Shown: positions 1 through 32,000 of the stretch, one piece after another | How positions within the stretch are numbered: the first letter of the stretch is position 1 | Layout: every line of letters begins with the position of its first letter | Source of the DNA: Roseithermus sacchariphilus | GTDB lineage: Bacteria; Bacteroidota; Rhodothermia; Rhodothermales; MEBIC09517 | Length of the DNA: 32,000 nt | Direction of reading: 5' to 3' | Assembly (NCBI GenBank): GCA_003285105.1 | Contig: CP030158.1 | Coordinates: 3,674,449 to 3,706,448 of the forward strand | Translations under genes and position numbers: made by a program | The notes under the pieces: model-generated | What the model was told of the DNA's origin: nothing | Seen by the model: the letters and a program-made list of their open reading frames with translations, nothing else | Database searches by the model: none

Positions 1-1650
1 CAGCGCGAACAGCCGGATGGCATTGTCCGCCACGCGGGCCTGCTGCGCCTGGTGCGTCACGATGTCTTCCCGCTCCCACTTGCTGACGAGCTTGACGTAG
101 TGCGAATGGTATTGCACGAGCCGGCTCAGCCGCTCGGCGTAGCCGGTCAGCAGCGGGTGCACCCGGCGGATGACGGGCCGCGCCGGCTTGATGCCCAGGA
201 ACAGCTGCGCCCCGAGCGGAATCGCCTGCTGGAGCACCGTCGGGTTGAGGCCGTTGCGGACGATGCGCAGCAGGTTCTCGGCCGGCGTCGCCTCCTCGTC
301 CCACGCCACGGCCTGCTGCACGGCCAGCATCTGCTCGGCGAGCTGCTTGCCGCCGTAGGCGAAGATGAACGACTGCATCACCTCGTTCGAGCCCTCCACG
401 ATCCGGTGGATGCGGTTGTCCCGCCAGAGCCGCTCGAACTCGTTCTCCGTCATGTAGCCCTCGCCGCCCATGAGTTGCATGGCGTCGTCGATGACCTTCC
501 AGCCATAGTCTGAGCAGAACACCTTCGTGATGGCCGTCTCGACCATGATGTCCTGATCGCCGCGATCCAGCATGCCCGTCATCAGGTAGAGCATGGCATC
601 CATGGCGTAGGTGTACGCCGCCATCCGGGCGATCTTCTGCTGGACGAGCTCGAAGTCGGCCAGGGGGCGACCGAACTGGTAGCGCGTTTGCACCCACTTG
701 ATGCTCTGGTCCATGGCCCGTTTCGCCGCCCCGCCGACCCCGGCCGAGAGCGTGCAGCGGCCGTAGTTGAGGCACGTCAGCGCCACGTTCAGGCCCTTGC
801 CTTCCTTGTGGAGCAGGTTCTCCTTCGGCACTCTGACGTTGGTGAAGCGGATGCGCGCCTGCCACGTGCCGCGGATGCCGGTCTTGCTACGGTTCTTCTG
901 GAAAACCTCGACCCCCTCCATGTCCGGCGTGCAGATCAGCGCCGTGATTTTCTCCTTACCATCGGGCATTTGCTGCCGCGCCATGACGGTGAACAACCCG
1001 GCCAGCGCGCCGGAGGTGATCCACTTCTTCTCGCCGTTGAGGATGTAGCATTGCTCCTCCTCGCTCCAGACGCAGCGCGTCTCCTGCCCGGCCGCGTCGG
1101 AGCCGACGTTGGGCTCCGAGAGGCAGAACGCCGAGAGGTACTCACGGGCCACCTTCGGCAGGAACCGGGCCTTCTGCTCCTCCGTGCCGAAGAGCATGAT
1201 GGCCTTGCAGCCGATGGACTGGTGCGCCGACACCATGACCGCCGTGGAACCGCAGTAACGCCCGATCAACTCGAGCACGCGGTTGTAGCTGGTGACGCCC
1301 AGACCGAGGCCGCCGTATTCCTTCGGGACCGTCATCCCCATCACCCCCATCTCGAACAGGCGGCGGATGCACCAGTCGGGGATGTACTGTTCCTGGTCGA
1401 TCAGAATGGCCGGGTGCTCATCCCGGAGGTACGCCTCCAGCTCGGCCAGGAGCGCATCGCAGGCCGCACGCTCGGCCCGGCTCTCCGCGGGATAGGGGAA
1501 CACGAGGTCTTCGCGGAATCGCCCCCAGAACAGGTTCTTGACGAAGCCCATCTCGCTCGGCTCCGGGCCGAGCATGGCTTCGATGTCCTGGATCATCTTG
1601 CGATCCTGGGCGGAGACGTTCTTCAGGGTACTCAAACTCTGTCGTTGCAT
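1..1650 (-). CDS. Acyl-CoA dehydrogenase, long (VLCAD/ACAD9-like) form; C-terminus continues beyond the left window edge
   Basis: Not in the supplied ORF track because it is edge-truncated. My translation of the reverse strand from the ATG (complement of 1648-1650) is open for all 550 codons: MQRQSLSTLKNVSAQDRKMIQDIEAMLGPEPSEMGFVKNLFWGRF... Acyl-CoA dehydrogenase hallmarks are present: CLSEPNVGSDAAG, ILNGEKKWITSG, RYQFGRPLADFELVQQKIA, MQLMGGEGYMTENEFERLWRDNRIHRIVEGSNEVM. The + strand ORFs 52..513 and 688..1680 are its antisense shadows. Confidence 0.88.
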   Translation of the reverse strand, partial: MQRQSLSTLKNVSAQDRKMIQDIEAMLGPEPSEMGFVKNLFWGRFREDLVFPYPAESRAERAACDALLAELEAYLRDEHPAILIDQEQYIPDWCIRRLFEMGVMGMTVPKEYGGLGLGVTSYNRVLELIGRYCGSTAVMVSAHQSIGCKAIMLFGTEEQKARFLPKVAREYLSAFCLSEPNVGSDAAGQETRCVWSEEEQCYILNGEKKWITSGALAGLFTVMARQQMPDGKEKITALICTPDMEGVEVFQKNRSKTGIRGTWQARIRFTNVRVPKENLLHKEGKGLNVALTCLNYGRCTLSAGVGGAAKRAMDQSIKWVQTRYQFGRPLADFELVQQKIARMAAYTYAMDAMLYLMTGMLDRGDQDIMVETAITKVFCSDYGWKVIDDAMQLMGGEGYMTENEFERLWRDNRIHRIVEGSNEVMQSFIFAYGGKQLAEQMLAVQQAVAWDEEATPAENLLRIVRNGLNPTVLQQAIPLGAQLFLGIKPARPVIRRVHPLLTGYAERLSRLVQYHSHYVKLVSKWEREDIVTHQAQQARVADNAIRLFAL

Positions 1651-1933
1651 GATGTACCGTCGATCTCTGGCTGTATGTAAAAATCGGAACACGACGCCCG
1701 CCGCACAGCCTGCGCGGTGCTCCGCCAGGGAAACTCTTTCCCCGTGGCGATACCGGGCGCTGGAATCGCTTCCGGCGTACCATGCTGGTACCCCGCGGCC
1801 CGGGAGCCCCGTTCCCCGCGGATCGGGTAAAAATCCGTAACCGCGGACTTCACAAAAAACGCGCCTACCGCGCTTTAGCCCGTTCGTCGCCGTTCCGTAC
1901 TTGCATCGTTTTCCACCCTCGCCCCTGTTCATC

Positions 1934-2761
1934 ATGGCATCCCGCACGTTTTCCGAACGCCTCCGCGCCATCCAGCAGGCCAAACAGACCGTGCTCTGCG
2001 TCGGGCTGGACCCGGACCCCGCTCGCCTGCCGCTGCACCTCGCCCAGACGCACACGCTGCCGGAGGCCGTCGTCGCCTTCAACACGGCCATCATCGACGC
2101 CACGGCCGGGCACGCCTGTGCCTTCAAGCTGAACTTCGCGTTCTACGAAGCCCTGGGGCGCTCCGGGTGGGACGTGCTGGACGCCACGATCCGGCAGATC
2201 CCGGAGGATGTGCTCGTCATCGCCGACGCCAAACGTGGCGACATCGGCAACTCGGCGCGGTTCTACGCGGAGGCGATCTTCACCGGGCTGCGGTGTGATG
2301 CCTGCACGGTGGCCCCGTACATGGGCCGAGACGCCGTGGAACCCTTTCTGCGGATCGAGGGCAAGGCGGCGTTCGTGCTCGCCCGCACCTCCAATCCCGG
2401 CGCACGGGATTTCCAGGAGCGCCTCTGTGACGGCGAACCCCTCTACCGGCACGTCGCCCGGCAGGTGGCGGCCTGGGCTTCCGAGGCCCCCGGCGACGGC
2501 GGGCTGGTCGTCGGCGCGACGAGCCCGGAGGCGCTGCGGGCGTTGCGGGTGCTCTGCCCGACCCTGCCGTTCCTGATCCCCGGTGTGGGCGCCCAGGGCG
2601 GCGATCCGCAGCAGGTCATGGCGGCCGCCGCCACGGCGGACGGGCCGGTGCTGGTCAACAGCAGCCGGCAGATCCTCTATGCCGCGTCCGGGGACGATTT
2701 CGCGAAAGCCGCGCGGGAGGCGGCGGATCGGCTGCGACGTCAACTCGGGATGCCCGGGTGA
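1934..2761 (+). CDS. pyrF: Orotidine 5'-phosphate decarboxylase (type 2)
   Basis: The ORF 1901..2761 starts at a TTG. The first ATG is at 1934 (MASRTFSERL...). Family motifs: LCVGLDPD, AFKLNFAFYE, VIADAKRGDIGNSA, ARTSNPGA, FLIPGVGAQGG. Confidence 0.9.
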   Translation: MASRTFSERLRAIQQAKQTVLCVGLDPDPARLPLHLAQTHTLPEAVVAFNTAIIDATAGHACAFKLNFAFYEALGRSGWDVLDATIRQIPEDVLVIADAKRGDIGNSARFYAEAIFTGLRCDACTVAPYMGRDAVEPFLRIEGKAAFVLARTSNPGARDFQERLCDGEPLYRHVARQVAAWASEAPGDGGLVVGATSPEALRALRVLCPTLPFLIPGVGAQGGDPQQVMAAAATADGPVLVNSSRQILYAASGDDFAKAAREAADRLRRQLGMPG

Positions 2762-2833
2762 GGTCACACCGGAGAGGTTACGCGGCTCCGGATCGGACGT
2801 CTTGGGGGCATCACCATCCGCATCCGCCCCGCC

Positions 2834-4282
2834 ATGCCGCACCTCGACCCCGAACCGCCGCGCCATACCCTCTCCGTCCGGCACTTCTACGCGCTCGACG
2901 AAACCGTCTACGAGCTCGCCCTGCATGAGCCGGCGACACGACGGGCCCTGCCTGAAGCCTTCGTCCAGGACCTCTGGCAGCATCAGCGCATCCGGCCCGG
3001 TGCGCTGCGCACCACCACCGGCACCCCCGTGGAGGTCCTCCACCCGGGAGCCCCCAACCCGGACGGCGGCCCCGACTTCCTCCATGCCCGCCTGCGCATC
3101 GGGGAGTTACTCTGGTGCGGAGACGTCGAGGTGCACGTCGACTCGTCCGCCTGGTTCGATCACCGGCATCACACGGACCCCCGGTACAACAGCGTCGTGC
3201 TGCACGTGGCCCTCTACCCGGACATGTGGACGGGCGGGCTGCTCAGGGCCGACGGGGCGGTGCTCCAGGAGGTCACGCTCTACCGCTGCCTGGAGGCGCC
3301 CGTCCGCCGCCTGCTGCACGACTTCCACACGCGGCCCGACGACGCCCTCCTCTGCGCCCCGCACTGGCCGGATGTCCCCGCCGACCTCCGTACGGAGTGG
3401 ATCGAGGCGCTGGCCCGCGAGCGGCTGGAGGAGAAGACGGCCCGGCTGGAGGAGGCCTTCCGCGAGGAGCCGGATCTGGAGGCGCTGCTCTACCGGGAGG
3501 TGCTGACGGGCCTCGGCTACGCCCAGAACGCCGAGCCCATGGCCGACCTGGCCCGGCGTGTACCGCTCTCCCTGGCCCGGCGCTACGCGGACCCGCTCGA
3601 CCTGGAGGCCCTGCTGGCCGGCACCGCCGGGCTGCTCCCGGAACCGGCCGACCTCCTGCAGAGCGACCGCGCTACGGTGGACTACGTGATGGACCTGCGG
3701 CACCGCTTTGAACGCCTCGCCGCCCGGCACGGCCTCGAACCGATGACGCGGGTCTGCTGGCAGTTCTTCCGCCTGCGCCCGGCCAACTTTCCGCCGCTGC
3801 GGCTGGCTCAGGCAGCGGCGCTGCTCGCCCCCGGGGGCCTGCTCCACGACGACCCGATCGGGCGGCTGCGGGACGCCCTGACGGATGCCGACCCACTGGC
3901 TGCGATGCGGGCGCGGCTGCAGGCCGTCCCCGGCCCCTTCTGGCAACACCACGTTCGATATGAGACGACGTCCCGCCCGCACAGCCCCGCGCTCGGCACC
4001 ACGCGGATCGACGCGCTCCTGGTCAACGCCGTCATCCCGGTGATGCGGCTCTGGGCCCGGCGCGAGGCATCCCCCGCCCTGGAATCCCACCTTCTCGGGT
4101 TGCTCCGGCGGCTCCCGGCCACGCCCAATGCCGTGACGCGCCTCTACGGCGCCCTGGGCACGCGGCCCTCCAACGCCTGGGAAAGCCACGGGCTGCTGCA
4201 CCTCCACCGGACCCGCTGCCGCCACGCTCGCTGCCTCTCCTGCCCCATCGGCCGGCACATCCTGATCCCTCCGGCGGTGTGA
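2834..4282 (+). CDS. DUF2851 family protein (conserved, function unknown)
   Basis: 482-aa ORF. The N-terminal block FVQDLWQHQ...GPDFLHARLRIGELLWCGDVEVHVDSSAWFDHRHHTDPRYNSVVLHV matches my memory of the DUF2851 signature (IW..., GPDF..A.i......W.G.iEiH...SdW..H.H..D..Y.nViLHV). There is a C-terminal Cys cluster, CRHARCLSCPIG. Confidence 0.75.
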   Translation: MPHLDPEPPRHTLSVRHFYALDETVYELALHEPATRRALPEAFVQDLWQHQRIRPGALRTTTGTPVEVLHPGAPNPDGGPDFLHARLRIGELLWCGDVEVHVDSSAWFDHRHHTDPRYNSVVLHVALYPDMWTGGLLRADGAVLQEVTLYRCLEAPVRRLLHDFHTRPDDALLCAPHWPDVPADLRTEWIEALARERLEEKTARLEEAFREEPDLEALLYREVLTGLGYAQNAEPMADLARRVPLSLARRYADPLDLEALLAGTAGLLPEPADLLQSDRATVDYVMDLRHRFERLAARHGLEPMTRVCWQFFRLRPANFPPLRLAQAAALLAPGGLLHDDPIGRLRDALTDADPLAAMRARLQAVPGPFWQHHVRYETTSRPHSPALGTTRIDALLVNAVIPVMRLWARREASPALESHLLGLLRRLPATPNAVTRLYGALGTRPSNAWESHGLLHLHRTRCRHARCLSCPIGRHILIPPAV

Positions 4283-4344
4283 TCGGCCCACCGCCGTTCG
4301 TATCTTGGAGCCTCCGGCCTCCCTCACATCTCGGCACCCGACCC

Positions 4345-4665
4345 GTGCTCATTCGCCTCGTCCGGATGACGTTCCGCCCCCGCGACCTGGAGACGTTCCT
4401 GCGGCTCTTCGACGAAACGGCCCCCCACATCCGTGCCTTTCCGGGCTGCCGCCATCTGGAACTCTGGCAGGACACCCGCTTCGAGAACGTGGTCACCACC
4501 TGCAGCCACTGGACGAGCGCCGACGCGCTGGAAGCTTACCGCCACAGCCCCCTCTTTCGAGAGACGTGGGCCCGCACGAAGCCGCTGTTCGCCGCGGCGC
4601 CACAGGCCTTCAGCCACTACCCCCTCCGCCCCGATCCGACGACCGACGTTCCACAAGGGGAGTAG
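4345..4665 (+). CDS. Antibiotic-biosynthesis-monooxygenase (ABM) domain protein
   Basis: ORF 4279..4665. The likely start is the GTG at 4345 (VLIRLVRMTFRPRDLETFLRLFDETAPHIRAFPGCRHLELWQD...HWTSADALEAYRHSPLFRETWARTKPLF). This is the typical ~105-aa ABM/ferredoxin-fold family seen in Bacteroidota-type genomes. The start codon choice is uncertain. Confidence 0.65.
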   Translation: MLIRLVRMTFRPRDLETFLRLFDETAPHIRAFPGCRHLELWQDTRFENVVTTCSHWTSADALEAYRHSPLFRETWARTKPLFAAAPQAFSHYPLRPDPTTDVPQGE

Positions 4666-4768
4666 TAACAGCTTTTTCCAGGCGCATTTAACAACCGGAC
4701 GTTATATTGATAGTGGCACCGGGCAGCTTCATCGCCGCCACTCCCCACGACGCCACTATCGCTCTGAC

Positions 4769-5668
4769 ATGGCTGAAGACGACCGATCCATCCCGGCCAC
4801 ACAGTTTCCGCAGGAACCCTCCTTCGACCTTCGGTTCCCGCCCCTTCCCAGTACCATTGCCGAGGTGTCCCGCCTGCTGACGCAGGACTCCGGCGAGCCG
4901 GACGTGCAGCGCCTCGCAGACATCGTCAATGCCGACCTGGTCGTGGCCGCATCGGTCCTGCGCCGCGTCAACTCCGCCTACTACGGTCTGCGCCGACACA
5001 TCGGGGACGTGCGCCAGGCGGTCTTCCTGCTGGGCTACCTGGAGGTCTGCAACATCGTGCTCACGGCCGGGATGATGAAGCTCCGGGACGTGGTCAGTAA
5101 CGAGGAGCAGACCACGATCTTCGACCAGATCCTTCGCCACAGTATCGGAACGGCCTACTTCACCCGGAGGCTTGCCACGCTCCTCGACCTGGAACACGCC
5201 TCGTCGGCGTTCACGGTGGGCCTGCTGCACCCGATCGGGCGGCTCGTCCTGCTGTACAACCGGCCGGACGACTACGAAGCGCTCTGGTTCATCGAGGACG
5301 CCCCCGCCCCACCGTCCGTCGAACAGGAACGGTCGATCTTCGGCACGGATCACGCCGTCGTCGGGGCGATGGCGCTGGAAGAATGGCAACTGCCGCCGGC
5401 CTACTGCGACGTGCTCCGGCACTACCTCGATCCCCGTCACCTTCAGGAGCCCTCCTGGCGTTCCATCGCCCTCGCCCTCAACCTGGGCATGGCCGCCACG
5501 GAGCAGTTGTGCCTGTCCGCATCCGACGCCACCTTCGAACCGGGGCAGGCGCTGCCCGCCCTGCTACGCGCCACCCGCTCAGAACTCACCGCGGAGGACG
5601 TGGTGACCCTCCTCGAGCGCGAGCAGCAGCAGGTGCGGAACTACATCGACGCGATGGTGCAACTCTGA
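4769..5668 (+). CDS. HDOD domain-containing signalling protein (stand-alone)
   Basis: ORF 4433..5668, but the first 112 codons are Arg/Pro/Ser-rich junk overlapping the ABM gene. An ATG at 4769 follows an AT-rich spacer (MAEDDRSIPATQF...). HDOD-type sequence: LPPLPSTIAEVSRLL...LADIVNADLVVAASVLRRVNSAYYGLRRHIGDVRQAVFLLGY...GLLHPIGRLVL. Confidence 0.8.
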   Translation: MAEDDRSIPATQFPQEPSFDLRFPPLPSTIAEVSRLLTQDSGEPDVQRLADIVNADLVVAASVLRRVNSAYYGLRRHIGDVRQAVFLLGYLEVCNIVLTAGMMKLRDVVSNEEQTTIFDQILRHSIGTAYFTRRLATLLDLEHASSAFTVGLLHPIGRLVLLYNRPDDYEALWFIEDAPAPPSVEQERSIFGTDHAVVGAMALEEWQLPPAYCDVLRHYLDPRHLQEPSWRSIALALNLGMAATEQLCLSASDATFEPGQALPALLRATRSELTAEDVVTLLEREQQQVRNYIDAMVQL

Positions 5669-5674
5669 CGCCGG

Positions 5675-5692
5675 ATCCGGGCATGCCCGGAT
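5675..5692. terminator. Perfect 18-bp GC-rich palindrome (ATCCGGGCATGCCCGGAT) between convergent genes; possible factor-independent terminator hairpin without a U-tract
   Basis: Read directly. It starts 7 nt after the HDOD stop (TGA 5666-5668) and lies 73 nt from the stop of the convergent TonB-dependent receptor (5765). It would form a 7-bp stem with a 4-nt loop. No T-tract on either side, so its function is uncertain. Confidence 0.3.
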
Positions 5693-5764
5693 GTGGGATC
5701 GAGCCCGTGGCGTGACCTGCCAACACCCCTCCGCGCCTTTCCGTCCGGCGTCTGCGGACCGCGT

Positions 5765-7807
5765 TCAGATCGTCAGGTCGAAGCCCAGGCTGACGGCCCG
5801 CCCCGGGCCGGGCAGGCCGAGTTGCGGCAAGACCGTGGCATCGGTGAGGTTGTCGACGCGCGCAAACAGCTCCCCGATGACGACGGCAGGCTGCCCCAAC
5901 CGTACGCGGTAGCCGACCCGGGCGTCCAGCACGAGGGACGACGGCAGCGTCACGAGGCGGTTGTCCTCGGCGCGACCGTAGGCCTGCCCGGTGCCGGTCG
6001 CCTGAACCAGCCCGGACAGCCCGCCCCGGCCGCGGTAGTCCAGGGCCAGCAACCCGAGCCAGGCCGGCTTTTCGATCAATGGATCGGTTTCGCCGTCGAT
6101 CATCCCGCGGGCGTGCATCCCGGTGAGGTGCCCGCGCACCACCCAGCGGGGCGAGAGCGTCACCTGCCCGGCCACTTCCACGCCCAGCACACGGCTGCCG
6201 TCCAGATTGATGCGCTGACGCCGCCGTTCCTCTTCTCCCTGCTCGTTGACCACCGTGACGTTCCGCTGGTCGATCGTATCGAAGGTCCGGCGGGCGAAGA
6301 ACGTGGCTTCCCCGGTCGCCGCTCCCTGCCGCCGCAGCCCCACCTCACCGATCCAGGCCGACTCCGGGCGCAGGTTCGGGTTCACCAGAAACCGGTTGAG
6401 CGCCTCGCCGAACAGCTCCCGCATCGTCGGGAAGCGCACCTTGCGGCCGGCCGAAGCGGTGAGGGCCCAGGCCGGGGCGATGTCATAAGACGCGGTCGCT
6501 GCAACGCCGAGAGCCGTCTGGGGGTCGCGGCCGGGTTTATCGCCGGTCAGCGGCGTGGCGATGCCGTCGAGGCTCGCCCCGGCCGTCACCTGCCAGGCTG
6601 GAGACGGGCGCAGGCGGTATTCCGCGCCCAGGCTGAAGAGGTGCTGCCGGTATCGCTGCGTGGGGAAGGCCTCCGGGGGTCCGGCAAGCCGTCCGTCCGG
6701 CCCGAAGGCCAGGTCCCGCTGGTCGTGCCGCGAGGTAAGGCCGTGAAAAGCCAGCCGCACGGCCCCCGGCCCCGCCGCCCGGTCCAGCAGGAGCCGCAGT
6801 CCGGCGGTGACGTCGTCATCCTGCTGGGTGTCCTGCACCCGCTCGTAGGCGACCGAGGCGTACTGGTCGATCTGCTGGGCAAAGCGACTGCCCCAGACCG
6901 CCCCCCGCAGCCAGAGGCCCCCCGGCAGAGCCGCCCGTCCGTTGAGGATGAGCAGGCTGGTTCGCCAGTCGGGATAGCGCCAGTACCGCACGCGATCCAC
7001 GTCGGGGTCGAGATGACCTTCCGGGGCGACGCCCCGGACGCCATCCAGATGCAGCGCCGACACGCCGACCTGTACGGCTTCCCGCTCGTAGGCGAGCTGG
7101 GCATAGAGATTCAGCAGACGCCGGTCGGTGTTGGTGCGCAGCTCGGCATCGGGCTGGCTGTAGGGCAGGTCGGCGCCGGCCGGCAGGGGCTGGCCGCGCT
7201 GCTCCACATAGCCGGCCGAGGCCGAGTAGCTCCAGCGCGACGTGCGGCCGAGATGCGTGACGTAGGCCTGGCCGTGCTGCGGACGGCCCCACCGTCCGTA
7301 GACCTCCGTGTAGCGACCGGGGCCGTCCAGCTCACGCGCCGTCAGGTTGATCGCCCCGCCCAGCACGTTCGGGCCATAGGCCACCGACGGAGCCCCCTTC
7401 ACGACCGTCATCCCGCCGATCACAGACGCCGGCACCAGGCTCAGATCCACCCGATTGTCCCACGGGACGTTGAGCAGCGCGCCGTCGAAGTAGAGGGTCA
7501 CCTGCCGCTCACCGGCGCTGCGCAGGTAGACCAGCGTTTCCCCGCGGGAGTTCGTCTGCACGTGGGCGGCCGGGATGAGGCGGGCCACGTCATCGACCGA
7601 GGGGGCGTCCTGGCGGGCGATGGCCGCCAACCCGATGCGCTGCACCGTCGCCGGCTCGGCCCCGCCGCCGTCGCGCTCTTCCGCGCCCACGACGATCTCC
7701 CCCAGTTCGTAGGTACGCAGCGAGTCCGGCGGCCGAGCGGGCTGCGCCGGCACACGCCCGGCCACCCCCATCGCCACCAGCCCGATCAGCACCCAGCGCC
7801 TCGCCAT
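5765..7807 (-). CDS. TonB-dependent outer-membrane receptor
   Basis: ORF 5765..7816 (TTG); the ATG is at 7807 (MARRWVLIGLVAMGVAGRVPAQ signal peptide). TonB-box/plug sequence: YELGEIVVGAEE, RLIPAAHVQTNSRGETLVYLRSAGERQVTLYFDGALLNVPWDNRVDLSLVPASVIGGMTVVKGAPSVAYGPNVLGGAINL. A long beta-barrel region with alternating Tyr/Gly/Arg strands follows. Confidence 0.87.
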   Translation of the reverse strand: MARRWVLIGLVAMGVAGRVPAQPARPPDSLRTYELGEIVVGAEERDGGGAEPATVQRIGLAAIARQDAPSVDDVARLIPAAHVQTNSRGETLVYLRSAGERQVTLYFDGALLNVPWDNRVDLSLVPASVIGGMTVVKGAPSVAYGPNVLGGAINLTARELDGPGRYTEVYGRWGRPQHGQAYVTHLGRTSRWSYSASAGYVEQRGQPLPAGADLPYSQPDAELRTNTDRRLLNLYAQLAYEREAVQVGVSALHLDGVRGVAPEGHLDPDVDRVRYWRYPDWRTSLLILNGRAALPGGLWLRGAVWGSRFAQQIDQYASVAYERVQDTQQDDDVTAGLRLLLDRAAGPGAVRLAFHGLTSRHDQRDLAFGPDGRLAGPPEAFPTQRYRQHLFSLGAEYRLRPSPAWQVTAGASLDGIATPLTGDKPGRDPQTALGVAATASYDIAPAWALTASAGRKVRFPTMRELFGEALNRFLVNPNLRPESAWIGEVGLRRQGAATGEATFFARRTFDTIDQRNVTVVNEQGEEERRRQRINLDGSRVLGVEVAGQVTLSPRWVVRGHLTGMHARGMIDGETDPLIEKPAWLGLLALDYRGRGGLSGLVQATGTGQAYGRAEDNRLVTLPSSLVLDARVGYRVRLGQPAVVIGELFARVDNLTDATVLPQLGLPGPGRAVSLGFDLTI

Positions 7808-7835
7808 CCCGACCAACGGCCGTCGCCCCCGATGG

Positions 7836-8405
7836 TCAGCTGCCCAGCAGATCCCGGATCGACACCGTCGGGGTCTGGCGGATGGCCTCGTACTGGGGCG
7901 GGACGACGTAATAGCGGCTACGCGGCGATGTCGTGACCGCGTTGACCCAGGCCACGGGCGCCCCCACGACCCGGGCGACGGACTCGTAGGCGTCCAGGTA
8001 CCTGTCGTACACGACCTGCTGCTCGGCCAGAAGGCCGCCGAACACCCGGCTGATGGTCCGGTAGCGCGTCTGCATGATCCAGGCGAACAGACCGGAGGTC
8101 GCCGCCGCCTGCTCCAGCAGGGCCTCGTGGCGGGCGATCAGCGCCCGGTGCCGGGCCAGCGTCTCCTCGTAGCCGGCGGCCACCGGAGCGAGCGCCGGAT
8201 AGCGCCCCACGGCCGCCCGAAGCGCCTGCGCCTCCGTCTCGGCCCGCGCCAGGGCCGCGGTGAACTGCTCGTTTGCCTGCTCGATCTGCGCCAGCGTCGC
8301 CTCTTCCGTACCGTAGCCGCCGTACGTCCGGCAGCCACTCGCGATCACGAACAACAGCAGCAGAACAGGCCAGAGGCGGGAAGTCATCGGCTCCGAACGT
8401 TTCAT
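7836..8405 (-). CDS. Hypothetical all-alpha lipoprotein immediately upstream of the TonB-dependent receptor
   Basis: ORF 7836..8519. The plausible start is ATG 8405 (MKRSEPMTSRLWPVLLLLFVIASGC, lipobox IASG|C) or ATG 8387. The mature part is Ala/Glu/Arg-rich and helical (TEEATLAQIEQANEQFTAALARAETEAQALRAAV). A 28-nt gap separates it from the receptor gene on the same strand. I recognise no family. Confidence 0.6.
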   Translation of the reverse strand: MKRSEPMTSRLWPVLLLLFVIASGCRTYGGYGTEEATLAQIEQANEQFTAALARAETEAQALRAAVGRYPALAPVAAGYEETLARHRALIARHEALLEQAAATSGLFAWIMQTRYRTISRVFGGLLAEQQVVYDRYLDAYESVARVVGAPVAWVNAVTTSPRSRYYVVPPQYEAIRQTPTVSIRDLLGS

Positions 8406-8555
8406 CAGACTCGGGGGCTGGTCCATGCGGGTTAACGGGTCATCGACCGAATATCCGAAAGCCGCATCAGCGGATGCACCCGGAACGACCGCCCGGGCGC
8501 CAATTCGGCACTTTTTCACGGCGGCCGTCCGATGCAGCCGTTCAGCGGGGGCCTT

Positions 8556-9839
8556 TCAGATGATGGTGTCGTCCGGGATGACGGCGTTCTTCGGGATCAC
8601 GACGATCCCGTCACGGATGTAGAAGTTCGGGCCTTCCCCCTCCTGCACCTGATCCCGGTTCTTCACGATACAGCGCCGGCCGATGCTGACGTTTTTGTCG
8701 ACGATCGCGCCCTCGATGTAGGCTTCCTCATTGATGCCGGGTTGCTCCGGGCCTTCCACGGGGTCACGCTGGCTGTGGTCGATCCAGGGGTAGTAATCCG
8801 CCCCCATCAGCACCGTGTTCTTGATCGTCGTGTTGTTGCCGATGAACGAGCGGATCCCAATGACGGAATTGGAGATCTGGCTGTTGATGATCACACTCCC
8901 CTCGGCGATGAGCGAGTCCTGCACGTAGGAGCTCTGGATCTTGGCCGGCGGCAGCAGCCGCGGGTTGGTGTAGAGCTGATGGTCCGGGCTGTAGAGGTCG
9001 AAGGCCGGGTACTTCTGCGCCAGCATCAGGTTGGCTTCGAAGAACGAGCGGACGGTTCCGATGTCGCTCCAGTACCCGTCGAAGGCATAGCTGACCACCC
9101 GACGCTGTTTGATGGCCCGCGGGATGATCTGCTTGCCGAAGTCGTTGTCCTCCGGGCGCTCGTCGAGCATCTCCTGGAGTGTCTCCTTGTTGAAGATGTA
9201 GATGCCCATCGAGGCCAGGTAGATGCGGCCCTTCTCCGCATACTTATCCGGGACGGGGCTTTCCTTGCCCTTGAGCTTGTCCAGCGGCGGCTTTTCATGG
9301 AACTCCGTGATGAGCTCCTCCTCGTCCGTTTTGAGGATGCCGAAGGCCGGGGCTTCCTCGGCCGTCACCGGGATCGTCGCGATGGTGATGTCCGCCTTTT
9401 TCCGCTCGTGATGCGCGAACATATCGCGGTAATCCATCTGATAGAGCTGATCGCCCGAGAGGATGAGCACGTGGGTGTGGCGATACACGCTCAGGTGCGG
9501 CATGCTGCGGCGCACGGCATCGGCCGTCCCCTGAAACCACTCCTTCGACATCGGGGTCTGCTCGGCCGCCATGATGTTGACGAACCCGCTGCGGAACCGG
9601 TCGAACGTGTAGGTCCGCGAGATGTGGCGGTTCAGGCTGGCGGAGTTGTACTGGGTGAGGACGAAGATGCGGTTGATGTTGGAGTTGATGCAGTTGGAGA
9701 CGGGGATGTCGATGAGGCGGTATTTCCCGGCCAGGGGCACGGCCGGCTTGGAGCGGCGGAGCGTCAGGGGGAAGAGGCGGGTGCCGGCTCCGCCTCCCAG
9801 GATCACGGCAAGGAGCTTGTCATCTACGGTGGTCTGCAT
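8556..9839 (-). CDS. glgC: Glucose-1-phosphate adenylyltransferase
   Basis: 427-aa ORF with an ATG start. Motifs: [66 protein letters not shown], and a C-terminal left-handed beta-helix repeat region. Confidence 0.93.
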
Positions 9840-10002
9840 ACGTGTGCGGTAGGAGTACGTGGGTGAGTTTGAGACGCCAGACGGCGGGTTGTCCGCTAAC
9901 GTACGCAGTGGAATCCAAAAACGCAGCCGCCGAACTGTGATGTCGGTGTAATCGAGGCCGGATCCACGCGCTCGTGGCCGGGAGGCGCACCGGCGCGGAG
10001 GC

Positions 10003-12435
10003 TCAGGGAGCGGTGCGGAAGATGACCTCGACCGGCCGCGCCGCCGGGCCGCGACCGCTCGGGGTGAAGGTCACGTCGTTGGTGATCAGCAGCCGGTCCA
10101 GCTTCGTGTCGTCCTCACGATAGGCTACCTCCAGCGTATGCGGTCCCGCCGTCAGGTTGAAGTGCATCGGCTGTTGCACCTCTTCCTGGTGATAGACCGG
10201 GACCCAGGACCACGCCTCCGACTGCACGATGCCGTTCCACGGCACCCACGGTTCTTCGTCGACGCGGACCCAGAACGAATCGCCGCTCCCGTCGGGGGCC
10301 TGCACGCGTCCCCAGAGCTGGTAGGTGCCGGCTTCGAGGACGGTAAAGGGATACCTCGCCCGGCCGGCTTCCGGCGGCGTCTCGCGGCTGTTGTGCCCCG
10401 TTTCCACCTCGATGAACTGTCCGCCGGTGGCCTCGGGGTCATCCTGCACGAGCAGCGGTTCGGACAGCAATCCGTCCTCGGCCTCCAGCCAGACGTGGAT
10501 GGGGTGGAGCGGCCGCCCCACCGAGCCGTGCCCGGAGGGGACGAACGCCAGGTCGTTCGTGACGAGCACGCGGTCGAGGCGGGTGCCGTCCTCCCGGTTT
10601 CGGAGTGTCAGCGTATGCCGGCCGGCCTCCAGCGTCATCACCAGCGGCTCGGGCGGCGCCTCCAGAGAGGACCAGTCGCGGTCGCTGATGGGATCCCAGA
10701 CCCAGCGGTCCGTCGTGGCGTGCCGCTCGGGGGTATCCCACACCACCTCTGTCCCTTCATCGACGGAGACGAAGAGGGAATTGTCGTTGTTGTTGAGCCC
10801 CAGCACGCGGCCCCAGAACGCGTATCGTCCGGCCACGGGCACCTCGAACACGAAGCGCACGGCGCCCTCGCCCCCGTCGTCGTGACCGGGACCGTTCGGC
10901 ACCTCCACGTAGGCTCCCCCGGAGGCCTGCGCCGTCTCGAAGCGCTGCATCGGTGCGGTCAGTTCCCCGTGCTCGGCCTCCATCCAGAGGTACACCGGGT
11001 GGTCGGGCGTTCCCGCATCGGGAGCCGTGGAGGCCTCGGGAGCCGTGGAGGCACTGGGGGCCCTGGGGCCTTCGGCAGCCGCCGTCTCCGGCCGGTCGGG
11101 CTCGATCGTCCCGGCGGAGAGGGCCTGCCGGACGCGGGGGTCGTCGAACTGCTGCAACGCCAGGCCGGCGCTCACGCTGACCGGCTCGGCCCGGTCCTGC
11201 AGGGCCACGAGCAGCGGCCCGATGGCCCGGGCATCGCCGAGGCGGCCGAGCCGCAGCGCGGCCTGCTGGCGGGCCGGCACATCACCCTCGCGCAGCGTAA
11301 CGAGCAGGCGATGCATCTGGCGGTGCTCCGGGGTCACCGGCCCCTGCAGGGACGCAACCGAGCCGACGAATGCGATCATGGCAAGCGTGGGAGGCAGTCC
11401 GGCCGCCCAGGACAGTGGCCGGCGGTCGGCGCGGGGCGCGAGGATCGCCCGGATGCGCTGCTTCAAGGCGGCGTGGCGGGCCATGCCGATCCACCCCGTG
11501 GCCGGGAGCGCGGGCCGCTTCAGCGCACGGGCGATCTCGAGCAGGTGCGTGGCGTAAGCCTCCGACGGCGTCCCGGCCTGGAGGACGGCATCGTCGCAGG
11601 CCTGTTCTTGCTCGTGGTGCATCCGGTGTACGGCCCACCACACGAGGGGGTTGAACCAGTAGACGGCCCGGGTGGTCTGCGCCAGCAGATGGGTCAGGAA
11701 ATCCCACCGGCGGATGTGAGCCAGCTCGTGCAGCAGCACGGCGCGGAGCCGCTCCGCCGGCCAGCTCGCCGCCTCGACCGGCAAGAGGATGACCGGGCGG
11801 ACCAGCCCCCAGGTGAGCGGACCCGCCACACGCGGGCTCCGCCGCACCGTGATCGTCCGCTTCAGCTGCGCCTGCCGAACGATCTCCACCGCCACCATCG
11901 GAGCCGCTCCCCGGGGATCGTGCAGCGCAGCACGCGTCCACCGCCGCACCTGCACCAGTCCGGCGACCGGGCGCAGGAGCAGCAGCAGCGCACCGAGTCC
12001 CCAGAGGCCCAGTAGCAGATACGGGCCCGCCTCGTCGTCGGACGGGTCGCCGGAGAGCGGGAGGGTCGGCAGGGCGTCTCCCGCGCCGTACCGGGCGGGG
12101 GTCGTCCCCACCGGTCCGGCCGGACCGGCCACCTCCGCCACGGCCATCACCGCGGGAGGCGGCGCCGCCGCAGGGGCCGGCTGCGTGAGGCGCCAGATCC
12201 TCTCCAGCGGTTCCCGGATCGCCGGCACGTCCCACGACGGCACCAGCGACGCCACCAGCGGGCATCCCAGCAGGCCGACCATGGCCACCGTCCAGACCCA
12301 GTGCCGCACCGACGCCGCAGCGCATCGCAGGACACCGGCCGTCAACAATCCGGCGAGGCCGACGATCAGGAGGCTCTTCAGCATCCCGACCCCCAGCAGA
12401 TCGATCAGCAGGCTGGTGTCGATGACCGATCCCAT
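10003..12435 (-). CDS. BlaR1/MecR1-like M56 zinc-metalloprotease signal transducer with a non-canonical C-terminal sensor (HEAT repeats + 2 CBM6/35-like modules)
   Basis: 810-aa ORF with an ATG start. There are N-terminal TM helices and an HELAH zinc motif (aa 236-240, nt 11716-11730) in the context [37 protein letters not shown]...EQACDDAVL, which is the Peptidase_M56 signature. A further TM helix lies at aa ~341-363. HEAT-like repeats occupy aa ~385-440, followed by a PAST linker and two tandem beta-sandwich-like modules. The gene starts 9 nt downstream of a BlaI-family repressor gene. Confidence 0.85.
10054..10506 (-). other. CBM6/CBM35-like module 2 of the BlaR1-like protein (aa 644-794)
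   Basis: [35 protein letters not shown]...[27 protein letters not shown]...AWSWVPV...[34 protein letters not shown]. It aligns position by position with module 1. The family assignment is by pattern only. Confidence 0.55.
10531..11001 (-). other. CBM6/CBM35-like module 1 of the BlaR1-like protein (aa 479-635)
   Basis: [35 protein letters not shown]...[27 protein letters not shown]...RWVWDPI...[34 protein letters not shown]. The layout is EAE...GG.Y...G.Y.WGRV...W.W...L.AG.H.L...D.i.v, typical of CBM6/35-type galactose-binding-like domains. Confidence 0.55.
11018..11052. repeat. In-frame 18-bp period direct duplication (TCGGGAGCCGTGGAGGC x2) inside the BlaR1-like linker
   Basis: Read directly: 17-nt identical copies at 11018-11034 and 11036-11052. 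They encode the duplicated [12 protein letters not shown] in the Pro/Ala/Ser/Thr linker ([20 protein letters not shown]). Confidence 0.9.
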
Positions 12436-12444
12436 GATGGTCGC

Positions 12445-12852
12445 TTATCCTTTGCGCGCGTTCTGTTCGGCCCGGGCCTGCTCGATCCACGCCGCGATCT
12501 CATCCAGCTCGGCGTCGGAGATCCGGGACGAAGACATGTCCAGCAGGGTCAGAACGGCATGGCTGGTGGAGCCGGCGAAGAAGGTCTTCAGCAGATGGCC
12601 CATCACCGAGCGCTTGGCCTTCTCGGGCGGCACCACGGGCGCGTAGACGTAGCGCTGCCCATCCTGCCGATGACGCAGATACCCTTTCTTCTCCAGAATC
12701 CCCAGCGTGATGCGAACCGAGTTGTAGCCCGGCGGGTCGGGCATCCGCTCCAACACCTGCGCGACGGTCGCCTCGCCCAGATGGTAGATGATGTCCATGA
12801 TCTGGCTCTCCCGCCGGCTGAGCTGGGTGTACAGTGGTTTACTCATGGTCAT
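12445..12852 (-). CDS. BlaI/MecI/CopY-family winged-helix transcriptional repressor
   Basis: ORF 12445..13050, but the recognisable protein starts at ATG 12852: MTMSKPLYTQLSRRESQIMDIIYHLGEATVAQVLERMPDPPGYNSVRITLGILEKKGYLRHRQDGQRYVYAPVVPPEKAKRSVMGHLLKTFFAGS. This is the Penicillinase_R family layout. The upstream 66 codons look non-coding and contain tandem DNA repeats. Confidence 0.88.
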   Translation of the reverse strand: MTMSKPLYTQLSRRESQIMDIIYHLGEATVAQVLERMPDPPGYNSVRITLGILEKKGYLRHRQDGQRYVYAPVVPPEKAKRSVMGHLLKTFFAGSTSHAVLTLLDMSSSRISDAELDEIAAWIEQARAEQNARKG

Positions 12853-12893
12853 GCGTGCTTCGCGTATCAATCGGATCCGGGAAAATAGGACGT

Positions 12894-12909
12894 TGCAAAA
12901 CCATTTGCA
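12894..12909. promoter_or_regulatory. Candidate BlaI operator: dyad TGCAAA-acca-TTTGCA
   Basis: Read directly. Perfect 6-bp inverted arms with a 4-bp spacer, centred ~50 bp upstream of the BlaI ATG (12852) in a locally AT-richer stretch. BlaI/MecI/CopY repressors bind dyads in their own promoters, which is established. Assigning that role to this particular dyad is inference. Confidence 0.3.
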
Positions 12910-12934
12910 TCGTTGACGAACGGAACGCCCGAGG

Positions 12935-12960
12935 GGCCCGGTCGAGCGGCCCGGTCGAGC
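12935..12960. repeat. 13-bp perfect tandem direct repeat x2 (GGCCCGGTCGAGC)
   Basis: Read directly: copies at 12935-12947 and 12948-12960, in the intergenic region between the NRDE gene stop (13002) and the BlaI start. Confidence 0.9.
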
Positions 12961-12970
12961 GGCGAATGCC

Positions 12971-12998
12971 CAGCAGCCAGCGGCCAGCAGCCAGCGGC
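12971..12998. repeat. 14-bp perfect tandem direct repeat x2 (CAGCAGCCAGCGGC)
   Basis: Read directly: copies at 12971-12984 and 12985-12998, immediately downstream (on the minus strand) of the NRDE gene stop. Confidence 0.9.
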
Positions 12999-13001
12999 CC
13001 G

Positions 13002-13805
13002 TCACCTGAGCTTCCCGCCTCGTCCGTCCTTCACTCGAAACCGAAACCATCCGTCCGGGGGCCGGGTGCCGTCGGGGCCGTAGGTGCGTTCCGCGAAGAG
13101 GACCTGCCCGTCGTGCCGGATGAGCAGCACCGAAGCCGCCCGCGTGCCGTAGGTGGGAGAGACGATGTGCATCGGGGAGAGCAGCCGTTCCCAGGCGAGG
13201 CCGACGCCCGTATCGGGGAGGGCCTCCTCGGGGGCAGGCGTCGGGTCATGCAGGCGATCCAGCAGCGATCGCGCCAGCCGCTCGGGCGCGGCGCCGTCCT
13301 GCTCCAGCGCGTCCGTCAGCATGGCCTTGCCGGCGCGGACCTTCGGCCAGGGGGTGTCCAGCCGGTGGTTGCTCAGCCCGTAGACGCCGGGCGGGATCCG
13401 CTGCACCCCACCGCCCCGGTTGGAGACGTACGCCATCTCCGCGGGCGTGCCGACGAGGAGGTTGAAGCCGTTGTAGGCCTCCGCCTCCCCGGCGAGGGCT
13501 TCCAGGTAGGCACGCGGCGCAGCGTCTGCGGTGAGGAAGCCGCTGACGAGATGCCCGCGGGAGGGCGCATCGGGCCGATGGTGACCCGGCTCCCGCACGT
13601 TCGTGATGGCCGCAAAGCGCCCGGACCGGGTCACGCCGAGCCAGGTGCCCCCGCTGCGGAGGTCGCGGCCTGCCAGCAGATCGGGGTGTTCGGGCGCCCA
13701 GAACTGCGCGCGCTGCGTGGGGCGCTCGTAGAACTCGTCCCGGTTGGCCGCCAGCACGAGGGCGTAGTCCGGGTGGTGCTGCCAGGCAAAGACGATCAGG
13801 CACAT
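13002..13805 (-). CDS. NRDE (TANGO2/DUF833) family protein
   Basis: 267-aa ORF: MCLIVFAWQHHPDYALVLAANRDEFYERPT...GGTWLGVTRSGRFAAITNVRE...GFNLLVG...YGLSNHRLDTPWPKV. N-terminal Cys2 and the NRDE motif are present. Confidence 0.85.
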   Translation of the reverse strand: MCLIVFAWQHHPDYALVLAANRDEFYERPTQRAQFWAPEHPDLLAGRDLRSGGTWLGVTRSGRFAAITNVREPGHHRPDAPSRGHLVSGFLTADAAPRAYLEALAGEAEAYNGFNLLVGTPAEMAYVSNRGGGVQRIPPGVYGLSNHRLDTPWPKVRAGKAMLTDALEQDGAAPERLARSLLDRLHDPTPAPEEALPDTGVGLAWERLLSPMHIVSPTYGTRAASVLLIRHDGQVLFAERTYGPDGTRPPDGWFRFRVKDGRGGKLR

Positions 13806-13868
13806 GGGGATGATCGGGCACGGGGGCAGAGGGGCGTCGGGGAGACGCGGCGCAGGGGCCGGGTCGGG

Positions 13869-14453
13869 TCAGGGAGCGGCCTTCGCCACGGCGATGAGGG
13901 ACGGCGGGTTCCGCGGGTTGTTGATGCAGGCGTACCGGACGGCCTGCGCGGCCTGAGGGTCCAGCGACGCGGCCCAGTCCTCCACCGCACGGGCTTCGCC
14001 GGCCCCGCCGGGGTGGCCGGTGTAGAGGACGACCGTCAGCCGCCCGCCGGGGGCGAGCAGCGCCAGCGCGGCCTCCAGCGCCGGCAGGGTGGTGTCCGGA
14101 CGGGTGATGACGCTCCGGTCCGAGCCGCCGGGGAGGTAGCCCAGGTTGAAGGTGACCGCCTGTACCCGCCCCCGCACCGCCGCAGGCAGGACCTCTGCCA
14201 TCTGCTCATGGCCGCAGCGGAAGAGGGTGCAGCGCTCCGCCAGCCCGGCCTCGGCGAGACGCCGGCGGGTCTGATCGAGCGCCGCCTGCTGCACGTCGAA
14301 CCCGTAGACGTGGCCGGCCGGACCGACCTGCCGCGCCAGAAACAGCGTGTCGTGCCCGTTGCCCAGCGTGGCATCCACGGCCACCGCACCGGGCGTCAGC
14401 ACCTCCGCCAGCAGCGCATGGGCCACGTCGAGCACGCGAGGCAACGAAGCCAT
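13869..14453 (-). CDS. Class I SAM-dependent methyltransferase, YtqB/MnmM ('putative rRNA methylase' PF06962-like) family
   Basis: This is the C-terminal 194 aa of the 634-aa ORF 13869..15773. An in-frame ATG at 14453 gives MASLPRVLDVAHALLAEVLTPGAVAVDATLGNGHDTLFLARQVGPAGHVYGFDVQQAALDQT...VTFNLGYLPGGSDRSVITRPDTTLPALEAALALLAPGGRLTVVLYTGHPGG. The rest of that ORF is antisense to aroB. Confidence 0.8.
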   Translation of the reverse strand: MASLPRVLDVAHALLAEVLTPGAVAVDATLGNGHDTLFLARQVGPAGHVYGFDVQQAALDQTRRRLAEAGLAERCTLFRCGHEQMAEVLPAAVRGRVQAVTFNLGYLPGGSDRSVITRPDTTLPALEAALALLAPGGRLTVVLYTGHPGGAGEARAVEDWAASLDPQAAQAVRYACINNPRNPPSLIAVAKAAP

Positions 14454-14660
14454 CCCATCACCGATCCGAAGACTCAGAAACACGAAGGAGGTGGGGAAAG
14501 ACCGAGGCCGCCCCGACAGGTTCCACCCTGCCCGCCCGCGCTCATCTACCCCGCGGTCCGGCCGCACGCGGAGGCGTTGCCATCTCCCCGAATCGTTCGG
14601 ATCTTGTAACGAAGGCGGCCGTAAGTCAGCCCCTCCCCTCCAACAGCCCCGTGTGCCTCC

Positions 14661-15761
14661 ATGATCGAGGTCTCCACCCCCATCACCGTCACCCTGGGTC
14701 CACACCGCCAGTACCCGATCCACTTCCGCCCGCTGGGTGAGGTGCCGTCGTTGATGGCGGCCGCCGGGCTCCGGCGGGGGCGGTGCCTGATCGTCACGGA
14801 CGACCACGTCGGGCCGCTCTATGCGGACCGGCTGGAGCAGGCGCTGCTCGGCGCCGGCTGGTCCCCACGGCGCTACACGGTGCCGGCCGGAGAGTCGACC
14901 AAGTCGCTGCCGCACCTCCAGAAGATCTACGACGTGGCGTTGTCCTGGGGCATCGACCGGCGGACGCCCGTGCTCGCGCTGGGCGGGGGGGTCGTGGGCG
15001 ACCTGGCCGGCTTCGCGGCGGCCACGCTCCTGCGCGGGTTGCCCCTGGTGCAACTGCCCACGTCGCTGATCGCCCAGGTGGACAGCGCCATCGGGGGCAA
15101 GACGGGCATCAACCACGTCGTCGGCAAGAACCTCATCGGGGCCTTCCACCAGCCCGCCCTCGTCTGCGCCGACCCGGAGACGCTCGCCACGCTGCCGCCG
15201 CGGGAATGGACGAGCGGCCTGGCCGAGGCCGTCAAGCACGCCTTCATCGCCGATGCCGACCTGCTGGCCTACGTGGAGCAGCACATGCCTGCCATCCTGG
15301 AGCGGGACCCGTCGGTCACACACCCGCTGATCTACCGGGCGGCGGCCATCAAGGCGGCTGTGGTCGGCGAGGACGAGCGGGAGGCCGGCCGCCGCGCCAT
15401 CCTCAACTTCGGCCATACGTTCGGTCACGCCATCGAGCGGGTGGCCGGCTACGGCGTCTTCACCCACGGCGAGGCGGTCGCGCTCGGGATGCGGGCGGCG
15501 CTCTACCTCTCCCGCTGCCTCCACCCGGACCTGCCGCTCGAACGGGCGGATCGGCTCCTCCGCCAGATCCCCGTGCAGGGCCGCCTGGCCGATCTGCCCA
15601 TCCCGTCGCTCATGCAGGCCATGCACGCCGACAAAAAGGTCGACGGCCGGACGCTGCGCTTCGTGGTGCTGCGCCGCCCGGGCGAGGCGTACGTGACGGC
15701 CGACGTGCATCGCGACGACGTGGAGGCCGCCTGGCTGTTCGCCCGGGGCGAGCTGGACTGA
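14661..15761 (+). CDS. aroB: 3-dehydroquinate synthase
   Basis: 366-aa ORF. Motifs: VPAGESTKSL, LALGGGVVGDLAGFAAATLLRGLPLVQLPTSLIAQVDSAIGGKTGINH, KNLIGAFHQP, LNFGHTFGHAIE, HGEAVALGM. Confidence 0.92.
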   Translation: MIEVSTPITVTLGPHRQYPIHFRPLGEVPSLMAAAGLRRGRCLIVTDDHVGPLYADRLEQALLGAGWSPRRYTVPAGESTKSLPHLQKIYDVALSWGIDRRTPVLALGGGVVGDLAGFAAATLLRGLPLVQLPTSLIAQVDSAIGGKTGINHVVGKNLIGAFHQPALVCADPETLATLPPREWTSGLAEAVKHAFIADADLLAYVEQHMPAILERDPSVTHPLIYRAAAIKAAVVGEDEREAGRRAILNFGHTFGHAIERVAGYGVFTHGEAVALGMRAALYLSRCLHPDLPLERADRLLRQIPVQGRLADLPIPSLMQAMHADKKVDGRTLRFVVLRRPGEAYVTADVHRDDVEAAWLFARGELD

Positions 15762-15865
15762 CGGCCCCGGCACTTTCCGGCGGGCCGGCTCGTTCCATGC
15801 CCCCCTCCTCCCGCTCCCCCCTCCGGACGGGACCGGATGCCTTCGTTTGACGGGCTCCCTCCAGC

Positions 15866-18800
15866 GTGATCGGCCACCTTCTGCATATCCCGAGACGGGC
15901 TCTCCTGCTCGTGCTCTATACCGCGCTCGGTGCGGTCGTGCTGTTCGTCGCTCTCACCCGGACCCGCGTGGGCCGGGACGGGCTTCGCTTCGAGATCGAA
16001 CGGCAGTTCGCCCGGCACTTCGAAGGGCGGCTCTCCATCGGCGTGCTGGAGGGCAATCTCGTGAACGACCTCTTTGCCGGGCAGGTGACGCTCTACGCCC
16101 CCGACGGGCGGCCGGTCGTGGTGATCGATTCCGTCCTCGTCGAACCGGACTGGACCGACCTGTTTCGCCGCTCGGTATCGCTCGGCACGGTGACGCTGCA
16201 ACGCCCCCGCCTCCGGCTGCACGCCGACTCCTCCGGGGCGTGGAACCTGGCCTCTGCGCTGCGGCGCCGGCGCCCGCCCTCGGCGGAAGCGGCTCCGTGG
16301 TCGTTCTCCGGGGCGGCCATCCAGGTCGTGGACGGCGAACTCACCACGACCCGCGACGGCCCGCCGCCGCCGCCCGTGCACGAGGGGCGCGTCTTCGACT
16401 ACACCCGCGCCGACCTCCGTGCCATCGAAGCGGATCTGACGCTGGAGTGGGGTCCGGGCCGCCTGCTGGTCGACGTCCAGCGCCTCTCGGCACGAAGCGA
16501 CACCCTCGGCCTGGCCCTCGACGCCCTCAACGGGCAACTCGTGCGCACCGGCGACACCTGGGCCGTCAACGACCTGGACCTGCAACTGGGGGCCACGACG
16601 CTGTCGCTGAACGGGACGGCACGCTCGCTCTCCGCCTGGTCGGCCGAGGCGCTTCGGGAGGCGGTCTTCGACCTGGACCTGGAAAGCCCCCGGCTGGCCT
16701 GGAACGAGCTGCGCCGCCTGCTGCCGGCCCTGCCCCTGGACGACGGCATCGCGGCGACGCTGCGGGCGCACGGCCCCCTCTACGGACTGGTGGTGGAAAC
16801 CCTGGACCTGCGCCGCGGGCGTAGCCGCCTCGCCGTCGAGGGCACCGTCCTCGGCTGGCCGGACTCGCTGGACGTCGAACTGGACTGGCGCCGGACGCGC
16901 CTGGTCCCGGCCGACGTGCGGGCCGTCTGGCCCGGCGCGCCCGCCGACGTGCTCCGGCGCCTCGGCACGACGCGGGCGGACGTCCTCACGCGGGGACGCC
17001 TCCGCGGAAACGCGGGGGAGCGATCCGTGCGCGCCTGGATCGAAGGGCAGGTGCAGACGGAGGCCGGCACGCTGGCCGGCCGCGTGCACGTCGAGCGAGA
17101 CGACGACGCCCGCCCGGCCTACGACCTCGACGTGCAGGCCACCCGCCTCGATCTGGGGCGTCTCCTGAACCGGCCGGGCCTGGCGAGCACCCTGGCCGGG
17201 CGGCTGCGGCTCGCCGGGACGGGCGACGACCCGGAGCGGCTCGCCGCCGATGCCTCGCTGCACCTCGGCCCCTCTCGCCTCGCCGGCCGACGGCTGGACT
17301 CGCTGTACCTGGACGTCCGGGCGCGGCAGGGGCAGTACACCGCCTCTGGCATGGCCCGGAGCGCCGGCAGCGTCGTCCGGGCCAGCACCGCGCTGGCCTG
17401 GAACCCGGCTTACCCCACCTATGCCTCGCAGGTGCGTCTGGACGCGGTCGACCTCGGCCCGCTGCTGCAACGAGACTCGCTACAGACCCGGCTCACGGCG
17501 GTCCTCGACGTGCGCGGAGGGGGGCGGTCGTGGTCCACCCTGCAGGGCCGGGCGATCCTGACGATGGACACCTCGCTGGTGGCCCACAACGGCGTCGCGC
17601 GGACGGTCCCGGCGCACACGACCACGCTCGACGTGCAGGGACAGGGCACGGACGGACCGCGCCTCCGCATCGGCGGGGATGTGCTCGATGCGGCGGTCGA
17701 AGGCCCGCTCGCCCCGGACCTCCTGGCCGCGCTGGGACGGCTCTGGCTGGACGGGCTCGGCGAGACGCTCCGGCGTGACCTGCAGAAGCCGTATCCGCGG
17801 CTGACGGCCTCGGCCCCCGACTCCGGCGGCAGCGAGCCGCCATCGACCCTCCTCTGGCAGGTCGGCGCCGAGCGAGAGCGGCTCGACGCGGCTCGGCGCC
17901 TGGCACAGGCCTCGCCGGACGCCCCGCTCCGCATCACGGCCCGGGTGCGGCTGCTCCGCTCGGACATCCTCTCGGCGCTGTTCCCGGCCGGGCCCCTGCT
18001 CCACACCGACCTGACCGCCGCCCTCACCGCCTCGGCAGACGCGGACTCGCTCCGCCTCAGCGGCCGCCTCACCGCCGACTCGCTCGACGTCGGCGCCCTC
18101 GTCCGGCTGGACAGCCTGGACGGTACGTGGACCCTGTCGTCGCGGTGGCGTGCCACGGGTCCGCCGGCGGTGGAGGCCACCGCCACGGTCACGGCGGCCC
18201 GGCTGAACACGGGGCGGCAGACGCTGCACGCGCCGGTCCTCGACGTCGCCACCGGGCCAGATGGCGGTCGGCTGCGGGTACGCACCGACGAGGCCCCCGG
18301 CGGGGTCGTGGTGCGGGGGGATGCCACGCTCACGCTGCTCCCCGACCGCAACCGCCTCACCCTTTCCGACCTCCTGATCGGCGCGGAATCGTACACGTGG
18401 ACGGCCCCGCAGCCGGGGCGGATCGACCTGTACGACGGGGCGGCGGTGGTCCACGACGTGACGCTGACCGCCCCCTCGACGCTCGTCGACGCGGCGCAGC
18501 GGCTCACGCTCACCGGCGCGGTGTCGCCGCTGCCCGAAGACACGCTCTTTGCCGAGATCGACGACCTCGTCCTGCGGCAAGTGTCGGCGCTGGCCGGGCT
18601 GCCACGGCCCGTCCGGGGACGGCTCAACGGCCGCGTGGCGCTGACCGGCGGGCTGCGCCAGCCGACGCTCTCCGGCCGCCTCGGCGTCGATGCCCTGGCC
18701 CTCGACGACCGGCTCCTCGGCGGCGTGGAGGTCACCAGCCGCCTCCTGCCGGAAGGCGGGATCGCCCTCGACGCCCGCCTGCGCCCGCTCCCGCCGGACT

Positions 18801-20737
18801 CCGTCGCCGCCCTCCTCGCCCGATCCCCCCTGCTCGCACGCGCCGAGGACAACGACCTGCACCTCTCCGGCACGCTGCGCTTCCCCCGCTTCGCCGCCGG
18901 TGCGATGATCGACGAAGGGGCGCTGGACCTGACGCTGGACGCCACCCGCATCGACCCATTCTTCTTCGACCTGCTTTTCGACATCGTCCAGAACGCCGAC
19001 GGCCGCATCGCCGGCCGCGGCACCATCGGCGGCACCTTCCGGCGCCCCCTCTTCGACGCCCGCATGCGCCTGGAAGACGGCCGCGTGCAGATCCCCCGCT
19101 TCAACCTCCGCTATGCCCTCTCCGGCGACATCGACGTGACGGCCGACGGGTTCGTGCTGCGCGACGTCCTCGTCTCGGACCCCGCCGGCGGACAGGCCCG
19201 CCTCGACGGGCGCATCCTCTTCAACGACTATGCCTACTTCTCCTTCGATCTCGACGGCCGGCTCGACCGCCTCCAGATCATGAACGCCCCCCGCTCGGAC
19301 GACCTGCCCTTCTACGGGCGCATCGCCGCCTCCGGGCTCGCCCGCCTCGAAGGCCCGACCTACCAGGCCCGCCTGCAATCGTTCGACGCGCGGACGACCC
19401 CCGACAGCGAGATCTTCATTCCCGTCGTCTCCTCCAACGAGGTCGCCGACGCCGGCTACATCATCTTCGCCGACTCCACCGGTCGGCTTCCCGACCTGAG
19501 GCGGCTCACCCGCCGCTCGAACATCCTGGCTCAGCGCCCCGTCGGCGAGCGGACGTTCATCGACGGGCTGGAGATGGATCTAAACATCCAGGCCCCGCGT
19601 ACGTCCGTCGTGCATCTGGTGATCGACCCCCTGCTGGGAGACGTCATCAACGCCGTCGGGGGCGGCCGTCTCCAGATCCAGCGGCAGGAAGGCGAGTTCC
19701 TCACCTTCGGCACGCTCGAAGTGGAGGCCGGAGATTACCTCTTCACCGCCGGCGAGGTGTTCGTGCGGCGCTTCCTCATCGAAGACGGCACGATCACCTG
19801 GGACGGCGACCCGACCAACCCGCTGCTGGACATCCAGGCGGCCTACCGGACGCGCGCCTCGCGCGCCGGCCTGCCGGGCGAGGTGGGCGATAGCCCGGGG
19901 CTGATCCCCCTCGTCGTGCAACTGCACATCACCGGCCGCACCGAGTCGCCCATCGTCGACCTCAGCCTTGCCGTCGACCGCAGCGACCGGGACGTGATCC
20001 GCGGCTACGAGGGCCTGGAAGCCGTGCTCAACCAGCCGGAGCGGTCGACGGAGTATGCCACGAGCGTGCTGCTGACGAACTCCTTCCTGCTGACGACCGA
20101 CCTGGCCTCGGGATCGGCCGGGCAGACGGGCGAGCGCCTGGCCTTCAACAGCCTCTCGCAGCTCGTCGGAAACCAGCTCAACCGTTACATCAACCAGGCC
20201 ATTCCAAACCTGGACGTCAACCTGGGCCTGCAGACCGGCGCCACGAGCGAGGACCTGGGGCTGACCTACGGGGTCGCGCTCCGGCTGCTGGACGAACGGC
20301 TCATCATCCGCGGCCAGGGCGTCGTCGATAACAACCAGCAGGAGACCCGCCAGCAGGCCTTCACCGTCGAGGTCCGCCTCAGCCCGCGCGTCTCCGTGGA
20401 GGTCTTCCACCGGCGCGAAGGCGATGCCTTCACGTTCGACGAGACCACGAGCACCACCGGGGCCGGGATCTCTTACCAGACGCTCTTTTCCAACTGGAAA
20501 CAGTTCTTCCGGCGCCTCTTCGGCGGGGCGGGCTCCGACGCTCCGGCCACCCCGCCGCCGACGGACCCGCCGCCCGCGCCGGAACCGGCCGCCGGCGACC
20601 GCCTCCCGGCATCGCCGTCCGATTCGACCACCGCTTTCTTTGTCATCCCTTTTCATCACCCGTTCATACATGAGCAAGCTACCCTCACGCAAACAGATCC
20701 GGCGCGACATCCTGCGCCTGCTCCGCAACCACGGTAA
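15866..20737 (+). CDS. tamB: TamB-like translocation and assembly module protein (AsmA/DUF490 family), 1623 aa
   Basis: GTG start. An N-terminal signal-anchor helix (ALLLVLYTALGAVVLFVAL) is followed by the typical start RDGLRFEIERQFARHFEGRLSIGVLEGNL. Then comes more than 1300 aa of repetitive beta-strand-rich sequence (LxGxLxLxG motifs). The C-terminal DUF490-like block is RLQIQRQEGEFLTFGTLEVEAGDYLFTAGEVFVRRFLIEDGTITWDGDPTNPLLDIQAAY. The last ~70 aa are a Pro-rich tail overlapping rnr, so the true stop is somewhat uncertain. Confidence 0.8.
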   Translation: MIGHLLHIPRRALLLVLYTALGAVVLFVALTRTRVGRDGLRFEIERQFARHFEGRLSIGVLEGNLVNDLFAGQVTLYAPDGRPVVVIDSVLVEPDWTDLFRRSVSLGTVTLQRPRLRLHADSSGAWNLASALRRRRPPSAEAAPWSFSGAAIQVVDGELTTTRDGPPPPPVHEGRVFDYTRADLRAIEADLTLEWGPGRLLVDVQRLSARSDTLGLALDALNGQLVRTGDTWAVNDLDLQLGATTLSLNGTARSLSAWSAEALREAVFDLDLESPRLAWNELRRLLPALPLDDGIAATLRAHGPLYGLVVETLDLRRGRSRLAVEGTVLGWPDSLDVELDWRRTRLVPADVRAVWPGAPADVLRRLGTTRADVLTRGRLRGNAGERSVRAWIEGQVQTEAGTLAGRVHVERDDDARPAYDLDVQATRLDLGRLLNRPGLASTLAGRLRLAGTGDDPERLAADASLHLGPSRLAGRRLDSLYLDVRARQGQYTASGMARSAGSVVRASTALAWNPAYPTYASQVRLDAVDLGPLLQRDSLQTRLTAVLDVRGGGRSWSTLQGRAILTMDTSLVAHNGVARTVPAHTTTLDVQGQGTDGPRLRIGGDVLDAAVEGPLAPDLLAALGRLWLDGLGETLRRDLQKPYPRLTASAPDSGGSEPPSTLLWQVGAERERLDAARRLAQASPDAPLRITARVRLLRSDILSALFPAGPLLHTDLTAALTASADADSLRLSGRLTADSLDVGALVRLDSLDGTWTLSSRWRATGPPAVEATATVTAARLNTGRQTLHAPVLDVATGPDGGRLRVRTDEAPGGVVVRGDATLTLLPDRNRLTLSDLLIGAESYTWTAPQPGRIDLYDGAAVVHDVTLTAPSTLVDAAQRLTLTGAVSPLPEDTLFAEIDDLVLRQVSALAGLPRPVRGRLNGRVALTGGLRQPTLSGRLGVDALALDDRLLGGVEVTSRLLPEGGIALDARLRPLPPDSVAALLARSPLLARAEDNDLHLSGTLRFPRFAAGAMIDEGALDLTLDATRIDPFFFDLLFDIVQNADGRIAGRGTIGGTFRRPLFDARMRLEDGRVQIPRFNLRYALSGDIDVTADGFVLRDVLVSDPAGGQARLDGRILFNDYAYFSFDLDGRLDRLQIMNAPRSDDLPFYGRIAASGLARLEGPTYQARLQSFDARTTPDSEIFIPVVSSNEVADAGYIIFADSTGRLPDLRRLTRRSNILAQRPVGERTFIDGLEMDLNIQAPRTSVVHLVIDPLLGDVINAVGGGRLQIQRQEGEFLTFGTLEVEAGDYLFTAGEVFVRRFLIEDGTITWDGDPTNPLLDIQAAYRTRASRAGLPGEVGDSPGLIPLVVQLHITGRTESPIVDLSLAVDRSDRDVIRGYEGLEAVLNQPERSTEYATSVLLTNSFLLTTDLASGSAGQTGERLAFNSLSQLVGNQLNRYINQAIPNLDVNLGLQTGATSEDLGLTYGVALRLLDERLIIRGQGVVDNNQQETRQQAFTVEVRLSPRVSVEVFHRREGDAFTFDETTSTTGAGISYQTLFSNWKQFFRRLFGGAGSDAPATPPPTDPPPAPEPAAGDRLPASPSDSTTAFFVIPFHHPFIHEQATLTQTDPARHPAPAPQPR

Positions 20738-22787
20738 ACAGAGCTTCCGCCCCAAAGAGATCGCCAAACGACTCGACTACCGCGATCAGCGCACCTACCG
20801 CCTGTTCCGCGACGTCCTGGCCGAGATGGACGAGCAGAACATGCTCGGGAAGGTCAACGGGCGGTACACCTACCGCCCGCGCCCGACCCGCGTCGAAGGC
20901 ATCCTGCGCGTCAACCCTCGCGGCTTCGGCTTCGTGGAGGTCGAAGGGCGCGAGGAAGACCTGTACGTCCGCGAAACCAACATGGGCAATGCCCTCGACG
21001 GCGACCTCGTCGAGGTGGCCCTGGCCGCGCCGACCCGCGGCAGCGGACGCCGGGAGGCCGAGGTGCTCCGCGTCATCGAACGCCGACGCACACAGGTCGT
21101 CGGCACCTTCCAGCAACTCGGCCGCTTCGCCTTCGTCGACCCGGACGACCAGCGCGTGACGCAGGATGTCTACGTCCCCCGCGAAGACTTCAACGGCGCG
21201 CAGGACGGCGACAAGGTCATCGTCTCCATCGACCGCTTCGACGACCGCAAGGCCTCGCCCGAGGGGCGCGTCCTCCAGGTCCTCGGCCGGGCCGACGACC
21301 CGGAGATCCAGGTGCTCGCCCTGGCGATGAGCTTCGACGTCCGAGCCGGCTTCAGCGAGGAGGTCATCCGCGAGGCCGAGGCCATCCCGGATACCATCCC
21401 CGCCGAGGAGATCGAGCGCCGGCTGGATCTGCGCCACAAACGGATCTTCACCATCGACCCGGCCGACGCCAAGGACTTCGACGACGCGATCCACGTCGAG
21501 CGGCTGGACAACGGCAACTTCGAGGTCGGCGTGCACATTGCCGACGTGAGCCACTACGTCCGCCCCGGCACGGCGCTCGACGCCGAGGCCTACGCCCGCG
21601 GCACGAGCGTCTACCTGGTCGACCGCGTCATCCCGATGCTGCCGGAGAAGCTCTCCAACGGCGTCTGTTCCCTGCGACCGCACGAGGACAAGCTGGCCTA
21701 CTCCTGCATCATGGAGGTCTCGCCGCGCGGCTCGGTGAAGAGCTACCAGATCCGGGAGACGGTCATCCACTCCCACCACCGGTTCACGTACGAGGAGGCG
21801 CAGGCCCTGATCGAGGGCGGCCATCCCGACCATCCCTTTGCGGCGGACGTGGTGCAGGCGGCCCGCCTGGCCCGCACCCTCACCCGCAAGCGCCTGCGCG
21901 AGGGCGCCGTCGACTTCGACCTGCCGGAGATCCGGGTGATCCTGGACGAGGCGGGCCGGCCGGTGGAGATCGTGCGCAAAGAACGCAAGGAGGCCAACCG
22001 CCTCATCGAGGAGTTCATGCTGCTCGCCAACCGCACGGTGGCACGCCACATCGGAAAACGCCGCGAGGCCCCGCTGTTCATCTACCGCGTGCACGACCGC
22101 CCGGATGCCGAGAAGATCCAGACGCTGGCCCAGTACGTGCGCATCTTCGGATATCGGCTGAACCTCGACAACGGCAACGTCACCTCCCAAGAACTGAACA
22201 AGCTCATCAGCCACATCAAGGGCAACCCGGAGGCGTACGTGATCGAGGACGCCGCACTCCGGGCCATGTCGAAAGCCAAATACGACCATCAGAACATCGG
22301 GCATTACGGGCTGGGCTTCCGCTACTACACGCACTTCACCAGCCCCATCCGCCGCTACCCCGACCTGATCGCGCACCGCCTGCTGAAGCGGTTCGCCCGG
22401 AAGAAGCAGACGACCTCGGACAAGGACGCCCTGGAGGCCCAGTGCCGGCATTGCTCCGAGCGGGAGCGCGTGGCCACCGAGGCCGAGCGCGAATCCGTCA
22501 AGCTCAAGCAGGTGGAATTCATCCGTCAGCATCTGGGCGAGCGGTTCACCGGGGTCGTCAGCGGCGTCACCAACTTCGGCGTCTTCGTCGAGCTGGAGGA
22601 CGTCCTCGTCGAGGGCATGGTCCACGTGCGCGACCTGGACGACGACTACTACGAATACGACGAGCGGACGTACACGCTCGTCGGGGTCGACACGGGGCGC
22701 ACGTTCCGCCCCGGGGACCGCGTGGAGGTGCAGGTCGTGGCGGCCGACGTCGAGACGCGCAAGGTGGACCTGGTGTTCGTCGATTAA
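20670..22787 (+). CDS. rnr: Ribonuclease R
   Basis: ORF 20424..22787; the recognisable protein starts at ATG 20670 (MSKLPSRKQIRRDILRLLRNHGKQSFRPKEIAKRLDY, N-terminal HTH). Cold-shock/OB regions: GILRVNPRGFGFVE. RNB catalytic domain: FTIDPADAKDFDDAIHVE, HIADVSHYV, RGTSVYLVDRVIPMLPEKLSNGVCSL, GHYGLGFRYYTHFTSPIRRYPDLIAHR. C-terminal S1 domain: FTGVVSGVTNFGVFVEL. Confidence 0.93.
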   Translation: MSKLPSRKQIRRDILRLLRNHGKQSFRPKEIAKRLDYRDQRTYRLFRDVLAEMDEQNMLGKVNGRYTYRPRPTRVEGILRVNPRGFGFVEVEGREEDLYVRETNMGNALDGDLVEVALAAPTRGSGRREAEVLRVIERRRTQVVGTFQQLGRFAFVDPDDQRVTQDVYVPREDFNGAQDGDKVIVSIDRFDDRKASPEGRVLQVLGRADDPEIQVLALAMSFDVRAGFSEEVIREAEAIPDTIPAEEIERRLDLRHKRIFTIDPADAKDFDDAIHVERLDNGNFEVGVHIADVSHYVRPGTALDAEAYARGTSVYLVDRVIPMLPEKLSNGVCSLRPHEDKLAYSCIMEVSPRGSVKSYQIRETVIHSHHRFTYEEAQALIEGGHPDHPFAADVVQAARLARTLTRKRLREGAVDFDLPEIRVILDEAGRPVEIVRKERKEANRLIEEFMLLANRTVARHIGKRREAPLFIYRVHDRPDAEKIQTLAQYVRIFGYRLNLDNGNVTSQELNKLISHIKGNPEAYVIEDAALRAMSKAKYDHQNIGHYGLGFRYYTHFTSPIRRYPDLIAHRLLKRFARKKQTTSDKDALEAQCRHCSERERVATEAERESVKLKQVEFIRQHLGERFTGVVSGVTNFGVFVELEDVLVEGMVHVRDLDDDYYEYDERTYTLVGVDTGRTFRPGDRVEVQVVAADVETRKVDLVFVD

Positions 22788-22847
22788 GAACGGCGGCGGG
22801 GGGCCGATGACAGGGGGAGCATCGCCCTTCATCAGCCCCCCGATCCC

Positions 22848-23285
22848 ATGATGCCCGAGCTTCTGGCCCAGGTGCCCACGCTGGCCCTGATCGCGCTCGT
22901 CTTCTACCTGGCCGCCGGCCTCCGGCGCGAACGTCGCCGCCAGGCTGAGCGACCGACCGCCGGCCCGGACGAGGCCCTGCTCAAACGCCTGGATCAGCTC
23001 TCCACGCGCGTCGACGAGCTCAGCGAGCAGGCGTGGCGCCTGGAGGAGCGCCTGGCCGAGGCGATGGAGACGGCCCGGCACAACCACGAACGCATCGCCA
23101 AACACCGGACGGCGCTGGAGCGCTTCGGGATGTTCCTGGAGGACGAACTCAACCGCATCGACCGTGGCCTGGCCGACGTGCAGGCCCGCGTGAACGCGCT
23201 GACCCTGCCCGATGCGCTCCGCCACGCGGCGGAGGACGAGGAGCTGGCCGAGTATGAGATCGCCAGCCTCGACGCGGCGGCGTGA
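22848..23285 (+). CDS. Hypothetical membrane-anchored coiled-coil protein
   Basis: 145-aa ORF. One N-terminal TM helix (VPTLALIALVFYLAAGL) is followed by a charged helical region (LLKRLDQLSTRVDELSEQAWRLEERLAEAMETARHNHERIAKHRTALERF). I recognise no family. Its codon composition is consistent with the core genome. Confidence 0.5.
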   Translation: MMPELLAQVPTLALIALVFYLAAGLRRERRRQAERPTAGPDEALLKRLDQLSTRVDELSEQAWRLEERLAEAMETARHNHERIAKHRTALERFGMFLEDELNRIDRGLADVQARVNALTLPDALRHAAEDEELAEYEIASLDAAA

Positions 23286-23505
23286 ACCGGAGCGGGCCGG
23301 CGTTGTAGAGGGCTGGTTCCTACCGGGTCTGGCAGTCCCTACAGTGATCCCGCGGAGGGAGGCCAGGGCCTGCCATCCCCGTTGTCCTCAGATGCCTTCG
23401 CATGCCGGGATCACCTGATTCCGCCTTATCGCAACAAAAAAGGCCACGAAAGGAACCCCGAAGAGGCAGCCAGCACCGGGCCACATCCTCTCTTACCCTC
23501 CCGGC

Positions 23506-24354
23506 TCAACGAATCATGAAGGAGACCGCCACCGGACTCCCGTTCTGCATCAAGGGCGGATCAGACGTCCCCGAGCCGCCGAACTCGAAGACCCCGATCT
23601 GGCCACTGTCTTCATGAAGCATGGCATAGAGCGTCGTGCCCGAAGCAACACCCGTTTCCAGCCCCACCGGAATGTTCCGGGTCTTCCCATGGCGTATGAA
23701 CGCTTTGCCCAGGATCACCGAAGGATCAGGCGTTCCGTTCTGCGTGGCCGGGTGAATAACGACCCAGGCATCCGAAGTTACCAGCACTTCGGACAACAAC
23801 ACCACCTCTCCCACTACGTCGCCTACCGTTAGCCCTGGAGCGCCGGGTACCTCTTCCGAGCCTCCATCGAGAGGTGGAACGGCCGGCGGAATCGGCTCCC
23901 TCTCATAATCGAGCTGCTCGAGATCGCCGATCAGGGCTTCCATCTCAGCAATCTCTCGGCGCTGAGCCAGAATGATGTCATCGGCAAGCCGGCGCACTCG
24001 TGGATCCGATATCTTTGCGCGTTCGCTCGTCAGGATCGCGATGGAATGGTGGGGAATCATAGCCTTCATCCAGTCAACGTCATCGACCGTATCCTGGCTC
24101 CGCGCAAGAAACAGCGCCCCCACCAGCACCAGCGCGCTTCCCGCGAAGACAGCAAGGTTCTTTTTGCGATCGGCATACATTTCTCGCATAAATCCGAGCA
24201 TGACTATCGCCATTGCGGATCCCATGTAAAGAGCCATCCAGAAGCGCGTCTCGCTCCACCAGACATGACTAAAACGATAGGCAGTGGAATACATCAAGAT
24301 GAACATCACCACGGTAGAGGTGGCGATCATGGCTATGAATCGCTTATAGGACAT
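23506..24354 (-). CDS. Membrane protein: 3 TM helices + DUF305-like helical segment + C-terminal beta-rich domain (DUF7282-like by eye)
   Basis: ORF 23506..24369; the likely ATG is at 24354 (MSYKRFIAMIATSTVVMFILMY...). The DUF305-type motif is WMKAMIPHHSIAILTSERAKISDPRVRRLADDIILAQRREIAEMEALI. The C-terminal ~108 aa (nt 23509-23832) read AWVVIHPATQNGTPDPSVILGKAFIRHGKTRNIPVGLETGVASGTTLYAMLHEDSGQIGVFEFGGSGTSDPPLMQNGSPVAVSF. Confidence 0.72.
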   Translation of the reverse strand: MSYKRFIAMIATSTVVMFILMYSTAYRFSHVWWSETRFWMALYMGSAMAIVMLGFMREMYADRKKNLAVFAGSALVLVGALFLARSQDTVDDVDWMKAMIPHHSIAILTSERAKISDPRVRRLADDIILAQRREIAEMEALIGDLEQLDYEREPIPPAVPPLDGGSEEVPGAPGLTVGDVVGEVVLLSEVLVTSDAWVVIHPATQNGTPDPSVILGKAFIRHGKTRNIPVGLETGVASGTTLYAMLHEDSGQIGVFEFGGSGTSDPPLMQNGSPVAVSFMIR

Positions 24355-24684
24355 AGGTCGTTCACGCAAAGATATGATCGAAGTACGGGTTACATCTCAA
24401 TACGAGATCGACCAGAAAAAAGGATAACAGGATGGCTTCACCGCGTAAAGAACACACACTGCGAAGCCTGTTCTCCCCTCACGACTTCCGGCCTCTATCG
24501 GCATGAACTGACACAAACGAAATTACAAGGATAGAACCTTAAACTCCTTTCAGGTCACGCAACTGTTACGGCATCTTCAAAAGGATGCGTGGTATGGTAT
24601 GACACCTCCTTGCTCATGCTGCCTCCAGGCAGAACCTGTCAGGATAGGCCTCAAGGCGCCAGATAGCAGGCGTCGTCGCCATCC

Positions 24685-26124
24685 TTAACGATATGGAACT
24701 ACGACCGGCAGGCGAACCACGAAAAGGCTACCCCGAGACGGACCTTCGCTCCAGCCCTCTACGGTGCCACCATACATCTGCGTGATGGCCTGGACGATGG
24801 CCAGGCCCAGCCCACTACCGTGCCGTGCCTGCACCTCCGGCGTATCGGCCCGGTAAAACCGATCAAAGAGATGAGATTGCTGCTGGGCGTCGAATCCAAT
24901 CCCGGTATCCATCACCTCGATACGGGCCTCATTGCCGTCGTGCACCACTCTAACATGAATTCTTCCTCCAACCGGGGTATACTTGATGGCGTTGTCCAAC
25001 AGGTTGTCGACCACCTCTCCGATACGTCCACGATCGGCCTGAACGAAGACGCCTGGCGTCACGTCTATAGCCAGGTCAAGCCCCTCGCGAGCAGCCCGTC
25101 GCTGCATTCGACGAACATGTTCACTGACGACGTCTCCCAGGTCGATCGATTCGCGGGGTAATTCGTGTAATTGATCGACACGGGCGAGTTGCAACAACCC
25201 ACGAATCGTCCCCGTCATTTCTTCCACTTCTTCCATCATGGTCCGAAGCGTATCCCGGTACCCCTCCGGGGTGCGCTCGCGCCGCAGGGCAATCTCGATG
25301 CTGTTGCTCAGGGTAGTGAGTGGGGTTAGAAGTTCGTGTGCGGCATTGTCGGTGAAGCGTCGTTCCCGCTCGAAGGAGGCCTCGATGCGAGCAATCAAGG
25401 CGTTGAACGTCTCAGCCAGTTCGGTCAGTTCATCACGGACCTGAAAGCGGGTGGGCAAGCGGGCACTCAAGTTGGTCACCCGGATCTCATTGGCGGCTTC
25501 GGTAAGCGCCGCGACTGGTTGCAGTGCCCGGCGTGCCAGGAGGGACCCGCCCCAGATGGCCAGCAGGACACTCAGCACAATCCCCACAATCATTGCCAGA
25601 CGCAGCCTGTACAATTCCTGGTGTAGCGACCATTCGAACCCGGTCACCTCCAACCATCCCTGCAGGGCGTCCTCAGCGCTGAAGAGGGGCGTATACATCG
25701 AGCGCGCCGGCTTTCCTTCCCAGACCTGACTGACGGAGGCGGCCACGGTGTCTCCGGGAATGCGCACCTTGAGCGGGCTGTGTTCTGCAAAATTCGGGCT
25801 CTTGTAGAGCACAAGCCCGTCTGGAGTGAGCAGCCGCACGTAGGTACCAAAGACGCCATCGGTTTCATAGGCCACAGAGCGCAGTTCATCCAGCGAGCTA
25901 AAGGCAGGGCTACCCCCCGCAAACTGGACGTAAGGCATGAGTTGTCGCGTCTCGTGGCTCAGGTGCCTATCAAAATCGCGATGCAGACTGGCATGGAAGA
26001 AGAGATAACAGAACAGGGCAAACAGGCTCAACAGAATGAGGAGCGTGAGCCCATACCACATAGTCAGGCGCGTGGAGATACGCAAGTGCATAGAAGCAGG
26101 CATCGGGTATTGACGCTGCATCAC
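24685..26124 (-). CDS. Sensor histidine kinase, CusS/CopS-like heavy-metal sensor type
   Basis: 479-aa ORF. Two TM helices flank a ~120-aa periplasmic domain. HAMP region: LLARRALQPVAALTEAANEIRV...LTELAETFNALIARIE. H-box: RRFTDNAAHELLTPLT. HATPase motifs: DNLLDNAIKYTP, DTGIGF, GSGLGLAIV. The start is GTG 26124 or ATG 26121, overlapping the response-regulator stop by 4 nt or 1 nt. Confidence 0.88.
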   Translation of the reverse strand: MMQRQYPMPASMHLRISTRLTMWYGLTLLILLSLFALFCYLFFHASLHRDFDRHLSHETRQLMPYVQFAGGSPAFSSLDELRSVAYETDGVFGTYVRLLTPDGLVLYKSPNFAEHSPLKVRIPGDTVAASVSQVWEGKPARSMYTPLFSAEDALQGWLEVTGFEWSLHQELYRLRLAMIVGIVLSVLLAIWGGSLLARRALQPVAALTEAANEIRVTNLSARLPTRFQVRDELTELAETFNALIARIEASFERERRFTDNAAHELLTPLTTLSNSIEIALRRERTPEGYRDTLRTMMEEVEEMTGTIRGLLQLARVDQLHELPRESIDLGDVVSEHVRRMQRRAAREGLDLAIDVTPGVFVQADRGRIGEVVDNLLDNAIKYTPVGGRIHVRVVHDGNEARIEVMDTGIGFDAQQQSHLFDRFYRADTPEVQARHGSGLGLAIVQAITQMYGGTVEGWSEGPSRGSLFVVRLPVVVPYR

Positions 26125-26843
26125 GTGGCGTCATGAAGCAGATCCGGGGCCCCCTCTACCACCAGACGATACCCGACGCCCCTGACCGTTTCGATACGAA
26201 CGGCATGGGCCTCAGGGGTACCCGGCTGGACGTCCGCCAGTTTCTGCCTGAGTCCGAAGATGGTCACATCCATCACGTTGTCGGTCACACAAAACGGATC
26301 CCCCCAGACACGCTCCGCCAGCACCGTGCGCGAGATAACCTCGTCTGGATGGCGCATGAAATCTTCGAGTAAGGCAAATTCCTTGGGGCGAAGGTCCAAC
26401 CGGGCACCGTCGAAGGTGGCTTGCCGACGTCTGGTATTCACCTCGAGTAGACCCAGTTGCAGCACCTCCTGCTGCGTTGCCAGCGGGGGACGCCGCAGGA
26501 GAGCCCGGAGCCGAGCCAGCAGTTCTTCGAATTTAAAGGGCTTGGGCAAGTAATCGTCGGCACCGGCATCGAGTCCTGACACTCTATGCTCTACGTCGCT
26601 CAGCGCCGTGAGCATCAAGATCGGCATTTCCCGACCGGCGGCTCGCAAGTTCTCGACGACGGTTTTCCCATCCCGACGAGGAAGACGCCAGTCTACGATC
26701 AGCACATCGTAGGCGTTGGCCAGAGCCCTCAATTCTCCCTCTTCCCCATCTCCCGCCACATCGACGGTGTACCCTTCTTCCTCCAGACCAGTCTGGAGAG
26801 ACCTGGCCAGTCGGACTTCATCTTCGATGAGCAACAGCCACAT
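26121..26843 (-). CDS. OmpR/PhoB-family response regulator, CusR/CopR-like
   Basis: 240-aa ORF: MWLLLIEDEVRLARSLQTGLEEEGYTVDVAGDGEEG...YDVLIVDWRLPRRDG...PILMLTALSDVEHRVSGLDAGADDYLPKPFKFEELLARLRALLRR. The winged-helix output domain reads LRPKEFALLEDFMRHPDEVISRTVLAERVWG...TVRGVGYRL. Confidence 0.9.
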   Translation of the reverse strand: MWLLLIEDEVRLARSLQTGLEEEGYTVDVAGDGEEGELRALANAYDVLIVDWRLPRRDGKTVVENLRAAGREMPILMLTALSDVEHRVSGLDAGADDYLPKPFKFEELLARLRALLRRPPLATQQEVLQLGLLEVNTRRRQATFDGARLDLRPKEFALLEDFMRHPDEVISRTVLAERVWGDPFCVTDNVMDVTIFGLRQKLADVQPGTPEAHAVRIETVRGVGYRLVVEGAPDLLHDAT

Positions 26844-26899
26844 GGACAGAGCAGAAGCGATTGAAGTTGTAGTGCGAAGTGTCTACCCGGTGACCACAC

Positions 26900-26931
26900 A
26901 AAGTTTCGCACCTTAATAAAGTTTAAGCACC
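26900..26931. promoter_or_regulatory. Imperfect direct repeat AAAGTTTCGCACC / AAAGTTTAAGCACC enclosing the dyad CTTAA-N6-TTAAG (26912-26927); candidate autoregulatory site upstream of the response-regulator gene
   Basis: Read directly. It lies 57-88 nt upstream of the response-regulator ATG (26843, minus strand). TTAA cores start at 26913 and 26923, a 10-bp spacing. The functional role is inferred. Confidence 0.35.
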
Positions 26932-26993
26932 CCGATGAACGCCGTGGCTCCCCAGAAACACCCTGTCGATCTGAGCAAAACATTCAGAACGGA

Positions 26994-27021
26994 CTTAACG
27001 GATTTTAAGGAGCCCTTAAGC
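26994..27021. promoter_or_regulatory. Three helically phased TTAA(C/G) boxes (starts 26995, 27005, 27016), including the dyad CTTAA-N6-TTAAG and CCTTAAGC; candidate OmpR-family response-regulator binding site
   Basis: Read directly: aCTTAACggattTTAAGgagccCTTAAGCtagc. OmpR/PhoB-family regulators bind direct repeats spaced by about one helical turn, which is established. Binding by this regulator is inference. Confidence 0.35.
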
Positions 27022-27348
27022 TAGCATTCAGGCGTCCGTTCCGGTCTTGTGAGCCGAAGAAGGGATTCGGTTGATTCCCGCCCGTCACAGAGACATCCTT
27101 GCAACCCATGCAAAACCGCATGACCCACCATGACGTGGTTCATCATTGCAATGACATTATGGGTGGTGTTCCTGCTCGTTTGCTAGATCGTGCTCGACGC
27201 TGGCCTGCTTCCATCACGTCGGCCTGATGCAGACGCTGACGGGAGGACAGGCACCAGCAACACCACGACTCCAACGATGCAACCTCCAGCTCCACCACGC
27301 TAACGACGGGTTTAAATGATACCACTAACCATCCGAATGAGGTATTCC

Positions 27349-28092
27349 ATGACTACCAGACCATCGTCTACCACGAGGCAGGCAGGGGCATGGTTGATGG
27401 CCACGTTGCTGATGCTATGCGTCGGCACACGTCCGGCAGTCGCCCAGCACCAGATCCATCACCCAGACCGGTCCGCCGCTGAACAGGCCGATACGACCCA
27501 CGGCATGATGAGCCTGAGGCAGGGGGGCATGATGCAGGACCCGATGACAGGCATGATGCCGCAGCACATGCAGATGATGCAGCTTCATGTGCAAATGACG
27601 CTGGATATCATGCAGGATCCGCTACGCCGATCGACCTTGATCGTCTACGTGTTACCGACTCTGCAAGAGCCGCTCGCCCTGACAGACGAGCAGGTGAACG
27701 AACTCAAGCAACTGACACAGCAGTTCAAAAAGCAGACAATGGCGCACCAGGAGCAGATGAAGCAGGCAACTGCACAGCTCAAGGAGATCCTGGCCCCGGG
27801 CGACGCCGCGCCGGAGCGGGTCCGGGAACAGCTTGAAGAAACCGCCCGGCACCGTGCCCGGATGCAGGCCCTTGCCTACGAGACTGCCGTGAAGATGAAG
27901 GGCGTGCTCACCGCCGAGCAGCGGGCGGCGCTCGCCGAGATGAAACCCATGCAATTGCACCACCACATGATGAGGAACATGACCATGATGGAAATGATGC
28001 AGGCCATGCAGCCCGGTATGATGTCCTGTGGGATGATGCAGGGCGGTATGATGGGGATGAAGAAGAATACAGCCGGCTCCGGAGCCGGCTGA
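27349..28092 (+). CDS. Periplasmic Spy/CpxP/ZraP-like (LTXXQ) protein with Met/His-rich N- and C-terminal tracts; putative copper-binding chaperone
   Basis: ORF 27316..28092; the likely ATG is at 27349, preceded by GAGG (MTTRPSSTTRQAGAWLMATLLMLCVGTRPAVA|QHQ signal peptide). Two LTXXQ motifs are present (LALTDEQVNELKQL, GVLTAEQRAALAEM) in a helical core. The flanks are HGMMSLRQGGMMQDPMTGMMPQHMQMMQLHVQM and MQLHHHMMRNMTMMEMMQAMQPGMMSCGMMQGGMMGM. Confidence 0.75.
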   Translation: MTTRPSSTTRQAGAWLMATLLMLCVGTRPAVAQHQIHHPDRSAAEQADTTHGMMSLRQGGMMQDPMTGMMPQHMQMMQLHVQMTLDIMQDPLRRSTLIVYVLPTLQEPLALTDEQVNELKQLTQQFKKQTMAHQEQMKQATAQLKEILAPGDAAPERVREQLEETARHRARMQALAYETAVKMKGVLTAEQRAALAEMKPMQLHHHMMRNMTMMEMMQAMQPGMMSCGMMQGGMMGMKKNTAGSGAG

Positions 28093-28130
28093 AGACATCC
28101 CCAGATCTCGTCCTTAAGCAGGCGGGTCGC

Positions 28131-28163
28131 GCCATACTAAAGCCATACTAAAGCCATACTAAA
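28131..28163. repeat. Perfect tandem repeat, 3 x 11 bp (GCCATACTAAA)
   Basis: Read directly: copies at 28131-28141, 28142-28152 and 28153-28163. They lie in the 98-bp spacer between the Spy-like gene stop (28092) and the SHOCT gene start (28191). A second copy of the octamer CCTTAAGC sits 12 nt upstream at 28112-28119. Confidence 0.95.
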
Positions 28164-28190
28164 AAGGAATCAGAAATACGAAGCAGAATC

Positions 28191-28418
28191 ATGTTCGACG
28201 AATATCATAACATGTGGGGCATGCACTGGGGATGGTGGGTCTTCTGGATCGCCTTCATCCTCGTTGTCGTGATGCTGTACTGGCGTGGCCGGACGGAGCC
28301 CACGACCTCCACCCGGGAAACGCCCCTGGAGATGCTCCAGCGGCGCTATGCGGCCGGAGAGATCACAACCGAAGAGTATGAGGAACGCAAGAAGCGCCTG
28401 GAGCGCGACCGGCTTTAA
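28191..28418 (+). CDS. SHOCT-domain small membrane protein
   Basis: 75-aa ORF. It has one Trp-rich TM helix (WGWWVFWIAFILVVVMLYW) and a C-terminal SHOCT-type motif, LEMLQRRYAAGEITTEEYEERKKRLE. Confidence 0.7.
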   Translation: MFDEYHNMWGMHWGWWVFWIAFILVVVMLYWRGRTEPTTSTRETPLEMLQRRYAAGEITTEEYEERKKRLERDRL

Positions 28419-28471
28419 CCTTTTTAGAAGCTACCCAGACTCACCCATCCTCTTTCGTACCCGACCGGCAC

Positions 28472-29548
28472 ATGATTCCTCTGCCCGAGTGGGCGCCTAA
28501 CGTCCACCCCCTCATCGTCCATTTCCCCATCGCGCTGCTGGCAACGGCCGCGCTCGTGGACCTTTTCTCGCTCTTTACCCGCAAGTGGCAGGGCACGCGC
28601 ATTGCGGCTGCGGTGCTCTACGCACTCGGTGCGGTGGGCACGCTGGCGGCCTACCTCTCCGGGCAGGATGCCGCCGACGGGCTGAATCTTCCGGCCACGG
28701 TCATCCCGCATGTGACCGACCATGCCGACTGGGCCGAACGCACCCTCTGGTATTTCGGGATCTATGCCGTGGTGCGTCTCTTCGTGCTCTGGTTTGAGCT
28801 CAAGGGCAGGCGCTGGACGCAGGGATGGATGCGCGTGTTGCTCTTTCTCGTCGGTGCCGGCGGCTACTACCTGGTGATGCAAACCGGCGACCACGGGGCA
28901 AAGCTCGTCTACGCCTACGGCGCCGGCGTGCAGCCGATCATGGATCAAATAACGAACCAGCCGGCCCGACGCGAGCCGGTTGCGCCCGGCCAGGTCGCAC
29001 GCGTGCAGGTCCAGGAAGATGGCTCCTGGTACCTGGTTGTCGGCGCGGGTGCGCGCCAGGTGCATCCGCAAGACCTGCGCTTCGTGCTGGGCGGCTTCGA
29101 AGACCTGCTCGTCGAGGCGGCCGAGACAGACACGGCCCTCACCGTGCAGCTTCAAGGAGGTCCCGTGCTGTTTACTGCCGGGGGGCCCATCGGCAGCGTG
29201 CAGGCCGAGGCTACACTAAACCTCGCGTTGTTCGACGGCACCCTGCGCCTCGTGCATCACGTGCAGGATGCACAGAATTATGATTTTCTGGAAGTTGCCA
29301 GCGGCCGAATGCGACAGGGCCGCGTACAGAGTGGCAGTGTTGAAATCTTCGATGACAAGCCCTTCCAAGCCCAGGATTGGATCAACCTTCAAGCCGTCAG
29401 CGACGGTACGCACTTCCGGGGATATGCCGCTGGCGAAATGCTCACGCACGGCCATGGAAACGTCCCACGGCCAGGTGCCGTGGGCCTCTACCTCGACGGT
29501 ACTGGCACGGTGCTCTTGCGGCGCCTGGCGGCCTCCTCGCTACGATAA
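28472..29548 (+). CDS. DUF2231-type 4-TM membrane protein fused to an unassigned ~190-aa beta-rich domain
   Basis: 358-aa ORF. The N-terminus, NVHPLIVHFPIALLATAALVDLF, matches the DUF2231 signature (HP.lVHFPIal), and three further TM helices end near aa 138. The C-terminal domain (nt ~28979-29545) contains WYLVVG...FEDLLVEA...LRLVHHVQDAQNYDFLEV...GSVEIFDDKPFQAQDWINLQAVSDGTHFRGYAAGEMLTHGHG...GAVGLYLDGTGTVLLRRL. By eye this resembles a LamG/DUF1080-like jelly-roll, but the call is weak. Confidence 0.68.
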   Translation: MIPLPEWAPNVHPLIVHFPIALLATAALVDLFSLFTRKWQGTRIAAAVLYALGAVGTLAAYLSGQDAADGLNLPATVIPHVTDHADWAERTLWYFGIYAVVRLFVLWFELKGRRWTQGWMRVLLFLVGAGGYYLVMQTGDHGAKLVYAYGAGVQPIMDQITNQPARREPVAPGQVARVQVQEDGSWYLVVGAGARQVHPQDLRFVLGGFEDLLVEAAETDTALTVQLQGGPVLFTAGGPIGSVQAEATLNLALFDGTLRLVHHVQDAQNYDFLEVASGRMRQGRVQSGSVEIFDDKPFQAQDWINLQAVSDGTHFRGYAAGEMLTHGHGNVPRPGAVGLYLDGTGTVLLRRLAASSLR

Positions 29549-29576
29549 CCCGAACGTTCCACGCCCTCCTGATTCC

Positions 29577-30086
29577 ATGATCGCCACTCGCCTTCTCGCT
29601 GCCACGTTACTCCTCTGCTTACCTGGTCTGGCCGCCTGCACCGCTGATGAGCCACCCGTTGCCATGCCCGACCCGCAAGTGGCTCCCGCCCGCGCGAATG
29701 ATGCTCATGCGGCCGTTGAAACGGTGCTCGAACGCCAGGAACAGGCCATCCGGGAAGCCGACATGGCGGCGCTCGACGCGCTCTGGTCCGGCAGCGAAGG
29801 CGTCTACGTCTTCGAGCAAGGCGGGGTGGACAGTTCCTGGGCTGCCTACCGGGATCACCATCTCGGGCCGGAGCTTGAGGCACTCGAAGACCTCGACTTC
29901 CGGCACGAGGACGTCCGCATCCGCGCCAGCGGCGACCTGGCCGTGGCAACGGGGCGCTACGTCCTGACAGCCCACCACGACGGGCAGGACATCGAGAGCC
30001 GGGGCGTCTTCACCACCGCCCTGGAGCGCGAGGCGGGCACCTGGAAGATCGTCCACTCGCACCTGAGCCGCCGTCCGCGCCGGTAG
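29577..30086 (+). CDS. SnoaL/DUF4440-like (NTF2-fold) lipoprotein
   Basis: ORF 29268..30086 overlaps the previous gene. An in-frame ATG at 29577 gives MIATRLLAATLLLCLPGLAAC (lipobox LAA|C). The mature part, AVETVLERQEQAIREADMAALDALWSGSEGVYVFEQGG...GDLAVATGRYVLTAHHDGQDIESRGVFTTALEREAGTWKIVHSHLS, is the typical NTF2-like/DUF4440 pattern. Confidence 0.65.
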   Translation: MIATRLLAATLLLCLPGLAACTADEPPVAMPDPQVAPARANDAHAAVETVLERQEQAIREADMAALDALWSGSEGVYVFEQGGVDSSWAAYRDHHLGPELEALEDLDFRHEDVRIRASGDLAVATGRYVLTAHHDGQDIESRGVFTTALEREAGTWKIVHSHLSRRPRR

Positions 30087-30100
30087 CCGTTGAAAAAAAT

Positions 30101-30136
30101 ACAGGCGTAGACCGATGGAAAGTCTGCGCCGCCTGT
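30101..30136. terminator. Stem-loop (ACAGGCG-TAGAC...GTCTG-bulge-CGCCTGT) between the SnoaL-like gene and copA, with an A7 tract on its left
   Basis: Read directly. 30101-30107 pairs with 30130-30136, and 30108-30112 pairs with 30122-30126 (one G-U pair), leaving a 3-nt bulge and a 9-nt loop. A7 lies at 30093-30099 and only a weak T-run (ctgttt) is on the right. The U-tract geometry therefore fits minus-strand termination better than plus-strand termination, so the role is unclear. Confidence 0.3.
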
Positions 30137-30170
30137 CTGTTTACCTGACCCGATTGTTTTCCAACTTGCT

Positions 30171-32000
30171 ATGCCCATGGATCGCCGCACGTTCATCCGT
30201 TCCTCTGCCGCGCTGGGCCTGCTCGCCGGCATGCAGTCCCTCGCTCCTGCCTGGGCCCGCAGCACACCCACCAATCCCATCCGCTCGCCAGCCCTGGAGC
30301 CGACCCGCCGCGCCGGACGCCTGGTGGAATACGACCTCACCATCGACCGCACACCGTTAACCTTCGGCGGCAAAACGGGCCGCGCCGTGACGATCAACGG
30401 CACCGTACCGGGCCCACTCCTTCGATTCACCGAGGGCGACGAGGCTATCATCCGTGTACATAATCGGCTGCATGAAGACACGTCGATCCACTGGCACGGC
30501 ATATTACTCCCCAATGCGATGGACGGAGTGCCCGGAGTCAACTTCCCCGGCATCAAAGCGCGCTCCACGTTCGAGTACCGCTTTCCCATTCAGCAGTATG
30601 GGACGTACTGGTACCACAGCCACTCTGCCTTTCAGGAACAACTCGGCCATTACGGCCCGCTCGTGATCGACCCTGCCGGAGGCGATCCCTATACTTATGA
30701 CCGTGAATATGTCGTCGTACTCTCAGACTGGACATTCGAAGATCCCCACGACGTACTGGACAACCTCAAAAATCGTCCAAATTACTACAACTTTCAGCGA
30801 CAGACACTCTTCGGTCTTCTGCGCGGAGAAGATATGCGACTCCAGGACCGGCTTGCCTGGAGTCGCATGCGCATGGATCCCACAGACATTTCTGACATCA
30901 CCGGAGCCACCTACACCTATCTCATGAACGGCCAGGCTCCAGACCCAGGCTGGTTCGGGCGGTTCCAGCCCGGGGAGCGCGTCCATCTTCGCTTTATCAA
31001 CGCCAGCGCGGGCACCTTCTACGACGTACGTATCCCCGGTCTACCGCTCACGGTCGTCCAGGCCAGCGGGCAACACATCGAGCCGGTCGTGGTCGATGAG
31101 TTTCGCATTGGGATCGCCGAGACGTACGATGTGATCGTCGAGCCCAAGGATCAGGCCTACACAGTCTTTGCCGAGTCGATGGACCGCTCGGGCTATGCCC
31201 GCGGCACACTCGCGCCACGCCCTGGTATGACCGCCCCGGTGCCATCCCGCCGGAAGCGCCCGCTTTTGACGATGATGGACATGGGAATGGCGCACGGCGG
31301 CTCCGGGATGGACCACGCCATGATGAAGCAGGGGGAAGTGCCAGTGCATCACGGGAGCAGGAACCACGGTGCGATGGAGAAACGCGCAAGGGACGCCTCC
31401 TCCGACACCACGGCGGCTATGCATGGCCATTCAATGCACGATCCGCACGCCGGACACGGGATGACCGGCATGGCCGACATGCCAGGCGCTGCCCCCACGA
31501 GGCTGCGCCCTCCCGGCACGCTCCCCGAACCGGTACCTCACGGCTCCGACGGCCATGGCCCGGCCAACGCCATGGCACCGGACGTCACGCGCAGCCGACT
31601 TCACGAGCCCGGAGTGGGCCTGGAGGACGTGCCGCACCGCGTACTCGTCTACACGGACCTGCGTGCGCTTCATCCAGAGCCTCGTCGCGCCCCCGACCGC
31701 GAAATCGAGCTCCACCTGACAGGCAACATGGAGCGCTACATGTGGTCAATCAACGGCAAGACGTACGCGGAAGACCCACTCATCCCGATGACGCTGGGCG
31801 AGCGCCTCCGGCTCACAATGGTCAACGACACCATGATGAACCACCCGATGCACCTACACGGCATGTGGATGGAGCTTGAGAACGGCCATGGCGAACGCAT
31901 CCCCCGGGTCCACACGGTCATCGTCAAGCCGGCCGAGCGGCTTTCGGTGCTCATCGAGGTCGACGCGCTCGGCCCGTGGGCCTTCCATTGCCACGTGCTC
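30171..32000 (+). CDS. copA: Multicopper oxidase CopA/PcoA (copper resistance protein A), Tat-exported; continues beyond the right window edge
   Basis: Not in the supplied ORF track because it is edge-truncated. My translation from ATG 30171 is open for all 610 codons. The twin-arginine signal is MPMDRRTFIRSSAALGLLAG. Copper-site motifs: SIHWHGILLP (HWHG at 30489-30500), YGTYWYHSHS, HPMHLHGMWM, WAFHCHVL. There is an internal Met/His-rich insert. Confidence 0.92.
   Translation, partial: MPMDRRTFIRSSAALGLLAGMQSLAPAWARSTPTNPIRSPALEPTRRAGRLVEYDLTIDRTPLTFGGKTGRAVTINGTVPGPLLRFTEGDEAIIRVHNRLHEDTSIHWHGILLPNAMDGVPGVNFPGIKARSTFEYRFPIQQYGTYWYHSHSAFQEQLGHYGPLVIDPAGGDPYTYDREYVVVLSDWTFEDPHDVLDNLKNRPNYYNFQRQTLFGLLRGEDMRLQDRLAWSRMRMDPTDISDITGATYTYLMNGQAPDPGWFGRFQPGERVHLRFINASAGTFYDVRIPGLPLTVVQASGQHIEPVVVDEFRIGIAETYDVIVEPKDQAYTVFAESMDRSGYARGTLAPRPGMTAPVPSRRKRPLLTMMDMGMAHGGSGMDHAMMKQGEVPVHHGSRNHGAMEKRARDASSDTTAAMHGHSMHDPHAGHGMTGMADMPGAAPTRLRPPGTLPEPVPHGSDGHGPANAMAPDVTRSRLHEPGVGLEDVPHRVLVYTDLRALHPEPRRAPDREIELHLTGNMERYMWSINGKTYAEDPLIPMTLGERLRLTMVNDTMMNHPMHLHGMWMELENGHGERIPRVHTVIVKPAERLSVLIEVDALGPWAFHCHVL
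31272..31481 (+). other. Met/His-rich insert of CopA
   Basis: MMDMGMAHGGSGMDHAMMKQGEVPVHHGSRNHGAMEKRARDASSDTTAAMHGHSMHDPHAGHGMTGMADM. Methionine-rich loops are a known feature of CopA/PcoA/CueO-type periplasmic copper oxidases. Confidence 0.8.

What the first reader, a model, noticed from the sequence alone, without database searches (positions are those of the whole stretch)
10003..12852. BlaI/BlaR1-type proteolytic signalling pair whose sensor is HEAT repeats plus two CBM6/35-like modules instead of a penicillin-binding domain
A BlaI-family repressor gene (12445..12852) is followed after a 9-nt gap by an 810-aa M56 protein. The N-terminal half of that protein is a canonical BlaR1/MecR1 transducer. 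It has TM helices, an HELAH zinc site at nt 11716-11730, and a further TM helix at aa ~341-363.

In BlaR1/MecR1 the next region is the extracellular class-D-beta-lactamase-like sensor. Here it is replaced by three elements:
- HEAT/PBS-lyase-like repeats ([19 protein letters not shown])
- a Pro/Ala/Ser/Thr linker
- two ~150-aa modules with the CBM6/35-type layout (W-x-EAE ... GG-x-Y/F-x-EV ... AG-x-Y-x-x-WGRV ... W-x-W ... L-x-AG-x-HTL ... RED-x-T-x-LDR-x-L-x-TND)

This predicts a protease-coupled derepression switch triggered by a glycan or other beta-sandwich ligand rather than by a beta-lactam. I know of no characterised example. The pair sits directly beside glgC, which may be coincidental.
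Basis: partly seen in the sequence, partly recalled or inferred. Interest (0 to 1): 0.7.

Follow-up and report, generated by a model that had tools for sequence, protein, structure and literature searches.

The report
BlaR1-type protease with CBM-like sensor
This is a repressor plus membrane-protease signalling pair of the kind that switches on penicillin resistance in staphylococci, but its outward-facing sensor is a pair of sugar-binding-like beta-sandwich modules instead of a penicillin-binding domain; it belongs to a small uncharacterised family that shares a conserved DNA operator.

Summary
A BlaI-family repressor gene (12445-12852, minus strand) lies 9 nt upstream of an 810-aa M56 protein (10003-12435). 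That protein has the BlaR1 catalytic motifs and a BlaR1-like four-helix N-out/C-out topology. After TM4 come about 2.5 HEAT repeats, a disordered Pro/Ala/Ser/Thr linker and two ~150-aa beta-sandwich modules. The modules superpose on CBM6/CBM35; by sequence they reach only Pfam GH115_C.

New findings:
- About 46 related proteins (roughly 30 clusters) carry M56 plus these modules. Most have three modules and no HEAT. Only this lineage has HEAT in place of the membrane-proximal module.
- A dyad TGnAAA-N4-TTTnCA (window 12894-12909, about 41 nt before blaI) is conserved across the family and absent from about 1 Mb of control loci.
- In relatives the dyad precedes operons that begin with an outer-membrane protein gene (TonB-dependent receptor, TolC-like OEP or an unnamed ~430-aa exported protein). 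This was not seen in the window.
- glgC adjacency is specific to this lineage.

The ligand is unproven; a glycan is only the leading guess. A 2026 paper already reports that most BlaR-like proteins lack the penicillin-binding domain. I rate this a new variant of a known kind, of moderate interest.

The parts
12890..12913 (-). Candidate BlaI-family operator. The minus strand reads ACGATGCAAA-TGGT-TTTGCAACGT, with the core dyad TGCAAA-N4-TTTGCA at 12894-12909. It ends 41 nt upstream of the blaI ATG.
   Evidence: It is an inverted repeat with 10-nt arms. It is the only perfect or near-perfect copy in the 32-kb window, against 0.01 expected. It is identical in strain RA while sequence further upstream has diverged. 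The same dyad, with at most 1 mismatch or as the TGT/ACA and TGA/TCA variants, is present in most related loci whose promoter region was recovered (none found in L093): 9 observed against 0.04 expected. The perfect generalised dyad occurs 7 times in family loci and 0 times in 1.03 Mb of control loci.
12445..12852 (-). blaI-like repressor gene (135 aa, winged-helix BlaI/MecI/CopY family, no cysteines)
   Evidence: Pfam Penicillinase_R scores 88.5 bits against a cut-off of 22.6. It matches MecI over its full length (1okr/1sd6) and the CopR DNA-binding domain (2k4b). It is 50-63% identical to the BlaI partners of all family members.
10003..12435 (-). Gene for the 810-aa M56 sensor-protease
12244..12417 (-). 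TM1 and TM2 (aa 7-64)
   Evidence: Hydropathy peaks. Model helices 7-33 and 41-64 with pLDDT above 90.
12037..12243 (-). Long extracytoplasmic loop between TM2 and TM3 (aa 65-133). It is acidic, Pro/Ala-rich, poorly conserved and predicted disordered. It is the positional equivalent of the BlaR1 extracellular loop that docks on the sensor domain.
   Evidence: 4 K/R against 9 D/E. pLDDT about 40 for aa 92-130. The BlaR1 loop mechanism is described in PMC9834060. The equivalence is an inference.
11443..12021 (-). M56 gluzincin protease domain (aa 139-331), cytoplasm-facing
   Evidence: Pfam M56, E 6e-33. Foldseek matches the BlaR1 cryo-EM structures 8ext, 8exs, 8exq and 8exp at E 2e-6 to 9e-6. 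The segment holds 27 K/R.
11716..11730 (-). H236-E-L-A-H240 zinc-binding and catalytic motif
   Evidence: H236, E237 and H240 are invariant in 56 aligned relatives. It corresponds to BlaR1 H201ExxH.
11593..11607 (-). E277-Q-A-C-D281, the second gluzincin motif (third zinc ligand plus the Asp that salt-bridges the conserved Arg)
   Evidence: E277 and D281 are invariant. It corresponds to BlaR1 E242xxxD246. D245, Y294 and R327 are also invariant and match BlaR1 D210, Y261 and R294 within 2 residues.
11347..11409 (-). TM4 (aa 343-363), which carries the chain back out of the cytoplasm
11113..11331 (-). Short HEAT/PBS-type repeat stack (aa 369-441, five helices). It occupies the position of the membrane-proximal module of other family members.
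   Evidence: Pfam HEAT_2. alphaRep hits. Model helices. Only the window protein and P0002 combine HEAT with the modules.
11002..11106 (-). Disordered Pro/Ala/Ser/Thr linker (aa 444-478)
   Evidence: pLDDT 38-51. The composition can be read directly from the sequence.
10513..10983 (-). Beta-sandwich module 1 ('m1 type', aa 485-641)
   Evidence: Orthologous to module 2 of the three-module relatives.
10036..10488 (-). Beta-sandwich module 2 ('m2 type', aa 650-800). It reaches the Pfam GH115_C threshold.
   Evidence: Orthologous to module 3 of the three-module relatives.
12828..12843 (-). Weak second dyad (2 mismatches) inside the first codons of blaI. Its significance is doubtful.
   Evidence: It lies in coding sequence, so its conservation in strain RA is uninformative.

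Best explanation
This is an autoregulated two-gene switch of the BlaI/BlaR1 type that works by regulated proteolysis.

The proposed mechanism runs in four steps:
1. The BlaI-like dimer binds the dyad TGCAAA-N4-TTTGCA about 41 nt upstream of its own gene. This represses the blaI-M56 operon.
2. The M56 protein sits in the inner membrane. Its zinc protease faces the cytoplasm. Its C-terminal HEAT stack, flexible linker and two CBM6/35-fold modules lie in the periplasm.
3. A periplasmic ligand binds the distal m1+m2 module pair. This is relayed across the membrane, as in BlaR1, and activates the protease.
4. The protease cleaves the repressor and the operon is derepressed.

The ligand is most likely a carbohydrate or a glycan-bearing molecule. 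Its identity is unknown.

In most relatives the same operator controls an operon that also encodes an outer-membrane protein. That protein is a TonB-dependent receptor, a TolC-like channel or an unnamed ~430-aa exported protein. The output of the family is therefore remodelling of outer-membrane transport. In this genome only autoregulation is visible within the window.

What is shown:
- the domain architecture;
- the catalytic motifs;
- the fold of the modules;
- the conserved pairing with BlaI;
- the conserved operator and its positions.

What is inferred:
- the topology (strong inference);
- repressor cleavage;
- ligand dependence;
- the ligand class.
For: - Pairing: blaI lies immediately upstream of the M56 gene in the window and in every related locus whose upstream end was recovered.
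- Protease competence: H236ExxH240, D245, E277xxxD281, Y294 and R327 are invariant in 56 relatives. They map onto the residues shown to be essential in BlaR1 (PMC9834060).
- Structural match: the model matches the BlaR1 cryo-EM structures.
- Topology: see the positive-inside counts and the BlaR1 N-out/C-out topology. Module homologues are secreted: signal peptide directly followed by W-x-EAE, or T9SS tails.
- Sensor fold: mean pLDDT 89.8. The best single-domain superpositions are CBM35 and CBM6, some solved with bound sugars.
- Company the module keeps: it is appended to GH88, GH28, GH10, pectate lyase, CE4, sulfatase, CBM6/35, malectin and BACON proteins.
- Conserved sensor core: every family member keeps one m1-type and one m2-type module as the distal pair. 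The membrane-proximal position is divergent, absent or replaced by HEAT.
- Operator: 9 boxes in 7 loci against 0.04 expected. The perfect generalised dyad is found 7 times in family loci and never in 1.03 Mb of OEP-only and generic-M56 loci.
- Operator positions: the boxes lie upstream of the first gene of each operon, 13-148 nt before it. In two loci a further box overlaps the annotated start of the gene that follows M56.
- Repressor conservation: the BlaI orthologues are 50-81% identical with a near-invariant recognition region. A paralogous BlaI in L004 is only 30-39% identical.
- Precedent: regulated proteolysis by non-beta-lactam BlaIR systems is established for PetRP (bioRxiv 10.1101/2020.07.31.226407) and proposed for CenIR (PMC13492132).
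Against: - No binding data exist.
- By sequence the modules are nearest to GH115_C, which has not been shown to bind carbohydrate on its own. Only 1 of 33 modules touches CBM_6.
- No solved relative is detectable by sequence profile.
- None of about 11 family loci has carbohydrate-active enzymes in the operon. The neighbours are TBDR, TolC-like OEP, MacB-type ABC/MFP, AhpD-like and peroxiredoxin genes, MsrA and an Fbp-like ABC transporter. These suggest transport, efflux or stress functions rather than glycan catabolism.
- The S. aureus BlaI cleavage dipeptide (Asn101-Phe102) is not visibly conserved in the repressor.
- In the window no target gene other than the operon itself carries the box.
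- One clade (L093, L094) showed no recognisable box.
Confidence: 0.55

Rival explanations
1. Trans-envelope coupling to an outer-membrane protein. The periplasmic modules do not read a free ligand. Instead they contact the co-encoded outer-membrane protein (TBDR, TolC-like channel or the ~430-aa exported protein) or the envelope polymer around it, and report its occupancy or state. This would resemble FecA-FecR cell-surface signalling, but with a repressor-cleaving M56 protease as the output.
For: - An outer-membrane protein gene is the recurrent box-controlled partner: TBDR in L001, L006 and L009; OEP in L003, L004, L007 and L099; the ~430-aa exported protein in L013 and L093.
- M56 fused to TonB_C is the second most common architecture, and M56 fused to Plug is also among the nine architectures with at least 100 entries (PMC13492132). 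An M56-Plug pair sits beside the family operon in L004.
- Two or three tandem ~150-aa modules on a membrane tether could span much of the periplasm (inference).
Against: - Three unrelated classes of outer-membrane protein would have to be recognised by the same conserved m1+m2 pair.
- The window and strain RA have no such partner in the operon, and the nearby TBDR is an unrelated heme/B12 type.
- The same modules occur on many soluble secreted enzymes.
Confidence: 0.2
2. The C-terminal modules are accessory: a spacer, an anchor to an envelope glycan, or a dimerisation element. The signal is sensed elsewhere, for example by the TM2-TM3 loop as proposed for PetP, by the membrane domain, or by the repressor itself.
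For: - Characterised or studied BlaIR-like systems work without any folded sensor domain: PetP, CenR, PvmS and mycobacterial BlaR.
- The GH115 C-terminal domain acts in dimer or substrate-guiding contacts rather than as a stand-alone binder.
- Module number varies from 1 to 3.
Against: - The distal m1+m2 pair is retained in nearly all family members and is better conserved than the proximal position.
- The TM2-TM3 loop is the least conserved and is a disordered part of the protein.
- The repressor has no cysteines and no obvious ligand site (sequence).
Confidence: 0.15
3. A canonical antibiotic-resistance BlaR1/MecR1 system, or a CopY-type copper regulator, that has been mis-described.
For: NCBIfam blaR1_generic matches at E 4e-27, and CopY/TcrY matches the repressor at E 7e-10.
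Against: - The blaR1_generic score is 94.7 against a cut-off of 400, and it covers only profile positions 105-309 of 585.
- There is no transpeptidase or class-D beta-lactamase-like domain.
- No beta-lactamase or PBP gene lies in the window.
- The repressor contains no cysteine, so the CopY CxCxxxxCxC copper site is absent. The CopY score of 39 is far below the cut-off of 122.
Confidence: 0.02

Closest known systems
BlaR1/BlaI and MecR1/MecI of Staphylococcus aureus and Bacillus licheniformis
   Same: - The repressor and M56 genes are adjacent, although their order here (blaI first) is the reverse of the staphylococcal blaR1-blaI order (own knowledge).
- The M56 core has four TM helices and an N-out/C-out topology.
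- H-E-x-x-H, E-x-x-x-D, Asp, Tyr and Arg catalytic residues are conserved.
- The repressor is a winged-helix protein that binds a dyad in its own promoter.
- A folded extracytoplasmic domain follows TM4.

   Different: - The sensor is HEAT plus two CBM6/35-fold modules, not an acylatable class-D beta-lactamase-like domain.
- No resistance gene is under control.
- The operator half-sites are TGCAAA/TTTGCA. A TACA-N(2-8)-TGTA search, a form recalled from memory for BlaI/MecI operators, gave one unrelated hit in the window.
- The host is a diderm, so the sensor is periplasmic.
Non-canonical BlaIR-like systems: PetR/PetP (Synechocystis, copper), CenIR (C. difficile), mycobacterial BlaIR, PvmSR (P. 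aeruginosa)
   Same: All are M56 protease plus BlaI-family repressor pairs that do not sense beta-lactams. The concept that BlaR sensor regions are diverse is already published: 254 architectures, with about 96% within 5 genes of a BlaI.
   Different: Those proteins have no folded C-terminal sensor, or only a short disordered one. This family has a large, well-folded tandem beta-sandwich sensor. The architecture is not among the nine with at least 100 entries listed in that census.
RsgI anti-sigma factors of Clostridium thermocellum (SigI/RsgI biomass sensing)
   Same: Analogy only. A single-pass membrane regulator displays CBM-type, PA14 or GH-like modules outside the cell, and polysaccharide binding triggers a proteolytic cascade that changes transcription (PMC10328401, PMC6852018).
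   Different: The protein families are unrelated: an anti-sigma factor cleaved by RseP, against an M56 protease that cleaves a repressor. RsgI acts at a Gram-positive cell surface, whereas this sensor is periplasmic.
CBM6 / CBM35 carbohydrate-binding modules and the GH115 C-terminal domain (Pfam PF17829)
   Same: They share the beta-sandwich fold, with target TM 0.74-0.78 over about 147 columns. They share an EAE strand at the start and a conserved Asp near the end. They are appended to carbohydrate-active enzymes. GH115_C is reached by 12 of 33 modules.
   Different: The modules are not members of Pfam CBM_6 or CBM_35 by sequence. No solved relative is detectable by profile. Carbohydrate binding by this module family has never been tested.
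M56-HEAT proteins of Gemmatimonadota and Acidobacteriota
   Same: The same M56 core is followed directly after TM4 by PBS-type HEAT repeats. Dozens were found.
   Different: Those carry long HEAT arrays and no beta-sandwich modules. The window protein keeps only about 2.5 repeats and adds the m1+m2 pair, so it looks like a mosaic of the two architectures.

Membership tests
BlaR1/MecR1 beta-lactam sensor-transducers (NCBIfam NF000326 blaR1_generic) | M56 gluzincin domain with HExxH and ExxxD motifs | tested here: met
   Pfam M56, E 6e-33. H236ELAH240 and E277QACD281 are invariant. The motifs are as defined in PMC9834060.
BlaR1/MecR1 beta-lactam sensor-transducers (NCBIfam NF000326 blaR1_generic) | Four-TM, N-out/C-out membrane topology with a cytoplasmic protease | tested here: met
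   Hydropathy and positive-inside counts. AlphaFold helices. Foldseek match to BlaR1 cryo-EM structures. This is computational only.
BlaR1/MecR1 beta-lactam sensor-transducers (NCBIfam NF000326 blaR1_generic) | C-terminal penicillin-binding (class-D beta-lactamase-like / transpeptidase) sensor domain | tested here: not met
   There is no PF00905 or related hit. NCBIfam scores 94.7 against a cut-off of 400 and covers only profile positions 105-309 of 585. The C-terminus is HEAT plus beta-sandwiches.
BlaR1/MecR1 beta-lactam sensor-transducers (NCBIfam NF000326 blaR1_generic) | Controls a linked beta-lactamase or PBP2a gene | tested here: not met
   The neighbours are TANGO2, an rRNA methylase, glgC, a lipoprotein-like ORF and a heme/B12-type TBDR.
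BlaIR-like regulated-proteolysis systems in the broad sense (M56 protease + BlaI repressor) | M56 gene within a few genes of a Penicillinase_R repressor gene | tested here: met
   The gap is 9 nt in the window. The genes are adjacent in all relatives.
BlaIR-like regulated-proteolysis systems in the broad sense (M56 protease + BlaI repressor) | Signal-dependent cleavage of the repressor by the M56 protease | not testable with these tools
   This needs immunoblots of the repressor with and without inducer, in wild type and in an H236A/E237A mutant.
BlaI/MecI/CopY repressors (Pfam PF03965) | Winged-helix N-terminal domain plus C-terminal dimerisation helices | tested here: met
   Penicillinase_R covers profile positions 1-115 of 115 at 88.5 bits. 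The alignment to MecI 1okr/1sd6 is full length.
BlaI/MecI/CopY repressors (Pfam PF03965) | Binds a dyad operator in its own promoter | tested here: inconclusive
   A conserved family-specific dyad lies at 12894-12909 and at equivalent sites in relatives. Binding itself was not tested.
CopY/TcrY copper repressors (TIGR02698) | C-terminal CxCxxxxCxC copper/zinc site | tested here: not met
   The 135-aa sequence contains no cysteine. The score is 39.2 against a cut-off of 121.95.
CBM6 / CBM35 | Beta-sandwich (jelly-roll) fold | tested here: met
   Foldseek matches: 2wz8 and 2w47 (CBM35), 2cdp, 2cdo and 5fui (CBM6), and 7zvo, with target TM 0.71-0.78 and rmsd 2.8-4.0 over 143-157 columns.
CBM6 / CBM35 | Sequence membership (Pfam CBM_6 PF03422, CBM_35 PF16990) | tested here: not met
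   The window protein has no hit. Only 1 of 33 family modules hits CBM_6 and none hits CBM_35. The profile against PDB gives CmCBM6 1uxz only at E 0.2.
CBM6 / CBM35 | Demonstrated carbohydrate binding and a defined binding cleft | not testable with these tools
Glycan arrays, ITC or a co-crystal are needed.
GH115 C-terminal domain (Pfam PF17829) | Reaches the Pfam gathering score | tested here: met
   Module 2 scores 29.0 bits in the whole protein and 25.1 bits alone, against a cut-off of 24.1. Module 1 does not reach it, and only 12 of 33 family modules do, so membership is marginal.
HEAT / PBS-lyase repeats | Tandem helical hairpins matching HEAT_2 / HEAT_PBS | tested here: met
   HEAT_2 scores 28.3 bits against a cut-off of 27.7. 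alphaRep hits reach E 3e-30. The model has five helices at aa 369-441.

The most novel reading that the evidence does not exclude
The family is a previously unrecognised route of periplasmic glycan sensing in Rhodothermota, Gemmatimonadota and related phyla. In this reading, a CBM-fold sensor fused to a BlaR1-type protease destroys a repressor and so induces outer-membrane import or export machinery (TonB-dependent receptors, TolC-like channels). It would stand beside the SusR, hybrid two-component and ECF/anti-sigma routes known from Bacteroidota. It would also come with a defined operator (TGnAAA-N4-TTTnCA), which makes the regulon predictable from sequence.
Probability: 0.3. Interest if true: 0.65.

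Novelty: new variant of a known kind. Interest (0 to 1): 0.45.

Why it matters
BlaI/BlaR1 is a textbook antibiotic-resistance switch. Recent work shows that most of its relatives sense something else, yet almost none of those signals is known.

This family offers unusually good handles for experiment:
- a large, confidently folded extracytoplasmic sensor of a fold that normally binds sugars;
- a small, coherent set of orthologues;
- a conserved operator that marks its targets;
- a recurrent link to outer-membrane transport genes.

Together these make the question 'what do non-beta-lactam BlaR proteins sense, and what do they control?' directly testable. The sensor is modular, and one module slot has been swapped for HEAT repeats in this lineage. 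That is also of interest for engineering protease-coupled biosensors.

Tried and rejected
- BlaI/MecI-type box. This form is recalled from memory. TACA-N(2-8)-TGTA gave one hit, at 25610, unrelated to the locus. The real dyad has different half-sites.
- Sigma-70 promoter and intrinsic-terminator scan of 5500-14700. There were no promoters, and the three terminator-like sites are all on the wrong strand. Co-transcription of glgC therefore cannot be settled.
- glgC, lipoprotein-like ORF and TBDR as regulon members. There is no relaxed box before any of them. The window's TBDR is a heme/B12 type with no similarity to the family-linked TBDRs. glgC has its own conserved 125-nt upstream region. I rejected this as unsupported.
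- Regulation in trans of an unlinked TolC-like OEP.
  - The window's organism has a 57% orthologue (P0383) on the same 4.8-Mb contig.
  - That genome is not in the positional index and carries no name.
  - Among the 33 other OEP-orthologue metagenome loci (179 kb; only the 24 with enough of the OEP were screened for the pair) none had the dyad or a blaI-M56 pair.
  - L099, the one locus that has the pair, had the dyad.
  - Trans regulation is not supported.
- Sequence profile of 33 modules against PDB: nothing significant.
- Mapping conserved residues on the model: coordinates are not exposed to the script environment.
- CopY-type copper sensing: rejected, because the repressor has no cysteines.
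- L093/L094 clade: no recognisable box. A different AT-rich palindrome (AGAAAT-N-ATTTCT) was seen by eye in L093 but was not tested.

Full report
OBSERVATION

The window carries, on the minus strand, a 135-aa ORF (12445-12852) and, 9 nt downstream, an 810-aa ORF (10003-12435).

- Pfam assigns the small protein to Penicillinase_R, the BlaI/MecI/CopY family (E 5e-25).
- Pfam assigns the large one to Peptidase_M56 (aa 139-331, E 6e-33), HEAT_2 (aa 380-453) and GH115_C (aa 676-798).
- HELAH is at aa 236-240, nt 11716-11730.
- The two C-terminal ~150-aa segments are genuine repeats: 37% identity, E 3e-30.

One detail: the mechanical ORF for the repressor could start at 13050. The ATG at 12852 is the one conserved and annotated in the closest genome.

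THE TRANSDUCER HALF

NCBIfam's blaR1_generic model matches only its positions 105-309 of 585 and scores 94.7 against a cut-off of 400. The M56 core is shared, but the protein is not a BlaR1 equivalog.

The S. aureus BlaR1 cryo-EM paper defines the essential features as H201ExxH, D210, E242xxxD246, Y261 and R294, with an N-out/C-out four-helix topology and a cytoplasm-facing active site (PMC9834060). In an alignment of 56 relatives the corresponding residues are invariant: H236, E237, H240, D245, E277, D281, Y294 and R327.

Hydropathy gives four helices. Loop charges are 4 K/R against 9 D/E for aa 68-138, and 27 K/R for aa 160-340. These place the protease inside and the C-terminus outside.

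The full-length AlphaFold model (mean pLDDT 82.5) reproduces these helices. Foldseek finds the BlaR1 structures 8ext, 8exs, 8exq and 8exp at E 2e-6 to 9e-6.

THE SENSOR HALF

After TM4 the model shows three parts:
- five helices (aa 369-441) that match designed PBS-type HEAT proteins at E down to 3e-30;
- a disordered Pro/Ala/Ser/Thr linker (aa 444-473);
- two beta-sandwiches.

A separate prediction of aa 479-810 with a 60-sequence alignment gave mean pLDDT 89.8.

The best single-domain superpositions are:
- CBM35: 2wz8 and 2w47, target TM 0.74-0.75;
- CBM6: 2cdp and 5fui, target TM 0.74-0.78;
- the CBM35 modules of GH43 and GH26 enzymes;
- the C-terminal domain of GH115 enzymes.

At sequence level the picture is weaker.
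- Of 33 diverse modules, 12 reach Pfam GH115_C, one reaches CBM_6 and none reaches CBM_35.
- A profile of the modules finds no significant solved structure. CmCBM6 and a 'polysaccharide-binding protein' appear at E about 0.2.

The modules are thus a distinct, structurally uncharacterised family with a CBM6/35-type fold.

Their distribution supports an extracytoplasmic, carbohydrate-associated role.
- Homologues occur singly or in tandem in proteins that also carry GH88, GH28, GH10, pectate lyase, CE4, sulfatase, CBM6/35, malectin, BACON, FN3 or T9SS sorting domains.
- Many free-standing homologues begin with a signal peptide followed directly by the W-x-EAE strand.

THE FAMILY

The exact protein sits on a 4.81-Mb NCBI contig. 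An 86-88% identical copy is in Rhodothermaceae bacterium RA (CP020382.1) with the same gene order.

An exhaustive HMMER search of 1.84 billion cluster representatives, followed by local classification, found 46 proteins that combine M56 with the module. These represent roughly 30 clusters at 50% identity.

- Most have three modules directly after TM4 and no HEAT.
- A few have two modules or one.
- Only the window protein and its strain-RA orthologue have HEAT plus linker in the slot of the membrane-proximal module.
- M56 followed by long HEAT arrays is a common separate architecture in Gemmatimonadota and Acidobacteriota. The window protein therefore looks like a mosaic of the two architectures.
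- The modules fall into two subtypes, m1 and m2. Nearly every family member keeps one of each as the distal pair: m1-m2 in the window's clade and m2-m1 in another clade.
- The proximal module is the most divergent.

I infer that the m1+m2 pair is the functional sensor and that the proximal slot is a spacer.

OPERATOR AND REGULON

A 10-nt-arm inverted repeat lies 41 nt upstream of the blaI ATG. The minus strand reads ACGATGCAAA-TGGT-TTTGCAACGT, at 12890-12913. It is unique in the window. It is identical in strain RA, while the sequence further upstream has diverged.

The same 16-bp dyad recurs in most related loci in which the promoter region was recovered (no box was recognised in L093); it appears with at most one mismatch or as the variants TGTAAA-N4-TTTACA (L013) and TGAAAA-N4-TTTTCA (L099). 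Its positions are:
- upstream of blaI where blaI is the first gene (window, L012, L007, L013);
- upstream of a TonB-dependent receptor that precedes blaI (L001 with two copies, L006, L009);
- upstream of a TolC-like OEP that precedes blaI (L003, L004, L099 with two copies);
- at the 5' end of the gene that follows the M56 gene, which is an OEP in L007 and a ~430-aa exported protein in L013.

The statistics are clear.
- Nine boxes were seen in seven non-redundant loci, against 0.04 expected from dinucleotide shuffles.
- The perfect generalised dyad TGnAAA-N4-TTTn'CA occurs 7 times in family loci.
- It occurs zero times in 854 kb of loci encoding other M56 proteins and zero times in 179 kb of loci encoding OEP orthologues without the pair.

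The BlaI partners are orthologous, at 50-81% identity with a nearly invariant recognition region. A second BlaI in L004, paired with an M56-Plug protein, is only 30-39% identical. This is what a shared operator predicts.

The family-linked TBDRs (52-76% identity), OEPs (46-64%) and ~430-aa proteins (41-45%) are each orthologous sets.

In the window itself no box precedes glgC, the lipoprotein-like ORF or the TBDR at 5765-7816. That TBDR is a heme/B12 type unrelated to the family's receptors. glgC has its own conserved upstream region. Within the window, therefore, only autoregulation can be inferred.

One clade (L093, L094) showed no recognisable box.

MECHANISM

The best-supported model is a BlaI/BlaR1-type regulated-proteolysis switch. 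It runs in three steps:
1. The repressor dimer binds the dyad.
2. A periplasmic signal is read by the m1+m2 modules and relayed through the M56 membrane domain.
3. The repressor is cleaved and the operon is derepressed.

Direct repressor cleavage by the M56 protease is established for BlaR1 and PetP. Here it is inferred from the conserved catalytic residues and the conserved pairing.

The ligand class is the weakest link.
- In favour of a glycan: the fold and the CAZyme association of the module.
- Against a role in polysaccharide catabolism: the operons contain transport, efflux or redox genes rather than carbohydrate-active enzymes.
- The nearest Pfam family, GH115_C, is not a proven binder.

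I therefore give the overall model 0.55. The rivals are:
- a trans-envelope model in which the modules report on the co-encoded outer-membrane protein, 0.2;
- an 'accessory modules, signal sensed elsewhere' model, 0.15;
- canonical beta-lactam or copper sensing, excluded by failed defining features.

COMPARISON WITH KNOWN SYSTEMS AND NOVELTY

A 2026 study of CenIR grouped about 15,000 M56 proteins into 254 architectures.
- Only about 6% carry the transpeptidase domain.
- About 96% lie within five genes of a BlaI.
- The authors concluded that BlaIR systems sense diverse signals (PMC13492132).

PetRP (copper), mycobacterial BlaIR and PvmSR are further non-beta-lactam examples.

The following are not in that literature, as far as my searches show:
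- this architecture;
- its m1+m2 sensor core;
- its family-specific operator;
- its link to outer-membrane protein genes.

CBM-bearing membrane regulators that trigger proteolytic signalling are known in an unrelated family, the clostridial RsgI anti-sigma factors. These provide a functional analogy only.

I classify the finding as a new variant of a known kind, with interest 0.45.

LIMITS

- The window's own genome could not be retrieved, so the regulon outside the 32 kb is unknown.
- All functional statements are computational inferences.

Noticed in passing
L013:8648-9919; L093:2657-3952 (-) and 1005-2345 (-): A family of ~430-aa proteins with a signal peptide and a conserved C-terminus (...FGS-x-[YF]-x-N-[VI]-VNTR-[LF]). 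It has no Pfam or NCBIfam hit, and its members are 41-45% identical. It sits next to BlaI-M56(module) pairs in two independent loci. In L013 an operator dyad overlaps its annotated start. It may be an uncharacterised outer-membrane beta-barrel.
   Followed up: partly
L004:4066-6020 (-): A second, divergent BlaI plus M56 pair, whose M56 protein has a TonB-receptor Plug-like C-terminus, lies back to back with the OEP-blaI-M56(module) operon. Its BlaI is only 30-39% identical to the family repressors.
   Followed up: partly
window 24000-29000: G+C falls from about 0.70 to 0.53-0.61 over roughly 5 kb. This suggests a compositionally foreign segment.
   Followed up: no
window about 12970-13000 (minus strand): A direct repeat GCCGCTGGCTGCTGG x2 lies immediately after the TANGO2 stop codon. 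It is conserved in strain RA, whereas the following ~40 nt have diverged.
   Followed up: no
L009:about 7540-7609: The spacer between the TBDR and blaI holds short tandem repeats, GCTATCA x4 and CCTGAATC x2.
   Followed up: no
P0026, P0027 (1237 aa): These M56 proteins carry a single copy of the beta-sandwich module at the extreme C-terminus; P0027 also has redoxin/thioredoxin and TPR domains. M56-redoxin fusions are very common in Poribacteria.
   Followed up: no
L094:2805-7141: In one family locus a SusD-like gene and a probable SusC-like gene lie convergent to the M56 gene. This is the only hint of a polysaccharide-utilisation context among the loci sampled.
   Followed up: no
window 9840-10002: The 125 nt upstream of glgC are almost identical between the window and strain RA. 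They include a T-rich element (GCTGCGTTTTTGGATTC), while the first ~40 nt after the M56 stop codon have diverged. glgC probably has its own promoter or leader.
   Followed up: partly
window 15866-20737: A 1623-aa TamB/DUF748-type protein gene overlaps at its 3' end the longest RNase R (RNB) ORF (20424-22787). The overlap is probably an artefact of mechanical start-codon choice in high-GC DNA. Many long antisense ORFs in this window are likewise compositional artefacts.
   Followed up: no

What the first reader, a model, noticed from the sequence alone, without database searches (positions are those of the whole stretch)
23506..32000. System-level hypothesis: an uncharacterised envelope copper-stress module assembled around CopA
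Seven consecutive low-GC genes make a coherent set, but only three belong to characterised families (CusS-like kinase, CusR-like regulator, CopA). The other four or five are:
- a TM-anchored DUF305 + beta-domain fusion
- a Met/His-rich Spy/ZraP-like protein
- a SHOCT membrane protein
- a DUF2231 + jelly-roll-like fusion
- an NTF2-like lipoprotein

All are predicted envelope proteins with no assigned role. They occupy the positions where classic cop/pco loci carry copB/C/D/E or cusCFBA. Shared CCTTAAGC/TTAAG boxes in two intergenic regions hint at a common regulon. This could be a distinct, undescribed periplasmic copper-handling pathway.
Basis: inference. Interest (0 to 1): 0.7.

Follow-up and report, generated by a model that had tools for sequence, protein, structure and literature searches.

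The report
Copper-resistance island with conserved unknown helpers
This stretch is a horizontally acquired copper-resistance island, made of a copper-sensing two-component switch, a copper oxidase and five envelope proteins; the five recur next to copper genes in many related bacteria, although no experiment has tested most of them.

Summary
Window 23506-32000 holds eight same-island genes with lower GC3 (0.66-0.80) than the host genes (0.90-0.92). They are a membrane-anchored DUF305+DUF7282 protein, a CopS/CopR-like kinase and regulator, a Met/His-rich CpxP/ZraP-like periplasmic protein, a SHOCT membrane protein, a DUF2231 + ConA-like jelly-roll fusion, an NTF2-like lipoprotein, and a CopA/PcoA-type multicopper oxidase.

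- The full set recurs in Roseithermus sacchariphilus RA (93% nt identity, same chromosomal site), a Bacteroidota MAG, Rhodocaloribacter litoris and metagenome contigs.
- The DUF2231 fusion has copper genes within 10 kb in 29 of 37 genomes. These are P1B-1 ATPase, CusBA or CopA/CopB, and are often directly adjacent.
- A CCTKAA-N6-TTMAGG operator is conserved next to the regulator across genera.

The interpretation needs trimming.
- DUF305 is the characterised CopM copper-binding family.
- The Met-rich protein belongs to the CpxP/Spy/ZraP/CnrX superfamily, in the classic divergent position.
- CopB follows CopA just beyond the window, so nothing replaces it.
- The helpers are modular and are not built around CopA.

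Verdict: a new variant of a known kind, a CopRS-regulated cop locus with uncharacterised conserved accessory proteins. Interest is moderate.

The parts
23506..24369 (-). P1: membrane-anchored (3 TM) CopM-like half-DUF305 domain plus a C-terminal DUF7282 beta domain. Both soluble domains are predicted to be periplasmic.
   Evidence: Pfam DUF305 at 40.6 bits and DUF7282 at 65.3 bits. NCBIfam CopM at 41.6 bits, below the cutoff of 90. The domain aligns to both repeats of CopM structure 5fej, with the M-x-PHH motif kept. It is 98% identical in strain RA. TM+DUF305 homologues occur in Cu loci L007, L024 and L034.
24537..24554 (.). Operator box 3, CCTTAAACTCCTTTCAGG, in the gap between the kinase gene and P1. 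It would give P1 its own regulated promoter.
   Evidence: The same site is conserved in L081 at 7171. It is nearly identical to the boxes in L018 and L022.
24685..26124 (-). P2: CopS/CusS-like heavy-metal sensor histidine kinase.
   Evidence: HAMP, HisKA and HATPase_c domains. TIGR01386 hit over the full length at 239 bits, below the cutoff of 292.
26121..26843 (-). P3: CopR/CusR-like OmpR-family response regulator.
   Evidence: Response_reg plus Trans_reg_C. TIGR01387 at 202 bits, below the cutoff of 279.
26911..27020 (.). Divergent promoter region with operator boxes 1 (26911-26928) and 2 (26993-27010) and an extra TTAAG half-site (27016-27020). The TTAA cores are 10-11 bp apart.
   Evidence: Equivalent boxes sit next to the regulator in L001, L007, L009, L010, L018, L019, L022, L024, L081, L082, L089 and L091.
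27130..27186 (+). Remnant of a small hydrophobic leader ORF (18 codons, then TAG). Relatives have 48-70 aa versions.
   Evidence: L081 has TGG where the window has TAG. A 48-aa gene is called in L082 and a 70-aa gene in L091.
27349..28092 (+). P4: secreted Met/His-rich CpxP/Spy/ZraP/CnrX-like helical protein. It is the first gene of the divergent operon.
   Evidence: Sub-threshold LTXXQ (21.6 bits) and Metal_resist (20.4 bits) hits. The family profile hits CpxP-like 5ihf at E 2.7e-4 and CnrX/NccX at E 0.1-0.3. Alignment A3 shows conserved Met/His tails and two LxxxQ motifs. P4 is followed by SHOCT and lies next to the TCS in all 6 contexts examined.
28191..28418 (+). P5: single-pass membrane protein with a cytoplasmic SHOCT domain.
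   Evidence: Pfam SHOCT at 40.2 bits. Conserved after P4 in L001, L081, L082 (two copies), L089 and L091 (two copies), and in the Balneolaceae cop loci L007, L009 and L019.
28472..29548 (+). P6: 4-TM DUF2231 domain with invariant His12, His17 and His84 (Asp69 and Asp86 at least 90% conserved) near the periplasmic face, fused to a periplasmic ConA-like/DUF1080-like beta-sandwich with invariant His263, His314, His326 and His328.
   Evidence: Copper genes lie within 10 kb in 29 of 37 genome loci. The C-domain is confined to this architecture, with 356 clusters among 1.84 billion representatives. The TM domain has no PDB fold match.
29577..30086 (+). P7: NTF2-like (SnoaL_3/DUF4440) lipoprotein with a conserved YRDHHLGPE motif.
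   Evidence: It lies directly downstream of P6 in L001, L031, L034, L037, L038, L082 and L091. Distant homologues sit beside an MCO and DUF305 genes (L083) and beside a CopC-CopD fusion (L085). One homologue is fused to PF07987, the family I recall as YcnI/DUF1775.
30171..32000 (+). P8: Tat-exported CopA/PcoA-type multicopper oxidase with a Met/His-rich loop. It is cut by the window end.
   Evidence: TIGR01480 at 746 bits, above the cutoff of 479, and three Cu-oxidase Pfam domains. In L081 it continues and is followed by CopB, a DUF302 protein and a second MCO.

Best explanation
This is the left two-thirds of a horizontally acquired copper-resistance island of about 11.8 kb in a Roseithermus-like Rhodothermales chromosome. 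It is inserted between the RNase R neighbourhood and hemF/hemH.

Shown:
- A CopS/CopR-like two-component system is transcribed divergently from an operon P4-P5-P6-P7-copA. In the near-identical strain RA the operon continues with copB, a DUF302 gene and a second MCO.
- A CopM-like gene (P1) lies behind the kinase with its own copy of the operator.
- The operator, CCTKAA-N6-TTMAGG, has TTAA cores one helical turn apart. It is conserved beside the regulator in several genera.
- The accessory genes are co-conserved, and the P6 and P7 families are linked to copper genes well beyond this island.

Inferred mechanism:
- Periplasmic Cu(I)/Ag(I) activates CopS. Phospho-CopR then binds the boxes and induces both arms.
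- CopA oxidises Cu(I) to Cu(II), and CopB acts at the outer membrane.
- P1 (CopM-like) and P4 (Met/His tails) sequester periplasmic copper.
- P4, by analogy with cpxP-cpxRA and zraP-zraSR (same divergent layout, same superfamily), probably also feeds back on the kinase or chaperones damaged envelope proteins.
- P6 is a periplasm-facing membrane protein with a conserved His/Asp/Gly pocket about 1.5 helical turns below the outer surface and a His-rich jelly-roll domain. It most likely binds copper, or a haem b cofactor, and works beside whichever Cu(I) exporter or oxidase it is encoded with. One possibility is that it accepts or hands over exported Cu(I).
- P7 is its lipoprotein partner.
- P5 is a small membrane adaptor.
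For: - Gene identities.
- Foreign composition.
- Same island at the same site in strain RA, 93% nt identity over 17364-32000, continuing with CopB, a DUF302 protein, a second MCO, then hemF and hemH.
- Full set in L001.
- Cassette TCS<>leader-P4-SHOCT(-DUF411)-P6-SnoaL with an ATPase (L082), with CopA/CopB (L091), or as P4-SHOCT-ATPase (L089).
- TCS<>P6-CopA-CopB in L018, L022 and L024, and P6-CopA on the short contig L010.
- P6 family: 29 of 37 loci have Cu genes within 10 kb. Nine sit within 300 bp downstream of a P1B-1 ATPase that carries an HMA domain. The CPC, YN and MxxSS motifs can be read in the representative sequence printed. Others abut CusA, CopB or an MCO.
- P7 relatives in other copper loci, and a fusion to PF07987.
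- Operator: three sites in the window against 0.02-0.08 expected. There are eight exact matches in 1.42 Mb of fetched loci. All are intergenic and in loci that carry the module, five of the six with the TCS itself (L010 is a short contig). One is upstream of CopA in L091 and one upstream of the ATPase operon in L082.
- CopM biochemistry: PMC4335983. P1 aligns to CopM structures.
- P4 superfamily.
- P6 structure and conserved residues.
Against: - No expression, binding or genetic data exist for any of these genes. Copper induction is inferred only from family membership and neighbourhood.
- The kinase and regulator score below NCBIfam's trusted cutoffs for the heavy-metal subfamily.
- P4 is below the Pfam gathering thresholds.
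- P1 is only half a CopM and is below the CopM equivalog cutoff.
- Eight of 37 P6 loci show no copper genes within 10 kb. One of them (L006) lies among cytochrome c biogenesis and multihaem genes.
- Short DUF2231-only relatives pair with a heavy-metal-type TCS and a rubrerythrin-like gene. This points to a redox role rather than a copper-binding role for the TM domain.
- There is no operator in the 84-bp gap before copA in the window, so co-transcription is assumed.
Confidence: 0.75

Rival explanations
1. The accessory proteins, especially P6 and P7, are a redox or repair module rather than copper handlers. In this reading, DUF2231 is a haem-b membrane electron carrier feeding a periplasmic partner, analogous to HprRS-controlled MsrPQ. 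It would deal with copper-triggered oxidative damage, for example to the many Met-rich envelope proteins.
For: - Invariant His17 (TM1) and His84 (TM3) sit at equal depth. Invariant Gly/Ala residues on TM2 and TM4 are at that same depth. This is a classic bis-His haem pocket pattern.
- Short DUF2231 proteins lie in operons with a heavy-metal/HprRS-like TCS and a rubrerythrin-like gene in at least 8 loci.
- Cytochrome c genes lie near P6 in L007, L008, L030 and L032, and in L006 and L091.
Against: - The tightest linkage of full-length P6 is to Cu(I) exporters, at 0-300 bp behind P1B-1 ATPases.
- The TM domain has no fold match to a known cytochrome b.
- The conserved periplasm-edge His12, Asp69 and Asp86 and the His-rich jelly-roll fit a metal site equally well.
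- No haem evidence can be obtained in silico.
Confidence: 0.2
2. One reading: these proteins form a distinct periplasmic copper pathway built around CopA that replaces CopB/C/D/E or CusCFBA.
For: CopC and CopD are absent from the window and from the RA island. The accessory genes are co-conserved with CopA in the window, L001, L081 and L091.
Against: - CopB directly follows CopA in L081, L001, L018, L022, L024 and L091.
- CusBA (CusCBA in L089) lies beside the same cassette in L001 and L089.
- The cassette occurs with a P-type ATPase and no MCO in L082 and L089.
- P6 is found more often with ATPases than with CopA.
Confidence: 0.07
3. The unknown genes are passengers on a mobile metal island and have no role in copper biology.
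For: The island has foreign composition, and its two arms differ in GC3: 0.66-0.67 for P1-P3 and 0.76-0.80 for P4-P8. There are no functional data.
Against: - Order and adjacency are kept across genera with 45-70% protein identity, and with different effectors.
- The P6 and P7 families are independently enriched next to copper genes in unrelated loci.
- All the genes lie behind a conserved operator.
- No mobility genes or tRNA are present.
Confidence: 0.05

Closest known systems
cop/pco copper-resistance loci (copABCD-copRS of Pseudomonas syringae; pcoABCDRSE of E. coli plasmids)
   Same: A Tat-exported CopA/PcoA multicopper oxidase with a Met-rich loop (TIGR01480 at 746 bits), CopB immediately downstream in the near-identical relative, and an adjacent CopRS/PcoRS-type two-component system.
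   Different: There is no CopC, CopD or PcoE. Five other envelope proteins are present instead or in addition: P1, P4, P5, P6 and P7. The TCS is divergent from the structural operon, and the operator is CCTKAA-N6-TTMAGG. The host is a Rhodothermales bacterium, not a proteobacterium.
Synechocystis copMRS (CopM, a DUF305 periplasmic Cu(I)-binding protein, with CopRS; PMC4335983)
   Same: A DUF305 protein is encoded in one transcription direction with a copper two-component system. The M-x-PHH helices align to the CopM crystal structures 5fej/5ffa.
   Different: P1 has a single DUF305 repeat where CopM has two. It is anchored by three TM helices instead of being secreted, and it carries an extra DUF7282 beta domain. 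It lies after the kinase behind its own operator rather than first in the operon. It is below the NCBIfam CopM cutoff (41.6 bits against 90).
cpxP-cpxRA and zraP-zraSR envelope-stress triads of Enterobacteria (established knowledge)
   Same: A small secreted helical LTXXQ-type protein is encoded divergently from, and presumably controlled by, its two-component system. ZraP also carries a Gly/Met/His-rich metal-binding tail.
   Different: P4 matches the LTXXQ and Metal_resist models only below threshold. Its long Met/His-rich tails at both ends suggest Cu(I)/Ag(I) rather than Zn. The TCS is OmpR/CusR-type, not sigma54-type as in ZraR. A SHOCT membrane protein is always co-encoded.
CusF/CusB and CopA-ATPase hand-off of Cu(I) in E. 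coli (established knowledge)
   Same: A periplasm-exposed accessory protein is encoded next to a Cu(I) exporter. This is the genomic position the P6 family occupies behind P1B-1 ATPases and CusA.
   Different: P6 is unrelated in fold: a 4-TM DUF2231 domain plus a ConA-like sandwich, not a small OB-fold. Its conserved residues are His and Asp, not Met and Trp. No copper binding has been shown.

Membership tests
CopA/PcoA copper-resistance multicopper oxidase (TIGR01480) | Full-length match above the trusted cutoff, three cupredoxin domains and a Tat signal | tested here: met
   746 bits against a cutoff of 479. Cu-oxidase_3, Cu-oxidase and Cu-oxidase_2 domains are present. The N-terminus reads MPMDRRTFIRSSAALG. 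The C-terminus is cut by the window end.
cop/pco system | CopB outer-membrane partner next to CopA | tested here: met
   CopB is not inside the window. In L081, which is 93% identical right up to the window end, CopB (PF05275) starts 33 bp after CopA. CopB is also present in L001, L018, L022, L024 and L091.
cop/pco system | CopC and CopD periplasmic and inner-membrane copper proteins | tested here: not met
   No CopC or CopD Pfam hit in any window gene or in the RA island.
Heavy-metal two-component system (TIGR01386 cztS_silS_copS / TIGR01387 cztR_silR_copR) | Score above NCBIfam's trusted cutoff | tested here: not met
   These are the best hits and cover the full length, but they score 239 against 292.55 and 202 against 279.2. 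The proteins are CopRS-like by best match and by context, not by cutoff.
CopM family metallochaperone (NF049983) / DUF305 | Two tandem DUF305 helical repeats in a secreted soluble protein, with an equivalog score of at least 90 | tested here: not met
   One repeat only, at residues 87-152. It scores 41.6 bits and is preceded by three TM helices. The Pfam DUF305 domain itself is met, at 40.6 bits against 27.
CpxP/Spy/ZraP (Pfam LTXXQ, Metal_resist) | Gathering-threshold match, two LTXXQ motifs and a signal peptide | tested here: inconclusive
   21.6 bits against 24.3, and 20.4 against 29.2. The family profile hits CpxP-like 5ihf at E 2.7e-4 and CnrX/NccX at E 0.1-0.3. The motifs LALTDEQ and VLTAEQR and a signal peptide are present. 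Some family members carry precomputed PF07813 or PF13801 hits.
DUF2231 | Pfam gathering-threshold match, 4 TM helices and an HPxxVHFPI motif | tested here: met
   52.6 bits against 26.4. The AF2 model has four helices. The motif is invariant.
ConA-like / DUF1080 (3-keto-disaccharide hydrolase) beta-sandwich | Jelly-roll fold and a Pfam match | tested here: inconclusive
   The fold criterion is met: Foldseek matches CBM66 and GH16 at E 4e-10 to 1e-6. By sequence, only 2 of 18 members hit PF06439 (best E 3e-5) and 3 of 18 hit Laminin_G_3.
SHOCT | Pfam gathering-threshold match | tested here: met
   40.2 bits against 27.
NTF2-like SnoaL_3/DUF4440 | Pfam gathering-threshold match | tested here: met
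   60.6 bits against 22, and 55.6 against 25.2. PDB entry 3bb9 matches at E 2e-8.

The most novel reading that the evidence does not exclude
The DUF2231 + ConA-like membrane protein, with its NTF2-like lipoprotein partner, is a previously unrecognised periplasm-facing component of Cu(I) detoxification in Rhodothermota, Balneolota, Bacteroidota and neighbouring phyla. It would work alongside whichever effector is present: a P1B-1 ATPase, CusCBA or CopA/CopB. It could be the membrane acceptor or relay for exported Cu(I), or a haem-dependent redox helper. In the same reading, the Met-rich CpxP/ZraP-like protein plus the SHOCT protein form a feedback and chaperone arm that makes CopRS a three- or four-component copper envelope-stress system.
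Probability: 0.35. Interest if true: 0.7.

Novelty: new variant of a known kind. Interest (0 to 1): 0.5.

Why it matters
Copper homeostasis is well mapped in Proteobacteria, Firmicutes and cyanobacteria, but barely in the FCB-group phyla. This island gives concrete, testable candidates.

- One DUF family has no published function (P6). It lies next to copper export or oxidation genes in about 80% of the genomes sampled.
- An NTF2-like lipoprotein subfamily recurs in copper loci.
- A CpxP/ZraP-like Met-rich protein suggests that the regulator-plus-periplasmic-modulator logic of Cpx and Zra has been reused for copper.
- A conserved operator sequence would allow regulon prediction across Rhodothermales and relatives.

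A cultivated, genome-sequenced carrier exists in Roseithermus sacchariphilus RA, so the hypotheses can be tested directly.

Tried and rejected
- Exact look-ups of the window's P6 in the contig index found nothing. The source genome was identified indirectly, through P4 homologue P0126, as a close relative of R. sacchariphilus RA.
- A Foldseek search of the isolated DUF2231 TM domain against PDB gave only generic four-helix bundles, best E 0.43. There is no structural lead.
- A profile of the P6 family against PDB sequences gave only the weak CBM66 match.
- I searched for other domain architectures containing the P6 C-domain, hoping for an informative fusion. The domain is confined to this fusion or to split stand-alone forms.
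- Pfam scans of longer DUF2231 ORFs showed no informative fusion partners, only one TPR.
- The sigma-70 promoter and terminator scan was uninformative, with counts at shuffle level.
- No tRNA or Rfam element marks the island boundary.
- Literature searches for DUF2231, SHOCT + copper, DUF4440 + copper and LTXXQ + copper found no description of this module.
- I rejected the P-type ATPase reading of 'CopA': the gene is the multicopper oxidase.
- I rejected the idea that the helpers substitute for CopB.


Full report
**What is there**

ORF listing and six-frame translation, together with Pfam and NCBIfam scans, give eight genes in 23506-32000.

On the minus strand:
- P3, 26121-26843: an OmpR-type regulator. 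Its best NCBIfam hit is cztR_silR_copR at 202 bits.
- P2, 24685-26124: a HAMP/HisKA/HATPase kinase. Its best hit is cztS_silS_copS at 239 bits over the full length.
- P1, 23506-24369, follows after a 315-bp gap. It has three N-terminal TM helices, one DUF305 repeat and a DUF7282 domain.

On the plus strand, separated by gaps of only 28-98 bp:
- P4, 27349-28092: signal peptide, Met/His-rich tails, and sub-threshold LTXXQ and Metal_resist hits.
- P5, 28191-28418: one TM helix plus SHOCT.
- P6, 28472-29548: DUF2231 plus a C-terminal domain.
- P7, 29577-30086: lipobox LAAC plus SnoaL_3/DUF4440.
- P8, 30171 to beyond 32000: Tat signal and TIGR01480 copper_res_A at 746 bits.

'CopA' here is therefore the PcoA-type multicopper oxidase.

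The island is compositionally foreign. GC is 0.602 against 0.698 upstream. GC3 is 0.66-0.67 for P1-P3 and 0.76-0.80 for P4-P8, against 0.90-0.92 for the flanking TamB-like, RNase R and 145-aa genes.

**Source and true extent**

A P4 homologue led to Rhodothermaceae bacterium RA, now Roseithermus sacchariphilus RA (CP020382; PMC6539836). Its locus L081 is 93% identical in DNA to window 17364-32000 and has the same flanks.

In L081, CopA is followed by CopB (PF05275), a DUF302 protein, a second multicopper oxidase of 476 aa and a 153-aa ORF. The housekeeping genes hemF and hemH come next. The island is therefore about 11.8 kb, and the window cuts it inside copA.

No tRNA, Rfam element or mobility gene marks the island.

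I collected the P6 family and aligned it (A1). I then fetched 80 genome loci with 10-kb flanks. I scanned their ORFs with the window proteins and with representatives of the commonest neighbour clusters. The identities of those representatives were checked by Pfam: P1B-type ATPase with an HMA domain, HME-RND pump, CusB with a heavy-metal-binding domain, and CopB.

- L001, a Bacteroidota MAG, has the whole set in the same order: CusBA, kinase, regulator, then the divergent P4, SHOCT, P6, SnoaL, CopA, CopB.
- L018, L022 and L024 have the TCS divergent from P6-CopA-CopB. L010, a short Rhodothermales contig, keeps P6-CopA.
- The Balneolaceae loci L007, L009 and L019 have CopA, CopB, SHOCT, a second MCO, an ArsP-type permease and P6 with the TCS. 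L007 also has a TM-DUF305 protein.
- The Cytophagales loci L031, L034, L037 and L038 split P6 into two adjacent ORFs, followed by the SnoaL gene and (in three of the four) a nearby MCO.

Of 37 loci with a full-length or split P6, 29 have copper genes within 10 kb.
- In nine, P6 starts 0-300 bp after a P1B ATPase. The representative ATPase shows the Cu(I)-type CPC, YN and MxxSS signatures (sequence; classification from established knowledge).
- In two, P6 lies just downstream of CusA (4 bp and 464 bp).
- Short DUF2231-only relatives show copper genes in only 8 of 43 loci.

Contexts of P4 homologues add three points.
- Rhodocaloribacter litoris has the TCS divergent from a 48-aa ORF, P4, SHOCT, SHOCT, DUF411, P6 and SnoaL, followed by an ICMT-family gene, a 218-aa ORF and a P-type ATPase.
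- L091 has the same cassette ending in CopA-CopB.
- L089 has CusCBA and the TCS divergent from P4, SHOCT, a 139-aa ORF and a P-type ATPase.

P7's more distant relatives (35-40% identity) lie in two other copper contexts. One sits beside an outer-membrane factor, an MCO, a cytochrome c and three DUF305 genes (L083). Another sits right after a CopC-CopD fusion (L085). One homologue is fused to PF07987, which I recall as the YcnI/DUF1775 copper-binding domain.

The set is therefore genuinely co-conserved and copper-linked. It is also modular, because the effector varies.

**Operator**

CTTAA-N6-TTAAG occurs twice exactly in the P3/P4 divergent region (26912, 26994) and once with one mismatch before P1 (24538). 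Only 0.02 is expected by chance.

Comparison of the equivalent intergenic regions refines the motif to CCTKAA-N6-TTMAGG. It gives three window hits at up to one mismatch, against 0.08 expected.

It also gives eight exact hits in the 1.42 Mb of fetched loci. All eight are intergenic and lie in loci that carry the module:
- between the regulator and P6 in L018 and L022;
- upstream of P6 in L010;
- before P1 in L081;
- next to the regulator and before CopA in L091;
- before the ATPase operon and before a Usp gene in L082.

In the window, box 2 is followed by a further TTAAG half-site. This gives three TTAA cores spaced 10-11 bp apart, which is the geometry expected for OmpR-family binding (inference).

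**What the 'unknowns' are**

P1:
- It aligns to both repeats of the Synechocystis CopM crystal structures and keeps the M-x-PHH motif.
- CopM is a periplasmic Cu(I)-binding resistance protein co-encoded with CopRS (PMC4335983). A DUF305 lipoprotein also sits in the M. xanthus CorSR copper cluster (PMC3707914).
- P1 is a membrane-tethered half-CopM with an added beta domain, and it is below the CopM equivalog cutoff.

P4:
- The family has only 19 hits, all of the named ones from Rhodothermales. It has invariant Met/His positions in both tails and two LxxxQ helices.
- Its profile hits a CpxP-like structure (5ihf, E 2.7e-4), and more weakly CnrX/NccX.
- Its position, first gene divergent from the TCS, is that of cpxP and zraP (established knowledge).
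- P4 is only 68% identical between the window and strain RA, while its neighbours are 85-98% identical.

P6:
- AlphaFold models have pLDDT 83-84. They show four TM helices and a beta-sandwich.
- The positive-inside distribution of the loops puts the N-terminus, the TM2-3 loop and the sandwich in the periplasm (inference from sequence).
- The sandwich matches CBM66, GH16 and ConA-like folds and weakly matches DUF1080.
- The invariant residues H17, G64, H84, T138 and G142 lie at one depth near the outer face, with H12 (invariant) and D69 and D86 (at least 90% conserved) nearby. H263, H314, H326 and H328 are invariant in the sandwich.
- This fits either a copper site or a bis-His haem b pocket.
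- The TM domain has no PDB fold relative.
- The C-domain occurs essentially only in this architecture (356 clusters).

P7:
- It is an NTF2-like lipoprotein (3bb9, E 2e-8).
- Its invariant residues are E80, Y91, H95, P98, E99, A122 and W156, with H94 at least 90% conserved.

P5:
- It is a one-TM protein with a cytoplasmic SHOCT domain.
- The only related experimental hint found is a SHOCT membrane protein induced by silver in Haloferax (PMC10694973).

**Mechanism**

- Shown: the gene content, the order, the operator conservation and the neighbourhood statistics.
- Inferred: CopS senses periplasmic copper, and CopR activates both arms.
- Inferred: CopA and CopB detoxify Cu(I).
- Inferred: P1 and P4 buffer copper, with P4 possibly modulating CopS as CpxP and ZraP modulate their kinases.
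- Inferred: P6 and P7 act at the inner-membrane and periplasm interface next to the exporter or oxidase.

The main rival for P6 is a redox role. At least eight loci have a short DUF2231 gene 7-22 bp upstream of a heavy-metal-type regulator and kinase, followed by a rubrerythrin-like gene. One full-length P6 lies between a CcmF-like gene and a multihaem cytochrome.

**Comparison and verdict**

The locus is a CopRS-regulated cop-type island (CopA and CopB present, CopC and CopD absent). It combines a copMRS-like arm and a cpxP/zraP-like arrangement with three accessory families that have no functional literature.

It is not a pathway that replaces CopB or Cus, and it is not centred on CopA. I rate it a new variant of a known kind, with moderate interest. 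The P6 family's consistent linkage to all three classes of Cu(I) effectors is the most valuable lead.

Noticed in passing
window 27130-27186 (+): A small hydrophobic ORF (MTWFIIAMTLWVVFLLVC) ends at a TAG. Strain RA has TGG there and reads on to about 60 aa. Homologous 48-70 aa ORFs precede P4 in L082 and L091. Different short hydrophobic ORFs precede P6 in L010, L018 and L022. This may be a conserved mini-membrane protein or leader, truncated in this genome.
   Followed up: partly
window 27349-28092 vs L081 9914-10648: P4 is only 68% identical between the window and strain RA, whereas the neighbouring island proteins are 85-98% identical. The Met/His-rich protein is evolving much faster than the rest of the island.
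   Followed up: no
L081 11015-12088; window 29577-30086: The intact P6 gene (94% identical) has no gene call on record for strain RA in the contig collection's gene table. The NCBI protein for P7 in the source genome (P0145) is 140 aa, and homologues keep the 29-residue longer form with the lipoprotein signal. That implies the deposited start is too far downstream.
   Followed up: partly
window 23506-26843 vs 27349-32000: The two arms of the island differ in GC3: 0.66-0.67 for P1-P3 and 0.76-0.80 for P4-P8. This suggests a composite origin or different residence times.
   Followed up: no
L052, L056-L059, L063-L065 (about 10000-13300 in each): Short DUF2231-only genes lie 7-22 bp upstream of a heavy-metal-type response regulator and kinase (TIGR01387 at 243 bits, TIGR01386 at 234 bits). 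A rubrerythrin-like gene follows in the three loci checked (L056, L058, L064). This is a recurrent operon in Bacteroidota and Ignavibacteriota and hints at a redox or sensing role for the DUF2231 membrane domain.
   Followed up: partly
L030, L031, L034, L037, L038 (about 9990-11260; L038 3184-4429): In Cytophagales and Cyclobacteriaceae the P6 fusion is split into two adjacent ORFs, DUF2231 and the jelly-roll domain. In four of the five loci the SnoaL gene follows directly. This is natural evidence that the two halves are separate functional modules that work together.
   Followed up: partly
P0172 (282 aa, ENA contig): A P7-family SnoaL_3 domain is fused to PF07987, which I recall as the YcnI/DUF1775 copper-binding domain. 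This is a domain-fusion hint that the NTF2-like lipoprotein is copper-related.
   Followed up: no
window 8001-10000: A second dip in GC (0.60-0.65) lies around a 444-aa ORF at 8532-9866 that has no Pfam hit. Neighbouring genes include a BlaR1-type M56 peptidase fusion (10003-12435, minus strand), an HDOD protein and a DUF2851 protein.
   Followed up: no
L082 13515-13532 and 19391-19408; L091 9514-9531: Extra exact copies of the operator lie in front of an ICMT-family gene/218-aa ORF/P-type ATPase operon and a Usp gene in R. litoris, and in front of CopA in L091. The CopR-like regulon probably extends beyond the divergent operon in those genomes.
   Followed up: partly

Follow-up and report, generated by a model that had tools for sequence, protein, structure and literature searches.

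ZraP of E. coli and Salmonella is a periplasmic protein of 141 residues with one LTXXQ motif, and its solitary gene is divergent from that of a two-component system with an NtrC-type regulator. It was reported to bind Cu(II) tighter than Zn(II) (Petit-Hartlein 2015, cited in PMC8836040). E. coli CpxP and Spy respond to general envelope stress and are encoded outside metal-resistance operons, with cpxP divergent from cpxRA. In CnrX and NccX of Cupriavidus, the metal is coordinated by His, Met and Glu residues of the helices; CnrX is a membrane-anchored Ni/Co sensor that signals via the anti-sigma CnrY to CnrH. Synechocystis CopM is encoded next to CopRS, induced by CopRS, and confers resistance alone (PMC4335983).

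Here we analysed a 32,000-nucleotide stretch of the Roseithermus sacchariphilus genome (the window), in which the gene of a Met/His-rich, predicted secreted protein (the Met-rich protein) is divergent from a two-component system. The three open reading frames assigned in an earlier note to the kinase, the regulator and the Met-rich protein were recovered with the same coordinates. The features of the locus are as follows.

23506..24369, minus strand: membrane-anchored DUF305 (CopM-like) plus DUF7282 protein, 3' of the kinase gene on the same strand
24538..24553, no strand: one-mismatch dyad CTTAA-N6-TTCAG, ~170 nt 5' of the DUF305/DUF7282 gene
24685..26124, minus strand: sensor histidine kinase, CusS/CopS-like
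26121..26843, minus strand: OmpR-type response regulator, CusR/CopR-like
26912..26927, no strand: dyad 1, CTTAA-N6-TTAAG, 69 nt from the regulator start codon
26994..27009, no strand: dyad 2, CTTAA-N6-TTAAG, closer to the Met-rich gene, 82 nt from dyad 1
27130..27186, plus strand: small hydrophobic ORF of 18 codons, ended by an in-frame TAG (27184-27186)
27349..28092, plus strand: Met/His-rich, predicted secreted protein with a CpxP/Spy/CnrX-like core; ORF open from 27316
28070..28091, plus strand: perfect GC-rich hairpin with a 9-bp stem and a 4-nt loop, spanning the final codons of the Met-rich gene
28191..28418, plus strand: small single-TM SHOCT-domain protein (Pfam SHOCT)
28472..29548, plus strand: DUF2231 membrane protein with a C-terminal extension
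29580..30086, plus strand: SnoaL/DUF4440-like protein, probably a lipoprotein; start predicted, ORF open from 29268
30171..32000, plus strand: CopA-type multicopper oxidase carrying a Tat-like signal and a Met/His-rich insert of its own; continues past the window end

The first full-length member of a rightward, presumably co-transcribed copper-resistance string is the Met-rich gene, after which the SHOCT membrane protein, the DUF2231 protein, the SnoaL lipoprotein, the CopA oxidase and CopB follow in this order. The CopA-type oxidase matched TIGR01480 with 746 bits, above the cut-off, and the genes beyond it, as read in locus L011, encode CopB, a DUF302 protein and a second oxidase. With CopA, CopB and DUF305/CopM-like genes around it, the Met-rich gene lies in a copper context, which supports the copper link proposed in the earlier note. 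The cluster contains no czc or cnr genes, and no ECF sigma gene is present at the locus. In relatives, the copper-type neighbours also include DUF411 or a P-type ATPase, and the DUF2231 gene is kept downstream in L002, L003, L006, L007 and L013. The hairpin at the end of the Met-rich gene is devoid of a T-run on the plus strand and could stabilise or partly terminate the transcript. The counterpart of the small hydrophobic ORF in relatives is an intact single-TM peptide of ~48-69 residues encoded 5' of the Met-rich gene; strain RA has TGG in place of the TAG of the window, and the N-terminal pattern M-x-W-F ... L-D is common to L002, L003 and L006.

The Met-rich gene likely starts at ATG 27349, as judged from the homologues, which begin at this position, and from the database copy of 247 residues; a start at 27316 is unlikely on the same grounds. 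Inspected by eye, the N-terminus resembles a Sec signal peptide with ...AVA as its last residues before QHQ, and the pattern ...P-A-x-A before Q-H is conserved among the homologues, from which we infer export to the periplasm. The mature protein contains 15.3% Met, with 17% in the N-terminal flank, 5% in the core and 33% in the C-terminal flank; the mean of six neighbouring proteins is 3.1%. There are nine MxxM, nine MxxxM and eight HxxM/MxxH motifs. The extreme Met/His tracts quoted in the earlier note are indeed present, and since their positions are kept across 18 homologous clusters, they did not arise by chance.

The Met-rich protein alone matched LTXXQ (PF07813) with 21.6 bits (E 3.7e-4; gathering threshold 24.3) and Metal_resist (PF13801) with 20.4 bits (E 6.1e-4; gathering threshold 29.2); the hmmscan search proposed earlier therefore retrieved both families, each below its threshold. 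Among 107 relatives, 60 matched LTXXQ and 44 matched Metal_resist at E <= 1e-3, with the best E about 1e-10. Search of the PDB with the 107-sequence family profile revealed homology over the whole fold to STV (E 7.9e-7), NccX (3.1e-6), CpxP (2.1e-5), Spy (3.2e-5) and CnrX (5.7e-5), in addition to a weak match to the solved ZraP (E 0.011); direct alignment of the family to ZraP with hhalign gave E 5e-4. In the family-profile alignment, the motifs LTDEQ (residues 122-126) and LTAEQ (residues 198-202) are in register with the LTXXQ motifs of CpxP and Spy. The AlphaFold2 model is all-helical, with a pLDDT of 85-98 over residues 80-230. The helices 124-159 and 166-197 (pLDDT 93-98) form a long α-helical hairpin in the model, and the Met-rich helices 77-115 and 211-231 fall within the 85-98 span. 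Structural similarity search with Foldseek returned CnrX-type structures (TM 0.66-0.73, probability 0.97-1.0), ZraP (TM ~0.7) and CpxP (TM 0.53), every match having an E above 0.1; one of the CnrX/NccX-type entries, 3epv, is copper-bound. Altogether, the core belongs to the CpxP/Spy/CnrX/ZraP superfamily, in agreement with the Spy-like core read earlier from the two motifs. No Pfam or NCBIfam match indicated homology of the Met-rich protein to PcoE/SilE or CopM (DUF305), and DUF305 is confined to the separate gene 23506-24369.

The genes of the regulator (240 residues) and the kinase (479 residues) overlap by 4 nt. The kinase has two predicted TM segments that flank a periplasmic domain of ~130 residues, followed by HAMP, HisKA and HATPase_c, and shares 30% identity with E. 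coli CusS. The regulator consists of Response_reg and Trans_reg_C (Pfam) and is therefore of the OmpR/PhoB type, which, together with 45% identity to E. coli CusR, upholds its earlier description as CusR-like. Being OmpR-type, it departs from the NtrC-type (sigma-54 dependent) regulator of a ZraSR module. The pair resembles CusRS/CopRS in domain architecture and in similarity to a characterised member, as well as in the adjoining divergent copper-resistance genes and a shared candidate operator. Among NCBIfam models, those of the heavy-metal subfamilies scored best, namely TIGR01386 for the kinase (239.3 bits over the full length; curated cut-off 292.55) and TIGR01387 for the regulator (202.5 bits over the full length; curated cut-off 279.2); both scores lie below the cut-offs and thus do not establish metal specificity.

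The exact dyad CTTAA-N6-TTAAG occurs in two copies in the window, against 0 expected, and just twice in the whole 4.8-Mb genome, both in the intergenic region between the kinase-regulator pair and the Met-rich gene. Exact copies stand at the orthologous position in L002, L003 and L006, and L004 and L007 have a single-mismatch version there; additional copper sub-operons of L003 and L006 are likewise preceded by the dyad. This sequence pattern makes the dyad a likely candidate for the box of the OmpR-type regulator. The dyad at 24538..24553 has the variant form of the L004 and L007 boxes, and its support is weaker than that for dyads 1 and 2. The latter two sit 320-400 nt 5' of the Met-rich start codon, which implies a long leader; no promoter was identified for the Met-rich gene.

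A core profile retrieved 141 representative clusters at E <= 1e-10, mostly Met-rich; the subfamily is widespread, with members in Rhodothermia, other Bacteroidota, some Proteobacteria and many metagenomes. The Met-rich protein is neither unique nor part of a new kind of system. We found no paper on such a Met-rich subfamily, in agreement with the earlier note, which knew of no characterised case, yet the combination is not singular. The Met-rich gene is divergent from the regulator pair in nine loci (the window, L002, L003, L004, L006, L007, L015, L016 and G408). In four genomes of a sister genus (L053-L056), the gene divergent from the regulator pair is copA, and the Met-rich gene is found ~4.5 kb downstream, behind copA-copB, in a cluster that also contains an AhpC/TSA thiol-disulfide oxidoreductase gene. 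Two genomes that are 98-100% complete (G392 and G418) have a kinase orthologue at 53-58% identity, and the Met-rich protein was not found in them; conversely, the near-complete G116 has the Met-rich protein (E 5e-41), and no kinase orthologue was found there. L052 has no regulator pair within 6 kb, and L017, L018 and L051 hold Met-rich relatives with no obvious copper genes in context. The zraP-type layout proposed earlier therefore stands as far as divergence is concerned, here and in eight other loci, but the gene heads a copper string rather than forming a solitary unit, and the divergent copA and the separate occurrence of kinase and Met-rich protein contradict a conserved pairing. In the closest relatives, the kinase, regulator, Met-rich and SHOCT genes stay grouped while the downstream effector genes vary. 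The most constant neighbour is the SHOCT gene, directly 3' of the Met-rich gene in 14 of the 19 assessable loci. Alignment of the SHOCT proteins revealed a conserved N-terminal motif, H-x-M-W-G-M-H-W-G-W-W, a His/Met/Trp motif that is CusF-like.

We propose, with moderate confidence, that the regulator induces the Met-rich protein, which acts in the periplasm as a Cu(I) buffer or chaperone. It would fold into a CpxP/Spy/CnrX-type helical hairpin, from which Met/His-rich helices and tails extend on both sides. Periplasmic copper would be sensed by the divergent CusRS/CopRS-like pair, and the phosphorylated regulator, bound to the two CTTAA-N6-TTAAG dyads, would switch on the string. The Met-rich protein would then take up several Cu(I), possibly Ag(I), via thioether and imidazole ligands and buffer periplasmic copper; it may also pass copper to the oxidase or exporters, or shield unfolded envelope proteins. 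Precedents are CopM, a periplasmic Cu(I) binder under CopRS control (PMC4335983), and the Met-rich domain of CueO, which recruits Cu(I) (PMC11494321).

The superfamily holds three known signalling accessories, CpxP, ZraP and CnrX/NccX, and the Met-rich protein might accordingly act as a feedback modulator of the CusS-like kinase, docking on its periplasmic domain in a copper-loaded or apo form, perhaps with the SHOCT protein, a role compatible with copper buffering. The divergent arrangement in nine loci and the grouping of the four genes in the closest relatives argue for such feedback, whereas the ~4.5-kb separation in the sister genus and the absence of a nearby regulator pair in L052 argue against it. 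As the kinase in G392 and G418 and the Met-rich protein in G116 each occur apart, each works without the other and feedback is not obligatory; we regard it as rather unlikely. It is doubtful, too, that the Met-rich, CnrX-like protein and the SHOCT protein constitute a two-part copper relay or sensor, in which the soluble protein would pick up Cu(I) and dock at the H-x-M-W-G-M-H-W motif on the periplasmic side of the SHOCT protein, whose cytoplasmic domain would signal inward to the CusS-like kinase or another partner. If true, such a relay would amount to a transmembrane device like CnrX-CnrY, adapted to copper and lacking an ECF sigma factor.

Similarly doubtful is a role as an ATP-independent folding chaperone akin to Spy, acting on envelope proteins damaged by copper or oxidants, in which the Met-rich flanks would serve mainly as flexible client-binding surfaces or sacrificial, repairable oxidant sinks rather than as a copper store. 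The family profile does match Spy over the whole fold, relatives are named 'Spy/CpxP family protein refolding chaperone' at NCBI, the sister-genus cluster includes the AhpC/TSA oxidoreductase gene, and Spy undergoes methionine oxidation that is subsequently reversed by MsrPQ (PMC12503329). However, Met and His in the flanks are spaced as is typical of Cu(I)/Ag(I) sites, the neighbouring genes are specific to copper rather than to general stress, and much of the Met-rich sequence is predicted by the AlphaFold model to lie in confident helices, not floppy tails. Thioether-rich motifs favour soft Cu(I)/Ag(I) over Zn or Ni, which, along with the co-directional genes for CopA, CopB and a second multicopper oxidase and the lack of czc/cnr genes in the cluster, makes it highly improbable that another metal (Zn, Ni/Co or Cd) is sensed by the system and bound by the Met-rich protein, even though, among solved structures, the Ni/Co sensors NccX and CnrX come closest in profile and in fold, and the scores of the kinase and the regulator do not reach the curated heavy-metal cut-offs.

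If confirmed, the Cu(I) buffer or chaperone would represent a fourth use of the CpxP/Spy/ZraP/CnrX fold, as a copper-specific periplasmic binder or chaperone with Met/His helices grafted onto the hairpin, and would define an unstudied subfamily. The locus amounts to a small regulon that is amenable to testing, with a predicted operator found nowhere else in the genome, and flags the SHOCT membrane protein as a recurrent partner that may have a role in metal resistance; current views of copper homeostasis would not be overturned.

Compared to known systems, the Met-rich protein resembles ZraP in its predicted periplasmic location and in being encoded divergently from a two-component system. The analogy is also apt at the protein level, as E. 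coli ZraP has an LTXXQ-type helical core between short His/Gly/Met tails. They differ in that the Met-rich protein has two LTXXQ motifs, much longer Met-rich helices and an OmpR-type regulator, and that same-strand copper genes follow its gene. CpxP and Spy share the whole fold and the two motifs in register, but their profile alignments are restricted to the core; to our knowledge, neither has Met/His-rich flanks. CnrX and NccX are the best structural matches in addition to strong profile matches, whereas the Met-rich protein has a cleavable-looking signal peptide, in contrast to the membrane anchor of CnrX, and no ECF sigma gene at its locus. The closest functional precedent is CopM of Synechocystis copMRS, a helical protein with Met and His that binds Cu(I) in the periplasm (PMC4335983) but has an unrelated DUF305 fold; as the DUF305 protein is encoded here by a separate gene (23506-24369), the locus holds both binder types. 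PcoE/SilE, CusF and the Met-rich domains of CueO/CopA likewise use MxxM and HxxM motifs to capture periplasmic Cu(I)/Ag(I) under the control of CusRS/PcoRS-type systems. However, they share no sequence relationship with the Met-rich protein, for which Pfam gave LTXXQ and Metal_resist only; moreover, SilE and PcoE are disordered without metal and CusF is a β-barrel. Overall, the layout of the locus follows the generic design of a regulator pair facing its target operon, as in cusRS/cusCFBA.

The regulator encoded beside the Met-rich gene is of the OmpR type and shares 45% identity with E. coli CusR, in line with the CusR-like character proposed for it in the earlier note, and the kinase, which has HAMP, HisKA and HATPase_c domains, shares 30% identity with CusS. 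The best NCBIfam models for the pair are heavy-metal subfamilies that align over the full length; both scores fall under the curated cut-offs, and "CusRS-like" is thus a label derived from best match and context, not a curated assignment. The three open reading frames lie where they had been placed:

24685-26124, minus strand: kinase gene
26121-26843, minus strand: regulator gene, overlapping the kinase gene by 4 nt
27316-28092, plus strand: Met-rich open reading frame, 258 codons

The ATG at 27349 corresponds to the start of the homologues and of the 247-residue database copy of the Met-rich protein. By inspection, the N-terminus reads as a putative Sec signal peptide that ends in ...AVA before QHQ, and the pattern P-A-x-A-Q-H is almost invariant in the family. 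Met accounts for 15.3% of the mature protein (17% of the N-terminal flank, 5% of the core and 33% of the C-terminal flank), compared to a mean of 3.1% in six neighbouring proteins, and the sequence contains nine MxxM, nine MxxxM and eight HxxM/MxxH motifs. The positions of the Met/His tracts are kept across 18 homologous clusters, in which the Met and His residues of the C-terminal block H-H-H-M-M-x-N-M-T-M-M-E-M-M are invariant. By composition and conservation, the tracts that the earlier note had remarked on are real, and they are not a chance low-complexity run.

Searched alone against Pfam, the Met-rich protein scores just under the threshold for LTXXQ (21.6 versus 24.3 bits) and under that for Metal_resist (20.4 versus 29.2 bits). 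The core profile A2 retrieved 2,420 representative proteins at E <= 1e-3, including 141 at E <= 1e-10. Alignment of the 19-sequence family to the single E. coli proteins ZraP, CpxP and Spy by hhalign was weak (E 5e-4 to 1.3e-3, probability 18-31%), so that a wider profile of 107 sequences was needed. Among these 107 aligned members, LTXXQ was found in 60 and Metal_resist in 44, with a best E of ~1e-10. Against solved structures, the 107-sequence profile matched STV (7.9e-7), NccX (3.1e-6), CpxP (2.1e-5), Spy (3.2e-5), CnrX (5.7e-5) and ZraP (0.011), in alignments that extend over the full length of the fold and keep the two LTXXQ motifs in register. The AlphaFold model built from the 19-sequence alignment is all-helical with a mean pLDDT of 76; residues 80-230 reach 85-98, a span in which the Met-rich helices 77-115 and 211-231 lie, whereas residues 38-74 and the final ~25 are of low confidence. 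Structural similarity search using Foldseek gave CnrXs (TM-score to target of 0.66-0.73), STV, CpxP and ZraP as the best meaningful matches, every one at E > 0.1. Altogether, these Pfam, profile and fold matches place the protein, at the family level, as a branch of the CpxP/Spy/CnrX/ZraP superfamily with added Met/His helices, despite the sub-threshold Pfam scores of the single protein; the predicted hmmscan match to this superfamily is therefore borne out by the family profile and only below threshold by the protein itself. E. coli ZraP has short His/Gly/Met tails of its own and is therefore a precedent for a Met/His-extended core.

To the right of the Met-rich gene, on the same strand, follow the genes of a SHOCT single-TM protein, a DUF2231 membrane protein, a SnoaL-like probable lipoprotein and the multicopper oxidase CopA (TIGR01480, 746 bits); beyond the window end are CopB, DUF302 and a second oxidase, followed by two haem genes, hemF and hemH. 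To the left of the kinase gene is the gene of a single membrane-anchored protein that combines DUF305 (CopM-like) and DUF7282. All copper genes are contained in a block of ~11.5 kb, flanked by RNase R and hemF, over which G+C drops from ~0.70 to 0.54-0.65 (window 23500-32000 and positions 1-3400 of L011, which continues past the window end). The block is identically placed in strain RA, with the same flanking genes. A phage origin was rejected, as no PHROG match was found. The CopA oxidase (30171-32000) has a long Met/His-rich insert of its own at about residues 365-440 of the ORF, resembling other CopA/PcoA-type oxidases. The SHOCT protein (28191-28418) has a nearly invariant N-terminal motif, H-x-M-W-G-M-H-W-G-W-W, which is predicted to face the periplasm and which, in its combination of His, Met and Trp, is reminiscent of the CusF Cu(I) site.

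Analysis of the sequences upstream of these genes revealed a dyad, CTTAA-N6-TTAAG, at the following positions:

26912-26927: exact dyad, in the 472-nt intergenic region between the regulator and Met-rich genes
26994-27009: exact dyad, in the same intergenic region
24538-24553: dyad with one mismatch, ~170 nt upstream of the DUF305/DUF7282 gene

The two exact copies are the only ones in the whole 4.8-Mb genome. L002, L003 and L006 have the dyad in the orthologous intergenic region, and L004 and L007 have it with one mismatch, which is good comparative evidence for a candidate binding site of the regulator. In two Rhodocaloribacter relatives, a second exact dyad (L003 9745-9760; L006 8454-8469) lies upstream of a further copper sub-operon, encoding an ICMT-like protein and a P-type ATPase in L003 and DUF4198 in L006; from these sites, the regulon seems to reach further than the divergent promoter. 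The one-mismatch dyad likewise suggests that the DUF305/DUF7282 gene belongs to it.

Rfam gave no RNA element match at E <= 1 over 24300-28500, the long leader included, and scans of the intergenic region for sigma-70 promoters and intrinsic terminators returned nothing useful; the phylum may use other promoter types. A His/Cys-rich leader ORF of 39-42 codons (27099/27108-27227) was rejected, its frame not being conserved. The conserved frame is instead that of a hydrophobic small single-TM ORF from 27130, which is located after the dyads and before the Met-rich gene and is intact in strain RA (~60 residues), L003 (48) and L006 (69). In the window it is stopped at 27186 by an in-frame TAG at codon 19, which is TGG in strain RA and may be due to a sequencing error or to a nonsense mutation acquired recently; the frame is otherwise open to ~27303. 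A perfect 3 x 11-bp tandem, GCCATACTAAA, at 28131-28163 upstream of the SHOCT gene was considered as an operator array and rejected, since only one unit is present in strain RA, with CCTCAAGC replacing CCTTAAGC; the tandem is therefore a strain-specific duplication. The last codons of the Met-rich gene fall within a perfect GC-rich palindrome with a 9-bp stem (28070-28091), which lacks a T-run on the coding strand. This palindrome could stabilise the transcript, or act as a partial terminator and so keep the level of the Met-rich gene above that of the downstream genes.

The related-locus search with the 19-sequence alignment gave eight loci, and synteny was assessed over 20. The kinase-regulator pair is divergent from the Met-rich gene in the window and in eight other loci (L002, L003, L004, L006, L007, L015, L016 and G408), which is the divergent layout that the earlier note described for the window. 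However, the gene divergent from this pair in L053-L056, four genomes of a sister genus, is copA, and there the Met-rich gene lies ~4.5 kb downstream behind copB, DUF411 and an AhpC/TSA protein. The distance from pair to Met-rich gene is ~4.7 kb in L059; in L052 the gene is flanked by copA-copB-cytochrome c on one side and a P-type ATPase on the other, and no regulator pair is encoded less than 6 kb away; its contexts differ again in L017, L018 and L051. The neighbour that accompanies it most regularly is the SHOCT gene, which follows immediately downstream in 14 of the 19 loci that could be assessed for this. Moreover, genomes G392 and G418 (98-100% complete) encode a kinase orthologue (53-58% identity) without the Met-rich protein, and G116 the protein (E 5e-41) without a kinase orthologue. 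On both grounds a solitary zraP-like module was rejected; the Met-rich gene is one member of the regulon, and its place there can shift.

We propose, as the most likely and on balance probable mechanism, that the kinase senses copper and drives the regulator onto the dyads, and that the exported Met-rich protein would bind several Cu(I) ions via the Met and His side chains of its added helices and tails, thereby buffering periplasmic copper and possibly feeding the oxidase or exporters. This reading is supported by two precedents: CopM, a periplasmic Cu(I) binder under CopRS control that by itself provides resistance (PMC4335983), and the Met-rich domain of CueO, which recruits Cu(I) (PMC11494321). 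The history of the family would be compatible with a feedback modulator of the kinase, but the separate occurrence of protein and kinase means that such feedback cannot be obligatory, and we regard this role as rather unlikely. A Spy-like holdase or oxidant sink seems less likely still, and a metal other than copper very improbable. Periplasmic Cu(I) buffering remains our preferred reading.

The Met-rich branch is not rare: the best 147 representative matches have a median Met content of 13.3%, and the matches include a gammaproteobacterial and a Polyangiaceae MAG. In public databases, relatives are named "hypothetical protein" or "Spy/CpxP family protein refolding chaperone". We found no characterised example in the literature of a Met-rich CpxP/LTXXQ/Metal_resist copper protein, in agreement with the view that a Spy/CpxP-type copper protein of this kind is an uncharacterised combination, nor of a SHOCT protein associated with copper. 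The layout, by contrast, is familiar: synteny across the loci identifies it as the ordinary design of a metal two-component system facing its target operon, the same design of regulator pair and target operon as in cusRS/cusCFBA.

Follow-up and report, generated by a model that had tools for sequence, protein, structure and literature searches.

Predicted envelope proteins encoded upstream of copA in Roseithermus sacchariphilus as candidate accessory components of a copper-resistance island

The handling of copper in the periplasm has been well worked out in a few Proteobacteria, with CopC/CopD, CusF, PcoE and CueO among its parts. To our knowledge, these parts are missing in many other phyla. 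The described determinants closest to the locus analysed here are cop of Pseudomonas syringae and pco of E. coli, in which CopA and CopB (PcoA and PcoB) are under the control of CopRS/CusRS. As in these systems, the island of R. sacchariphilus carries a divergent two-component system of the heavy-metal type and a Tat-exported multicopper oxidase followed by a CopB outer-membrane protein, together with Met/His-rich periplasmic proteins. However, CopC, CopD and PcoE, as well as CusF, are absent from the island, which instead has an LTXXQ protein, a SHOCT protein, a DUF2231 fusion, a SnoaL lipoprotein, a DUF302 protein and a second small oxidase, all of them with putative roles. The window, that is, the whole stretch of DNA that we analysed, has 32,000 nucleotides (contig CP030158.1, positions 3,674,449 to 3,706,448) and contains the following features:

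24685-26843, minus strand: heavy-metal-type two-component system, divergent from the array (kinase 24685-26124, OmpR-type regulator 26121-26843)
26912-27021, no strand: probable operator (CTTAA-N6-TTAAG dyads at 26912-26927 and 26994-27009, CCTTAAGC box at 27014-27021)
27316-28092, plus strand: LTXXQ (Spy/CpxP-like), Met/His-rich periplasmic protein, first gene of the array (PF07813 and PF13801 weak, below cut-off)
28112-28163, no strand: element in the 98-nt gap before the SHOCT gene (CCTTAAGC box at 28112-28119, perfect 3 x 11-bp repeat of GCCATACTAAA at 28131-28163)
28191-28418, plus strand: SHOCT protein gene, 75 aa, single-pass membrane protein with a C-terminal SHOCT domain
28472-29548, plus strand: DUF2231 fusion gene, 358 aa, four-helix membrane domain plus periplasmic beta-sandwich
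28472-28951, plus strand: DUF2231 membrane domain (PF09990), fusion residues 1-160
28979-29548, plus strand: periplasmic beta-sandwich domain with a concanavalin A-like fold, fusion residues 170-358
29577-30086, plus strand: SnoaL lipoprotein gene, 169 aa, NTF2-like (SnoaL_3/DUF4440)
30171-32000, plus strand, extending past the window: CopA/PcoA-type multicopper oxidase with a Tat signal and three Cu-oxidase domains (TIGR01480)

The order of the array is LTXXQ, SHOCT, DUF2231 fusion, SnoaL, CopA, CopB, DUF302 and second multicopper oxidase, the last three genes lying beyond the window end (seen in L082). The open reading frames and their translations bear out what the first-pass annotation had proposed for the three central genes, which are on the same strand with gaps of 53 nt (SHOCT to fusion) and 28 nt (fusion to SnoaL) and encode all the motifs that it had named: NVHPLIVHFPIALL, LRLVHHVQD, THGHG and the Trp-rich helix WGMHWGWWVFW. 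Its domain labels (SHOCT, DUF2231 and SnoaL/DUF4440) correspond to Pfam matches that all exceed the curated cut-offs, and the envelope location that it had assigned to the set is consistent with the transmembrane segment of the SHOCT protein, the four-helix domain of the fusion and the lipobox LAAC of the SnoaL protein. The copA-type gene was found downstream of the set as described, but it does not encode a P-type ATPase; this identity was rejected on the basis of the 744-bit match of the product to TIGR01480, a multicopper oxidase family. The annotation had also held that none of the three is a canonical cop/pco/cus component, and indeed searches of Pfam and NCBIfam with E-values up to 0.1 revealed no match in the three proteins to CopC, CopD, PcoE, CusF, CopG/DUF411, CopM/DUF305 or YcnI/DUF1775. 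Members of these families (DUF411, DUF1775) are encoded by neighbouring genes or, in relatives, occur as fusion partners. In the searchable literature we found no functional study of DUF2231 (PF09990, IPR019251, COG4244), of SHOCT in connection with copper or of DUF4440 in connection with copper resistance.

The adjacent regulatory pair has TIGR01386 (239 bits) and TIGR01387 (202 bits) as its best NCBIfam matches, both below the curated cut-offs. The two CTTAA-N6-TTAAG dyads are the only ones in the 4.8-Mb genome, and the same dyad is present in the regulator-divergent intergenic region of L118, L119 and L121; these three loci, and also L001, have an LTXXQ gene followed by a SHOCT gene, as in the window. 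Two of the four genomic copies of CCTTAAGC are in this locus, and three of the four genomic copies of the 11-mer GCCATACTAAA form the repeat before the SHOCT gene, the sole tandem occurrence (tandem repeat score 66). The box and the repeat upstream of the SHOCT gene may constitute an internal regulated promoter. No terminator-like sites were found on the plus strand between the genes, and the scans for intrinsic terminators and for sigma-70 promoters performed no better than on shuffled sequence; the promoter types of this phylum differ from sigma-70. No Rfam RNA elements were found in 23000-32000. Judging from the sequence, the set is probably switched on together with the island by the adjacent CusRS/CopRS-like regulator.

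The same regulator/kinase pair is located beside the fusion in eight related loci (nine including the window), and in L019, L020, L023 and L025 the first gene on the divergent side of the pair is the fusion. Moreover, at least eight Ignavibacteria/Bacteroidota loci (L055, L059-L062 and L066-L068) have short DUF2231-only genes directly followed by a regulator and a kinase, all on one strand and with 20-200 nt between the matches. These arrangements would fit an accessory of the sensor: without handling the metal, the DUF2231 protein would signal copper in the periplasm or membrane to the adjacent histidine kinase, or modulate that kinase. We consider this quite unlikely: a regulated target would equally adjoin its regulator, a periplasmic sensor region is already part of the kinase itself, and in Rhodothermales the fusion is coupled to an ATPase with no regulator nearby.

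The reading of the set as a copper accessory depended on linkage to metal genes in other genomes, and this linkage is strong. We compared 40 loci that encode the fusion, either in full length or split, in groups that include Rhodothermales, Balneolales, Cytophagales and Calditrichia; copper genes were present within 8 kb of the fusion at 33 of them and none was nearby at seven, although the counts overstate the independent support because the sampled genomes are related to one another. However, the commonest partner of the fusion turned out to be a copper-exporting ATPase and not the CopA oxidase (P1B-ATPase at 17 loci, multicopper oxidase at 14, CusB at 14, CusA at 11, a CopRS-like pair at nine and CopB at six). 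These ATPases carry the CPC or CPH copper motifs and, in Rhodothermales, the ATPase stop codon either lies 0-75 nt from the fusion start or overlaps it. The SnoaL subfamily directly adjoins the fusion at 34 of 58 places in the sampled genomes, covering at least 10 genera of the sampled phylum, while the position of the SHOCT gene varies, which argues that the conserved core is the DUF2231-fusion/SnoaL pair. The proposed three-gene set thus holds for this fixed pair, but not for the SHOCT gene, a looser and mobile member of the island. In Rhodocaloribacter litoris, for example, the order is regulator pair, LTXXQ, two SHOCT genes, DUF411 (CopG-like), fusion, SnoaL and ATPase.

The tight coupling of the fusion gene to the P1B-ATPase gene in Rhodothermales would be in line with a CusF-like acceptor role. 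CusF is a small OB-type barrel and CopC a cupredoxin-like sandwich, and both are acceptors that work with exporters. Their likeness to the fusion is confined to the proposed role, that of a periplasmic protein encoded beside exporters; there is no relation in sequence or fold, the fusion being membrane-anchored, with His residues in place of the Met/Trp site of CusF and a concanavalin-like fold unlike those of CusF and CopC. One could also suppose that these are passenger genes on a mobile island, with no functional tie to copper, as the G+C of the island (0.53-0.65) is below that of its flanks (0.65-0.75) and the gene content of such islands varies. Yet these genes are found beside copper genes again and again, in several orders and arranged in different ways, and the recurrence in Rhodothermales includes a conserved chromosomal context with a housekeeping ATPase, making passenger status most improbable.

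The N-terminal domain of the fusion belongs to DUF2231 (PF09990, 52.6 bits against a cut-off of 26.4, residues 10-155). The models (pLDDT 87 and 89.8) contain helices at residues 8-35, 40-70, 78-110 and 118-149. Comparison of 41 diverse DUF2231 domains identified H12, P13, H17, F18, P19, H84, G142 and V146 as invariant columns; the signature HPxxVHFPI is present, the third His (H84) is at the start of helix 3, and the three invariant His residues are spread over two helices. H12, H17 and H84 are predicted to lie at the periplasmic face of the domain, and the loop charges indicate an N-out/C-out topology for the fusion. Foldseek revealed no solved structural relative, only generic four-helix bundles (best E 0.23), and the modelled membrane fold itself offers no functional clue.

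The first-pass annotation had asked on which side of the membrane the C-terminal domain of the fusion lies. The loop charges, together with the occurrence of this domain as a separate lipoprotein in Cytophagales and others, place it in the periplasm. Its jelly-roll-like character, proposed from the pattern of the sequence, is supported by the AlphaFold2 model (pLDDT 87, pTM 0.84), whose best PDB neighbours are CBM66 and GH16 glucanases/galectins; the pTM also suggests that the two domains of the fusion pack as one unit. The top Foldseek match was CBM66 of the Bacillus subtilis levanase (PDB 4AZZ/4B1M; 4b1m, E 2.5e-10, TM-score 0.75). Among solved structures, a whole-family profile also matched the CBM66 levanase weakly (E 0.028) and nothing else. 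No Pfam family matched the domain of the window protein. Among 42 relatives, seven had a weak match to PF06439 (3-keto-disaccharide hydrolase/DUF1080; best E 3e-05), below the family cut-offs and absent from the window protein, and nine matched Laminin_G_3. As modelled, then, the domain is a divergent concanavalin-like (CBM66/DUF1080-like) fold. It was found in only 356 representative clusters, nearly all of them DUF2231 fusions.

The alignment of the relatives revealed six invariant residues in the beta-domain, H263, H314, H326 and H328 plus R316 and Y318, and conserved aromatics at W186, Y270, F272 and Y318, with a near-invariant Trp at alignment position 188 that is Leu in the window protein. 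The linker contains at least three His residues in 20 of 87 relatives, some with EADHEHAPGEEH repeats, and is also His-rich in Cytophagales; that of the window protein has no His. From the conserved His residues and the His-rich linkers of the relatives we infer that the beta-domain may bind metal, and the conserved His residues of the fusion may cluster in space. The conserved aromatics and the structural and weak sequence matches to carbohydrate-binding or -cleaving concanavalin-like domains could instead point to a sandwich that binds a glycan (peptidoglycan, lipopolysaccharide or exopolysaccharide), in a set that repairs or remodels the copper-damaged envelope without binding copper. This we regard as very unlikely, since the four invariant His residues and the His/Asp/Glu-rich linkers are features of a metal site rather than of a sugar site, the beta-domain nearly always occurs together with DUF2231 and glycan-metabolism genes are not recurrent at the fusion loci. 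The CBM66 and DUF1080 families have neither the four invariant His residues nor the DUF2231 partnership, and a carbohydrate context is absent around the fusion. Counting against copper binding are the carbohydrate-binding nature of the nearest relatives of the fold, the lack of His in the linker of the window protein, and the seven of the 40 loci without a copper gene nearby.

The three His residues, invariant across all DUF2231 domains and placed on two helices, also raise the possibility of a redox module, with haem b, ligated by His, or some other redox cofactor bound in the DUF2231 bundle. Through it the quinone pool would exchange electrons with the periplasmic domain, and the fusion would convert Cu(II) to Cu(I) or the reverse, or else supply the oxidases with electrons or draw electrons from them, much as eukaryotic cytochrome b561-DOMON proteins do, with the SnoaL protein as an associated enzyme. 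Several neighbourhoods favour this possibility: genes for monohaem cytochromes c, an MtrC/MtrF-like multihaem cytochrome and a CcmF-like gene adjoin the fusion in L006, L007, L008, L032 and L035, the second DUF2231 protein of the same genome is fused to a CxxCH cytochrome-like domain, and the gene directly upstream of the fusion in R. litoris encodes DUF411/CopG, which we take from published work to be a copper redox protein. The adjoining cytochromes and the CxxCH-fused DUF2231 protein are easier to reconcile with electron transfer than with simple metal binding. On the other hand, a cytochrome gene is absent from most loci, and the His residues, which have Pro and Asp/Glu next to them (HPxxVHFP, TDHADW), seem to sit at the membrane surface or beyond it, whereas a bis-His haem pocket would be buried. 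The membrane domain had no Pfam hit to cytochrome b-type carriers (b561, CybB, YedZ), Foldseek found no relative of that kind, with no match of any sort better than E 0.23, and the beta-domain is not DOMON-like. The eukaryotic CYBDOM proteins (cytochrome b561 plus DOMON) share with the fusion an outline, that of a His-bearing helical bundle joined to a beta-sandwich outside the cytoplasm, and a setting of metal redox chemistry, but they have six helices instead of four, four haem ligands instead of three conserved His residues and a DOMON instead of a concanavalin-like sandwich, with no structural match. We regard a redox module as a serious alternative, though on balance unlikely. Its most specific form is a still more tentative and rather unlikely proposal: the fusion would be a new membrane-anchored periplasmic copper oxidoreductase, in which a cofactor at the three-His site connects the quinone pool with a site for copper on the concanavalin-like domain, so that Cu(I) from the P1B-ATPase is oxidised, or Cu(II) reduced, at the exit of the pump. 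The SnoaL protein would be an obligatory subunit, and the whole a convergent bacterial counterpart of cytochrome b561-DOMON.

The SnoaL lipoprotein was called as a 140-aa product (P0125) in the genome collection, and the longer form with its lipoprotein signal (lipobox at residues 18-21) is kept in close homologues. It belongs to the NTF2-like proteins, matching SnoaL_3 (PF13474, 61.4 bits, cut-off 22) and DUF4440 (PF14534, 52.4 bits, cut-off 25.2), and falls short of the SnoaL-type polyketide cyclase/SgcJ-EcaC oxidoreductase family (TIGR02246, 20.5 bits against a cut-off of 33.95). The subfamily is characterised by the motif WAxYRDHHLGPEL and a C-terminal HxS, with E80, Y91, H95, A122 and W156 invariant and P98, E99, H162 and S164 near-invariant; E80, Y91, H95, H162 and S164 make up a motif of its own, distinct from the enzymatic NTF2 families. 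The nearest solved structure (E 4e-26) is the NTF2-like structural genomics entry 3BB9, a 'putative orphan protein' of the same SnoaL_3 subfamily; the alignment of the two retains the Glu, Tyr, His-His, Trp and HxS positions. The subfamily also has copper links of its own, independent of the fusion: a member fused to a YcnI-like DUF1775 domain, one fused to MDHSGMDHS repeats, and tandem copies beside an oxidase, DUF305 and YHS. We looked for DUF2231-NTF2 fusions among the long open frames around weak SnoaL matches and saw none in the loci examined; G300, which was inspected, encodes an ordinary lipoprotein that belongs to a different subfamily and lies outside any copper context. The SnoaL_3 lipoprotein may be a dedicated periplasmic partner of the DUF2231 fusion, providing either a second binding pocket lined by His, Glu and Tyr or an enzyme that acts on the same substrate.

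The SHOCT protein (PF09851, 40.2 bits, cut-off 27, residues 44-70, a 28-residue C-terminal helical hairpin) has a short His/Met/Trp N-terminal tail, a single hydrophobic segment (residues 11-29), a basic juxtamembrane stretch and the SHOCT domain, in that order. Lys and Arg occur only C-terminal of the segment, and the SHOCT domain is predicted to be cytoplasmic. Its homologues have in common the N-terminal motif H..GMHW(G/I)WW and were located in copper loci at 13 of 20 places, in variable positions; within the islands the neighbour of the SHOCT gene is more often an LTXXQ protein, DUF302 or the small oxidase than the pair. A SHOCT membrane protein is silver-induced in Haloferax alexandrinus (PMC10694973). 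The protein could be a small membrane helper, with its His/Met tail outside and its SHOCT hairpin inside, that belongs to copper islands in general and not to the fusion/SnoaL pair.

Taken together, these results lead us to favour, with moderate confidence, the interpretation that the set provides accessory envelope components of a copper-resistance island, with the fusion as a membrane-tethered periplasmic module for copper binding or hand-over. The genes, folds, topology logic, conserved residues and conserved neighbourhoods are established by the analysis; copper binding, the direction of any hand-over and the regulation are what we infer. As an inner-membrane protein, the fusion would present the three-His cluster (H12, H17 and H84) on its four-helix bundle at the periplasmic surface, and its beta-sandwich would carry the four-His patch (H263, H314, H326 and H328) in the periplasm. 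On the periplasmic side of the inner membrane it would capture copper, after release by the P1B-ATPase or on entry into the periplasm, and either hold it or pass it on, with CopA (the oxidase), CopB or Cus as the recipient.

Since the three proteins are small and easily expressed, the copper proposal is directly testable. The fusion/SnoaL pair is widespread and unnamed, and lies beside copper pumps and oxidases in Rhodothermales, Balneolales, some Bacteroidota and Calditrichia, and the small SHOCT membrane protein is a recurrent member of these islands. Should copper prove to be bound or transformed by these proteins, they would fill in these groups the missing step from the inner-membrane exporter to the periplasmic oxidase or the RND pump. 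They would also give the large DUF2231 family its first functional anchor, and would add a new copper-binding fold.

The three genes that the first-pass annotation had set side by side on one strand were recovered at exactly the positions it gave, with intergenic gaps of 53 nt (SHOCT to fusion) and 28 nt (fusion to SnoaL), and each Pfam match exceeded its curated cut-off:

28191-28418, + strand: SHOCT protein, 75 aa
28472-29548, + strand: DUF2231 fusion, 358 aa, whose N-terminal 155 residues are DUF2231 by Pfam
29577-30086, + strand: SnoaL_3/DUF4440 protein (SnoaL), 169 aa

In the SnoaL protein, residues 18-21 form a lipobox, LAAC. The call in the protein collection (P0125) is 140 aa long, starts 29 codons downstream and drops the lipoprotein signal. 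Since close homologues retain the full 169-aa form including the signal peptide, the longer start is likelier to be the true one.

The downstream gene previously read as copA encodes a CopA/PcoA-type multicopper oxidase exported by the Tat route (TIGR01480, 744 bits), and an ATPase is ruled out. Read past the window end, the + strand array comprises eight genes, encoding a Met/His-rich LTXXQ protein, the SHOCT protein, the fusion, SnoaL, CopA, CopB, a DUF302 protein and a second multicopper oxidase of 476 aa, after which come the housekeeping genes hemF and hemH. Genes for an OmpR-type regulator and for a histidine kinase diverge from the array, matching best, though below cut-off, the heavy-metal families TIGR01387 and TIGR01386; beyond them lies a membrane-anchored DUF305 fusion. 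The G+C content of the island is 0.53-0.65, compared with 0.65-0.75 in the flanks.

The intergenic region between regulator and array contains two CTTAA-N6-TTAAG dyads, with no others in the 4.8-Mb genome, and the same dyad occupies the equivalent site in Rhodocaloribacter litoris and two other Rhodothermales genomes. The octamer CCTTAAGC has four genomic copies, one beside the second dyad and one in the 98-nt gap 5' of the SHOCT gene, where it adjoins a perfect 3 x 11-bp tandem repeat (GCCATACTAAA, 28131-28163). The genome has no other tandem array of the 11-mer, and one further single copy of it elsewhere; in the closest relative (locus L001) the gap before the SHOCT gene is about 34 nt and lacks the repeat. 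Octamer and repeat may mark another regulated promoter, one that would serve the three genes; a scan of the + strand revealed no terminator-like sites between them. We also observed a hydrophobic 18-codon mini-ORF (27130-27186, + strand, start MTWFIIAM) that separates the LTXXQ gene from the operator dyads; in R. litoris this place is occupied by a called 48-aa gene (L083 2828-2974) whose start is near-identical.

For the gene neighbourhood, 80 loci were fetched, and the 39 that encode the fusion in full or split form were analysed together with the window (40 loci). The ORFs near the fusion were clustered, and recurrent clusters named by Pfam.

Neighbour types near the fusion (loci of 40)
P1B-ATPase: 17
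CusB-type adaptor: 14
Multicopper oxidase: 14
CusA-type RND pump: 11
CopRS-like pair: 9
Outer-membrane factor: 8
CopB: 6

At least one of these seven types lay within 8 kb of the fusion in 33 of the 40 loci, which supports the copper-accessory role initially proposed; two of the seven loci without such neighbours are contigs of 2 and 6 kb. Either a CPC motif plus an N-terminal CxxC domain or a CPH motif is present in the neighbouring ATPases, which are therefore copper pumps. In Rhodothermales the ATPase ends 0-75 nt from the fusion start, or overlaps it, in a conserved chromosomal context.

Several other features of these loci were recorded. Small Cys-rich proteins (~70 aa, CPxC...CCVFCS) recur in related copper loci, often by a MerR-type regulator (L005 3311-3532, L007 10058-10267, L015 7495-7758, L030 10274-10486, and near C1:1286594 in the R. 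sacchariphilus genome), and Cytophagales have a methyltransferase fused to a similar module. Cytophagales multicopper oxidases of 760-790 aa (L034 11773-14058, L037, L041) have a C-terminal extension that looks like a fused CopB-type outer-membrane domain. A Bacteroidetes MAG and Caldithrix abyssi (L006 5130-11205, L008 4458-6179) have the fusion flanked by a CcmF-like gene and a multihaem cytochrome of the MtrC/MtrF-like type that bears a type IX secretion tail. The R. sacchariphilus genome has a second copper locus (C1:2157658-2171189: CPH-type ATPase, DUF411, CusA, CusB, CPC-type ATPase), with no DUF2231, SnoaL or SHOCT gene.

The full fusion architecture is common to more than 255 proteins of 340-400 aa. 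Rhodothermales and Balneolales contribute most of them; the others come from Cytophagales, Calditrichia, Vicinamibacterales and a Litorilinea. In an alignment of 42 sequences H12, H17 and H84 are invariant in the membrane domain, as are W186, H263, H314, R316, Y318, H326, G327, H328 and a closing Gly pattern in the C-terminal domain. The AlphaFold2 model is confident (pLDDT 87, pTM 0.84) and consists of a bundle of four long helices joined by a disordered linker to a beta-sandwich. Loop charges place both termini of the helical bundle outside, so the sandwich is predicted to be periplasmic. This is confirmed independently by five Cytophagales loci in which the fusion is split into two adjacent genes, the sandwich gene having its own lipoprotein signal; other stand-alone sandwich forms likewise carry such signals. 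A fold search found no solved structural relative of the DUF2231 membrane domain. The modelled sandwich resembles CBM66 and GH16/galectin-type concanavalin-like domains, the family gives a weak profile match to a CBM66 levanase, and 7 of the 42 relatives weakly match PF06439; a glycan-binding role would be one of the weaker alternatives. Searching 1.84 billion representatives with the sandwich alone returned just 356 clusters, nearly all DUF2231 fusions or fragments thereof; the sandwich therefore constitutes a small and dedicated family of domains, for which Pfam has no model.

We favour a role for the fusion in periplasmic copper capture and hand-over, with SnoaL as its putative partner. This mechanism would fit the position of the invariant His residues, which sit on the sandwich and at the periplasmic face of the membrane, have Pro and acidic neighbours and are not buried, as well as the coupling of the fusion gene to a copper exporter. 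It would also fit the His-rich linkers added in relatives: the periplasmic linker has at least three His in 20 of 87 relatives (maximum eleven), some as EADHEHAPGEEH repeats, and stand-alone sandwich lipoproteins bear long His/Asp/Glu/Met tracts. The linker of the window's own fusion has no His. The main rival is a redox role, to which two observations point. c-type cytochromes or a CcmF-like gene adjoin the fusion in a minority of loci (L006, L007, L008, L032, L035), and the second DUF2231 protein of the R. sacchariphilus genome (525 aa; C1:472537-475914, L141 484-2061, - strand), encoded outside the copper loci, carries a cytochrome-like CxxCH segment and leucine-rich repeats after its DUF2231 domain. 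Both readings could hold at once. A role as a sensor accessory would be a weaker alternative; in Ignavibacteria and Bacteroidota, short DUF2231-only genes are immediately followed by a regulator and kinase.

The SHOCT protein has a single hydrophobic segment, then basic residues and the SHOCT hairpin. By the positive-inside rule, its short His/Met/Trp tail should be periplasmic and the SHOCT domain cytoplasmic. Homologues, which share the N-terminal motif H..GMHW(G/I)WW, are present in 42 of 301 sampled genomes, and 13 of 20 of their loci (16 kb around each) contain copper genes. The gene lies after LTXXQ, before a small oxidase, beside DUF302 or directly before the fusion; it has no fixed place with respect to the fusion. 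Silver induced a SHOCT membrane protein in Haloferax alexandrinus (PMC10694973), the only related experimental literature found; the paper defining the domain proposed no function and left oligomerisation unconfirmed (PMC3581485).

In nine fetched loci the fusion is followed by a gene that belongs to the same SnoaL subfamily. When places matched by the fusion and by the SnoaL profile were compared across 301 sampled genomes of the phylum, a strong SnoaL match directly adjoined the fusion at 34 of 58 fusion places, the match ends mostly 14-79 nt apart. Within the subfamily E80, Y91, H95, A122 and W156 are invariant and P98, E99, H162 and S164 nearly so, giving the motif WAxYRDHHLGPEL and a C-terminal HxS; these conserved positions are kept in PDB 3BB9, a solved structure with no assigned function. 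The subfamily has copper links independent of the fusion: a YcnI-like DUF1775 domain is fused to one member and MDHSGMDHS repeats to another, and two tandem copies occur, at a place lacking any DUF2231 gene, amid an oxidase, a cytochrome c, DUF305 proteins and a YHS protein. One of two long open frames that were candidates for a DUF2231-NTF2 fusion, G300, encodes an ordinary lipoprotein. The R. litoris genes run regulator pair, LTXXQ-like, two SHOCT genes, DUF411, fusion, SnoaL and P-type ATPase. It is the fusion-SnoaL pair that forms the conserved unit.

It is very probable that the three genes are part of copper homeostasis. The island belongs to a known kind of system; this set of its parts is uncharacterised and widely conserved.
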